DNA of 61,828 bases, counting the filler. It is 16 parts of 16 records of this genome, joined end to end, with 100 filler letters (N's around TTAATTAATTAA, not from the genome) between each part and the next. Parts side by side here need not be neighbours in the genome. Positions count along the whole stretch, not along the records: positions 51,563 to 54,621 come from SRR7504441_127825; 15 more parts are not named here. One strand, given 5' to 3'. The notes beneath the pieces were generated by a model, which was not told where the DNA came from, ran no database searches, and saw nothing but the letters and a program-made list of their open reading frames with translations. Within the stretch, counting starts at the first letter, position 1, and each line of letters opens with the position of its first letter. The position numbers were made by a program, and so were the translations under genes. Positions 1 to 61,828 of this stretch are shown here, piece by piece.

Positions 1-127
1 GGTGTGCAAAGAGGTGCCGTGGTGTGCAAAAAGGTGTGCCAAAAGGTGCCGTGACCAGTGTATGACCAGTGTGCCTGCAACATTCCGATCCGGAAAATTT
101 GACCTGATGGCACGGTACAACACGACG

Positions 128-3100
128 CTACGGTACCTTCGAGCTGTTGGTGAGTTCAACTTTGATCACAGACATAGCCTCCGCAACCACGTCCTTAGCA
201 CACTCGGCATACGCCTCGAACACCTTGGGTGTGAAGAATTGTGCTGAGGTACCATGGCTCGGGAACTCGCCAAACACCCGAGTCCATGAATGGTTGTGAC
301 AGCACTCACAGCAGATGCCAGGAATCCGATGGTAGTCGTCAATGATCGACTTGACACCCTGAAGCCGGACGTAATGTATCACACCAGTGCCCAACAGCCA
401 TCCCTTATCTGTATGGTACGACACGAGCAGCGTGAAGTAGGGCGCGTCGATGTGCGCCTCCAGGTACTGCTCCACGTCCACCAGCTCTGAAATCTCAGGC
501 GGTGGCTGGAATGAGCACCGGATGATGTGGGCTGCTTGGTCGTCCGTGTGCTTGTTATCCAGTCCGGTCATCTCACTGTCCACCTCTTGTATGGCAGACC
601 GGATCCCCTGCCGAGCGCGCTCCATGGCCGTCTGCAACTGGCAGAAGGGATGATAATTGTCATCCTCGGCCATCGCATCACAGACCTGCCGAGCTTGAGC
701 CGGGCGCCTTGCTTGGCGAGTCTGGCCACCATTATGCTGGTGCAGCACCGCCTGAGCAACTCAACCAGACCTAGATTTCTGCACCCACACTCAGCCGTCT
801 GCACGATGACTTGCAGGTTACTCTATGTGTCCTCCATCGGATAGGTACAACAGCGGTGGCGGTTGAGGATGTTCCCAGACAGCACCGAGCGACTGCTGCA
901 CCTGCCGCCGATCTGAGGCGATGGCCAGTTGCCCGACCAAACCTGACGAACAGGGTATGAGTACAGGGACACGGCACCCAACTTGGTAAACGCTGACAGT
1001 AGCAGCAGTAGGAAGATTGAGTAGCCGATGTACAGCATTGCAGGGACATTGAAAATTTGGGCAAATAGCAACAAAAGCAGCACAGTCAAGTGGATGACTA
1101 TACAGAGCGTATAGCCTAACTTGCCGTGAGTAGACAGTGCGTGGAATTCAAACCTGTCATAGTATCACAATATCACAGGCTCTTCGAGGTCACCAGTCGC
1201 CGAGGCCCAGATTGAACAAGGTGAAAATGAATGACGAGAGCCCCTGCTGGTCGTAATCTCCTGAGTGCACGGCCAGTGCTGCAGCTGAGGCAGTCATTGC
1301 ATATGAGGCCGTCACTTGGGTGGACGGGTAGCATATGCCATCCTCAAGTGCCTCCATCCGGTTGGAGAGCGGAAGGTATCCGGTGCGGTATGAGCCTGCC
1401 GCCACTTGGGAGAATACAAAGGAGAAATAGTCGCGCTGGTCTTCAGCGAGTTTGAGCACTTGAGGGTTGCGATATGCGTGCGCAACCGTCTGTGAGAGGA
1501 ATACAGGTTGGTATAGTGATGAGTTGCCACCAGTGGCGCCGTACTGTGTAATTCCTACTGTCTCTGCTCGAGGCTCGAAGCAGACACCCTCGCTAGCCTG
1601 CAGCCAACTGTTAACGCCAGCAAGTGCACAAAAGGACCTCAGCCATATTTATGTCCTTGCCATTATGATAGAAAGCTGAATAGAGCCTGTATCTGAAGAC
1701 TCTGTTCACAAGACAGACTACTTTGGAATATGAGAACGGATGGCCCGGGATGGTGAAGACAATTAGCCCTGCGATCGAGGAGTAATAGAAGGCCTCAAAC
1801 CGGTCCTCCGAGTAGTCTCCGAGCATCCAGGAGTCATCGTGCATGATCCGCCAACTGCACACCCTCGCTCAGCCCGACAGTGTGGCCCACCGAGTGGTGT
1901 TGGCGATGACCAGCAGGATAACAAATGGAATCAGGAAGAGCGGCAGGTGTGAAGTGGCATGACTCAGGTGAAAGATGATGATCAAGAACACCTGTGCAGG
2001 CTCAGCCTGCAAGATTGAGACTTCCTACCACTAAGTACGCCGTCACGATGAAAAAATGCCGGGTATCCAGCTGATACATCAGGAGCGACGCCAGAACCAC
2101 CCCAAATATCACAATGAACGCACCCACGACCGAGAGCAGCACAGCAGTGCACTTCTGCAGTGAGAAGCACAGTCCCCGACCTCTCGCAACAGACGTCATC
2201 ACTTTGAGCAATAGCAGGGAGCCGAACGAGATCAGCGGGATCAAGAAGAGCAGGAGCACGCTTTGGTTGTTGTTGAGGGTCTGCTCATGATCTGACATGT
2301 AGTCACTGGCCGTCCAGTGAGAGCATGCATCGAGCAGGCTCAAATCACCGGAGAGGCTTTCCGGCAATTTTATCCAATAGAAGCGCCAGAGGAAAGGAGA
2401 GAAAAAAGAACCGGACCAGATTGCTCAGCAGGGCCAGCACGACCGAGAATATCACAAAGATGTGGTAGACTCCCCGCCAGAACCCAGCACACCCAGGTCC
2501 CTGAACCCCAGCCGGTGAGGCCAGCGAGCCCATGGGGGCGCACCGCTGAGAAGAGGTATCCGGCGTTGTCGATCATTCGGCGCCGCAGTTGCTCCACCAC
2601 GCGTGAATAGTATCCGTCTATATTGCTCTGCCTTTCCTCTTCAGTCGGCGGCAAACCCTGCAGCCAGGTCGCCCGAGCTGACCAAAGCCGGCGATACCTT
2701 GATGTGTGACATGTAGGACAGCGCGGTGAACCCTCCCCCCGAGACCGAGCTCATAAAGTCTATATGCTTGAGCACACCAGCCTCAGCGAGCGCTGTTAGT
2801 GCACCACACGCAAATGCAGCCGACCTGACACCTGCTGACGCTGTTAGCGGCGGCCAGTAATGGCTGCGCACCACCACCGCTGAATGAGATGCCCATGGTG
2901 CTAGCCTTGCGTACTGACGGCGGTAGAGTCGACTCCTTCCGAACCTGCCGACCGCTTAGCCACCACCATGGGGCCGCTGCCTGAATCAGCAGCCGCTCTC
3001 TCTCGAAGACTTCGGTCTCCGACATAATGTCCTGCGGCAAGTCCGCCAGGTGCTCCAGCCTGTCCCGGCTCGGCCCCGGCTCCCACATTCCACCGCACTT

Positions 3101-3343
3101 GTTCTGCAGGTTGTTGCTGACTCGCTGGGTCATTTCTCCCAGGAAACTCCGCGACGCGTAGCTCTCCTTCCGCGACGCGTTCTCCCGGAATCCCGACGGT
3201 GACCCGCCATTCAGCGTCCACTGGGGCTCGCCCTCCCCCGGGCTTGCCGCCGGGTCGAGCCCTAGGGCGGGCTTTGCTGAGATCCGGCCGGACTCGCTGG
3301 TGCTCTTGATCAGCGGCGAGAGCGCGTCGCCGTCGGTTCTCAT
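128..3343 (-). CDS. Multi-pass membrane patatin-like phospholipase (intron-containing)
   Basis: Removing ~40-nt GT-AG introns restores GISFSGGG|VRSAAFACG (oxyanion motif), SSVSGGG (nucleophile Ser), LYLSDGGHIE|NLGLVELLRR (catalytic Asp), AMTASAAA...LFNLGLGDW and C-terminal FPSHGTSAQFFTPKVFEAY. Several hydrophobic segments lie between them. ATG at 3343 is inferred; TAG at 128-130. Confidence 0.8.
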
Positions 3344-3531
3344 TCGGAGATCGACTGCTGAGGGCGGGGTCGCCGCGTCGTGGGCTGCAGGGTTGGCTCT
3401 CGACCCTCTCGGCTCTGAACAAATCGCCGCGCCGCCGACGCGTCGACCCAGAACTCCGTGCAAGCAGTCTACCAAGTATTAGTACCAAGTAGTAATAATT
3501 CGATTTTACAATTCTTACACAAGGGAAAAGT

Positions 3532-3631
3532 NNNNNNNNNNNNNNNNNNNNNNNNNNNNNNNNNNNNNNNNNNNNTTAATTAATTAANNNNNNNNNNNNN
3601 NNNNNNNNNNNNNNNNNNNNNNNNNNNNNNN
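3532..3631. other. Artificial contig-joining spacer (first of 15)
   Basis: 44 N + TTAATTAATTAA (stops in all six frames) + 44 N. Identical spacers start at 6655, 11224, 15425, 19597, 22724, 26795, 33022, 36144, 39246, 43688, 47396, 51463, 54622 and 58424. Confidence 0.99.
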
Positions 3632-3881
3632 TCGGGTCAAGCTCGGCCACCGGGCAGCGCTGGTCCGGCGATCGGCCAGGCCCGCCCGGCTCGCTGGCCG
3701 CCAGCTCGATCGCGCTCACCTCGATCGCGCTCACCTGCCCGCTCCGATCACACACAGATCATTGTGAGCCGATCATTGCGTGAGTGACAGCCGCTGGAAA
3801 TTTAGTACTTTTTTGTCCCTCAAGTGCAGCTCCCTGCTGGCCGCCCCTGGCCCTGTGCGCGGCACGCTCGCACGTGCACGG

Positions 3882-6654
3882 ATGGCAGGGTCGGGAGGGA
3901 AGAAGAAGGAGCGGCAGGCCACCTGCGTCGAGATCCTGGTGTTCATCATCTGGTACGTGCTGGTCGTGGTCAGCCCCGCCCGGCGCTGTCGGCCGGACCG
4001 AGCTGGCAGGTGCTCATCATGTCGCAGTACGAGACCGACGGCTACAACAGCGCCAGCACCATCCGCGGTGCCCGGCCCGGCGGGCGGCCCCGAGCGCCCG
4101 GTCCAGCCAACCTGGTCACCGCCAAGATGTCCTCGTACGTGGATAGCGGGATGGCGGAGGTCGTCTCGCCGAATTCGTTCCATCAGGCGGCCCAGGCGGC
4201 ATGCCCCCGGGCCAGCCGGGCTGGCAGTGGGGTGCGGAGGTGTTCGTGCCCTGGGTGGTCGGGCTGGGCAACCCGGACTACACGGGCAGCTGCCAGGTGG
4301 GCCAGGCCAGCCAGGCCGCCTGGGACTGGAGGTCCAGCCCCGCCGGCTGGGGCTGGCTGATCCGTCGGGGCAGGAGTGTGTGCACCTCGAGCCAGAAGTT
4401 CCTCCGTGCCGGTCCGATCATGTGGATGCAGGCACCCGCCGGCCGGGCCTGCTGAGTGTGCTGCCCCAGACCGGAAGCGGTGAGCTGCCCATCCGCTGGA
4501 ACCAAAGCGCCGCAGAGCAGCTCCCCTACCAAGATCTTGACAGCAGCTACGAGTGGCACGGCCGGTTCGGGAGCTTCGCGTCCGCGGGCTATTTCAGGAT
4601 GTGGCCGGTCGGAATTACGTACCAGCAGGCGCAGGAGGACGTGCGGTCGGCCGCTGGGAGAGCCGTGACAGCGGGCAGATGGCGGCAATGGGATGCTCGG
4701 TCTACACCGGGGCGGGCAGCTGCGCCGGGTGCCGGCAGCTGGATGAGGACGCGTTCTTCAACACGTGCTTTGGGTGTGATTGCGAGAACGAAGCTACGGT
4801 GCGCCTCGCACATGCCAGGCAGACAGCTGGCCAGGTCCAAAGGAACGGTTACCGGAGCAGCTTTTACAACCCACTGTACTCCAACACCATAACCGCTACA
4901 ACCGTATTTGACAATGACGGACGGTGGGCGGCCACCGGGCAGTCGCTTGAGGCGCTGCAGGCTCATTATCTTCAACGCGATATTCGAGATCAGCGAGCCG
5001 TTCAGAGGCTGGGGGTAACCGGCCCACCCGGCGGCACGCGAGGGCGTGCAGCTTCTCGGCATCGTACCAGCTCTTCTCGCTCCAGGAGATCTCGCTGGCT
5101 TACTTTGTGCTCGTGTATTTGATCGTTCTGTCTTCGCTTATTTTCACGATCATGACGGTGCGGGCTGGCGGCGCTGGGGTAGATTGGTGCTGGCTAGATC
5201 AAGGACCAGAAGTGGACGTACTTCGGGACGATCTGGAACTGGTTCGACGTGATCAACATGGTGCTGTTCATCGTGAGCGCTGTCTACTCGTTCATGTTCA
5301 TGGTGCCCCGGCTCCGGCTGCTGCCCCGAGCTCTCGGCCAGTCAAAGTATAGCGAGCTCTCGGATAAAGCGGGCGACGCTATAGACGCTGAGGCGATGGT
5401 GCTGATGCTGCAGGCCGCTCGCGAGCAGAAAGTGATCATGGGGCTGTGCGTGGGCCGCGGTTAGGTCGGTTTAGCTCGGGGCAGGTATGGAGTGAATCAA
5501 CTGATTATGAACGTTAAGCTGATCAAATACGTGCAAGCGATGGACTTCATCCCAGGACTGGCCATGCCGATAGCCGCGCTGCAGGAGGCTGGGATTGAAA
5601 TGGTCGCCTTCCTGATCACGCTGATCATCACTTGTCTCGGGTTCGCTCAGACGTTCACTGCGTGGTGGGCTCTGGCTCGGTGTGAGAGGTTAGCTCCGGG
5701 TGCAGGTATGGTAATCAGGTGGAGGCCTTCCGAGACTCGGGCACCTCGATCGTCACGATGCTGCTGGCGCTGTCTGGCTACCCCAACTTCGAGGATCTCG
5801 GGGCCCAGAGCTGGCAGTATGTGATGCAAATGGTGCGTCCTAGCAAGCGTTGCTCGAGCCAGCCTCGGGGCAGGTTGGGGTGACAGTGCTCGCGCTGTAC
5901 TGCTACTTGTTTATATTCTTCTTCCTGGTGATGCTCGTGGCGATTCAGCTGGTGGCGTACAACAAGGTGCGCCCTGGCAGTCAGCGAGCTGCAGCTTGCT
6001 AGCAGGTGAGGCACGCGTACATCCGGGAGGGCAAGCGCTTCCTCACAATCGGCCAATTCTTCAAGCTGCTCAAGAAGCGATTCGGGCAAGCCAAACAGGA
6101 GGTCTGCCCAGGATTCGGCCGGGGTTGAGCCGAGGCAGGTGGAGGAGAGGTATGCGGGGAGTTGGTGCAGCTGGATTAAGAACTGGCTCAAGAATTACTG
6201 GAAGGAGAACTTTTCAGACCTTAGCACCAACGAGTACGGGCGGGAGCCGCAGGACGGCGGGGAGACCATGGGCGGCGAGGAGAAGAAGCTGCCGCTGTAT
6301 GAGTCGAATAGACTGGCCAAGGAGGCCGGGGCGCTCCAGACGCTCAGGGGCATGTTTGAGGCGCACGACCGTGCGTGCCAAGCCGGTGGCCGGGTATGAG
6401 TGGCCGGACAGAGCTCAGTTCGGTGCTTGAGGGAGTGAGTCAGCAACTGGTGGAAGAGGAGGTGGATCCGGAGGAAGAGGGGTTCGAAGAGGAGAGCCGA
6501 TGCTGTGGGCTGTGTAAGAAGAGTGCGCGGGCAGACACTTGTGCGTCCTGAGGCTGTTTGCTGGACAGAGAAAGAGGATGACGAGGCTGACCTGGCAGAG
6601 GATATAGACACCGGCGTCGAAATGGAGACTAAAATCAGTTTTGACGATCCTGTC
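3882..6654 (+). CDS. Polycystin-2 (TRPP/PKD2)-like cation channel, 3'-truncated, many short introns
   Basis: S1 (VEILVFIIWYVLVV|VLIM), a long extracellular loop with HGRFGSFASAGYF and SFYNPLYSN, YFGTIWNWFDVINMVLFIVS, VKLIKYVQ...ALQEAGIEMVAFLITLIITCLGFAQTF and pore YGNQVEAFRDSGTSIVTMLLALSGYPNF. The frame runs into the contig end. Confidence 0.72.
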
Positions 6655-6953
6655 NNNNNNNNNNNNNNNNNNNNNNNNNNNNNNNNNNNNNNNNNNNNTT
6701 AATTAATTAANNNNNNNNNNNNNNNNNNNNNNNNNNNNNNNNNNNNNNNNNNNNTACTAGAGTACTCGTAGGATCGAGAATAACAACTAGCAACCATCTA
6801 GCTGACAAGCAGACAGCTGCAGCCGCACCAAGTAGCCGAGGTAAGCCGAGGTAAGCCGAGTCCTGATGATACTGTTGCTCACGCCGGCAAAGCTTACATT
6901 ATTCAAGTACGCATTCGAAGTATTGTATACATGCATAATATGAATCTATAGAA

Positions 6954-9900
6954 CTATGTGATTGCCATATTCACCGGCCCGTAGCCGTGTTGTGATTGGT
7001 CACTATTACCCGAGACAACCCACTTACCTCCTTCAGCTGAAGCACACGAACCCAAGATATTCACCGCCTCGCCTTGTGGCATTAGCCAGGGCGAGCCACC
7101 ATCGTGACCGTCACTATTTGGGGCACAAGGGCCGACCTCCGCGTTAAAATAGAAAGGTCCTCCATTGGGCGTTTCCATGGACGCCAGGATGTACTCACCC
7201 GATGAAAGCAGGACCGGAGGGATCACCTCTTGCCACACAAATCCAGCACGATCCAGCACTCCTGTCTGGATGTCTATTGTGGCTGAAGCCGCCACACCGC
7301 CTGAGGACGCAAAGAGGGACACATTGTGTGGCGCAGTGCTGTTAGCTACCCGAAAGCGAGCCAGTGCTGTCAGCTTTGCCGGTCTGGAGAGTCGCACTTT
7401 GACACCGAACCAACGTGAGCCGTTGGCAAGGGACAGCGAAGAGAGGCCTGCGTTCGTGTTGATGAGTGCAAACGCAGCTCCAGGAGGTGGCGCGACAGCT
7501 AGCGGTACAATAGAAACGTTGGCATAATATGCCGTGTTCCAGCCGCTGCCCAACCCAGCAAGCCCGTGGTCGAAGCTGCCATCCGCTGACTGTGAGAGCA
7601 TAAGATTATCATCTATGTAGGCAGATATAGCGCTTCCATTCATTGCCAAGCGCAGCAAGTGCCAATCGTCAATCTTGAAATGATCTCCAAGTTGGCCTGA
7701 GCCAAGCACAAGCTCCTTCGGCTGTGCTCCATCCGACATGTTCTGACCCAGGCGATAGCCTGCACGAGCCACCAAGCGCCACATTGGCTTCACACTCGGT
7801 GAAGGTGGAGGCGGAGCTGTGCCATGTGGGGCTTGAAGACATCCGCCGAGGCCAGAGACCAAATGTGAGATGTTGCTCAAGCTCCACAGCTCATTGCCTT
7901 GGGTGCTGAGTCGACAGGACCAAGTGTCCACGAGCTTTGGGGTGGGCGACCCCATGTTGACCTCGACGCAGGGCGACGTTGCTGTCGTTGGCCCATCAAA
8001 TTGAATCCATTGGTTGGATCCGTTTTCTCCAGCCTCAAGTGCGGTTCGCCATCGCTGTGTCGGCAGAGGTGGATCCTTACACTCAGTCAGTGTCAGTGGG
8101 GACCCGTTCGGAATGGAGGGGCATGGTGGCAGTGGTGGCAGGCCACAGTCTGCAGGCACGATGCTGGCTATAGGCAGGGTGAGGCAGCGTCCGTCATTTT
8201 GCACTGTATTGCCGTGAACTGTCCATCGCTGAGCATCAGAGACCGCGCTGCACGGCTCAAGCTTCGGGGTCAGGCTCGAGGGAGGGGGCGGTGGCGGCGG
8301 AGAGCCTGCACGCAGCTCGAGGCAGTATCCAGTCTGAGTCGGCCCAAACGAGCGGTAGAGCTTGGCCATCCTGCCACAGACGGATGCGTAGGCAGCAGAC
8401 GGGTTTGATGAATTGGCGAGTTCTACCCTGACGTGGGAGACCCTGGGGCGAGTATGGCCAGGGGCTCGTTGTCCAGGAAATGCCAGACAAGAGGTGGTTG
8501 AAATGCCCATTGCCGCAACGCCTTGAGTCCACCGCTTTTGCTGTCTTTGGCAATTGAAAACGACCCTTCGTAGTTGTTGAGGAAGCGTGGCATGGCATCT
8601 ATTGGCTCAGAAGAGTAGTCGGAAATCAGCGGCAATGGGAACTGTGGAGTGACAGTGGGTGCTGGCAGCGGTGGACTAGGGTGCAGCTGTGGAGCTGGAA
8701 GTGTCGTGATGGTGTACATGTGCCCAGCAACCAGTGGCAGGCTGCAACCAATGCCTGGATTGCAATCTAAATCCGGTTGCCGCTGCATCAGTGCTGCTGG
8801 CTTGCAAAGCTCACAGTCATTTCCTGCGTATGCCAGTGCTACTGGGTCCAATCGACTCTCGTACACCCGAAGTTTAGAGCTTGCAGGCGACTGCTTGGGC
8901 ACCAGAGTTATGGTGCTGTTGGGAACAGTTGAAAACAACGACTCGATCACCACAGTGAAGTGTCCCGTAGCCGGCTCCACCCATGTAACTGCAGCACCCA
9001 CGCCTGCGATGGATCCAGATCCTCGCCCATCCTGCAACTGAAACATGCCTGGCCTGGTAAACCAAGTGTAGTGAGCTGTTGCCGCGAGATTTGGAGCCCT
9101 CGCCTGAAATCGGCCAGACCAGGGCTGATCAGCTCGCAGCAATCCTGCTCCGTTGCAGATCGTGCCCGGGTAGGCGGACCATATCAGGCTCCACCGAATA
9201 GTGGCGGTGACATTGAGCGCGAGCCAGTTGGCGGTGTGCGTTGCGCCCCACTGCTGGGCGCCGCTCATACTGGCCGGTAAATTGCCATCCTCTGATGCCC
9301 ACAGTTTAGGCCGGGCGTTTTGGTCCAAATTCAAGTAGCCTGGCAGCCACGAGGCTCCACCAGCCTTGGTGGGACCTCCGTGGAATCCAAACGCGTGCAC
9401 AGCCCGCATGAGGGTCTGATCTGCAGCCATGGCCGGCACGAGCTGAGCCGCCGCACCCTCGCCCGAGTCGAGCGCAACCAGCTTGGTAGAGCCAAACCCA
9501 GCTCGGTCCAGCTGGCCCCGCAGCGCTAGAATGTACTCCGGTGGGGCCAGCGCTCCTGGCTCATTCCAGAACCCTAGGTAGTCGATCGCGGTTATGTTCC
9601 AACGGTCACGCGCCCCTCGCAGCCAGTCGAGAGTGTAACGCCGGTTGGCTGGAGAGTAGTCAGCTCGGGCGTCAGTCACACTCCCGTTGCCAACCCAGCC
9701 GGGCACAGACCATTCGAGCGCATACAGCTTGATCTGTGGGTTGCGCTGGCGGGCTGCAGCCATCAGCCTGTACTCATACCCGCGGTTGTAGCTCAGGTCG
9801 CCCGGAAAGTGCTCGTGGCTGCTCTCGGAGCCGCAGGTGGACTGGACGTCGCCCGGGATCTCCACCTTGAGGATCTGCAGGCTGGCCCCTCCCGGGTAAT

Positions 9901-10102
9901 ACGGGGTAAACAGCAAGTCCAGGATCCGGTTTAGCCTCGCCGGCTCGTAGTCGAACAACAGCGCCGCGTCCGCACCGGCGCTCAGCGCCCCGAGGCCCTC
10001 CCACGGCAGCCACCGGTCAAACCCGGTCAGGTCGATCGGCAGCCGAAATGCCCAGCACCGGGCCGCCAGCGCCAACACGCAAAGCACCGGGCTGCGCAGC
10101 AT
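6954..10102 (-). CDS. GALC: GH59 galactocerebrosidase-like enzyme with inserted ricin-B lectin domain and extra C-terminal beta domain; frame discontinuity near 8423-8510
   Basis: Signal peptide MLRSPVLCVLALAARCWA; GASLQILKVEIPGDVQSTCGSESSHEH, YNRGYEYRLM..A..RNPQIKLY.L.WSVPGW; catalytic WNEP and WASED. The second ORF (6954-8510) has QRW/ELW and paired-Cys ricin motifs and the GH59 lectin-domain end WHLLRLAMNGSAISAYID...GLAGLGSGWNTAYY. Confidence 0.88.
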
Positions 10103-10192
10103 TGGCTGTCTAATGCCACGCCAGCAGCCTGGTTGGGCCAGCTGAAGGAGGCGAATAACGGACATAACGCTTCAGCGGCCCTCGGGCGTGCA

Positions 10193-11066
10193 ATGGCGGC
10201 TCAGGTCCGGTTCACGGCGGATCCGGACCTGGGGCGGGGCTGGTGGGGGCCGTCCACCTCGACGATCGACTGGTGCGAGGCCAACTACGCGGTGAGCAGC
10301 CTGGTGGCCGAGTGGTGGAACACCATCAGCAACTTGGCCATCGTAGTCGCCGGGCTGTGGGCCATCCGCTGGCTGCGCAGGGAACGGGCCGAGGCCCGGT
10401 TCTTTGTGCAGGCGGCCGGGATAGTGCTGGTGGGACTGGGGTCGGCGCTCTTCCACGGCACGCTGCTGTATTCGATGCAGCTGCTCGATGAGCTGCCGAT
10501 GATTTATTTGCTGTCCACCTGGTGGTTTGTGTGGGCCGAGGCCGGCAGGCCGGTGCCGCGCCTCTGGCTGATGCCGGCGCTGCTCGCGATGGACGCGGGG
10601 CTGACAGTGCTGCATGCGGGGCTCGGGTTCACCACCATCTTCCAATTGTTCTTCGGGCTGATGGTGGTCGTGGGCTTGTGCTTTGTCGGCCAGGCGCTCC
10701 AGCGGGGCGGGCGCACCAGGCGAGCCGCCATGGCCGACCGAGCTCACTGAGGCGGGCAGGTACGAGACTCAGCAGATGCGGCTGCTGGCTGGTGGTTACG
10801 TCGGGTTTCTCGTGCTCGCGTTTGGGTGCTGGCTCGCGGACCAGGGGTTCTGCCAGCAGTTTCACCGATCGGGGATCAACCCGCAGCTGCACGCCTGGTG
10901 GCACGTTCTGATCGGAGTGAACGCGCTGTTTGCGGTGCCTTTGGCGTACTTTCACCGGGCGTACTCGCTGCCACTGGCCAGTAAAGGCCCCAAGGTGGAG
11001 TGGACTGCGTGCACTCCGGACGTGCTGCCTCTAGTTGTCAGACTGCCCAGCGTGCACACCGTCTAA
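10193..11066 (+). CDS. ACER3: Alkaline ceramidase (ACER3/CREST family), one 40-nt GC-AG intron at 10720-10759
   Basis: WGPSTSTIDWCEANY, EWWNTISN, GLGSALFHGTL, QLLDELPM and LHAWWHVL Zn-binding motifs. Removing the intron joins ORFs 10133-10750 and 10683-11066 in frame. Confidence 0.92.
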
Positions 11067-11450
11067 CCGATAACACTCCGCATTGCATTGTAATACATCG
11101 TTAAACCTATTTCATGCCTCCTACGCATCTCTCACCGGCTTCATGTGCCCAATGACAAATGTCCGTTATTAACCGGCTCAACATTGGTGCCGCCGCCATG
11201 GAGCCGGGCGAGTTCGAGTGTAANNNNNNNNNNNNNNNNNNNNNNNNNNNNNNNNNNNNNNNNNNNNTTAATTAATTAANNNNNNNNNNNNNNNNNNNNN
11301 NNNNNNNNNNNNNNNNNNNNNNNGCTCACGCGCCTCGCCGCTCATCCGGCCGCAGCGCCACCTGCAACCCAGTGCTCCCTCCTTTTTTGAGATGCAAAAC
11401 GGCCGCGTCACAAATCTCTCGCGGGCAGTTGTGGGGTCGGGTCGTAGGAG

Positions 11451-14400
11451 ATGGCCGTCCTGAAGGCGCACACCTTCGACCTGAAATGCCGCAAGCTGGA
11501 CCCGCGGGGTGAGCTGGCCGGGTCGGCTCGGTCGAGCTGGGCCAGGGCCGGGCTACTGGGGCAACATGAGCAGCATGCCCTTCAGCGAGAAGGTCTTCCA
11601 GTGGCGCTACGTCACCTTCTATGGCAGGCTTTGGGGATGTGCGCCGGCGGGCCGGTCGGACGGTCGAGCGGTGGGGCAGGGTTTGTGTTCCTGATGAATA
11701 TGCTCTCGGTGATACTGTTTGTGGTCAACCAGTACGGTACGGCGATCCTCTACGTCAACGATCCGTTCCATGTGGCGGTGGAGGGAAACCAGGCCGAGAT
11801 CAACACCGTAGCTACCACAGACATCCTGTACGCGCTCACATTCGTGCCCCGGCCCGCCCACCCGCTACTGACTGGCTCGCAGATCTACATCATCGACTTC
11901 CTGATCCGAGGCGTAGCGGCCACCGACCGGTAGCCGCAGCCCCAGCCGCGCCTGCCCACCGTTGCGCAGGATCGCCTACCTGTTCAACTTTGGCCGGCGG
12001 CCCGGGCTGCTCAAGTACGTCCCGGTCCCGACGATGGACTTTTGGGACTTGGCTTCGATCATAGCAATCCAGGTGCCGGCGCCGGCATGCCGCTGGCCAG
12101 CCGGCCTCAGGTGGTGTACTTTATGACTGCCAACAACGACCCGAACGCGCGGTACGACCTGCAGGTGTTCTCTACGGTCCGGATCTTCGGCGTGACCGAG
12201 GCGCTCACCCTGATCCAAGCGCTGGTGCACCAGAAGAGCTCTACAATGGACATCTCGCCCATCCCGCGGATCCGCAAGGCGCTGCTCGAGACGGCCACCA
12301 CCGCCGTGGCAATAATCTTCTGCGGCGCGGCGCTGTTCATGCACATTGAAAACTGGAGCGACGACCGCGAGCCCAAGCTGGATTTTCTGCAATGCGTGTA
12401 CTTTGTTGTCACGACCATGACCACCGGTGCTGCCAGGCTGTGGCGGGCCTGACTGGGTGGCAGTGGGGTATGGAGACATTTCGCCCACCAGCAACCTGGC
12501 CCGCGGGTTCACGATCTTGCTGATGCTTTATCTAATCATCACGCTCTTCCCAAGGATCACCAATGCTGCGGAACTTATCGCGCAGATCACTCCTTACAAC
12601 TCCAAGCCCGGCACCTACAGTTCTCAGCCGGTGATCCTCTACAAGTACGGCAGTCCACCTTCAGTGGACATGGTCGACAAGTTTGCTTCGGAGCTGTTTC
12701 ACCCAGATCAAATACAGCAAGTCTCGCTTGTAGTCGGTAGCTCACACCAGCTGTGCCCGCCGTTTGAGTTGATTCGCAGTGTCAAGGAGTCCACCTGACC
12801 AGGAGCTTGATATCTACCTGACAACCCCACGTTCGGACAACATCACGTATATAGAGGGCTCGCTGATGGATAATATGACTTGTCGACGAGCAGGGGTTGA
12901 GTATGCCAAGGTGCGTACAAATGGGTGTTGCTGAGGCTGGTGGCAGGCTTGCATTCTGATGCACAATGATGACTGCCCTGTGGAGGAGATGCTCCTGCAG
13001 GACGAGAGTCTGTGTGTTATTGGGCTGCGGATCAGGCAGTACACTGACGATACAGCCATCAAGAGGGGGTGGACGGCCACGCCAGCACGAATTATTCTGT
13101 GCCTGAATCACACATACAACGCCATCTACTTCAAGCACAGCTTTTACGGTTCTGTACCGCCTGGGGATTTGGAACGGCAGACCGAATTCCTGTCGATCCG
13201 GGAGCTGCAGCTGCAGACTCTTGCCAAAGGGGTTCTCTGCCCTGGCTTCCACCCTTTTGTAGCCAACCTGGCGGCGCATGTGGAAGGCATGTCAATGGCA
13301 GAACTCCGTCAACAATTCGGCGAAGATTCAAGGGAGTGGCAGCTGGAGTATTTCCAAGGCGCATCTCATGAGACTTATTCCGCAGGGAAATCGGCCAGGT
13401 CATTTGTGAGTAAATTGAACAGAAGTCAAATGGGGACAGAAATGAATGTTGATGAATTCCGAACTTCGACGATCGATCTCGATGAGACGAGTGGGTTTGT
13501 GCCCGAGTGGATCAAACTAGTCAAACAAGGAGGACTTCCATGGACATACGTTGCTGCTATCGTGTATGAGCAAACTGGAGCAGTGATGGTGCACTATGGC
13601 AACCGGTACAAGCTTCTCTCTCCATCGCGAGAAGAAGCATCCAGCTGCATCGATGTGTTGAACAGTCTGACAGCTGAGACTTTTGAAAACCACCCACAAC
13701 TCTCACAGAAAGGCGTGGGCAAAACGGCACCTCTTTTTGCAGGAGTTGGTTGCAAATTGTGCGCCATACCACTCAAGGAAGACGCATGTGAAGATGTGAA
13801 CCTCGCTTACCAGCAGCTGGGCCTTGAGGCAAGCTTTGGGCCAATCAAGGAATTTTCGACACGGCACATGGTGCAGGATCCTCGGATACGCATGGACCCT
13901 TCGTGCAACCAGCAGCTCGTTCAAGATCCTTACTCCAAGCTGTGCAAGACCCTCAAGAACCATACAATCCTCATTGGCGGAAACGTCGAACATGTAAGTC
14001 CTGACCCTTAATGGCAACTTGATTTGGCAAACCAGGCGCCCTACTTTATCCGTGTGCTTCGAACTGTGGATGTAAGCTTGGAAGACCAGGGAGATATTGT
14101 CATATTGTCCAACCATATTGGCAGTCCCAAGACCCACAAGATCCTTTGTCTTTTTCGAGGAGTGTATGTTGTTTCGGTGCCAGAAGAAGACGCTGGCTTT
14201 GTGAGCATGAAGACCCTCATGGGAATCAACTTGCCTCTGGCGAAAAATGTCATCTTGACTGCCAATGCCGCTGGCACAGATGAGCAGACATACAACTTGG
14301 ACCACCATCATATGAGCCTTCGAGTGGTACGCTTATAGATGACTCACTGTGCGGGACTGAACATTTGGCTGTTCACAGTTGATCCGAAACGTCAATCCGA

Positions 14401-15147
14401 ATGCCCGAGTCATCTTCGAGGTCGAAGATTACGAGATGGCAAGGAATTTTATACGCGGCGACGAGGAATGCAACGCTTGGTGTGATGACCAAGCCATTCG
14501 TCAGAACTCCTATGCTGTCATGAGCAAGAAATGGAGTAGGAGGAGTTCAAAGCTGAACCGCGCAGCTTGTATTTCGAGTGGTTTGATTGTGGAAGAGGTG
14601 ATCTCTGCCAATAAGCTAGACCTAACGGATAGCCTTCGTGCAGGACATGTTTGCATCTATAGTGACCTCTTGCGTCCACCGGAGCAGTGACGTCCATCTG
14701 CTTCAGGCTATGCTTGGGGGCAGCAAGTTCGATTTTGCGATGAGCTGTGTCCAACTGCCACCAGCCTTTGCTGGCCGTACCTATGGCGAGCTCTTGCTTC
14801 AATTGTGCTTGGAAATGAAGCTTCCTGTTGCACTCTACAGAGCCGCCGAGGACGATCTGCAGGAATACATCTACACAAATCCCCTGAGTTCAACCATCCT
14901 CAGAGCTAATGACTTGGTCTACGTTTCAAGCAAACCTGAAACTGAAACGGCCTGCTGTGCTAGACCTGGCGTTCCAACCAATAGCACGGCTGTAAGTCAT
15001 CCTAGCCAGGAGGAGCTCAATGAATTGTACTCTGTGACCTCCGAAGACGCGCTGCTGACACACCGAGAGGCGCTGAAGCAGCAACTCGGGAGGTCTTCTT
15101 CATGGGGGGAAGCGGCAGAGGATCCATCAAATGAACCCCAACTTTGA
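11451..15147 (+). CDS. BK/Slo-type K+ channel with RCK-like C-terminal region, multi-intron
   Basis: The selectivity filter TTMTT|VGYGDISP is restored by removing a 37-nt intron. Also YIEGSLMD..TCRRA, LSIRELQLQTLAKGVLCPGFHPFVANL, EWQLEYFQGASHETY, LKNHTILIG and FAGRTYGELLLQL...LPVALYR...YIYTNP. Confidence 0.88.
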
Positions 15148-15154
15148 TGGATCC
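15120..15154. repeat. Perfect 12-bp inverted repeat enclosing the BK channel stop codon
   Basis: GGATCCATCAAA - 11-nt loop - TTTGATGGATCC. The TGA stop (15145-15147) lies in the right arm. Confidence 0.85.
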
Positions 15155-15240
15155 CGAGTGTCGAAACCAATCAGATTTGTTCATAGACACGGAGAGCGTG
15201 CCTGTAAACAAATCTGCTATGGTTTCGGCATGGCCGAGTA

Positions 15241-15311
15241 GGTGGATACAAGAGGTAATTACAGATGCAAACATGTTATAAGCATGTCCTGTATCCTCTT
15301 TCACAATCAAA
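15241..15311 (-). repeat. Inverted, diverged copy of BK channel exon junction 14582-14680
   Basis: The reverse complement reads TTTGATTGTGAAAGAGG...CAGGACATG...ACATGTTTGCATCTGTAATTACCTCTTGTATCCACC. It matches 14582-14598 at 16/17 and 14645-14680 at 31/36. Confidence 0.85.
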
Positions 15312-15524
15312 ACTATACTTTTTCAGAGAGTCGGTATGAAGCGTTTACTTACCCCGTAAGTACGAGTACGCTCAGTTAATTAAATACTGTACTCTATAGA
15401 TTATTTCGAATACAAATACTGCGTNNNNNNNNNNNNNNNNNNNNNNNNNNNNNNNNNNNNNNNNNNNNTTAATTAATTAANNNNNNNNNNNNNNNNNNNN
15501 NNNNNNNNNNNNNNNNNNNNNNNN

Positions 15525-18500
15525 TGATTGTCATACAGGTGCTGCAGCCCGGTGTGCGTCACACCCGCCGTCAGGAGTCCTTCACGTGCCGGCTTCGACC
15601 CAGTCGTTTCCCCCCTGAAGTCCGACCCAATCTTGACTTCCGTGTGCAGGCCACCGTGCTGCTGATCCGGCTGATCCAACTCCATCCTGAAGCCAAACCG
15701 TAACCGCCGTAGCCCGTGTCCGTTATAATCTACGGCAACATGCTCATCGAGCCGGCGGATGGAGCAGGCGCGCCCCACCAGGTCTGGAACGCGTGCATCA
15801 ATCAGTCGTGCACGACTCCGACCGAGTTCGCCCAGACGGCCGACCAGCTCCGAGCGGCGTGGTCCGATATATGGCAGGGAGAGGCCATGGGCTGCGCGGA
15901 CGCCATGAAGACGCTCCTGTACATTGCCGATCTGCACTTCAAAGCCGGCGAGATGGAGAAGTTTGAGTGCCTGCTTCGGCACGTGAAGGACGGCCTCGAC
16001 CGGGCCAGCTGCGAGCCGCTGGCGGGCATCCACCTCGATCTCAACCTCATCCGTTCCCACGACACGCCTCCCGACTCGCGCCACGATGCGGCCTCCCGTC
16101 TGCTGGCTCAGCCGATGCCGATGGCTGCCGCTGTGTTGAGAGATGCCGCCCTCGACCATGCGCACTCGATCTGGGAGAGCGACGACGGCGAGGAGACGCT
16201 GCGCTGGCTCGAAATGGCCAGGGCCGCCAACGAGAAGCCAGGGATCAGCGACAATGCAGAGTTTAGAGTCTTGTGAGGGCCTGCTGACGCGTGCGGGGCT
16301 GAGCACCGTGCCAGGATCGCCGAAAGGCTGCTCTTTGCCTTCTTTCACTTCGAATCGCTCTCAGAGGATTGGCGGAGCTGGGCCAGCACCAATGCAGAGG
16401 AGCTCCTGCAGGCCTGCAGCCCCGGTCAGTTCTCCAGTCGGACCAAGCCAAACTTCAGGTCGCCTCAATCGTCTGTGACGTCCACTCAGATTGTCTCTTT
16501 CGCAGCTACGTTTCTCTGCTGCTGTATTCTGCCCAGTCGCAGATTCGAGGCCCTGCCGACCAGCCGATCGACTTCGTTGCACAAACCGTCCAAGACATGT
16601 TGAGCGGCGTTGATGAGAACCAGAACATAGCTCAGATGGTCGAATTCATTTGCGCCGCTCTGGTTAATTCCTACCCAGTCAGAGTCCTGAAGGCTGCGAG
16701 AACAGGTCGAGGCAAAGCACATGAAAGCGGCCCACGTGGTGTTCGACCAGGCAGTGAGCTGTTTCAAGGCTCGACCGCCCATCCCGAGGTCGATTTTCAT
16801 GCCGGGCCGCTGTCACGGCGCAAAAGGTCGCTACTGGTCCAGTACCTGAGATTCTGCGTCGAGGACTTGAAGGACCTGACTCAGGCACGAGCAGTCTTGG
16901 ATCTGATGCCAAGCCATCTGAACGTAATCGAGCCGTACAATCTGAGCTGAGACTTGCCTGCTGTCAGGACGAAGAATACATGTCAGCGCTGTCTACCTCC
17001 GCCATCAAGTGTGCAGAGACAATCTGGGACAAAGGCAAATTCGACGAGGTGCCGTACTGGGTCGAGAAAGCTCTGGGCTTCGCAGCTCAACCTAGCCAGC
17101 TCCTGCATCTGCTTTGCTGCCAGGTGGACGCTCCATACTCGTGACGCTGACTGCACTGGCAGTTCCTCGTCGATTCCGCCTCTGGGTCTGCCAAGGCGCT
17201 CGAGTGTGCGACGAAAGCTTTGGAAATCGAGCAGACTCCGCAGGTTTGGCGTTTGATCATCTATCTTAGTGCGCAATGAGTGATTCAGGCGCTATTCTGG
17301 TTCACACTCGCGAGCATGATGCAAGCCCCACCTAAGGATGCCAGTGAGACGACAAAGCTGAAAGAGGCGCTCGAAATCGCTCGAGCCTCCCCAGATTTTG
17401 GTCACGGCATGTTCATCGCTCTGGCAGACAAGGCAGTCTCGCTCCTGACTGAGAACAGCAACCCAGACCCTGCTGTGAGTCAAGAGAACAGTCGACGATT
17501 GCTCCAAGCTGTCCTCTGCATGAGCTGCTTCGATGTCAGCACCTGGAATCAGCGAGGTATTTCTCCTCGAGTGCACTTTTGAAATGGGAAACTGGACAGA
17601 CACAGCCCATGATAGCTACTCAACATGCGTACTGACGCGTGCTCTTGGCACGATTGCGAAAATCTTGAAGCCGCTACTCCAAATGGAATCAGAGAAGTGG
17701 TAACAAGGTGGAGCGTCGGCTCTTTAGCCAACTCTTCGTGCAGGAGATGGGATCCAGCGAACCGAAAGCTCTTGCTGCAGAGCATGGTGAAAGTATGCAG
17801 GTCCCCTTGCCCGCACCTGCTCGATCCGAACGTGCGCCAGTGTGTGCTACAATGCCCTCGAGAGCAAGGACTTCCTTCTGGAGCCAGAGTGCAAGCGGCA
17901 GATTTTCACCATGTGCTGGAATGTGGCGATCCATTTCTCTGACCATGACAACATCTGCGGCATTGCATACCTGTGCTGTCTTTCTTCTATCACAGGCAGC
18001 AGCTCGCGCTCGCCGAGTTGACTCGAATGCTGTATCAGATGACTGGCCTCCGGAAGTCAAGAAGACTGTGACCATCTCTGTAGCCGCGCCGTCCACACCT
18101 GCGCCTGATCAGATCTGACAGGCGGGAATTGCCGCATTGACACAGCTCGAAATTGCAAATCCACCGCGAGAGCAAGTGCCAGCTAGCATCCAAGACCTGT
18201 TCAGAGTGACCTATGGCTGTAGCACTCCGGTTTAAGCATCTCGTAGGTCAAGCTGCCGGTTCTGCTCCAGGCTGCAGGCACAATGGACCCAGCATATGGG
18301 CTTGTCAGCTTCCGTGAGCGCGCCGCCTGTGTGTCCAATGACATTCTGTTTCAGTCCAAGTCAAGAGCCTGCTTCTGCTCAGCCCGAAGCACAAGATTGA
18401 GCTGCAAGAGTGGTTTGACCAGCACAAAGACCAGCAGCCCGGCACAATCGGGAGCTCAATGTGGGTGAGGTGACTGTTATGGCCATGTCCGAGTGTGCTC

Positions 18501-19185
18501 TGAAGGAACGGATCGCTGGTGCAATGAAGCAAGCTGGGCTGCCATCGTCCATTTCCAATGAATGTCTGGTCAAGGCACTTCGAGCCTTCCAGGATATACT
18601 TATGGCAGCCCGGACTGGCGCTACCGTCACCGCAGGAGTCTCAGTCAATGCGCTGACCTCGCAGCTCCGTGTGATGCTGCTTCTTGCGCAAGCCAGTCCA
18701 GTCGAAGCGACCCACCATCTGCAGGCCTCCGGCACCCTCGAGCAAATCACTGAGCAGCTGCACTCGCACGGCCCAGGCGCTCTTCAGCAAACTGTCCAGC
18801 TGCTGCAGGGTGAACGGCTGCAGCTGTCGGCTGCCGAGTGGCGGCCGCAGGGCTGTTCGTTGAATTCTTCGGTGCCGCCAAGAGCACCCTCGCGATCACT
18901 GGCCAGACGCTGGTTGCAAAGCGGCTCTTTGACTCGGCTGTGTATGTTCACGATGTCTTGGCCAGGGACTTTAAGCAGCCGATGGTGCAGGAGACAGTCT
19001 TGAGGTGCGGCATGCTGCCATCGCCGCTGAAGCCCAGCTGCAGGGACGATCAGGAACGGCTCGCTCGGGCCCAAATGGGCGGCCAGCAGCCTGCCTCGAT
19101 GCATATGCACAATGCAGAGCGGGCCCAGCTGAACATGCAACAGAAAGCTCCAATGCACATGGTTAATATGGAGCGGCCTAACTGA
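15525..19185 (+). CDS. Large alpha-helical protein of unknown function, 5'-truncated, multi-intron
   Basis: Chain of plus-strand protein-like ORFs (15716, 16369, 17280, 17708, 18461, 18838) with short GT/GC-AG-bounded interruptions. No family recognised. Confidence 0.55.
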
Positions 19186-19697
19186 GCTGCTCCAACCACG
19201 ATCGTCAACGTGTTATGAGATACGCCCTTGTGCAAGACGCGCCATACGAGGGGAGTCACGATCATCCTGTATTTGCCTGAACCTGATCTGGCTGTTCTTC
19301 CGATGTTATTCCGACGTAGAGCGCTTGCAAACTCCAGCTGGGCCACGTACCCATTATTAGCTCCCGGTTGCATCCGTTGCGCACGAGCGCCCCAAGTATA
19401 GTACTAGAACTTGTCGATTGGTTGACGCCGCACCACGTACTATAGTGCCTACAAGTATAGTGGCTTAAGTGAATTGATGCGTGTCAATCAATAAATAAAT
19501 GTGTACTGTCTGGCCAGACGTTCCCGAGTCCAAAAAAAATCATGATGCCAATTAATTATAAGTACTTGTAATGGTACATTCATGAAAGTCGGGGCCNNNN
19601 NNNNNNNNNNNNNNNNNNNNNNNNNNNNNNNNNNNNNNNNTTAATTAATTAANNNNNNNNNNNNNNNNNNNNNNNNNNNNNNNNNNNNNNNNNNNNC

Positions 19698-22650
19698 GGT
19701 CCGGGGGAGTATTACGTCTACTACCTGCCCCACTATCAGACTGGGGGCGGGGCCGGGGTCCATTTCAGCTGGTTCAACTGCTCGGACCCGACCCACGGCC
19801 GGACCTGTGTGCTCGGGACCCGTCCCGCGGCCAGCAGCAGCTGCACGGCGGCGGACCCAAGCTCCACAGCGGTCGTAGTTGAGCTGGAGAACCGGCCGAA
19901 CCAATACGGAGAGCACGACCACACGCCGAGCGGCGAGCCGTTCCACGGATTCACCAGTATGGAGCTAGTGGCCGCCCCGAGCGAGCTATCTGGGCTTGAA
20001 CCCGGGATGCGTGTGTTCATGGAGCCCCGGGAGAACCCGATACGAATGTTCGACCAGCTCCCAGCTCACTGGGCGCGGGGCGGGGAAGTCACTTCGCTCG
20101 AGATCGAGCACTTGATGGCCGGAGAGTACGTCACCTTCCAGGCAGGCGTGTGGGCCAAGGGACGCGCTCTCTCCAATCTGGCCGTGAGCTTCACGCCGCT
20201 GACCGGCAGCGGCAAGGTCGTGCCAGCGAGTGCGTTCACCTGCTTCAACCTGGGAGGTACGGACCAGTCGGGCGAGGCATTCAGCAAGAACGTGAGTGTG
20301 CCTGCCGGCAGGGTGGCTGCGCTCTGGTTTGGGCTGGAGCTGCCTTCGGACGTGGCATATAACGGTACGTTCGAAGCAACAATCACCGTGTCTTCTGCCG
20401 AGGGTCCCAGCAAGCAACTAATGCTGCGCTTGCATGTCGCTGTGCCGCCGAACGGCCAGCCGGTACCGCTACATGGAGACGGCGATGTATACAAGATGTC
20501 GAGGCTGCGCTGGCTGGATTCGACGCTCGGAGTGGACGAGCAAGTGACGGCGCCCTTCACCAACCTGACAGCCTCGCCAGTCGCCAGCGGAGGGATCGCA
20601 ATACAGGTCATTAACAAGCGGGTGCTGATTGGAGCTGATGGGCTGCCGGCCCAAGCCACGGTGACAGCGACCAAGCTTCGCCAAGGCCGGAACGTATCTG
20701 TGTCCTATCCCGTACTGAGCCAGCCTGTTCAGTTTGTGGGTTTGGTTGATGGCAAGGCGACCCCAATGCACCTGACACAACCGGCCACTCTTGTGAGTGT
20801 CTCCCCGTCAACAGCGCGATGGTCAGCTCTGATGGACGGCGGCGGCATGGCCATCAATGTGACCGGGTCAATGGACTTTGACAGCTACCTCACATACGAG
20901 ATAACAGTCAGTGCGAGCCAAGATGTGGATCTCTCAGATATTCAGCTCAAGCTCAGCCCTACCAACGAGACTGCTCGGATGATCTGTGGGATGGGCACCG
21001 ACGGCGCCTATCTGCGCGATCTGTCCTGGGTGTGGGACGTGTCACAGGGCAACAATCGGCTGTGGCTGGGGCGAGTGGAGGCGGGTGTGTATTTCTATCC
21101 GCGTGGAGACGGCACTCACTGGGAAAACCCGAACTACAGCAAAGACTATCCAACACTCCCCTTCATCCCTGAAAGCTGGGGCGGTGTTGGCAGCTCCAAA
21201 CTCAACAAGACAACAGTCACGGGCGCCACCGTCAGGGGAGGGCTGGTCACCACCTCTTCTGGGGCCAGAATGCTCACGGCAGGCGAATCAGTCAGCTTCC
21301 TGTTCGATATGGCATTCACCCCGTCCAAACCTCTCGATCTCCGACACCACTGGCGCTCACGCTACTTGCAGATTGGCTACGGAGTCGATTACACCTCTCC
21401 ACAAGACGTCGCCAGCATGGGCGTCACTGTGGCTACCCTTCATCAAGGCATCGGCGGAATCCACAACGGCTCGATGGTCAACCCATACATCAACTGGCCC
21501 TTTGTGCCTGACGTCGTCCAGTTCATGGAAAATTACACTGCTCAAGCTCACGCTCTGGGTGTGCAAGTCAAATTCTATTACACGATCAGGGAGCTGACTA
21601 ATCACGTAGCCGAGCTGTTTGCACTCAAGGCGCTTCAGGGCGAGATCCTTACACCTGGCGACCCCTACACTATCCCGCAGGTTGGATACAACCACGACTG
21701 GGACGCTCATGGCGGAGGCGCGTATTTGCATCAGCACTTAGTCGAGAATTACATTTCGTGCTGGCAACAGGGCCTGGCGAATGGGGAGACTGACGCCTCG
21801 GTGTGCGACCAAGGCACATCTCGGTGGTTCAATTATTATCTCGAGGGCGCATTCTGGTCGATCTCACAGGCGCCGCACATTGATGGAATCTACTATGATG
21901 GGATCAACTTTGACCGTCGAGGAATGCGAAGGGTCAGAAAGGTTCTAGATCGGGCCTCCAGAGGCAAGAAATTTGCTCCTCTCATTGACATACACACTGG
22001 CAACATCGGAGTGAATTCGCCATCAGCTGTTTCTTACCTTTCCCACTTTCCATACGCTGACTCTGCTTGGTGCGCCTGATTTGATGGGCCATCGTCTAAT
22101 TGGGGTTGACAGGAATGGCGAAGGATTTAACTTTGCACTCGACTCGGCCTATTGGCTTGTTGATGTCTCTGGGTTCATTCACGGAATTCCCTGCGATCGG
22201 CTGGGAGGACCAGACGCAATCAAGGGGATGCTGTTTGGGAACTATCAACGGAATTCGGCGTCAGCGAGGCCCATATGGAAGTTTTGGGATCTTGTAGGCA
22301 TCCAAGACACAGCAATGATTGGCTGGTGGGAAGATGACGCACCTGTTAGGCCGATATACAACAGCACTAGCTGTGGGTCGGATGATGGTGTCAAGGCAAC
22401 AACTTACGTGAATTACAAGAAGTCCATGGTAGTGGTGATGGCGTCCTGGTGTGCATCGGACCAGGTGCTGAGCGTCGATCTCGAGATCGACTGGGAGGCG
22501 GTGGGGCTCGACCCTCGCACTTGTCGTGTGACCCAGCCAGGGGTCGACGGAGTTCAGACCGCTATAGATCATGGGTCAGGCGCAGGAGGCAGTTTCAACA
22601 TTAGCAGCCGTACCAACGGCGGTGCTATGCTCCTGTTTGATTCCACGTAG
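19698..22650 (+). CDS. DUF6067-family putative glycoside hydrolase (GH123-related), 5'-truncated, one 43-nt intron 22070-22112
   Basis: YYVYYLP, SRLRWLDST, NPYINWPF, VKFYYTIRELTN, RWFNYYLEG, DGIYYDGINFDR..MRRVRKVLD, LIDIHTGN, FPYADSAW|NGEGF and YWLVDVSGFIHG. Confidence 0.8.
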
Positions 22651-22823
22651 AGCTGTAGGAATTCCTACGCACGAAGTTTGTAGTGCAATATAATTAGGGC
22701 TGTCCCAAACACAGGAATACAATNNNNNNNNNNNNNNNNNNNNNNNNNNNNNNNNNNNNNNNNNNNNTTAATTAATTAANNNNNNNNNNNNNNNNNNNNN
22801 NNNNNNNNNNNNNNNNNNNNNNN

Positions 22824-23625
22824 CAGCCGCTTTAGTTTCAAAATGCATGCATGACACCGCACCGAGGATGAGCGTGTTGACACACCCAGAGAAGGCCGCC
22901 AGTGTCTCTGGTGATGGCGTGGTGCCCGCAGCCCGGTCCTGACCACTGATCAGCCACGCGTGCTAGCGGTTGCCACCTTAGGTGTGCCTTTGAGGATCAC
23001 GTCACCGGCTACGTAATAAGCAGCGTAAAACACGGCCGAGCCAAGCCCGCAAAAGATGCCGAGCAGAGTGCTGCCGATCGATTTGCCGTTGCCAAAGGTT
23101 TTAATCTCGGACACCGCCAGCCCTGCCACGATCAGGCCGAGCCCGGACCACTGCAAGGTGCTGAACTGTTTGTTTAGGTAAAATCTCTTGATCAGTGCAG
23201 CAAAGATGGTGACGCTGCTGTAAAGGACCACAAACACTGAGGAACCCGCCACTGAGATGCAGACCTAACTGCCGGTGAGCGGACGGGCAGGGGGAGCGCC
23301 ACCTGCACCAGGGACTCGCCGAGCAGATTAGTAAACGCCACGAACCAGAACCGATGCTCATATCTGCGGCCCAGTCACGCTGCGGCTGCCGGGGCGGCGC
23401 CTTCTGCGGCTGTGATTGGTGAAAAGCTCCCCAACGCACAGCGCCTGGCCCAGGAAGAGCGGCAGGATGGCGATTGCGGTCCGGGCTTCACCCAAACCAG
23501 CGTAGTCCTCCCTGTCTCCGGTGCGGCCGGCAGACGGGTGGGTAGCACCACTGAACGAGCAGGGTCATCACCACCCCGGACACGCAGAAGCTGATATTGC
23601 TCCACCAGAATACGGCGGTCGGCAT
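22824..23625 (-). CDS. Drug/metabolite (SLC35-like) transporter, 3'-truncated, short introns
   Basis: Spliced hydrophobic segments: WSNISFCVSGVVMTLLVQW, LFLGQALCVG, VAFTNLLGESLVQ|VCISVAGSSVFVVLYSSVTIFAALIKRFYLNKQFSTLQWSGLGLIVAGLAVS and LLGIFCGLGSAVFYAAYYV. Confidence 0.75.
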
Positions 23626-23813
23626 TTGCACTGTCGCGTTGGATTGCCCTGGGTAGGTTGTTCCCCGTTCCACGCACCCTCTGTCACGACAGGATCGCCT
23701 CGCACTGGTCGAACACGGGAGCCGGACGCTGCTGCTCCAACTCGCACAGGTCGAACCGGGCCGGACGAGCTGCTCCAACGGTATTGTAACGAACTTCTTA
23801 TTACAGGAGTGAC

Positions 23814-24743
23814 ATGGAGTGCAGCGAAAGCGACGACGACGCCAATGGTGCTGCCTGGCCGCCCCCGGGCGAGCACGGCACAGGCGCGCTGGCCGAGCTT
23901 GGACAAGCGGCCGAGCTCAAGCGCCGGCGTCTTCAGCAGGCTCACACCGAGGCTCTGCGGGTGCAGCGTCAGCTGGACAACGACGTGCTCGGGGCGCAGG
24001 ACCTCATGCTCAGGGATATTGTGCACCACGCGGCCCGGCACCCGTACGCGACGCGGTTCGACCTGCCAGCGCTGGAGCTGCCCCGGTGCAGCTGCATCGA
24101 GCCAGTCCTCCAAATGCTGCGGTGCGGCACTGCAGGTCGCAGCAAGTAACCACGGAGCATACTGCTACCTGCACATGCCGACGCTTCTGGGGGAAGCCAA
24201 CCATCTTTTTGACGAGGTGTAAAAAGAGCAAGCCATTGTGCATAATCCATAATGCCAGCTCGACACCAATAAGGACTCAGTTCTCGATTTGCAAGAAGTC
24301 CTGGCGCGGCTTTCGGACCGTGGGCTCACGGATTATGAGATTGCTCGGTAAACTAGCCATTGTTGCTTTGTCTACCGTGGTGTGAGGTTAGCACAGGTTG
24401 CATAGGGCCCTTGACACAGATAGGTGACCAACACAACAAGCCCTGCTTTGAGCTCTAATCAAGGTCGTTGATTGTGACCGTGGGTGGCAGAAATCAGGTA
24501 CTTTCTAGGCGAGAGTTTGTCACAGGTTACGCTAAATTCAAGGCCTATGATACTATGATGAAGGCACCAAGCTTTCTAGAAGGTTACCGTGGTTCGATGG
24601 AATTCGATCGAGTTGAGACAATGATGGCGTATCCTTCTGCGCAAGAGGAGGATGCAAGTGCTGAATTCACTCGAAGTAAAAGCATGTTTGAACCGTCAAG
24701 CACTACGGCCAGTCGCCGGAGACCAAGCAGAATACTAACGTGA
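23814..24743 (+). CDS. EF-hand pair protein, multi-intron
   Basis: Removing three GT-AG introns gives ANHLFDE|LDTNKDSVLDLQEVLARLSDRGLTDYEIAR|LHRALDTDR|NQVLSRREFVTGY, which contains two EF-hand loops. The first exon junction is unresolved. Confidence 0.7.
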
Positions 24744-24987
24744 TTGCTTATTATTGATTAAAAGGCATTTATACGACTTCTAGACGAATTAATCATTGAA
24801 CGTGCACGTGCGTAGACTGTACATGTATAGGTACATTTATTAGAAAATCGGAGCCCTAAGGCACACATAACCTACATTGAACGTGCATAGACTGGCTACT
24901 AAGTTGTTAATATGCATGTATTTAATCGAATTACATGTAGAGCGCCATGGTCCTAACGGCATGCATTGTCACGCACTAGTGACGCAT

Positions 24988-25116
24988 TACATGCAACTCG
25001 GTTCAGATCTGGACTCGAAAGACAAGCTCACTCTACATCAAGACAAGCTCACTCTACATCACTCTACCTGTAGAGTGAGCTTGTCTTTCGAGTCCAAATC
25101 GTGCTAAGTGCATGTA
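24988..25116. mobile_element. MITE-like inverted-repeat element flanked by TA
   Basis: TA|CATGCA...TGCATG|TA termini. Inner arms 25006-25037 and 25069-25100 are complementary at 31/32. There is an internal tandem duplication of AAGACAAGCTCACTCTACATC. Confidence 0.6.
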
Positions 25117-25117
25117 A

Positions 25118-26794
25118 TCACCGAGAGCGTGTGGCAGGAGGTGGCGACTTTGATAGCTCACTTAGCTTAGCTTGTAGCGCCTCCAGCTCAGCACCGTCTT
25201 CATCAAATGCCGCTGAGGCAGCTGCTCCGAGGAGTGTAGCGCATTCAGCACGCAACCCATGAAATGCGTCCAGCGCCCGCCTTGCAATTTGGTCCTTCTC
25301 CTTGAGCTGTCGGGCTAGGGCCTCCTCCCGTAGCCTAAAGCCAATCATCAGCTCAGATAACCTGTCACATTTGTCGTCCGAACGACGTCGGAATTCCCGC
25401 TCGTGGTCTATCTCGCTCTCGGCGGCTTCCGCGCGTGCTTTGAGCTGAACTAGTTCCTCCAGCAGGTTGTCCTTGTCCAGTGCAGCCAGGTTGAGGTCTG
25501 CTCGCATAGCATTTTCAGATGACCTGTAACTCGACATTTTTGCTTTTATTTGGGCTTCCCGCTGTCTTGACACTATGGCACTCGCTGATTCCTGCCCATC
25601 GGACTTCAGCTGCAACTTGAAGCTGCCCTCTTCCTGCCTATCTGTGGAGTATTCTCCCTCAATTCCATCAGAGCCTATGCTCCCCTCAAAGTACTGCCTG
25701 CCGCCACCGTGGGCTGAGGACCAGGTGACTTTTCCAGTGTCGGCATCGTATTGACCCTCCCAGGAGGATGAAACACAAGCCTGCTCTGCTCTGAATCGAC
25801 CATCTTTGAGCTCAACTTCAGCAAGCAACTCGCTTGGCTGCCCTCCCTCTGGCTGCATGAATCCACTAAGCAGCCATTCGCCCTCTCCAACTGGCTGATC
25901 TGGGGAGACCATCGCAACTTCGTCTATCATAGCTCTGCCATCAATCACGTGTACCTGCAGCTGCGCCGATTTCCCTGCCGCAGTTCTTGTTGACGATTGC
26001 TTGGGCAAGCCAGCGTTTAGACCAGTGGAGCGCACGGGCAGTGCATCGTAGCCACACACTTCGGTATCATCTCCCAGCACGAGCACCATGCTGTGCGCAT
26101 TACCACCCTCCATAAGTAGAACTTCCATTCCCGCCAGCGCAGTCACCTGCACTGGTTCTGGCTGAATCGCCTCGGAGCCCAATCCCAGCCGCCCGTCGCC
26201 GCCATGCCCCCAGCACCACAGTGAATCACGCGAGCAGGCCATCAAGTGATGCGCGCCTGCAGCCACCTGGTCGATTTGAACGCCGGGCCCGAAATCTATC
26301 CGAGTGGGCACTGCAAGACGCCGGGACCTCATCGCCAACTGTCCAGATACAGGGCAGCCCCAGGCAAAACAGCTGCCGTCCGAGCCCGCCACAATGCTCA
26401 CCGACTTGCCACAACTAAACCCGACCACACAAGCCGTGCCAATCTGTTCTTCCAGGCTCTCTAGCCGAACAGGCGACATGGCAGCATCGGCGCTGCTCAT
26501 GGTGCCCAGCTGGCCCTGTGTGTTGTCCCCCCAAACAAACACGCTGCCGTCAGTGCAGACAGCCCCGACATGCCCCGATCCTGCGGACACAGCCACCACC
26601 TCTCCCAGTGCGTCGACCGGCACCTGCCCAGGCAGGCAGGCTTTGTCGTCCGGCCGGCCGAGCTGGCCGAGGGATCCATCGCCCCACGTCCAAACCCCGC
26701 CGGCGCCGTCCACCGCCGCTGAGAATCTCTCGCCAGCGGCCACGAGCCGGACTGCCGTCTGTGTGAACGGCTGGAGCAGCTGGGGCACCCGCAG
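25118..26794 (-). CDS. RCC1-repeat protein with C-terminal coiled coil, 5'-truncated
   Basis: Repeated RCC1 blades (VAAGERFSAAV..GGVWTWGDGSLGQLG, VSAGSGHVGAV..DGSVFVWGDNTQGQLG, VAAGAHH...WCWGHGGDGRLGLG) followed by an E/R/L-rich heptad tail. Confidence 0.88.
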   Translation of the reverse strand: MRVPQLLQPFTQTAVRLVAAGERFSAAVDGAGGVWTWGDGSLGQLGRPDDKACLPGQVPVDALGEVVAVSAGSGHVGAVCTDGSVFVWGDNTQGQLGTMSSADAAMSPVRLESLEEQIGTACVVGFSCGKSVSIVAGSDGSCFAWGCPVSGQLAMRSRRLAVPTRIDFGPGVQIDQVAAGAHHLMACSRDSLWCWGHGGDGRLGLGSEAIQPEPVQVTALAGMEVLLMEGGNAHSMVLVLGDDTEVCGYDALPVRSTGLNAGLPKQSSTRTAAGKSAQLQVHVIDGRAMIDEVAMVSPDQPVGEGEWLLSGFMQPEGGQPSELLAEVELKDGRFRAEQACVSSSWEGQYDADTGKVTWSSAHGGGRQYFEGSIGSDGIEGEYSTDRQEEGSFKLQLKSDGQESASAIVSRQREAQIKAKMSSYRSSENAMRADLNLAALDKDNLLEELVQLKARAEAAESEIDHEREFRRRSDDKCDRLSELMIGFRLREEALARQLKEKDQIARRALDAFHGLRAECATLLGAAASAAFDEDGAELEALQAKLSELSKSPPPATRSR

Positions 26795-26894
26795 NNNNNN
26801 NNNNNNNNNNNNNNNNNNNNNNNNNNNNNNNNNNNNNNTTAATTAATTAANNNNNNNNNNNNNNNNNNNNNNNNNNNNNNNNNNNNNNNNNNNN

Positions 26895-29800
26895 ATTCCG
26901 GTTGAGGGAGCCGGAACCTGACGATGTCACACAACCTGTGCAGTCCCAACTTCAGGCTGCAGTTGGCCACCTTTCAAAGCTGCGTCGAAAGTCGCGCCTA
27001 CATCTTCGGATGAAGACAGCATGGGGCATTCTTCGGATGCTCCAGGCATGTTTCCAGATGCTGAAAAACGTAGATCCTCGCGATGCACTCGATCACCAAG
27101 CAACCGACTATTGTGAGAGCTTTGTGGTGCGGGCCGTTGTATTTTTAGGTCGCGTGGCGGGGGAAGGCGTGGCATGGCAGAATACCCACGAGAGTGACGA
27201 ATTCTGCGGTGCATGCACCAACTTATTAAGGCACGTTGAACAGACAGACCGGGCATTGAGCTTTGCAAAGACCAGATTTCAAGTTTGTAATCGGATTGTG
27301 GCATTTGCTTCGGACCGGCTTCTAAGATGGGAGGCTTGCTGTAAGTCGAGAGCCAGCGGCAAGCTCAATGACTTGGTTCCCGAGGATTCAACCTGGCGAG
27401 TCTACCTTGGACAGTTGGACTGTATTCTCGAGGTCACCCTAATGGAGCCGGTTCCATCACGAGCAAAGACGATTAGAGTACGTTTGATAGACATGCGTTG
27501 TAATCAAGATATCAGCTTTGATTGCCGAACAAGGAATTTCAGTACTTACGACAGGCTCCGGAAGCAGAAGACAGCCTCGATTGTTCTGGGCAGAGATCTC
27601 GAAGAAGCTGCCGCAGCAATTAAGATCCTCGGGATCCTTCGACCAGCCCAGCAGTACTTCGCACAGTCTCCAGGATTTAGAAAGCTGCTTCAGGCCATCT
27701 TACAATTCGACCCAATTCGTCTGTCCGCGCCAAAATGCAGCGCTGGTGACAGCTCTGATGCCGAGCTTGGTCTGCGAACTAGTGCAGTCGAACTTTGGTT
27801 AGCAGACCAAGCTCAGCATCAGTGCTGTCTCTTTCTACAGCATATGCTGCACTCTAGTGATCTGCGGGTTGTATTCGACGCTGCTGAACTGCTGGTGCCG
27901 TACATGAGACTCAAGGTATTCTCAGACAATGCTACCCACCAGGTTACACAATCAAAAGACCTGAACTCGTTTGTACATAGATTCATGGGTCGAATATTGA
28001 GCGATGCTAGCTTTTTGAAACGTGAGATGTCCCGGATAGACACGCTGTCGCTCTTGACATGGCAGTGGCGTTTCAGCCTTGTGCTGCCCAAAATCATGCT
28101 GGTGAGACTAGACACGTGCTTTCGTATGATCGTCTGTGAAAATGCCCCAGAAACCATGTCAAGCGCAGAACTAAAGATTCTCGAAACGCTGATTACCCTT
28201 CTGTTGGAAGTGCTCATAAGTCCCGAATGTGTCTTACCGCGCAAGGACTCCCACGAGGAAAGTCAATACCTCTGGCTATTGCAAGAGTGCCTCTTCAGCA
28301 AGAGTCCTGCCTTTTACCAGGTAGCTCACCGCGCGCTGGCCTCTTGTGTGCAACAGCGTAAGGACATGCCGACTGAGTTAATTGCGACGCCGTTTGAGTG
28401 GGTGGTCCCCTCGGAAGTGGGCTTTCTCGAATCTATGCATAGTCTGCTCCGGAAATTGGATACTGCTGAGACCTCGGCCCAAGTCCAAAAGGTGGCACGC
28501 AGCATAGAGGGATATACAAGAGTTGTCCGGATGCTTGTGCACCATTTCCAGGTCTTCTATCGCCGAGGAGACGACGCCGAAGAATGCCATAAGAGCCTGA
28601 TTCGGGCGACAATGCATTTTTGCGGAGTGAGTCACATTTCTGTAATGGGGCAGACAGTGATGCCAGTGACGCATCCTGACTTCATTTGCGGGCAGATGGT
28701 TGCTTGCGCGGTCTACCAGCTCTGGACCTGGATACATTTGAGACTCGCCGAGTTTCTCCAGAATCACAAGTTCCACGGATTGGCCGTAGATGCCTCATCC
28801 ACTTACTCTTCTCCGAGGCTTTTCGGTTCCACCATGTCACCGTCCCGCAGCCTGCAAGCAATGTTTTGTAAGTTGCTCCAGTGCACCACTTCGTTCATCG
28901 CAACTCTGGTTATGTGCGAGCATAAAACCTTGGATTGGAAGTATGTTGGGCACGCGCCAGTTGCTTTGCGGCGAGAGACCTCTTTCAACTGCGATGTACT
29001 GACGCAGCTGCTTCAGTGGAATGGTCCGCAGTCCACGGCACAGCTTCTTATAGCCACCCACCGGTGCAAAGAGAGTTTCACTGGCGTGCCTGCATTGGCT
29101 TCTCTGGACTTCGATTTCAGAGATATAATTTCGAGCATGTTCTCGAGCTTCGACGCAGATGACGCGTCTAGATTAGATCTATCACAAACTGGCTTCGAGC
29201 TGATCATTGAGCTCCTCGAAGAGGCACTGCTCCATGAGCAAGGTCAGGAGATCCAGCGTCGCTCGTGCCTTATGCGCCTTCAGGAGAGGGCCGATAGCGA
29301 GCGCTTCCAAAGTTTTACGGTGTCGACTGACTTGAATTTAAGGATGCTCGACAGCCCTGTTTCTGGATACCCAGAGCTAGGTGTTAGCCATGCTCTCTCA
29401 GTTTTTAATGATCAGTATGAGACCGCCTTCACCTTTCGCTGCGACGAACAAGCTCGTTTAAGCGTGTACTCAGTCTTCAAATTGAAGATGATACAACTCT
29501 CTGAGAATATTGTCAATGCTCTTTTCAAGGCCTCGCGCCAGATTGATACAACCATTGCTCGGTATAAACTCAGCCGCCGAACAGGAAAGACTCCGCCAGC
29601 TATGTGGGAGCTGATGGCATCGACTTGGCGCTATTCACTATCCGGCAGTCTCAATTGGAACTTTGCAGATGAAGTGTTGCAAACCGTTTTTGACAATTTC
29701 TGTACATTATGGGAGCAAACAAAGCAGGCGGAACGAGCGAGTTTCAATTCAGCATCTAAGCATGTTTCGAACTCCGAAGCAGAATTTACCAGAAGAGTCG

Positions 29801-32800
29801 AAGAGAAAGTCCTTAACCAATTGGACCCATCTGATCCTTTGGACTTTTGTCAATGGTTCGTGCGTCTCATGCTGTTGCGCTGGACCGCTCGACAGTTCCA
29901 ACAGGCGCCAGGGTCTACTTCGCGGCCAAAGCGCAGGCGTATGACCACAGCAGGGATGATATGCAAACTCCTTCGGTTAGGTATGTGCCTGACAATGTCA
30001 GGCAATGTGACATTATATGCTTGCAGGTCCCAAAATCAGAGGAGAATTTCTCAACTTGCTCAGCAGCAGCTCTACTCGCGGAGGTGCTCAATTCAAATGG
30101 GAGTGGAGTAGCCATTTGAGGCGCTTAGTGTTTCGCGCACTGCAGATGTCTATCAGTGGCTACAAGCATGAAGTGCTCAGTTGCGATCGTCAAAGCGATG
30201 CACCAGTCTTCGATTGCGGGGTCTGCACATGCTGCCAGCGACGGGCACTGCTCATGTCCGGTCTAAGCGTGCTGCATCATCTCACTGACCCCTCGCGAAT
30301 GGGCCACAAAAGAGGCAATATCAGGCTCTCATTGGATATTGAATCGGACTTTGTCCACTTGGGGGTTCCCTTCGTTGATGATTTGACACTGTTGTACGGG
30401 ATGTGTGGATACGACTGTCGCGTTTATAAAGAACAAGTCGCCTCGATGCGCCGCAGCAAGATCTCAGAAGACATTGCACGGGGCAAGGCGCATCACGACA
30501 GCGCGTTCTACTCAGCATGTGCTGTCTGGGAAAGAGCGCTCGAACTTTGGGGACAAGTTGGCAGCGTGTTATGCCACATAATTGATGGTTCACGACGAGA
30601 GACCCTGCGCCAGATGGTGACTGACATGATTCATTTAACAGCCAATCAAGATCACGGTCACGTAGATGCCAAAACGCTGCCTGACCCCATTCCCGTGAAC
30701 CGGCGCACGGCATACCAATGTGACGACTTAGCATCATTTTGGCTGTCACAGGAGTTGAAATACCACCATAGCATGCCTTGCGTCAACGCGATTCCGTCCA
30801 GGGTCGGTCTACAAAGAGGGCCGTTTGGCACCACAGGCAGAGAAAGTCAAGCCATGGACTGGGATCCGTTTGTAGGCCGCGGGCGGCCCAGTTGGTTTGG
30901 GCGATCCTCAAAATTGAGCAATGCAAGCAGCGAAAATGGCGAGATGTTTATACAGCGGTTTGATATGCTTCGGTCAGCTAATTCAGACGTGGACAGTGTT
31001 CTCAGTGCAAACACGGATGGAACCTTCAGCCACGCGATGTCTGGTGTATTTGGTTCTGCTGTGAAATGTCTAATGCATGTGCGGGAGCCTGAGCCTTGCC
31101 AGGCCAGCAGCAATCCTTTCGACGCTATGGATCAAGAGATGTGTCTCCTCCGCAGAGGCAGCTGCTGCAAGGCGTTCGGCGACCAAGATGCTTGTGGAAA
31201 ATGTAGGCTATGCCTGCAATCAGTATACGACAACGTTGCTCAAAAGCTTACGGCCGGAAATCTTGCGCTGGTGAACCTCGTGCGCCTTTTGATGAATATA
31301 CGTCAACTTTCGACGTCAGAATTCGATGGCGCTTCACTAAAAGCGAAAAGAGAGCAGGCCTTGTTCGTATCAATGAGCATCCTGCCTGAACGCATGGTTC
31401 ATCTGATCGGAGGTCTTCACCTCGGCCGGTTCTATACCTTCGAAATGCATCAACCACTGCACGCGAAATCCTCCGTTCACCAAGAGGATGGTCTGGGCAG
31501 CGACGATTCAGGACACGAGATTCGCCTTGCTATTCTTCGGCTTCAGAGAGCTCTGGCACATGGCATCGTGCCATCTGAATTGACGTCTGTCAATCTGCTC
31601 GTTCTACCAGGCGTCGCAGTGGCCAAACTTGATGAGCTCTTGCGCCGCAGCTGGGATGACCATTCGATGGAAGATGAGGTGTCGAGGGCCTTGAAGCTCT
31701 CTTCAGAGTGTGTTAATGATATCCAGAACAATTGTGTGTCGCCTCATTGCATGGATGCCGCTGCCCATTATGCCGCAGGTAAGGTTTGCGCTGCGCTTTC
31801 GCCTCAGCCTGGCACGCTCTGTTACCATGGGCACCCTTGTACGTCCCTTAAGTGCAAACATGGCCTTATGTCCAAATCGTCATTCGCGATTCGTTGTGCC
31901 ATATCTGCTTATAGAACAGCGTCTAAGTGTATGCACCGGACGCCACTGGAAACGCACCAGATTCGCTGCGGCACGTGCAACAAGCTTGTAGACGAGCAGG
32001 ATGCGGCATTAAGCATCCCCGACGTAAGCTTGAGCGACAAGCGGCACCGTAAATGGGCAGATGGCATACCAGATTCCTTTGAGGCTCATCGAAGGCTCAC
32101 ACGCTTTGAGTGTTGCAATGACCGAGCTACCGTGCCCATCGAAACGCAAGAGGTGAACTGCTTTTCTGTGGCTGTAGCTGCCGTGCAAGAAGCCATGCAG
32201 TATGTCGACGCGCAAAATGGCGAATCGCTGTCAGATCAGGTAGGAGAGGCGGTGGCTTCGCAGGTTGCGCAGGAGACCGCAGCATTGATCAATTCGATCG
32301 CACAGCTGCTTGCCTATGTGCAAACGTTAAACCGTGACTTCATACCTAAGCTGAAACTGCTTGCGTCACAGATGGCCTGTCGAATTCTGAAACACGCGTC
32401 TTGGCTGTTTCAATCTCTACATGAATCGAACATCGACACTGCATCGCAGTATGCAAACTCGTTTTGTCGGGCGAGGGAAGAAGATTCGGACTCAGACGAA
32501 GCTGAGCTGGGAAAATCCGATTCCTGGGAACGCATGAGGCGGGCCACTGTGCCAGAATCGGTCAAACGGCAGGTTGTCTTATCATCGCCGTTTACTCCTC
32601 TGATCTTCGACTCCGCTGATGGAGCTTCTCGTGCCGGTCTAGTAGGTACATACACTCCAACGTTAGAGGACTTGAAAGCCATCGAATGCTGGGAACTAGG
32701 TCTTGGGTTGGAAGCAATGGGGTCAGAAATATGGGAAACCAACAGCGGCTGCGTGCTCAAGCATCACAAGCGCGTGATTGAATCGAGATTGCGTTCGGCA

Positions 32801-33021
32801 CTTGCCTTGCAGTTGTACAGCCTCGTGACGTCGATGCGGCACTTGACGTTCGATGAGATCTGCATCTGCACTAACAGATGTGTTGGGCGTTGCCAACAAG
32901 CAGTGATCGACAGCACGCTACAGCTGAGCATGGCCCCGGAAATTGTCGGCTGGTTCAAGCGCGAGCTTGATGCAATGTCGGCTGGGCCGAGGTATCGTGC
33001 ACACGGGTCAAATCCTGCCAG
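26895..33021 (+). CDS. Very large (>2000 aa) helical protein of unknown function, truncated at both ends, one 46-nt intron 29981-30026
   Basis: The 1069-aa and 1018-aa ORFs join in frame (KLLRLG|PKIRGEFL) after removing GTATGT...TTGCAG. No family recognised. Confidence 0.7.
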
Positions 33022-33222
33022 NNNNNNNNNNNNNNNNNNNNNNNNNNNNNNNNNNNNNNNNNNNNTTAATTAATTAANNNNNNNNNNNNNNNNNNNNNNN
33101 NNNNNNNNNNNNNNNNNNNNNATAGAACTCAAGGAAGGTGCATGTATTACATGTACTACGCTCTAACTACGCTATGTGAGGCTCGTCTACCGTCTGGTGA
33201 GTGGTCGCCATGGGGTGGCAGA

Positions 33223-35951
33223 TTATATGTTCACATCAATCACGTACTCCTCCCTACTTGGTTGCGCAAATTGTGATACTGAAGCTATTGGACGGCTAGA
33301 TGTTGGCTTGTACTGAGGAGTTGCTTGCTCTGATAGCGAGACATTAGAATAGCACTCAATGCTATCATCGAAGGACACAGAGCGCTTCCTACCAAACAAA
33401 GGATCACTATCGAAGCAGGGGGGGCTGCCTAGTAGCTTCGCCAAATTGCGGTATTGAGTCGAGCTGAGAGGTGTCTAGGATGCCTGGCGTGCCTTTATCC
33501 TGCATTCTGAGATCAAGCATTGGTCTTCCGTCTGCAAGAGTGCCTGCATGTGAAGCACTCCCCGTGGCAACCGGCCGGGTGAGATTGGCGAGGGTGGATT
33601 GGACAGGCCATCCTGCTTCTCCCTTATCTCTGGAGGCATCTGCATGCAGCACTTAGCTTATCGGGCACTGATAGCGTTGCACCTCATCATGGACAAACAG
33701 TTCAGTCATCCGATCTTTGAACCGCTGAGCATAGAACGTTGGGTCATTCACGGAGATGGCCTCTTTTTTTATGCAGATCCGCTTGCACCTGCACCCATTC
33801 CGACTGGCAAATGTATGCATCACCAGTGCTCTGTGGTCTTAAATGTATCGTACGTCTGAAGAATGTCAATCACTCCAAAGCATAGCACAACCACTTCGCC
33901 CGACGACTTTATTCCGATAGTCCCACCATAGTCCCTCTGGAACACGTTGGTCTTCCGCTGTATTGTGGCCAGGGCTCCGGGTGATTTGACCTGCAAGTTC
34001 ACCTTTGGGTACCCATCGGCTCCCATAATAAACTGATCGCTCGGCAGGTAATGCACGCCTAAAAGCAGGGAATAGTCCATAATCGACATACTCTCGAGGA
34101 ACTGGGTGTCCACCTGAAGCTGTTCTAAGACCATATCGTTTGTTTCACGTGGGGTGTAAACCTGCCCTCCTCTCAGACAGGTCGAGCCCTGTGGCCCGAC
34201 CTGAAAACCCAGATCCAAGTCCTTTAGTACGACCCCTTCTGCCTTCTTTTTCTCGTTCTGAGTGATCCGACCGTGTGTTGAACCCTTGATATCGTACACC
34301 TGCCAGCTTGCAAGCTGAGTGGCTGGTGAATGGTAAGGGCCACCTCGTGCACCACCATGTCAAACATATTGCTCATTACCACAAGCCGGATTGGGGGCAT
34401 GTTGTGCGGTTTGACGCAGTACAGTCCATAGAACAGGGTTATGGTAGTATTGTCGTGCTTCATCACATGTTCGTAATAGTACGGCAGGATCCTCCTCAGG
34501 AACTGCGCCTCCTTCTTGGACACGGATTTGATCAGGTACTTCATGTCATGCGAAAAGTAAAACACGGCCCCAGACTTGCCAGGTGAGCCAAGCTCGCGCA
34601 GTGGAGCCTCGTCACATATCGACCCGAGGTAATCGTCCACAGTTATAGCATACTGCTCCCGGATCTGCCTAAATACATTAGGGCAATAGTCCTTAAACCC
34701 GAAATCTCGCGATGTATGCGGAGGGGTGGACACAGTGCCCTCCGCCGGGAACATCTCGTGGTGCTTAACCGAAAAGTCACTCAGAGTGATTCTGTTCCGC
34801 CGAGCTTCGTGGCAGACCTGGGTAGCGACGCGAATCCCGAGCTTCAGGTTAACCATAACTTCGTATGAGGGTGTCCCATTCACCACAAGTCTGCCCTTTT
34901 TTACCTTATATTTCTTGCGCCGGATATTTTCCGCCTCCACCCTGGGCATTGACCGGAACTTGGCGTCCGACTCAAGCCCTTCTAGACCAACCCCACTAGT
35001 CCTGGGCGAGCCAGGGAGCGAGACGTAACCAGTTGAATGGGGGGGGGTGAGCCCGAGCTGTTGGTGGTACCCAATCAGCTTTGACAGGCAACTCACCTGC
35101 AGCCGAGTGAGCCGAGGCCCGGCTAGTCGGCCCACCTGTAGGTCGAGTCCGTCCTCGCTGAACGCATTCCCAAACACCAGAGGCAGCGAGAACTCCCAGA
35201 TCGGCACAAGCGAGAGGTGATGAGTTTCAAAGCTGACGATCCAGGCGTGCAGCTGTGGCATCACAATCTGGAGCACGTGGATCGATGGCCGGGGCAGCAC
35301 GCTGAGCAGCCCGAGCATTGTGCTGACCCGCAGCGTCTCGTCCATAGACGACGCGCTCGCCACAGACAGGAAGGCGGCCAGAAGGCTGGGTGGGATGATC
35401 GCTTCTTCCAGCTGCACCAAGTACCCTCGGAGCGCGCCGACCGCCACCAGCGCATTAGTGGACTTGGGAACGCCTTGCACCACCCCGGAGAGCAGACCCC
35501 GCCAAAGCTTGTCGGCTTCGGTCATTTCAAACTCGTTGGGTTGGCGCTCGAGCTGCGCCGCGCTGTGGTGCGGCCCGAGAGCCTCCAGGTGGTTCGTCAG
35601 CTCTCTGACCACCCGGATGACCGACGATGTGCTTAGCCGGCCAGACCCACACCCCTGACGCTCCTCCCCCCAGGCGCCCTCGTCCGCGTCGCGCAGATCT
35701 GGTGTAGACATTGACCGGCGGACCGCCGGGAGCGAGGCTTCGAACAGCTCGACCGACACCTGACTGGGCGATGTACCCAGCTCAGGCGACCCCCGCTTGG
35801 CCCCCAATTCCATCCAGCCGTCACACATTCCCTTTTTCAAACATGGAGACGCCGCGGTGGGCTTTGGGGCGTTTGAAGGAGCGACGGAGCGGGTCTGGTC
35901 TGAGCACAACGGGGGGGGTAAATGGCACGTGGCGCCGACGGCCGACCCCAT
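33223..35951 (-). CDS. PI4P 5-kinase (PIP5K) with N-terminal RhoGAP-like domain
   Basis: PIP5K motifs NLKLGIR, FKDYCPNVFRQIRE, LRELGSPGKSGAVFYFSHDMKYLIKSV, YDIKGSTHGR, LKDLD, IMDYSLLLGVH, FGVIDILQTY and AISVNDPTFYAQRF. Upstream is GALRGYLVQLEEAIIP...LPRPSIHVLQIVMPQL...LPLVFG. The exact 3' end is uncertain. Confidence 0.85.
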
Positions 35952-36537
35952 CGACGGGACTCCTGGACTTCGGTCCCGGGAGGAGCCCGGCCTTTACCCG
36001 GCCCCTAGACTCAACTATTAATAAAATGTCATCGGGAAGTAGGTAGCGACTGACTGAGCATCTGGAGACTGCTCGGCGGTTGGAGGCGGTTGCATCTCAG
36101 GCGGGTGAGCACCGTTGAAATCGTTTAGTAAAACCTAGCTATGNNNNNNNNNNNNNNNNNNNNNNNNNNNNNNNNNNNNNNNNNNNNTTAATTAATTAAN
36201 NNNNNNNNNNNNNNNNNNNNNNNNNNNNNNNNNNNNNNNNNNNGTGTTATCGCCCTCATCCCCCAGTCCCATACTGTATTAAGTGGTCTCTCTAGAATTA
36301 CATGTACTTGTAGAATGGTGGGTCACCGTGGGTGATTGCGACATGCATAAAAACGAATTAAAGCGTGTTTACAATCGCCCTCTGTCATATGCGCCTTATC
36401 CATACTAAAGCGGCTCGACGTTCTATCGTTGTTTAATCTGCGCTACATTAATTTTCAATGAACCCAAGTTTTGCGGCCCACGGATGTGTCTCGGACTCGT
36501 ACTTAACTTGCTCGAGATCACGTGATTTTGTTCAAGA

Positions 36538-39245
36538 TCAGTGGCGAATCGAGCTAATCAACAGACCCCTGCTCGTCACATGTTGATGCTGTGATCCTTC
36601 TGCACCGAGCCCATGGTAGGCGGGCTCTCCTGCTTGGTGTCCGGAGCCGCCTGCCCCCCGCTCGCCCAGCAACAAAAGGCTCAAACACACCACTTGGAAC
36701 TCGGCAATCTTTGGGGCGTCTGAGAGCGCCTCCGCCTCCAGCTTGGACAGCCGCTCCGTCATGCTATCAAGCCGCTCCCCCTCCCGGCAGCCGGAGTCTG
36801 CTGGAACCCACGTATTAATGTCATTAGATAACAGGCAGACCTCTAGCGAATATCGGGTTGGGCTCGTTAGGTCCGAGGTTGGGCGAGCAGCAGGGGGAGC
36901 CCTGCCGGCTTGGGTTGAACCCACGCAGCAGCTGGTTGCGTCGCATCAGCTTTTTGTGCTTTGAGTGACTCACCTGCACGCAGTGACGGGCTATATTTAG
37001 CAACGGTGGGCGCACTTGGTTAGAATACATGAGGTCGGAATCAGTGATGTCCTCATCGACCTGGCCCGGTTCGTGCTCCTCCGAACCTGCAGCCCAGTCA
37101 TAAAGAGATGGCGCCATTCACACCGGTGTTGAGCCGCTCTTTGTATTTGATAGTGTCGAGTCGCGCTGGGACCACCCAAGTGAATGCAGTATACTTCTGG
37201 AAGTCAGCGAGGAAGTAGACTCCCAAGGCCATGAACAAGGAGAGAAGCAGGTAAGAGACCTACAGTCAGGATTACGTTCAGCTGCTAGATGTGCAATGCA
37301 CCGAGTCAGACGGTTTGACAAAGTTGTACACAAACGACTGGAAGCATTTGGAGAAAATGTAACCGATGGAAGAGTTCCAGTTCCGTTGGAGCCTCTCGGC
37401 CAATTTGACAAGGAAATACCTGCGATTAATCGGATCGGGACTGGTGATCCGCGGATGTTAACTCATATCAAAAAGATCAAGAGCAGGGATGGATGGGGGG
37501 CACCTCCGCTCAGGGTTTGGCCACTTGTACATCTGGCTTGCCTTCATGAATAGAATCTTTGGGATCATCAGCAGACAGAACGCCACCGCGAGCGCCACAA
37601 AGATAAACTCTAATTCCTCCGTCTCGTCGGCTTCACCGGAGAATCCCGCAACGTATACCTACACACGAGGCTGGTCAGACGCTCAGCCAACAGAATATAA
37701 CGGCACAGGGATGGTCCGATTCATCCAGTTGACGAACATGAGCGCCATGAACGTGCTCGATATTCCAGTCCAACTCCCCCAAAGCAGCGCGGTCTTAGGG
37801 TCCTGATCCATCCACTGTCACACCCCCGTCAGATCCGGTCCAACCAGGCCGCCGCCTTCTCTCGCTCCTTCTTGGTGAGCTGGGCCGAGGTCGTCTCTTT
37901 CCCGAGCTCCAGATCGATGGCGCCCTTTTTGGATTTCCTGCCCGAGCCGTTAGATTTGGGCTGTGGATTACTCAGGTTCCTGTCCTCGGTGCGGGAGAGA
38001 GATATTGAAGTAGGAGGGTCAAAAAGCTTGCGGCCGCGCTGCCGGGGCATCTCCACACACAGCAAAAACTGTCCCAAGCCGCTGAGTCCTCCCATGGACG
38101 TTAGTGTTCTATACTATTATACAAGCACTCGTACAAGTATCATATTAGCACTGCAGTGGCGGAGCTACCATGCAGCTCGCCACAAAGTTGAGTAGAAACA
38201 TGCCCACCCAGGCAAACGCCAGGCAGGCGTTGGGGCTCGGCGAGCCTGGGCAGCCAGTGAGCCGGCCGGAGCCGGTGGGAGCTGCCTGGTGATTCATAGG
38301 TAAGAAGTTCGACCTGCACGTCCCACGAGAGCGCCACCCACCTGACAGCCTCGTCACGCCACTCGCCGTCAGTACAGCCGACACCAGGTCAGATTCCCGG
38401 CGTAAACTGCCACCAGTCGGCGCTGTATCCCCAGGTGAATGCTCGCAGCTGCCAGCCCATATCAGCTGCCTCCCTAATTAGGGAAAACTCACTGTAAAAT
38501 TCGGCGTTAGGGTCATCCCAGTCAACATCCTCCGCATTCTCCTCGTCCTTGCAGACCAGTCATTCAATAAATTAATCTGGCGGCCACCTGATCGTCCAGT
38601 TTGATCTGCTCCTGACGTAGATTGTTCTGCCGTCGCTGCAGCAGCCAAAGCATTGCAGCAACGCCCACTGTCACGATCACAGCCACGCCCCAGAAGGTCG
38701 CTGCCCCGACCTGAGCCGAGCACAGCCGAGCCGAGTCACAGGCAGGGCCCATATCCCAGCCCCAGAGGTCTAGCAAAGACACAAACGTCGCATACACCTG
38801 GCCAACTCACCGGTTACTCCGGCCCGCGCACTCACCAGGGTGCTCGTGATGGCAGCAGTCCCTCCAATATAGGCCTCGAACAGCTTACCTGCAACCAGCC
38901 ACTCCCACACCGGCAAGCCCTCGCCCCACCGCCGGCGATTGGCTCCAACCCTTGCGCTTCAAGCTTGGCGTCCTGGGCACAATCTCAGCGGCCAGCGCCA
39001 GACCGCGGGCGCCTGGAACGACAGAATCTGGATGAAAATAAAGATCAGGATGACCAGCAGAAGTGCTCGTTTGAGGAAGTCGCCCCAGTCTGTGATAATG
39101 GTCCCGACCTCATCTGGCCGCCGGCTCGGCCGCGGCACCCCCGGGGGGCTCACCCTTGCCGAGGGCAGATATGCCCACGTTGGCGTCGGTATCTGGCGGG
39201 TACAACAGTCAGCCCGGCGCCGGGGGGGGGGGGGGGGGGGGGGGG
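36538..39245 (-). CDS. Multi-pass membrane protein of unknown function (one or more intron-rich genes)
   Basis: Series of minus-strand hydrophobic exon-like ORFs (RALLLVILIFIFIQILSF, FWGVAVIVTVGVAAMLWLL, EFIFVALAVAFCLLMIPKIL). The structure is not fully resolved. Confidence 0.4.
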
Positions 39246-39509
39246 NNNNNNNNNNNNNNNNNNNNNNNNNNNNNNNNNNNNNNNNNNNNTTAATTAATTA
39301 ANNNNNNNNNNNNNNNNNNNNNNNNNNNNNNNNNNNNNNNNNNNNTGCCGAGGGCAGGATGCCGCTCAGACGTCTTGTTAGCTACTCGCCAACCCGGCTA
39401 GGTACCCACATGGTGCCACTTGCACTGAGTGTACTCGCTTGTGATCAGCCCAACGGCATGAGTCGGTATCCCTGCGCCCCTTCACGGCGCGGCTGGTGTC
39501 TCCAATCCC

Positions 39510-40673
39510 ATGATATCTACCCGCGCCCTTTGGGCGGTCGGGCTGTGCGTGGCGCTCGGGGCACCGCCGTCGGGGCCGGCGACCATCGTGCCCGGCCCGT
39601 ACACAGTCACCGCCACCCGGGGCAACGGCGGGCAACCGATCATCTCGTCCCACCTTCCTTCCTCGTCCGCCTTCGACCTGAACCTAGTCCCGGCCTTCCT
39701 CCTGCTGCCCGACCGCCAGCCGGCCCTGCTGGTGCGCTCGGTAAACGGCACCAACTGGAACCGTCCCAACGGCACTGCCAGTACCACCCTGCACCCGGAC
39801 CAGATCACCCTGGCCAAATTCGTGAGCAACCCAGCCAACGCCTCTGCGGTCCGGCTCACCCCGATCGGGGCGCGAGACGTGGTGCTCGCGCCGTCCGGTC
39901 CGAGGGAAGCCTGTGGAGTCCAGGACCCACGGGTGGTGTTTAATCCTGCTGACCAGACCTATTACATGACCTATTGCACCTACGGCCCGCCGCTGGCCCC
40001 GGACCCTAAGACCAACCCGGATGGCATTCTATGCGGGGATGCGGGGGTGGGGATCGCCACCTCCAAGGACCCGGAGCTGGCTGGATCGTGGGTACGCCGG
40101 GGGTACAATTGCAATGACGGCGCGTCGGGGGATCAGTGCGGCAAGTCGGCTGCGATGCTGGTGAGGCCGGCCGGGCCGCACTACATGTTCTGGGGGATCC
40201 CGCAGCTGGCCGTGAGTCAGTCGAGCGACCTGCTTCACTGGAGAGTGACCAACAGTTCGTGGCTGCTCCCGGATGCCAACTTCCAGGAGATGTGGGTGGA
40301 GGCAGGATCTCCGCCCCAACGGCTCAGCGACGGGAATTACATCATGAGCTACAATATCGCAGACCAGGCGCTACTGTAGGTATGTGCCAGTACTCATTTG
40401 GGGGGGCAGGATCTGTTCTGGGGGATTGGGTACCTGATTCTCGATGGCGATGATCCGACCAGGATAGTGCAAAGAGGCACGAGAATGCTCTGGCCGACCG
40501 AGCCGTGGGAGCAATGCGACAAGACCGCCGGCACCGCCTGGGAGCCCTACAAGAACTGCATTGGCGCAATGAACTCGCTGCATCCGCTCCCGGAGCCTGA
40601 CACTTTTCTCGGGTTTTATGTGGCGTGTGATGCCGTATGCGGGGTCGCCACTATCACCGTGACCAAGCATTAA
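39510..40673 (+). CDS. Secreted GH130-like five-bladed beta-propeller glycosidase, one 42-nt GC-AG intron 40368-40409
   Basis: Signal peptide; CGVQDPRVVF..DQTYYMTY, GIATSKDP..WVRRG, KSAAML, VEAGSPPQRLSDGNYIMSYN and GYLILDGDDPTRIVQR...PTEPWE. Confidence 0.78.
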
Positions 40674-40840
40674 AACCATGGAATTGACCGCTTTGGACAC
40701 AAGAATATACTTTACCGATTGCGTAAGCGCCGAGCATAGCGCGCAGCGCGCAGCTCAGCCCGCGCTGGCAAGAATCGAACCTTGTGCTCAAACGGATCGC
40801 TGCGGGGCTTGGGGGGCGCCGCTGGCGTGGGCACTTCAGA

Positions 40841-43668
40841 ATGGCGTACGACTTCAGCAGCTGGCGGCAAGCCAACGAGGCGGCGCTGCTGATGAGCCTG
40901 CAGCTCTCGCTGGCTTGCGACCTGCTGGTGCTCTGGCTGGCGATGCGGCACCAGTGTGTCCGGCCGAGCAGCCAGACATGTATCTTCGTCTGCATTGTGC
41001 TGATGAACCTGATCAACTCGACCATCACCATCGTCGAGCTGCTCCTCTCCTCGGTCGACTGCGCCTCAGTCGCCCCGGTCACCGAGTTCTGTCTGATCGG
41101 AGGTGAGCTCTACGTGTTGCTCTTCTCCGCGAATCTCGTCCGGTGCCCGGCCCGGCCCGGCCCTGCGAGCCCCCGCCAGCTCTGTGAACAACCCATTCGC
41201 GCCCCCGCACCTGCGAGCATATGCCCTCCACGGGTTCGCGTTGTTCTCCGCCGGCTGCTTTGCTGTGGCCACTGCACTGTCGGTGCGGTGTTGGGCCGCT
41301 GGAGGGGCGAGCATGGGCGGCAGGGGCAGGGCGGCGAGTCGGTTCTGGGTCTATGCTGGATCCAGGCGGGCAATGGCGGCACTAGAGTGGACGACATTAA
41401 GCTGGACAAGTGGACAGGTGGCCTCTGCCGGAGGGGCGCGTGCCAGCTGGCTGGCAGTTTCACTGTTCTTAGCGCCGATGATAGTGATCTACGCCAGCAC
41501 GCTGGCCGGCTGGATATGGGTTTCCCGGCGACTGCACGCGCTGGCCCGGCTGCAGGGCGACCAGTCGCCAGCCAGCCCTGAGACTAGCTTTGTTGAAGCC
41601 ATGGCCGGTTCGATCAAGCTTGACCGGCAGGAGAGTGTGGAGTCAACCTGCTCTCTGCGCGAGTCGCTTAAACAGTCTGTCCAGGCGCAGGGCTCGGCCG
41701 TGCTGGCCTCGCTGGATACTCGAGCGGAGAAAATCAACCAGGTGCTCCGGCCTGGCTGGCGAGCTCGACCGTGGGGCAGCTGACCAAGATTATTGTTTTC
41801 TTTGTGGTGTACTGGACTATTGTAGGGATAGTGATGGCCATAGAAAAGACGGCCGCCGACTCGCCGGAGCTCGAGATGACGCTGTTGGTGCTGTTTGGCT
41901 CTAAGGGGACCCTTCTGCTCGGGCTGTGGCTCTGGATTCAGCCGAGCTGCAACCCTTCAGTCGCGCTGGCAGTGGCCTCCAGGAACAAAGGTATCAACTA
42001 CGCGCTTCGGAATGAGGTGCTCCGGATGACCACCGCCGGGATATGCGGCAGCCTGCTCATGCAGCGCTGGGCTCAGATTACGCTCCAGTATGTAATGCAC
42101 GAGGTGTTTTAATCAGGCACTCAGGCATGAGCGGTGTGTCAGGTTCACCTCCAGGACAAACTCCTCTACTGGCGGCTGCTCCTGTACGAGTTCTCGAGCA
42201 TCTCGCGCAGCCTGCCTGATATGGGCCACCAGCAGCAGTTTGAGGATTACTGCCCCATGCTGGTGCGGGCTTTGTCCGTTGCAGCTGCTGAGTGGTTGTG
42301 CCAGTTTCACCAGCTTCGGGAAGCCAGCGGGATCCACACCCGCGATTATATTCAGTCCATGTCCAAATCCGGCCGGGAGCAGTTCAGCGAGGGCGCCTCC
42401 GGGGCCTTTCTTTACTTTAAGGACAACCAGAGGTGCCTAGGGGTCGTATATTAAGGACTTCCAGCGGTGTTTCGCCTGGCAGTGAGTCTGAGTGTGTTGG
42501 GCATGTAGGTACATAGTTAAGACCTGTACCGACCGCGAGTTCAATTACTTGCTCAGGATCCTGCCCCGGCTGTGCAAGTACGTGAAGCAGCAACCTGACA
42601 GCTTGGTCAACGCCATCTGCGGTCTACATGCGGTGACCTTATACGATACCCGGATCAAGTTCATCGTTGTACCTTGCTTCCTGCACCAGTCGGGCCTGAA
42701 TGCTCTGGGCAGGTCCGGTCCTTCTACCACGGACTGCCAGTGCACCAGAGGTATGATCTCAAGGGGAGCTGGTACGGGCGCATGACTGTACCCAAGACCC
42801 CAGGCAAGCTAGCCAAGTGCCAGTACTGCAGTCTCAACTTTGTGGTGGGCGCGGCCGACAACCGGTGTGCCATGAATCCGAACGGTGCCCCGCACTTTTG
42901 ACAAGCCGCCTACTGCGGGGCAGGGTTTCGGCACGAATACTCGAGTGTTTGGAAGGATCTGAACTGGGAGTCTCGCATGCACTTGACAGACGAGCTGCGG
43001 GACAGGCTCTCGATCCAACTTTGCCAGGACGCCGACTTTTTGGCCTCGATCAACTGCATAGACTATAGCTTACTCGTCGGCATCTACAATTCCTACAACA
43101 AGATCAGCCGGAAGAAACGCCTATCCTCACGGAATGGGACGACGGACAGGCTTTCGTCACAAGCCGATTCGGCACAGGGTGCTGCTTCGGAGGAGCTAGA
43201 GGAGCAGCCTGGCCAAGCGGAAGGGGAGCACGAGCGGCTGCTGTCTGACGAGGCTCCGCTCCTGAATAGCCTTGGGGGTCTGGACGTGGTGGCTGTGGAA
43301 GGCCCTGCACAGTACTACGTGGCGGTGGGTGGGGTTTGGAGCGCTGGTTGAGTGCTGGTTAGGTGATTGATATTTTGAAGGAATGGGACTGGCTGTCGCG
43401 CCTGGAGCACTGGGTCAAGACCAGGCTGCTGTGCCAATCTGTTAACGGAATCTCGTGCCAGCCACCGAATGTGTATGCGAGCAGGTTCAAGCAACGGGTG
43501 GTCAAAGCGATAGTGGGTGGGCGCTCGGAGTTGCTCTCCTCGATGGAGGGATGGCCCTTGGGCGAACAGCTCGAGGAGATGCCCTCACTCGAGGCGATTT
43601 CTCCGCTCGGGTCTATAGAAGTAGAGGGTGACACACGAGGCAGCTCGGCACGAAGCCTCACTGTTTGA
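40841..43668 (+). CDS. GPCR-PIPK: seven-TM receptor fused to a phosphatidylinositol phosphate kinase
   Basis: About seven hydrophobic helices with NNPF and LCWIQ, then linker NYALRNEVLRMTTAGI. Kinase motifs follow: FEDYCP, FSEGASGAFLYF, YIVKT, YDLKGSWYGR, DADFLASINCIDYSLLVGI, VIDILKEW and ISCQPPNVYASRF. Confidence 0.87.
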
Positions 43669-43787
43669 ATAATTGTTTGATCAATAANNNNNNNNNNNNN
43701 NNNNNNNNNNNNNNNNNNNNNNNNNNNNNNNTTAATTAATTAANNNNNNNNNNNNNNNNNNNNNNNNNNNNNNNNNNNNNNNNNNNN

Positions 43788-46700
43788 CGCGACGCGCCCT
43801 GCGCGGCCAATGACCGGGGGTGGCAGACATGCTCGACACGATCTGTGCGGACGACCAGGTGGATTGCCGTAGCCGTCATTGTAAAACCGCAGGTGCAGGT
43901 GCACTACGGGCTGATTAACTCGCCCAACGGGATCCTGATGGGCTACGTCGAATGGACTGGAGAGAACATAAATGGAATGAAGCGGTCATACATCATGAGG
44001 AACCTGGGCCAGACCAACGAACTTTTCGGGTACTGCCACTATACATTTAAACATTCGGTTCGGGACGAGCTCGATGCCGAGATGACCGGTTCACTATTGA
44101 TGACTAGCCGGCGACTGTGACATGTGGGTCAGAGAATGGCGAGTTTGCAGGCGAGCGCACACTGGGCGAGGCACTATTGATAAGCGTGTGGATGTGAGCA
44201 GTGCGGACAGGTCAAGGGCTGGGAACCCAACCTGCAGGACTGGTCGGGCTCTTTGTGGTCTAGGGCTGAGCACACTTCAGGCAAAACATGTGGAACCAAA
44301 CCAACCCGATTGACGGGTGGGACCCGAACAGCCAGTGGATATACAAGTGGAACCCGTCTGTGATCTATAAAGTGTCGGCGGTTGAGCCGGACGCAGGACT
44401 GGTGACCTCGAATTTGCCAATCTGCCGGCGGAGGACATGCCCCGATTAAAGAAGATCTACAGTCGGTGCAAGGTCATCCCCAAGTCGATTGTGCCCAAGG
44501 AGTTCATGGTGCGGGCTGTTTCGCGAACCCTGGGATCTTATAGCTCCGGGGTATGTCTATAGGACAAGCTCAAGCAGATTCAGAACGCCAAGAAGGACGA
44601 GGACCTGCCTCCAATGAGCGAGGAAGACATGATAATCGCAGCCCGGTGTGAAGGTGCCCTGCCTGGGCTGGAGATAGACTGCTCAGCCCGGTTTAGGCAC
44701 GCTCGATATCTACGAGGGGAAGAATGCGGATGTAGGCAAGCTCAAGAAGGTACGGCTTCACTCATCAATTCATGATGTGGTCCTGCCAAGTTGGCTAGCT
44801 GGCTGTGTGTGACAGCTGGGTCTATAGTGGGTGGCCGGGGAGGCAAGGGTTGGATGGGGGCACCTCGAATTGGGTCCATAGCGCCTGTCCTTGGGCTGCA
44901 CTAGTGGACATGCTCAGAATGAGGCTGTTCTATTGACTGAATCTCCAGTCCGTTTGCTAAACTGGCTGTCTTGGGGAGAGGTTTGAGCCTGGCAATGAAT
45001 TCAGGGGTGCAATATGGGCTCCACGGCCTGAAGCAGGCCAAGGTGGGGTTTCAGACTGGTTGTTGGTCGATGACACGATGGGAGTTAGCCGGCTTGGGGG
45101 CGTTTTCACCGGACGAGCACTGGCCCTCGCTGCTGGCATTTTGATCGCTGTGACTTGCAGTTTGGCTGAACGGAGTTACGACCCCGGCCGAGGGTCGAGA
45201 TTGGTGGGCTGGCTGCCGATTGTGGGGGCGGCACCGCGCTGCTATGTGTGCCAACTCGCTACCTGTGCCAAGCAGGCTGTGGCTTTTGGCTGCAGGATGG
45301 GCTGACTGAAACTTGAGCCTGAATGGAATGATCAGAATTTTACGTATCGATTAAGCAATTGCAATCGCCTGCAGGTGGACGAGCCCAAGAAAATGAAGAA
45401 GATTGCCCCTGTTCCGGAGCCAGAGCCGGCGCCCAAGCCAGCCCCAGTGCGCTGCCCATAAAAAGACCTGCGTGAAAATGCCCCAGAAAAAGATCGAGCC
45501 TGTACCAGAGCCTGTACCGGAGCCTGTACCGGAGCCAGAGGCTCTGGCGAAGCCAGACGAAGGTCAGTTGGCACTAGCTGGAGCAATTCCACGTTGGTAT
45601 ATTATAGTGGCAAGCCGGTGGCATAGGACCTGTTGAGAAAAAGTACTTTATCTATACCACGTCGCTGGGGGCCAACCCCAAAACATTGGATGAGGTGAAC
45701 CAAGTCAAACTGATCCTGGACATCAACCAGGTCTCATACTAATACTGGGTAATATTCTGGGGTCTAGATTCTACGAACCACCTGAGCCCCTAGATCCAGC
45801 TCCAAAAGATCTGCACAGTCCCTGTGGCTCTGGTCACAACGAGGCTGCTGCCCATACCCCTGACTGTGTCCAAGACGCGTTTGGCATGATCGCGCCTTGT
45901 TTGAGCCTAAGTGCCTGAGCTGTGGCAGCCGGGTCTATGCTAGGTGTCTGGGACGGAGTGTTGAGTCTGATACGGATGGATGGGAGCTTAAGGGTTGGCT
46001 TGATGTAAGTCTTGACAGCGGTGGGCTGGCTGGGGGCCGGATCTGTGGAAGTTTGGCTCGAAAGGGCTGCCTGGATCGATCATTGGTGATATCTTGTGCA
46101 AATTTGGCTGCAGATGGGCTGGCCGGCCTGACCCCCTTGCAAAAACCTGAAATGATCCACCCTTCCTGAATTTTCTCCATATATATTCTGTGGGGTATCC
46201 ATGGACAGCTCGTACTGAGCCTGGGTATCAATCAGATTGCGTATGAAGAAATTGATCTCTACATTGATGGATGCATGGGAGGCACCAAGGGTAAGGAGAT
46301 GGTCGCCAAGAGTGGCTCCCGGCAACTACCGCAGGCATTGTAGCATTGATAATTACTCATATTAATTAATGCAGCAGATCTTCATCAATGATCAATACCT
46401 TGAGGGTGGATTCGAAGAATTCAGATGGCGGAATGAGCTCGGCGAGTTGTAGGCCGTGCGAGCCTAGAAGGGCAGAATATCAATTGATTTTGGCGGATTT
46501 GGCCTGGGCATTTCGGCTTTGGTCTAAGAACTTATGGTTAAATTTGCGCACCCTCCCTTGGGTCAAAATAGTCACTCACTACAAGTAGATGTAAAGTAGA
46601 TGTCGAATCATGTTAGAATCATGTTACCATATGTATTGTAGTGTTTCAAGCTAGACCCCCTGTGTACTGTGTGTAGTGGGCCGTGCCCACACAATCATGC

Positions 46701-47395
46701 GAGCATGCTCTAGACTCTAGGTCTGCGCCCTAATTATAACTGACAGTAATCATTATCCCTAAGCGAAACCAGCGGTTGCAGACGGTGTCATTCTGCACTT
46801 GTGCCCTTTCCATCTGGGACCTATCTGGGACCGCCCTGTTTGCGATCCACTCGATGCCTGGATAATTTCGCATAGCAACCTCCATTGCCTTTGTATTGGT
46901 CTCCACCACATGATAATCAACGGCCTTCGCTACAGCAATCACAAAAAGTACATTTTCCTCTTGCTGAACCAGTTTTGTTTAGCCTATTCCCGTCAAGGAT
47001 CGAGTTTGTAGTAATCCCAAATACTAGCTCCTGTAGCTAGGCTATAGCTAGGCCACCTCCTCAGTGATTCAACCAAGCAAGACCAGCCTTGCCTTGCGCC
47101 TGCCATCCCTCTTGGATTCCAGAAGCATCCGCCATTAGCACCCTGGCACAGAACTGGTCGATCCAGCTGCTCTCTGTCACGAGCCCTATCCATATGGTTT
47201 CTTCGCTTTTCAGGGTACTTTTGCTTGTTGCTACTGGAGGGGTGCCGGGAGAAGATAACAAGGCAGACTTATTGACAAAGTGATTTAAGTCTGGGGAGTT
47301 TGAGAGCAGGAGTTTTAGTTTAGCGGAGAGTGAGAATACTAGGAAGGCTAATTTTCTTCGGCGGCTCCTGAATTTAGACGTTAGATCTATATAAA
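43788..47395. pseudogene. Decayed coding/repeat-derived region with premature stops and CpG depletion
   Basis: Protein-like fragments are broken by stops (e.g. GVCL*DKLKQIQNAKKDEDLPPMSEEDM near 44560). There is a GAGCCTGTACC tandem repeat at ~45496-45540, no ORF over 100 aa, and only 5 CG dinucleotides in 44761-45060. Confidence 0.5.
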
Positions 47396-47534
47396 NNNNN
47401 NNNNNNNNNNNNNNNNNNNNNNNNNNNNNNNNNNNNNNNTTAATTAATTAANNNNNNNNNNNNNNNNNNNNNNNNNNNNNNNNNNNNNNNNNNNNAGTGG
47501 GCACCGAGATCAATCATCCGGAACCATAGACTAT

Positions 47535-50500
47535 ATGCCAGCGCTTCGACTTCTGCGCGCCGAGGAAATGGCCGAGATGTTTGCCGGGATGTCCGAGGAG
47601 CAGATGGCCGAGATGTTTCCCGAGAAGGATGTGGAGCAGATGGCCGAGATGTTTGCCGAGGTGTCCCGTGGGGAAGATGAAATCCCTGCCCAGCAACTCG
47701 AAACCGTGATGCGGTCGCTCGGGCAGGATCCGACCGAGGACGAGCTGCAGGGCATGATCAGCGAGGTGGGGCACTCCGGCACCATCCACTTCGACGCGTT
47801 CTGCTACCTAATGATGTCCCGGAAGCAGGAAACAGGCCTCTTCGCGCCACAGGCGCCGCCGGGCTCCAGGCGAAGACGGACGGGAGGTAAGAAGCGACGC
47901 AGCACTGGGGCCGGCGGGAAGAAGCTGGTCCTGGGCGCCGAGCTCGCAGCGGGGGCAGAGCCGCTGTCTGCTGGGAAGGTGTACGGCGTGCAGGTGCGCG
48001 GAGCCCCAAATCCAGCAGTGAATGGTACCTACCGCGAGGCGGGTGTGGCGGATGGGGTGCCTTGCTTTGAGAATGGAGACACCGCGCTGATCAGGTGGAC
48101 GCCTCCCGCAGGAAGGTCCCGCAGGAAGCCCCCGAGCTGCTGGTACATCCTGCCCTGCCCTAATCCCGAGTCCAAGTCCGGCCCTCGCTGCCCGACGGAC
48201 AGTTGCTACTACCGTGTGAAGAGCGATGCGAACCACCCGCCGGCCCATCTGCTGTGGAAACCGAACAGCCTTGCCAGCCACTACGACGAGACTTCGCCAC
48301 CGTCAGGCCCTCGGCTCTCGTTGATCACGTCACCGTTATTTGAGCCCGCGCCTCCGACCGGCTCGATACTATCAACCGTTGGGAGCAATGTGATGATGCT
48401 CATCCTGCACCAGGTGTTGCCCAAAGACCGCATCAAACTCGCACAGAGCTGCTCAGAGTTCTGGCAGTTCGTCTCTAGGGGCGAAGTGGCTGCCCAAGTC
48501 TGGATGAGAACTGTGGAATGCTCTCTCTCGGTACTCAATCAGATATTCCCTCCTGGATGGGATGCTCAAGCTTCCTGGGTGCATGGAGATGGCAAGCTTG
48601 TGCAGGCGACATCTCGGTCTGCGCTCCGTGCAGTTGTTCTCTGCGGTGCTGCTGCCGCTCCGCAAATCGACTGGCTGTTGGAAATTGCACAGAGTGACAA
48701 CGGGGGTATAGGGCAACGTGTTGCAGTGCAATGGGCGCTGCTCACAGGGCTTTCAGAGCATCTCACTACAGCACAGATTGATAGAATTGCCAAATGGGAG
48801 AGCCCCGCCTTCCTGCAATCTGATTCTGAGGGTCTCTTTGATGAAGATTCTGAAGGTCTCTTTGCGCCCAAAGAGAATGCCAAAACATTAGTCACCGATC
48901 CACTTGCCATCGCTCTCCTCGTCAAACTTGGACCGCGTGCGAAACCTCATATCAAAGTGCTGGTGTCACTGCTGGATCGATTACCGATGTATGACAGGGT
49001 TACACCGATGTATAACAACCCTTTTGGAGCCACTTTTGGAGGCGAGTTTGGAGACGTCTATGGAATGGCAAAACAAGGAAGTACCAACGTCGGACTCCCA
49101 GCTACAACGTCAGATCCTCAAACCGCGCTACTGTCTCTCAGTGAACACTGGGATGAGTCTGATGTCAGCGCCATATTTGACATCGTGACTGCACTGTCGC
49201 AACCAAAAAGAAGTGCACTGTCGCAGTCGATGCAAACCCGGGGGATGGAGCTTGTAGCATTTAAAGCAGCGCTGCAGCTACTGTCGAATGCCAACGAGCT
49301 AGCAAAGCCGCATATTTCTGCGCTGATCCAGATAATGTGCTCTGGTGACGAGGTTCATGAGGTGCTCTTCTCGCACGAGCAACCCAAGCGGGCGGCGATA
49401 GACACAAGAGCAGAGCTCCGTAAGAGTGTGACTGCGACTCTGATTGCTCTCCGCGGCTTCTTCACTCCGGAGCACACATCAACCCTCGTAGCAATGCTGG
49501 TTGAACGGACGCAGATGGCACCTGCCCCAGCGGAAGCGAACGTTGGGATTACAGATGCAAGTGTGTTGGCTGAAATCAATGGACAGAAATCAGCAATCCG
49601 ACGTGCTTTGTGCAAAGTCCTTGGAGAACTAGAGCACTGCGGCGAAGAGACCCTTCAGATCCTTGTTGGAATGTTATCTTTCGACGTCGCAACGAGAGAG
49701 GGGTCACAGGATCGCGCCAAAGAGGCACGAATAGCAACTGAAGCTCTGATTAAGCTAGGTTCCAGAGGTGTACTTGATTCCAGAAGGCTCGATGCGCATG
49801 GTCCGGTACTGGCAGCTCTCCTGTGCCGCCAAGGTCCAGCGGCAGGCTTTGTGCTACACGTGCTTGCAGAATTCGGGCTTGCATTAAAACACATACCTCA
49901 GATCATCTCCGCGCTTTTTAACAAAAGCGAGTACACTGCACCTCGAGGGAGTCCACAAATAGATGCTTCTGCGCTTGCAGGATTAGATTGGGACTTTGAA
50001 GGTTTCTGCCAAGACCTGTACAATGCAGCGCAAGGAGTTGCTGGCGCGGGCGAGGATGGTCTACAGGTCGGGGCTTTCGTCCGGATCACTAACCATTACT
50101 TCAAGCTGGATCGCTGCAGCAGCCTTGACGTGTGTAGAAGTGTTTGCTCACTGCTGACAAAGATCAAACATGACATCAGTCCCGAAAAGATGGACTTTGC
50201 CCAATTCAAGCATGCAATGGCATTAGTGGCCATTCGAGTCGGAGTTCAAGGGCCTAGAGAAGATGAGATATGCACATTTGATCGAAATGACACGTATGCA
50301 TATGAGTATTCAGGCTTTCATGGCCATGAAGGGCGCGGCTTCCCGCGTGTGTCCACGAAGGCACGCGAGGTCCTGCTAGACAATTTGCAGCAGTTCTCTC
50401 CAGAGTCAGTCGAAGCCTTGATGAAATGGGTGCAATCGTTGAATGCGCGAATTGCTGAAGCAAAAGAGGAGATTGCGGGTGAATCTTCTTTTCCTGCACT

Positions 50501-51462
50501 ACCCGCTGCGCAAGAAATTAAAGCGCCTGCCGATGTCGTGCTGCTGACTTTCAGCGATGCGTCCGAAGCTTTGCAGCAAATCCTCGGTGTCCTTGACCAC
50601 GAGCCACTGGGCATGTTGCTGTTGCCTCACTTGGGCGTTCTGGTAGACTGCTGCTCCTGCGTCGGGGTTCTGCTCGGGCAGCACATGCGTAGAGCGCAAA
50701 GTCTTCAGGAACAGGGTGGCACTAAATATGCCATTCACCCCATTCTCTCCATTGTTACAAAAATAATCGCTGGAATCGCGCCTAAGCTCACTGCAGAGCA
50801 CGCAGCCTTGCTTTACTCTCAGCTCGGCAACTCCACCAATACGGACTCGAAGCTGTGCTTGCTCGCTATTTTCGAGGCTCTTGGATCGCACTTTGCGGAG
50901 CTACTTATTCCTTACCACGATTTTCTATTGACCCAACTCCTGTCTCCTGAACCTCAAGTGAGCTGGAAGGCCCGTGATGTTTTCGTTGCAATAGGGTCTC
51001 TTCTTGCCACAGAGCAAGTGGCTGCCGTTGCAGCCTGTCTTTCTAATTCCACAGCAAGTATTCGATTTGCAGCTGCATCTGTGCTTGGCGAACTCGGACC
51101 AGAAAAGGCTGCCCCGCATCTCCCTGCTATGGTGTGCATGCTGAGTCGTGACTGTGTGCTTCAGCGAGTGAGGATCCATTCAGGCCATTCAGGCCTGGAT
51201 CCATTCAGCAGTGAGGAGAAGCGCCACTCCGGCCTGGATCCATTCAGCGGCCTGGATCCATTCGGCATTGATCCTGAGGTGGGCGACGATTCGTTGAAAT
51301 CGGCTGGGGGCACTATCTGTATTGACAATTATGACAGTGACGATGACCACTTTATTCAGAACACGTACTACCAGTCCTCGCCATTCTGCAACAATTACTC
51401 TGAGGATCTGCGAACTTATAATCCGGCTTATAATTCGGACAATTACTCTGAGGATCTGCGTA
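47535..51462 (+). CDS. Calmodulin-N-lobe-like / F-box-like / HEAT-repeat protein, apparently intronless, 3'-truncated
   Basis: LETVMRSLGQDPTEDELQGMISEV.GTIHFDAFCYLMMSRK (calmodulin N-lobe); LSTVGSNVMMLILHQVLPKDRIKLAQSCSEFWQFV (F-box-like); HEAT-like IRFAAASVLGELGPEKAAPHLPAMV. Confidence 0.7.
47562..47660 (+). repeat. Coding tandem repeat, 3 x 36 nt (E/Q-MAEMF)
   Basis: ATGGCCGAGATGTTT at 47568, 47604 and 47640. Confidence 0.9.
51172..51462 (+). repeat. Coding repeats SGLDPF x3 and NYSEDLR x2 at contig end
   Basis: GGCCTGGATCCATTC occurs three times. ACAATTACTCTGAGGATCTGCG occurs at 51391 and 51439. Confidence 0.85.
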
Positions 51463-51724
51463 NNNNNNNNNNNNNNNNNNNNNNNNNNNNNNNNNNNNNN
51501 NNNNNNTTAATTAATTAANNNNNNNNNNNNNNNNNNNNNNNNNNNNNNNNNNNNNNNNNNNNCAATTGCAATCATGCACCACGTAAAGATGAGGGCTTTT
51601 AATAATACAGTGTATAGATAGATAGATTCACTTGTCACTTACTTGTCACTCGTATGGTCATTCCGTATAACATCTAGTAACATTACACATCCTAACATTG
51701 TCCCTTGAGTTTCAGCTTGAGCGG

Positions 51725-53285
51725 TTACCCCAGCCCGCCGTCCTCGTCGTCCGATGTTCGGCCTCGCTTGCGGCTAGCCACCTGTGAGTCTGTTGGCAGT
51801 TTGTCCACCAAGTCCTTGACCGGAACGCCCTCGAAAGCAATCTGGTAAACCATCACAAACAACGGGAACCTACCCCAACCATCAGACACCCACCTACCAA
51901 GCCCTAAGCGCGCACTCGTCCTCGCAGTTGAGCCCTCTGAGCGCTACCATGATGTCCTGAGCTGTGATCGTGCCTTGCAGCTTCTGCCCCTTGAGCAACT
52001 CGGCCTCAATACTGTCCCAGCTCTTCTGGCCCTCTGCCTTGGCAAATGCCTCCGCACATCTCCTGTTCCGCCCGCCGTAGCACGAGGTGATAAGGTCGGC
52101 CATCCCGCACGACTCTAGGAAAGTTGACGACTGAATCCCTTTAAAGAACTTACGGCAAAACCTGCCCCGCCATCGCTCCCGCGCTCGAGCTCAGTGGTGC
52201 ACCGCTCCATCTCAGCCAGCCCGATCCGCATGATCGCCGCCTTAGTGTTGCCACCGTAGCTGCCAGTCTTGGTTAGAACCAGCTCGGCCGCCGGCAGCCA
52301 CCCGAGGCCATCCGAGAATCCGGCAGCGAGCGCTACCACATTTTTGATTGCACCGCACAACTCGACTCCGGCCAGGTCCGTAACGGTCTTAATCCTGAAC
52401 TGCGCCGTGTTGAACAGCGCGTGGAACATCGCCCCGTTGCGCCTGCACACCGCACTCGCGCCGGCAGCTGGCCGGCCAACTGACGGTATCCTAGTGCCGA
52501 TTGTGGCCTCAGAGAACTCCCCTCGAGCCACCTACCTTAGCTCAGAGCAGACAGCGGCAGCTCACGCCTCGTCGGCCACGTTGGCTCCCATGAGCACTGG
52601 CCGCCCAGTGAGCGCTGGCCAGCGGCGGCGGGCACCGGCGCAGTCGACCCCAAGCGCAGCCCGGATGATGTCGCTTATGAGAAGAGGGGAGCCCGACTCG
52701 TCAAACTCGACCCCTTTGATCAGCGAGATCGCCCGACACTGTTTGGGCTTGACCTGCAAGGCCTGTCGGCTGCGGGGTGCGCCGCTCGGGCCGCCTGGTA
52801 GATCTCGCCGAGCAGCCCTCGAAGGAACTGGTGCGGCACCGCGAACACCAAGATGTTGGCGTCCTTGGCTGCCTCACGCAGCTCAGGGATAGCCACTACG
52901 TTCTCCGGGAGCTTGGCGCCTTTGAGGTACTGACAGGGCGACCGGTCAGCCTGGCCAGCCTGGGGGCGGTGCCTTGGGATTCTCGTGCGTCTCGTTGATC
53001 ACCTCCGAGAGCTTCTGGCCGTTGTAGTCCTCCTCGAACACCCACATCCGGACCCTAGGCCGTTGGTCCCGGCCCGGGCCCGGGATCGGTCACCGGTCGG
53101 CAAACTTGCTGTGGTGAGTCACATTTTCGCCCACGATTCGCGCCACCGCCGAGCCCCTGCCCGGCCGATCCGGCGGATAGCGCATGGCAGAGGAGGGACC
53201 AGTTGCCGCTGCCCACGATGCATACCGACTCCTCGAGCTGGCCGTCCTGCTGGTCTCTGGCCTTGGCCGGCCGGTTCTGGTTCAT
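51725..53285 (-). CDS. GPD1: Glycerol-3-phosphate dehydrogenase [NAD+], 382 aa, 10 introns
   Basis: Removing introns 53157-53199, 53055-53093, 52930-52972, 52754-52794, 52597-52635, 52532-52567, 52443-52484, 52260-52301, 52162-52202 and 51870-51915 gives an open 1149-nt CDS. It contains [88 protein letters not shown] and FPLF. Confidence 0.96.
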
Positions 53286-53415
53286 TGTGCCACCCTACAG
53301 TGCCTGGTCGGCGATCCTAACAGCCGTGGCCACTTGGCGGCGGATCCTAACTGAGGCACTTAGAAGTTAGAATAGGAGTTAGATCCGCCGGCCCGGCAGT
53401 GTAGGGTGGGGCACA
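53286..53415. mobile_element. Degenerate inverted-repeat (MITE-like) element directly upstream of the GPD1 ATG
   Basis: Left arm TGTGCCACCCTACAGTGCCTGGTCGGCGATCCTAAC (53286-53321) versus reverse complement of right arm TGTGCCCCACCCTACACTGCCGGGCCGGCGGATCTAAC (53378-53415). An internal partial copy CGGCGGATCCTAACT is also present. Confidence 0.55.
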
Positions 53416-53634
53416 GTCGATGCCTCCCAAATCCAGGCCTACTTGGTACTGTTATCGTAAAGGTGCACGTGTTCAGATAACATTAGGGCGCAAATTAGGA
53501 CAATCATGACGGCTGCATGCACGGCAGCTGCACTGTATCAATCAAGTATGAAGTTCGAATGACATTGCAGACTGATTTCTTCCAATTAAATCATATCAAT
53601 AATTATGAGTGTGGAGACGCCGGCCAAATCTGCA

Positions 53635-54621
53635 CTAAACCTCCACTGTGCTCACAGCGTCGCATGACTCACGATACCGCCTGAGCCAGGGTGGGCCTAC
53701 CCTTTTAACAATGCCACCAGACAGGGCCAAAGAGTCGCACTCCCACACACGTCCAACCCAACCATCTTGCATTGAGGGGTGAGCAGCTCCTCGCTCGGGC
53801 TGCTTCGCCAGTCGCAAGGTCACATCTTTCTGGAAAATAGCATCAATTGTGAAGGCAGTGACAAGATCTTGGAGTGTTCCACTCAGTGGCAGTTGAGACA
53901 GCACGCGGCTTAGCACGAGCCTGCTGCACGCAAGCAGAGCGCCCAAATGACGCGCATTCCATGCTGCAGCCTCTGCAATGCTGAAAGCCTCGCGCAAGCA
54001 GTACTTGATGTGCTCCCCCGACCGCACACCCGTTCGCCCTCTTCTAAAAGTGATTTCCCGTCCCAAGGACTCACGGTACTCGTGGACGGTTTCCCAATCC
54101 CACAGAGTAAGATCCTCTTCGGAGCCCTTACAGACAGCGTCAGCCAAGGCAGCCGCCGCTGCGTATTTTTCGGCTGCAACATCAAGCTCACCACATGTGA
54201 TAGCACTGTACGCCAGCTCAAACAGCTTGGGGATCTCTGCGGCCGAGGAAGTCAGGCCCCCTAACTGCTTTAGTGCCGGGAGAGCCAGTTCATGGAAGAC
54301 ATTGAGCACGCCGCTGTCGTACAAATCTGAGCCGCCCCACCTCTCATCGAATTCGTACCCCTGGATACCAAGCACATACGGTGTTACATCACACTCCAGA
54401 AGACGCGCGCTCCGAGCCCTTCGCTCCTCCCACGCCAACTCTCCCTCCAGTGGTGCATCTGCATCCTCAGGGTTTATCATGCGCACCTCCACAAATGGAG
54501 GTCGTATCCGTCGGGGTCCACAAAAGGCGTCGACTTCGAGCTTTGTGGAGTCCGGAATCTCGCCCTTCGGGCTCCATTCTGCGGAGCGTGAGGCCTTGAC
54601 CCAGGACCCGCGTATTCCCAG
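53635..54621 (-). CDS. Hypothetical protein, 5'-truncated
   Basis: Open frame of more than 285 aa with protein-like composition, extending toward the contig end. No family recognised. Confidence 0.55.
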   Translation of the reverse strand: MGIRGSWVKASRSAEWSPKGEIPDSTKLEVDAFCGPRRIRPPFVEVRMINPEDADAPLEGELAWEERRARSARLLECDVTPYVLGIQGYEFDERWGGSDLYDSGVLNVFHELALPALKQLGGLTSSAAEIPKLFELAYSAITCGELDVAAEKYAAAAALADAVCKGSEEDLTLWDWETVHEYRESLGREITFRRGRTGVRSGEHIKYCLREAFSIAEAAAWNARHLGALLACSRLVLSRVLSQLPLSGTLQDLVTAFTIDAIFQKDVTLRLAKQPERGAAHPSMQDGWVGRVWECDSLALSGGIVKRVGPPWLRRYRESCDAVSTVEV

Positions 54622-55135
54622 NNNNNNNNNNNNNNNNNNNNNNNNNNNNNNNNNNNNNNNNNNNNTTAATTAATTAANNNNNNNNNNNNNNNNNNNNNNN
54701 NNNNNNNNNNNNNNNNNNNNNTTCGTCGCCATGGTGATTGAGTTTTGCCCTCTCGTTTGGAGATGCCAGTCCAGTCTTGATCATATGCTCTGTGGTTGCT
54801 TCCCTGAGCCACTTTACAAAGTCCTCCTCTGACTTTGTTGTAGTAGCCAAGGTTCGCAGTGCATTGGCGATGGCCTCGTCGACTGGTCAAGGGTTGGACG
54901 GTGGAGCATGTCATCAATCTGTTGGACCGCGATGCAGAACACACATTTCCAGCCAGATATTCTGACATAACCATCCCAGCAATGCCGATCTTCTTCACCA
55001 CCAACTCCAAACTGCTAGCACCTGGAAAATGAGCAACCAAATGCGGTACGGGATGCAATCCTGCACAACAACAACGACCTCGTGCACTGCTGACCGTCCA
55101 AGGGCTCGAAGGGTGCTGAGGCTTCGAGGGGCCTG

Positions 55136-57347
55136 ATGGACAGTTCGCACGACTCTGGCGACTTTGTGCACGTGAGCGCGATGGAAGCAGACAGCGCGCC
55201 GGTCCAGCTGGTCTACATCGACGACGACCAGCGGCTGCAGCTCAACCAGCCGGCGGTCGAGTACCTGCGCACGCTGCCCAAGCCGATCCACTGCATCACG
55301 CTGGCCGGAGTGGCCCGCGAGGGCAAGTCGACCTGGCTGACCATGTTCCGGCGCTGGTTGGACCTGGAGCTGGGCAAGGGCGACACCAACAGCCACTTCC
55401 AGATCTCCAAAGGGGTTGTGACCTGCACCGCCGGCAGCTGGATCTGGGCCACCACGGAGGTCGCCCAGCCCGCAGCCGGCCGGCGCGAGCCTGGGCCAGA
55501 TCCCTGGGGGCGTCGAGGGCACGCTGCTGCTGGTCGACACCCAGGGCCTGGCCTCGGGCAACCAAGAGGGGCTCAACCGGCTGTTCACATTCAGCGTGCT
55601 CCTCTCCAACGTGCTCGTGCTCAATGTGCTCAGACAGGCGCCCGCTCCCTCGGCGGCAGCCAGCCAGCACCAGGTGAACGACGACACGCTGAACAAGCTG
55701 GGTGCGGTCTCGGCTCTATCGCGGCTGGTGCAGGGCTCGGTGCCGCGCTGTGCGGCCAGGCCCTGAGCTGCTGCAGGTCGAAGTGTTCCCGGAGCTGTTT
55801 GCGCTGGTGCGCGACTTCGACCTGGACATCTCGGAGGACGGGTACGGCTCGAACGACGAGTACTTTGAGGACCTGCTCAAGCCGGACGGCTCGGGCGAGC
55901 GAGACGCGACCCGAGCGTCGATCAAGGCAATCTTCAGCTCGAGGCGGCTGATCAGCATGGAAGCCCCGTCCAAGTGCGGCCGAGCCGGCCGGGCGCGAGC
56001 CGGGGCAGGAGCGAGAAGGCCTTCCTGAACACCTGGAACAAGGACGGGTTCGACGCCAACTCGAGCCCCGGGCTGCCGCCTGACGGTAGGCTCCGAATGA
56101 TTGTGTGAGACTAGGGCAGGCGACTTCGTGGATTCGTTCAAGGAGACGGCGGCCGTTATCCTGGAGGCCACGCTTCGGAGTCCAAAGAAGCTTGGGGAGG
56201 CTGTAGTCGGTTTGGGTGCCACCGCCAGCTGCCTGACCGGTTGCCAGATGGCGAGATGCTGGTCGATCTCGCGGAGGAGATCGTCCAGAACATCAACGAC
56301 AAGCCGGTGGACCTGCACTCGGCGCTGCACTCTATCTTCAACGGCGTCTGTCGGAGGGCCACAGTGGCGGCCCGCGGGCAGGTGAGCGCCGACGTAGAGG
56401 CGCTTAAGGCCGAACTGCCGCTCCACCCGAGCAAGCTGGAGCCGGAGCTGCGCAGGGTCCAGGCCGCTGCCCTGGCCGCCTACCAAGGTCGCCCCCCCCG
56501 GGGCGGGGCCAAGATGAGCGGGAGGGCAGCCAAGGTGAGCGAGTCTGGCGTGCCGGACGAAGACGTGTGCAAGGCCGAGCACAAGGCGGAGCTCGAGGAG
56601 GCGCTAGACTACCAGGCGAGACTCACGGGGCGCGGGGGCGAGCCGGGCTGCAGTGGCACTTCGTGATCAAGGAGAACGAGAAGGTGGTGCTCGAGACCAT
56701 CCAGGAGGCCTCGATCCAGTTTGAAGACAAGCTCCGCCAGTCGGTCAGCTGCGGGCTGGCCAGCACCGACTCAGATGTAGGTGGACGAGCTGCCAATCGA
56801 CGACATGGCCGAGTACATTCAGCTGCACGAGGAGGCGACCACGCAGCTGGCGGAGGAGTTCAGCCTCAAGATATCAGTGGCCAACAAGGTGCGCCGAGCT
56901 GGGCTGCCGAGCATAGCTTCCCGCTCTAGGAAATGCAACAGAAAGCGATTGACAAGTTTGTGACAACCTCCAAGGACCTGAGACGGCGGAACATGGAGAG
57001 GGCCAGGCTAAAGGTGCTCGCGGACGCCGAGAAGAAGCAAAAGCTGATGCTTGCGGGGGCCGGTCTGTTACATAGCGCTCGCTATGATACCAAGACTGAG
57101 TGATTGGTCAGGTTTGCTGGTTATTGTGGCGATCGGGATCGATGGCGACCCATTCGATGAGTTATGGGCCGCTTTGCAAATCATGTGGTTTGTGCCGATA
57201 ATCATGGTCGGAATGGCGATCTACGTTGCTATTTACCAGCAAGCCCCACCGTATACTTGGGAAGTCCTGCAAGCAGCTCAAGAGTATGGCTCAATCGCCA
57301 AAAACGCAGTTGCTGCAAAGCCCCAAACCAAAGAAAAGGATGATTAA
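55136..57347 (+). CDS. Guanylate-binding protein/atlastin-like large GTPase with C-terminal TM segments, multi-intron
   Basis: G1 ITLAGVAREGKST, G2 VTCTAGSWIWA, G3 LLLVDTQGL, LFTFSVLLSNVLVLN and G4 LFALVRDF. A helical middle domain and hydrophobic tail (LLVIVAIGI...IMWFVPIIMVGMAIYVAIY) follow. Confidence 0.85.
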
Positions 57348-57462
57348 GGATCATGGTTATTCAAATAGTCGATTCCATTGTACAGTAAACTCGTAAGTAG
57401 TTATAATATTTATGATCGTATTTTTCTAAGATTCTAAGATTGAGCCCGTTGAAGCCCACTCG

Positions 57463-58266
57463 CTAGTAATCGACATCTACGTCCAGCTCTAGGTGAGTGA
57501 GCAGCTCGTAGGTCGGGTACAGCTGGGCCAGCTCGTCCGCGCACTCGGCCACCTTCTCCCGGGTGTCCATAAACGGTCGAAACCGAGTCTCGATCAGATA
57601 AGTTCCGGCCTCCTCAGCTGTCTTACCCACACACGCGCTGAAGTCTGCAAGCCCGCACTCAACACCCGGCCGGCCGGCCGGCACCTGGGTGGGCCGCGGA
57701 CGCGGTCGGGAACTTTTGGAGCACCCGGAGCCAGGCGGCGTGCACCAGGTCGTCCATAGGCTCCGGCATGCTGGGTGCGTCCGGCGGCAGGCGCTGCTCG
57801 TTCCGTTTGGGCACCTCGGGCTCGGGCTTCCACTCGGCTTTGACCGGGTCCCATTCGCCCATCACCCACAGCCGCTGGTTGCAGTCCCAACACTTGATCT
57901 TCTTCATGGCGACCAGCTTCTTGAGCTGCTTGACCATGTAGCTCAGCCGGCACAGCCGCAGCGCCGCCCGCCCGCACACCTTGGCCGCCCCGGGCTCGAG
58001 CAGCTGCCCCCGGGCTCCCCACAGCCCCAACCTAGCCCGCGCACCAGCCCGCAGTTGGCCTGGCTCTGGCCGAGGATGTGCTCTGGCCCGTAGAAGTCGA
58101 GCGCCCACTCGAGCTTCATCCGCCGGTCCTTGTACGAGCCGAGCCAGAAGTCCGGGTCGGTGACCGGCGAGTCGTCCTGCTCCGGCCGCGGCTTGGGCTC
58201 GAACCGCTTCTTGGTCGGCTTGACGTTCTTGCCCTTGTAGGCCTGCGCGGCCTCCGGGCCTGGCAT
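57463..58266 (-). CDS. Small hypothetical protein, intron-containing
   Basis: Three overlapping GC3-rich exon ORFs (MPGPEAAQAYKGK..., YMVKQLKKLVAMKKIKCWDCNQRLW..., ECGLADFSAC...LDVDVDY). No family recognised. Confidence 0.6.
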
Positions 58267-58862
58267 GGCGCAGCACGGTGTGAACACTCGGCGCTACAAC
58301 AACGGCATGATCCTACTTCAGTTGCAGCCCAGTTGAAGTCTGTTTTGTGTAGTCTAAGCAATGGAATAGTGTCTAGATACTCGGCGCTCTCCTCATCACT
58401 CTATCATCACTCACTACGTTCATNNNNNNNNNNNNNNNNNNNNNNNNNNNNNNNNNNNNNNNNNNNNTTAATTAATTAANNNNNNNNNNNNNNNNNNNNN
58501 NNNNNNNNNNNNNNNNNNNNNNNGGGGCAGGGCCGGGACTGGTGCGACAGAGCTCGGTGTCGTCGCAGGGCGGCGACAGGAAGAGGAGTAAATGGGACCG
58601 GAACTGACCGCTTCAGTTCATACTTAATAAACCTTGCCGCACAGCTTTCAATGCTGATCGGACTGATCAATGCTGCAGCTGCGTATGAGGATATCGGTGC
58701 GATTAGGTTCGCATCGCTTTGGTAGAATACGTGTGTGTGGCTGTTTACAACTATCGTACCCACCGTATGCTATCAACTCGTATCTATCTACTGGTCACCC
58801 TCCAGGACAAACACCGACAACGACAAAGCCCCGCTACGACAGCAGGCGACAGCGGCTCTCAT

Positions 58863-59389
58863 TTAATGCCTTGATTTAATCCGGGTCCGGTACTTTTTCT
58901 TCCGCCTGCCGCTGCTCCGCTGGCTCTTCCGTTGCGGAGTCCGTTGCGCTGCCGCCTGTTTGACCGGCGTGCCCACTGCCTCTACAGCCGCCGGCGCTCT
59001 CGGCTGGTCAACGGCTAACCCAACGGGCTCTCCCGCCTCCACTGGGGCCACCCCGCCCGCCCAGAGCACCCCCTCCACCATCGACCTGTCCGTTGCTCAA
59101 CGGACGCCCAGGGCCGCCCGCCGCACCGGCCGCCGGGCAGCGTGAGCAGTGTGGGCAGCGGTAACGACATCGCCTCGACCGGACGATCGGCGCGCAGACG
59201 CTTGTCGAACTTTAACGGAAGCTGCTCCGGCTCGGGCGCCGACCCGGACCGGCAGAGGAAGCTGAGCGTCCGTTGGCGCCGGAACCGCTTGGGCCCGCTG
59301 GGCGAGCTAGGTGGGCTGTCCGTTGCGCGGACCGTGGGGCCCGGCGGCGGGGCCACAAGCTCGTCCGGTAGTGAGCAGCAGAGCCCCAT
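58863..59389 (-). CDS. Small disordered protein with MGLCCS acylation motif and basic C-terminus, one 41-nt intron
   Basis: ORFs 59015-59389 and 58863-59081 join in frame by removing GTGCGG...GGACAG. The N-terminus is MGLCCS and the tail is RRKKKYRTRIKSRH. Confidence 0.55.
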
Positions 59390-59583
59390 CTAATTATAGC
59401 CTGGCCCAGCCGGCTCGCCCCCGGCCGCCAGCGCGGGGAGCCTGGGGAATGGGCTCCGTCGCGCGTCTGCTGGAACAAAACCGCCACACTTTTGTGTTGA
59501 ACAACAATTTCACGGTGTTTTTGTATTATTCCGAGCCCCTAGAATAGACGCGCAGCGGCACCGGGCAGCGGCAGTGGTGAGGG

Positions 59584-61812
59584 ATGGACGAGCCGGTGCA
59601 CCCGTTCGAGGACCCAGCGCACGGGGAGCCGTTGGAGCCGATCCTGGACATGCCCCCGGAGCACCTGCCCTACTGCGAGGCGCAGCTCTACCCGTCGCTC
59701 CTCAAGGGGCTCAGGGCGCTGCTGGAGCGGGTCGACTCCAGGCCGGGCGAGGTATGGCGCGGCATGCGCCGGAGCCCGGTGAGAGAGCAGCGGACAGGTG
59801 CTCGACCCACTGGACTGGCTGGGGCACTTCCTGCTCAACAACAACCCGAATGGCAACAAGGCCACCCCCCCCCCCCGGTGGTACGGCGCTCACCCGGTGG
59901 TGGTACAGGACCTGATCAGGTCGTCCGAGGCGCTGGCCGCCGAGATCCTCGCCCAGCGCGAGCAGCGCAAGCGGGTCGCCTCAGAGCAGGTGCCCCCTCT
60001 CTCTCGCCCCCCCGTGTCCGAGCCCTGTCGCAGGCGGCCGGCGCGGCCCAGCAACAGTGGAAACAATTCTCAGTCTCGGCTGCAGCGATGCGCGCCGGGC
60101 AGCGAGTGAGCCGGGCGCTGCCGGGGGTGCTCACCAAGGCGCTCATGCCGCTCGCCCGCCGCCGGTGAGCAGGCAGGAGGCCGCCGGGGCTGATCGGGTG
60201 CAGCGTGTTCTACAAGCATCCTCTCAGGAAGAAGCGGGCCTCTGTCGACAAGAGCGCTGCAGAGGCTGAGGAGGAGAAAGACGAGGAGGAGGACTCGTCG
60301 GACGAGGCCGAGGTGGGATAACCGTCGGATTTGAATTCGAAACGGGCCAGGTCGGCGTGATTGATACGATCCAAGCGCATCTGAGTGAGGCGCTCATCCA
60401 GCGCAAGGGGCAGCACACGCTGCTCGGACTGGTGCTGGACCTGGTCAAGGCTGAAATGAATGGCCCGCCGTTGGCATTCATCGGACTGATCGAGCAGCTG
60501 GATGACAAACGTTCCGTGCGGATGGTCGGAGGCCTCGGTGTGAATGTCGACAGCTTGGTCGGGGTGCGAGCGCTAGAGCCACTGCCTGGGGTGAGGAGTG
60601 GGGGCAGATGGAGCTGGCCGAGGGCTCGGCGGCGAGTGAGCTCGTGATTCGCGTGATTGATGCAAACATCCCTGTGGTAGCCGATAAGGTGAGCACTCAC
60701 GATTCTCACGAGCCTCGATTAATCGATATATTGCGGGCCCTGGTTATATATATATAATGGTTTGACTCGAAATGCCGGCAGGTGGGTGAGGGTCTCCCGG
60801 TGGAGCTGGGCGACCCCGAGCAGTCCTGGCTGCTCGTGCCAATTCACAGACCAATCGACGCGATCAAATCCGAGAAGATTGGAGTGCTGGGCATTGCCAT
60901 CCCTCGCCGCGACAGCACCGTCGAGCTCCTGGACGCCAAGCCTGTTGAGACCCCGGCAGAGGAGGAGGAGGAGCCGGCCCCTGTGGAGGAGGAGGATGAG
61001 GAAACGATCAACTTTGAAGCCTCAGTCAGCCAGTTGAGCTCTGTCGCTTCTATTCTAGGACATTCTCTCCGCGAGGCGTGGAATTACTCGGATGAGCCGT
61101 TACTGCACAGGAGTGCGGTGGAGGTGTCGGGGATCGTTGATCGGGTGATGCAACGGAAGGACCTGATGCTCGACAGTCAGCGGTCGCTTTCACGGGCTGT
61201 GGCGTGCCATGTGCTTGAGGCCATGAGGCAATCGATGGGCAACAGCTCTCTCGAGCCGGTGGGGATTGAGACAGCCGGTCGTGACATGTGTGTCCGTTGC
61301 AGGTGTCTGTTGTAGTCGCTCTCAAGCACCCGCACAAGGAGCAGCTTGTGAACACGTTTTGCACTGGGCCACACCTCACTTCGATGCCAGCCACTTGCCC
61401 CTACGATATGCAAGACCTTGCGTGGGAGGCTTTCATGACAAAGGTACCACAACCCTCAGCCGGTTCATACTGAATTCAACGGTCGCAAGAGACCTTCAAA
61501 TCTGACATGATCCCGTCCTCACGATCCGTCTTCACAGCCAACCCAACCCCCGTCCTCGAGGGCCGCTCCCGTGTGGCGGTTGTTGCCGTCCCACTGATAC
61601 TGCCAAGCACCGACTCGCCGGGCGAAGCGGAGCCTGAGGCGGTTGGGGTCATGACTTTCCTCCGTGATGCCACCGACCCGTCTGTTGGGGATCTATGTGA
61701 CCCGGATAGCGACTCGGGGTTCGAAAGAGACCAAATCCTGCTCGCAGAGCTCGCCGCGCCGCCGCTCGCGCAGGGCGTCGAAGGTGTTACCATAAGAGTA
61801 TTGCCTAATTAG
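59584..61812 (+). CDS. Dpy-30/RIIa-like dimerisation motif plus GAF-like domains, multi-intron; 3' end uncertain
   Basis: YCEAQLYPSLLKGLRALLERV...|VLDPLDWLGHFLLNNNP (Dpy-30-like). GAF-like strands WLLVPIHR...KIGVLGI and VAVVAVPLI...AVGVMTF. Confidence 0.6.
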
Positions 61813-61828
61813 GAAGGTGTTAAGCTAT

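Follow-up and report, generated by a model that had tools for sequence, protein, structure and literature searches.

In Emiliania huxleyi, about 56–60% of splice donors are GC, which the available portion of the report attributes to a genome GC content of 65% (Feldmesser et al. 2014, PMC4028052). In the pelagophytes Aureococcus anophagefferens and Pelagomonas calceolata, 14–17% of introns are predicted to be GC-AG, and the accessible part of the preprint attributes this to high GC content (bioRxiv 10.1101/2024.10.30.620910). The introns of Ostreococcus lucimarinus outside chromosome 2 carry GTGCGTG donors, as given in the excerpt available of Irimia and Roy (2008, PMC2483917), and the diplonemids Sulcionema specki and Diplonema japonicum have median intron lengths of 41–42 nt in the partial text of Thakur et al. 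(2025, PMC12621601).

Here, we analyse a window of 61,828 nt (filler included) that comprises 16 contigs of 3–6 kb joined by linkers, the product of a fragmentary assembly. A sequence-only reading of this window had put forward its short introns, with their many GC donors, as the best candidate for an undescribed system. Its own condition for novelty tells against it: frequent GC-AG introns, GTGCG donors and introns of ~41 nt have each been published. Our literature search found no paper combining ~40-nt introns with ~20% GC-AG, which does not imply that the combination is unpublished.

Results

GPD1 is interrupted by ten short introns

The gene for NAD-dependent glycerol-3-phosphate dehydrogenase (GPD1) occupies 51725..53285 on the minus strand, with its ATG at 53285 and its stop codon at 51725–51727, and alignment to relatives resolves it into 11 exons encoding 382 aa. 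Removal of ten introns (43, 39, 43, 41, 39, 36, 42, 42, 41 and 46 nt, in order) leaves an open coding sequence of 1149 nt, the product of which is collinear with 13 full-length representatives. In particular, the product is 75–79% identical to P0151, P0153 and P0152, with zero gap columns at the junctions; P0151 and P0153 are ORFs of Trinity transcripts, according to the naming in their source. The spliced model and the proteins of the relatives therefore bear out the earlier description of ten GPD1 introns of 36–46 nt, three of them GC-AG.

All ten introns are supported by the splice model and by spliced alignment. Intron 1 (53157..53199, minus strand, 43 nt, GT-AG) reads ctg/GTCCCT..GGGCAG/g, where the slash marks the splice site, and intron 2 (53055..53093, minus strand, 39 nt, GT-AG) opens with GTGACC. 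Intron 3 (52930..52972, minus strand, 43 nt, GC-AG) begins aag/GCACCG and carries CTGAC 16 nt from its 3′ end, and its junction, ENPK/YLKG, is kept in P0151, P0152 and P0153. Intron 4 (52754..52794, minus strand, 41 nt, GC-AG) begins cag/GCGGCC, with the junction IYQ/VK kept in P0153 and P0152, and is followed by intron 5 (52597..52635, minus strand, 39 nt, GT-AG, GTGCCC) and by intron 6 (52532..52567, minus strand, 36 nt, GC-AG, gag/GCGTGA), for which only a GC donor keeps the junction in frame. Intron 7 (52443..52484, minus strand, 42 nt, GT-AG, GTCAGT), which is also supported by relatives, is in frame and devoid of stop codons and is therefore not visible in an ORF map. The remaining three are intron 8 (52260..52301, minus strand, 42 nt, GT-AG, GTGGCT), with CTAAC 13 nt from its 3′ end, intron 9 (52162..52202, minus strand, 41 nt, GT-AG, GTGCAC) and intron 10 (51870..51915, minus strand, 46 nt, GT-AG, GTGCGC). 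Eight of these ten donor hexamers had been listed before as highly variable, and all ten are recorded here.

The alignments were made with our own protein-to-DNA spliced aligner, which weights GT and GC donors equally and permits AG as the sole acceptor. With P0153, the closest homologue, as query, the aligner recovered 10/10 GPD1 introns exactly. Restricting the donors to GT cost 175 score units and 22 identities and added seven gap columns in the alignment with P0153, and cost 168 score units in that with P0152. Furthermore, when seven donor dinucleotides were allowed at equal cost, the aligner returned the identical ten introns, all GT or GC. Our own dynamic-programming ab initio gene finder, built on codon log-odds, found at most six of the ten introns together with many false ones and was dropped.

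In a DNA contig from a related strain, a 4-nt deletion falls at 53176 within intron 1, while exons 1 and 2 differ by substitutions only. A PDB search groups GPD1 with the animal-type enzyme (377 bits) rather than with the Leishmania type (98 bits), and a GPD1 exon is 60–62% identical to the named haptophyte matches, Prymnesium and Chrysochromulina. Scanning JGI metagenomes with P0153 yielded six loci, the best of which is 54% identical, and thus provided no close genomic relative for a comparison of introns. A diplonemid origin was considered because of the intron length of ~41 nt and the abundance of glycoside hydrolases; it is unsupported, and no diplonemid sign was seen.

Introns of the same kind occur in eight further genes

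GC donors also occur in genes other than GPD1. The alkaline ceramidase gene contains a 40-nt GC-AG intron (10720..10759, plus strand, cag/GCGAGC) flanked by positions 154 and 160 of Pfam PF05875. Of the 24 GY-AG candidates listed between 10690 and 10775 that keep the frame, every one has a GC donor and none has GT, and the candidate after CAG matches the Pfam spacing exactly, confirming the earlier assignment. The probable 42-nt intron of the GH130-like gene (40368..40409, plus strand, cag/GCGCTA), the removal of which eliminates an in-frame stop codon, had likewise been called GC-AG; frame logic upholds the call, with GC donors in 4/4 candidates, but homology gives no anchor, the PDB matches at this junction being too weak.

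The GBP-like gene, said to contain GC-AG introns, has two among eleven, one firm and one less firm, all on the plus strand. The firm one is intron 2 (55638..55673, 36 nt, cag/GCGCCC), on which P0270 and P0269 agree and for which a GT-only alignment scores lower. The less certain one is intron 8 (56616..56653, 38 nt, cag/GCGAGA), placed by homology alignment, for which the aligner favours another placement by 3 score units when seven donor types are allowed. The other nine are GT-AG: intron 1 (55460..55499, 40 nt), on which P0270 and P0269 agree; intron 3 (55740..55776, 37 nt), found with 4/4 homologues; intron 4 (55974..56008, 35 nt), found with P0270 and P0269; introns 5 (56086..56119, 34 nt), 6 (56210..56247, 38 nt) and 7 (56488..56529, 42 nt), each found with P0270 only; and introns 9 (56744..56780, 37 nt, less certain), 10 (56889..56929, 41 nt) and 11 (57063..57111, 49 nt), placed by homology alignment. 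The seven-dinucleotide test does not settle the borders of introns 8 or 9.

The remaining genes contribute GT-AG introns. On the minus strand, the RhoGAP-PIP5K gene has a 39-nt intron in frame inside a 589-codon ORF (35097..35135, P0271), introns of 44 nt (34300..34343), 39 nt (34162..34200) and 35 nt (33789..33823) found with both P0271 and P0272, and one of 43 nt (33640..33682) found with P0271 only; the junction VVHE/VYDIKGS, at the 44-nt intron, is identical in P0271. A second PIP5K gene, on the plus strand, has introns of 42 nt (42263..42304, GTGCGG) and 76 nt (42433..42508, the sole intron outside 34–49 nt), both found with 5/5 homologues, and one of 38 nt (43325..43362), found with 2/5 homologues, the donor of which P0271 puts 9 nt downstream with the acceptor unchanged. 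In the GH123 gene, whose atlas matches are Bacteroidota clusters only, a 43-nt intron (22070..22112, plus strand, GTGCGC) is the sole candidate and is flanked by positions 802 and 804 of Pfam PF19543. In the BK/Slo-like channel gene (plus strand), a 37-nt intron (12427..12463, GTGCTG) separates Ion_trans_2 positions 38 and 39, and its removal restores TTVGYGD; introns of 36 nt (12911..12946, GTGCGT) and 42 nt (13994..14035, GTAAGT) are each the sole frame-keeping candidate. In the PKD/ion-channel-like gene (plus strand), no GC donor was accepted and two junctions are ambiguous. Its introns are one of 40 nt, chosen among five candidates with lower confidence (5158..5197, GTGCGG), one of 39 or 45 nt, both candidates having the GT donor in common (5303..5341, GTGCCC), one of 41 nt that is the sole candidate (5833..5873, GTGCGT), and one of 39 or 36 nt, with a donor common to two of three candidates (5967..6005, GTGCGC).

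A strict motif filter applied to eight long ORFs (18.6 kb) for hidden introns gave seven sense and 19 antisense matches, which is weak evidence of absence, as the filter finds just 7/39 known introns. A 1321-aa ORF had no match in the atlas search.

GC-AG introns make up about one fifth of a uniformly short set

The compiled set comprises 39 introns from nine genes on eight contigs, each anchored by homology or by frame. Their lengths are as uniform as had been proposed (~40 nt), with 38/39 at 34–49 nt and a median of 40 nt. All 39 are GY-AG. Specifically, 7/39 are GC-AG, or 18% (Wilson interval 9–33%), in agreement with the earlier claim of a share far above ~1%; the figure depends on the inclusion choices as well as on n = 39. 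Left out were four of the nine introns that the aligner proposed with P0271 (three of the four GC), because they are located in unconserved tails; one PIP5K junction with a GC donor in 3/5 homologues and a GT donor in 2/5; and three junctions with 4–13 candidates each. In the PKD-like gene, GT was picked despite GC alternatives.

Intron GC content averages 67% and reaches 89%. Lengths that are 0, 1 or 2 modulo 3 occur in 15, 14 and 10 introns, respectively, so that multiples of three are not depleted. Introner elements are mobile intron families in which many introns share one sequence, and no such family was found among the 39 introns, their longest common substring being 11 nt, compared with 10–13 nt in 20 shuffled sets.

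Splice signals are degenerate but conventionally placed

What sets GC-AG introns apart from GT-AG introns elsewhere among eukaryotes is a stricter exon end, with AG at −2 and −1. The introns of the window show this trait: exonic AG precedes 7/7 GC donors, as the sequence-only reading had stated, compared with 10/32 GT donors (Fisher p = 0.0013), and G occupies −1 in 35/39 introns. The GT donors show no compensation of an absent +5G by exonic AG (5/14 vs 5/18, p = 0.71). Information at donor positions +3, +4, +5 and +6 is 0.32, 0.23, 0.16 and 0.20 bits, a total of ~0.9 bits, as expected from the earlier claim that the donors have almost no intronic consensus; however, GTGC opens 16/32 GT introns, a 4.5-fold enrichment (p = 6e-8). 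The statement that +5G is mostly absent is right for GPD1, where 3/10 introns have it, but not window-wide (21/39).

Near the 3′ end, a branch-like motif, CTNA, lies 7–17 nt from the intron end in 20/39 introns, a sixfold excess over the 3.1 ± 1.6 expected from 2000 shuffles, the maximum of which was 10, and the distances cluster at 10–13 nt. The other 19/39 introns lack CTNA at the expected place, so that a large share has no recognisable branch signal. The acceptor consensus is GGCAG/G, with C at −3 in 31/39 introns and T in 8/39, G in 25/39 at each of positions −4 and −5, and G at +1 in 27/39. A polypyrimidine tract before the acceptor is typical of animals and plants and is not universal. 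In these introns the pyrimidine fraction is 0.46 at −16..−5 vs 0.51 in the remaining intron, and the G fraction is 0.50 at −10..−4, which substantiates the description of the acceptors as G-rich and devoid of a pyrimidine tract. With GTGC, G at −1, CTNA and GGCAG/G present, all three conventional signal positions are kept, in GC-rich and degenerate form.

U12-type introns have a rigid extended donor (RTATCC-type) and a rigid branch box, and 0/39 introns start in this way. An Rfam search of the whole window gave no match at gathering thresholds and two sub-threshold matches at E<0.1 that are at chance level; the window contains no snRNA gene by Rfam and no tRNA.

These signals bear on the proposal that a modified spliceosome, altered at the 5′ end of U1, in the ACAGA box of U6 or in U2AF, reads mainly the fixed length and exon-end pairing. 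The weak +3 to +6 positions, the lack of a pyrimidine tract, the very narrow length spread, the G at −1 and the AG before every GC donor are all as this proposal would have them, and the partial text available on Sulcionema specki offers a precedent, with a bare G/GT donor, a 42-nt median and a second U1 with a 5′ C-run (PMC12621601). However, the enrichment of GTGC after the cut, the enrichment of CTNA at a constant spacing from the 3′ end and the clear acceptor consensus speak against the claim that length and pairing with the exon end are what mainly defines the introns, and exonic AG fails to offset an absent +5G. Moreover, algae use GC-AG introns at comparable frequency with no altered spliceosome reported in the parts of those sources at hand. 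We therefore regard a modified spliceosome as improbable.

Public reads and the integrity of the GC donors

Fifteen public sequencing runs, one of them RNA, contained only 0.05–0.07 of the sampled words. RNA run X6 and DNA runs X1–X3, which have few words in common with the window, yielded no contig that spans a GPD1 junction. Where X6 pieces match GPD1, they are 35–51 nt long, with 3–4 differing letters each and loose ends, and thus derive from other organisms. An RNA contig of 259 nt, with one differing letter, lies on the ORF adjoining GPD1 (53641–53899). The transcript-derived proteins of relatives, which lack the intron segments, indirectly suggest that the introns are excised from the mRNA.

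An artefact, in which the GC donors are T-as-C errors, the contigs mix several organisms or the GPD1 gene is decaying into a pseudogene, could be suspected from the fragmentary, linker-joined assembly and from the zero independent reads over any GC donor. Random errors would not be expected to place 7/7 GC donors after AG, splicing gives GPD1 an unbroken frame of 382 codons with high identity to relatives, and contigs 2, 4, 6, 9, 11, 14 and 15 have a common donor type and intron length. The 16 contigs agree in their intron features but may come from more than one organism; an artefact as the source of the GC donors is very unlikely.

Euglenozoan non-conventional introns have variable borders, and base pairing brings both their ends together. 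That the introns are non-spliceosomal and structure-dependent, of the euglenid or hemistasiid-diplonemid kind, might be supposed from short GC-rich introns in a marine heterotroph rich in glycoside hydrolase genes and from the non-canonical introns (37-nt median, C/G-rich 5′ ends) of Artemidia motanka in the partial text available (PMC12621601), but is close to refuted by the return of GT or GC at 10/10 GPD1 introns with seven donor dinucleotides at equal cost (AG being the sole acceptor allowed), by folding energies that do not fall below those of dinucleotide-shuffled sequences (mean z −0.01, 1/39 below −2), by the branch-like motif and by the lack of any Diplonema protein among the named matches for GPD1 or PIP5K.

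Discussion

The introns of the window are probably ordinary U2-dependent spliceosomal introns of a GC-rich marine protist, near the minimum size that the spliceosome accepts (34–49 nt). Their positions, lengths, dinucleotides and motif enrichments are observed, whereas their excision, the branch point and the snRNA pairings in use are inferred. The donor is G/GT, with GC next in half of the cases; CTNA, the branch-like motif, is placed ~12 nt before the 3′ end; and the acceptor is GGCAG/G, with no pyrimidine tract. About one fifth of the donors have C for T at +2, each after exonic (C)AG. Exon-end AG is a known compensation in GC-AG introns, and by analogy with established GC-AG biology, the pairing lost at +2 would be regained where U1, and later U5, pairs with the exon end. 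A strong bias towards GC in non-coding DNA plausibly accounts for the change from T to C at +2 where the exon end permits it.

For annotation, gene finders that insist on a GT donor or on a pyrimidine tract will produce wrong gene models for this organism, as the GT-only model of GPD1 illustrates with its 22 lost identical residues and seven added gap columns, and in-frame introns of 39–42 nt are concealed in apparent ORFs (52443–52484, 35097–35135). Read as ordinary spliceosomal introns, they add a further GC-rich marine protist that tolerates T to C at donor +2 after exonic AG, and support the view that GC-AG frequency follows base composition and does not reflect a novel mechanism. The importance would be greater only if the lineage were new and its snRNAs altered. 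It is unlikely that the window represents a marine heterotroph lineage with no described genome, whose spliceosome has become adapted to minimal introns of high GC content and recognises the 3′ site without a pyrimidine tract. Such an adaptation could be, for example, a U1 variant matching GUGCG or GC donors, and the second U1 of S. specki may be matched to G-rich donors, to go by the part of that report available. If true, the lineage would be a natural model of 5′ splice-site recognition re-tuned under GC pressure.

The comparison with known systems, drawn from the accessible portions of the four reports cited at the outset, is as follows. S. specki resembles the window in its bare G/GT donor motif, its G-rich intron motif, the shortest pyrimidine tract and fragmentary draft assemblies; however, S. 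specki and D. japonicum have 97–98% GT-AG introns, which is incompatible with 7/39 GC-AG, and YTRAY in just 8–14% of their introns. O. lucimarinus, a GC-rich marine picoeukaryote, has an atypical GTGCG-type donor and a CGCAG-like acceptor, and its intron density varies between parts of one genome. GC-AG introns are not mentioned in the portion of that article available, and its donor (4.8 bits) and ACTGAC branch site (87%) are rigid, whereas both signals are loose in the window; its branch site lies 20–35 nt from the AG, compared with 10–13 nt for the branch-like motif here. E. huxleyi is likewise a GC-rich marine protist that commonly uses GC donors and retains the AG acceptor, although 56–60% of its donors are GC, compared with ~18% in the window. 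The pelagophytes differ in intron length (103–177 bp on average, compared with ~40 nt) and in density (0.19–0.92 introns per gene, compared with 10–11 in some window genes), but their GC-AG share of 14–17% is in the same range as that of the window.

Homology calls for GC donors in GPD1

The gene for NAD-dependent glycerol-3-phosphate dehydrogenase (GPD1), located on the minus strand, runs from an ATG at 53285 to a stop codon at 51725–51727, and removal of ten introns leaves an open 1149-nt coding sequence specifying 382 residues. Three-frame reading gives intron lengths of 43, 39, 43, 41, 39, 36, 42, 42, 41 and 46 nt. All ten acceptors are AG; seven donors are GT, and three are GC (GCACCG, GCGGCC and GCGTGA). 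One 42-nt intron, at 52443–52484, is in-frame and stop-free, and is concealed in an apparent open reading frame.

The spliced product is collinear with all 13 full-length proteins selected from 150 representatives that an all-database HMMER search listed for GPD1 exon 10, and the junctions sit in conserved blocks (e.g. GSGN/WGS, ENPK/YL and MER/FCRKF, slash at the junction). A word-index search gave much closer relatives, namely P0151 and P0153, which their source names as EukProt Trinity transcript ORFs, and P0152, from a 1270-nt Logan contig. The product is 75.0% (261/348), 74.9% (275/367) and 78.9% (251/318) identical to P0151, P0153 and P0152, respectively, and none of the ten junctions shows a gap. 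Furthermore, a purpose-written protein-to-DNA spliced aligner, which charges GT and GC donors equally, recovered all ten introns exactly with P0153, plus two spurious introns in an unrelated N-terminal region, and 9, 8 and 8 of the ten with more distant proteins. The same ten introns were obtained again when seven donor dinucleotides were permitted. Restricting donors to GT, for GPD1 alone, lowered the score from 1339 to 1164, with seven more gap columns and 22 fewer identities. Collinearity, gap-free junctions and this score loss together indicate that the three GC donors are demanded by homology and are no matter of choice.

A DNA contig from X1, a public metagenome run, differs from the GPD1 region by nine letters over 237 nt. 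Specifically, it carries a 4-nt deletion at 53176, within intron 1, and only substitutions in exons 1 and 2, a hint of small independent support for the gene model. In this contig, 95 other letters take the place of the 157 nt that precede the GPD1 start (53303–53461), which, together with the intron-1 deletion, points to a related strain with a different GPD1 5′ flank.

Make-up and source of the window

The window contains 15 linkers (3532–3631, 6655–6754, 11224–11323, etc.), each consisting of N44, a 12-base all-frame stop sequence and N44, making 15 stop copies and 30 N runs in total. The window is therefore 16 separate contigs of ~3–6 kb each from a fragmentary assembly, not one chromosome stretch; genes on the two sides of a linker are not genomic neighbours, and the contigs possibly come from more than one organism. 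GC content is 49–63% in 2-kb windows. The genes identified by Pfam are eukaryotic and comprise GH59, GH123, alkaline ceramidase, RCC1 repeats, a fusion of RhoGAP and PIP5K, a BK/Slo-like channel, an EamA/SLC35-like transporter, a GBP-like GTPase and, as a weak match, GH130.

For the GPD1 contig (51563–54621), only small shares (0.05–0.07) of the sampled words occur in public runs, every one of which carries an aquatic, marine or seawater metagenome label. Two of these yielded 151-nt DNA contigs near-identical to the GPD1 contig, which places the organism or a close strain there at low depth. Close relatives of the window proteins are transcriptome or metagenome entries only. Named matches to GPD1 exon 10 (a red alga at 64%, two haptophytes at 60–62% and a plant at 57%) do not discriminate between lineages, and include no Diplonema protein; in a PDB search, GPD1 groups with the animal type and not with the kinetoplastid type. 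P0151 and P0271 (a RhoGAP-PIP5K homologue) start with the peptides …DVYKRQ and MCIRDS…, which look like a library adaptor that was read through; in that case, these N-termini are artefacts and the libraries low-input.

Two PIP5K genes are present, at 33122–36143 (minus strand) and 41500–43687 (plus strand), one of them with the RhoGAP fusion. The same architecture occurs in P0271 (transcriptome, 59% identical) and P0272 (JGI metagenome). A 39-nt intron at 35097–35135 (minus strand), in-frame and stop-free, lies inside an apparent exon of 589 codons in the RhoGAP-PIP5K gene. For the GH123 gene (19697–22647, plus strand; Pfam E=1e-155), the nearest atlas clusters are all from Bacteroidota, yet the gene contains a typical 43-nt intron with a GTGCGC donor at 22070–22112; it is a candidate bacterial acquisition with later intron gain. 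Intron density is very uneven, with ten introns in the 1.15-kb GPD1 coding sequence and 11 in the GBP-like gene; an insensitive motif filter (7 sense and 19 antisense matches) gave no sign of introns in ~18.6 kb of long ORFs (47496–51460, 26895–33021, 19697–22069 and 6954–10171). The contig ending at 51462 closes (51400–51462) in a short direct repeat, two copies of ctgaggatctgcg ~50 nt apart. At 24994–25109 (minus strand), a family of plant microRNA precursors in Rfam matches below threshold (38 bits, gathering score 100), most likely by chance.

Intron set

Across the window, 39 introns were compiled in three evidence classes. Class A, which relies on spliced alignment against homologues that are close or transcript-like, comprises ten introns of GPD1, 11 of the GBP-like gene (from P0270, with introns 1–4 also given by the homologue P0269) and five of the RhoGAP-PIP5K gene (from P0271, three also given by P0272). 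Class B, supported by Pfam coordinates on both sides or by having one possible solution, comprises introns of the ceramidase (one), GH123 (one), BK-like channel (three), GH130-like (one) and second PIP5K (three) genes. Class C comprises four junctions in a PKD/ion-channel-like gene that were selected from short lists of candidates. Four of nine introns proposed by the aligner with P0271, three with GC donors, were dropped because they fall in unconserved ends of the protein. Also left out were a PIP5K junction on which five homologues split three to two between a GC and a GT donor, three junctions with 4, 12 and 13 candidates, and the SLC35-like gene. GBP-like introns 8 and 9 shift once more donor types are allowed, and a homology anchor sought for the GH130-like intron was not found. 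With junctions thus dropped, ambiguous or weakly anchored, counts from the set are estimates, in which GC donors may be underrepresented.

Intron length is 34–49 nt in 38 cases and 76 nt in one (median 40), and intron GC averages 67% (maximum 89%). GC-AG introns number 7/39 (18%, Wilson interval 9–33%), or 5/26 in class A alone. The short introns and frequent GC donors noted by the sequence-only reading are thereby confirmed, far beyond chance. Its coupling of GC donors to exonic AG is borne out as well: AG precedes all seven (five CAG, one AAG and one GAG), but only 10/32 GT donors (Fisher p=0.0013), and six of the seven have G at +3.

Splicing signals and intron recognition

Among the 32 GT donors, G occupies −1 in 28, +3 in 22 and +5 in 18, and C occupies +4 in 17; 16 introns start with GTGC, against 3.6 expected (p=6e-8). 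Relative entropy at +3, +4, +5 and +6 is 0.32, 0.23, 0.16 and 0.20 bits, so the claim of almost no intronic donor consensus is nearly right as regards information, but a preferred GTGC(G) form exists. At the 39 acceptors, −3 is C in 31 and T in 8, G occupies −4 in 25 and −5 in 25, and the exon begins with G in 27. The stretch ahead of the acceptor shows no pyrimidine enrichment (0.46, versus 0.51 elsewhere in the intron). Twenty introns contain a branch-like CTNA motif 7–17 nt from the 3′ end, versus 3.1 ± 1.6 (maximum 10) in 2000 shuffles of intron cores, with distances clustering at 10–13 nt; no other AG intervenes between motif and acceptor in 16 of the 20. The interpretation given in the sequence-only reading is partly supported: its weak donors and AG/GC coupling hold, but definition of introns by length and exon end only does not.

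Structure-dependent introns of the euglenid kind are rejected, since predicted folding is no stronger than in dinucleotide shuffles (mean z −0.01; 1/39 below −2). Random T/C errors cannot account for the invariable AG ahead of the GC donors. The 39 introns share no common sequence indicative of an introner family (longest common substring 11 nt, as in shuffles), show no depletion of multiple-of-three lengths (15, 14 and 10 by length class), and include none with a U12-type start.

The most likely reading is one of minimal U2-type introns, with recognition across the intron through putative RNA–RNA pairings. The donor would offer GT preceded by G at −1 and often followed by GC at +3/+4; where +2 is C, the exon would supply AG, usually CAG, and such exonic compensation of GC-AG introns has long been described in animals and plants. 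Donor and branch would be ~25 nt apart, and branch and AG ~12 nt, both distances being close to the known minimum for spliceosomes. Choice of mostly the first AG past the branch would make a pyrimidine tract unneeded. GC pressure on non-coding DNA would account for both the G/C-rich signals and a supply of T-to-C changes at +2.

Comparison with known systems

The same base-composition argument appears in reports on E. huxleyi (PMC4028052) and pelagophytes (bioRxiv 10.1101/2024.10.30.620910). In E. huxleyi, 56% of 241 manually mapped junctions are GC-AG, nine GC junctions being verified by RT-PCR (PMC4028052), compared with 18% in the window. Aureococcus and Pelagomonas have ~14–17% GC-AG, but mean introns of 103–177 bp, against a median of 40 nt here (bioRxiv 10.1101/2024.10.30.620910). 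Outside chromosome 2, Ostreococcus lucimarinus has donors of the form GTGCGTG, branch sites of ACTGAC and acceptors of CGCAG, and intron density contrasts sharply between parts of its genome (PMC2483917). Diplonemids share the ~40-nt length (the median is 41 nt for D. japonicum, 42 nt for S. specki and 37 nt for A. motanka), and S. specki has a donor motif of only G/GT and a second U1 that contains a C-run, but the introns of the Diplonemidae with medians of ~41–42 nt are 97–98% GT-AG (PMC12621601). We found in the literature no one organism combining ~40-nt introns, ~18% GC-AG and a loose GTGC donor, a combination that may nonetheless already be in print. The observation would matter more if the lineage were new and its U1 altered. 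Taken together, the E. huxleyi, pelagophyte, Ostreococcus and diplonemid reports give every trait of the window introns a published precedent, and these are most likely minimal introns with composition-driven GC-AG use, a known kind.
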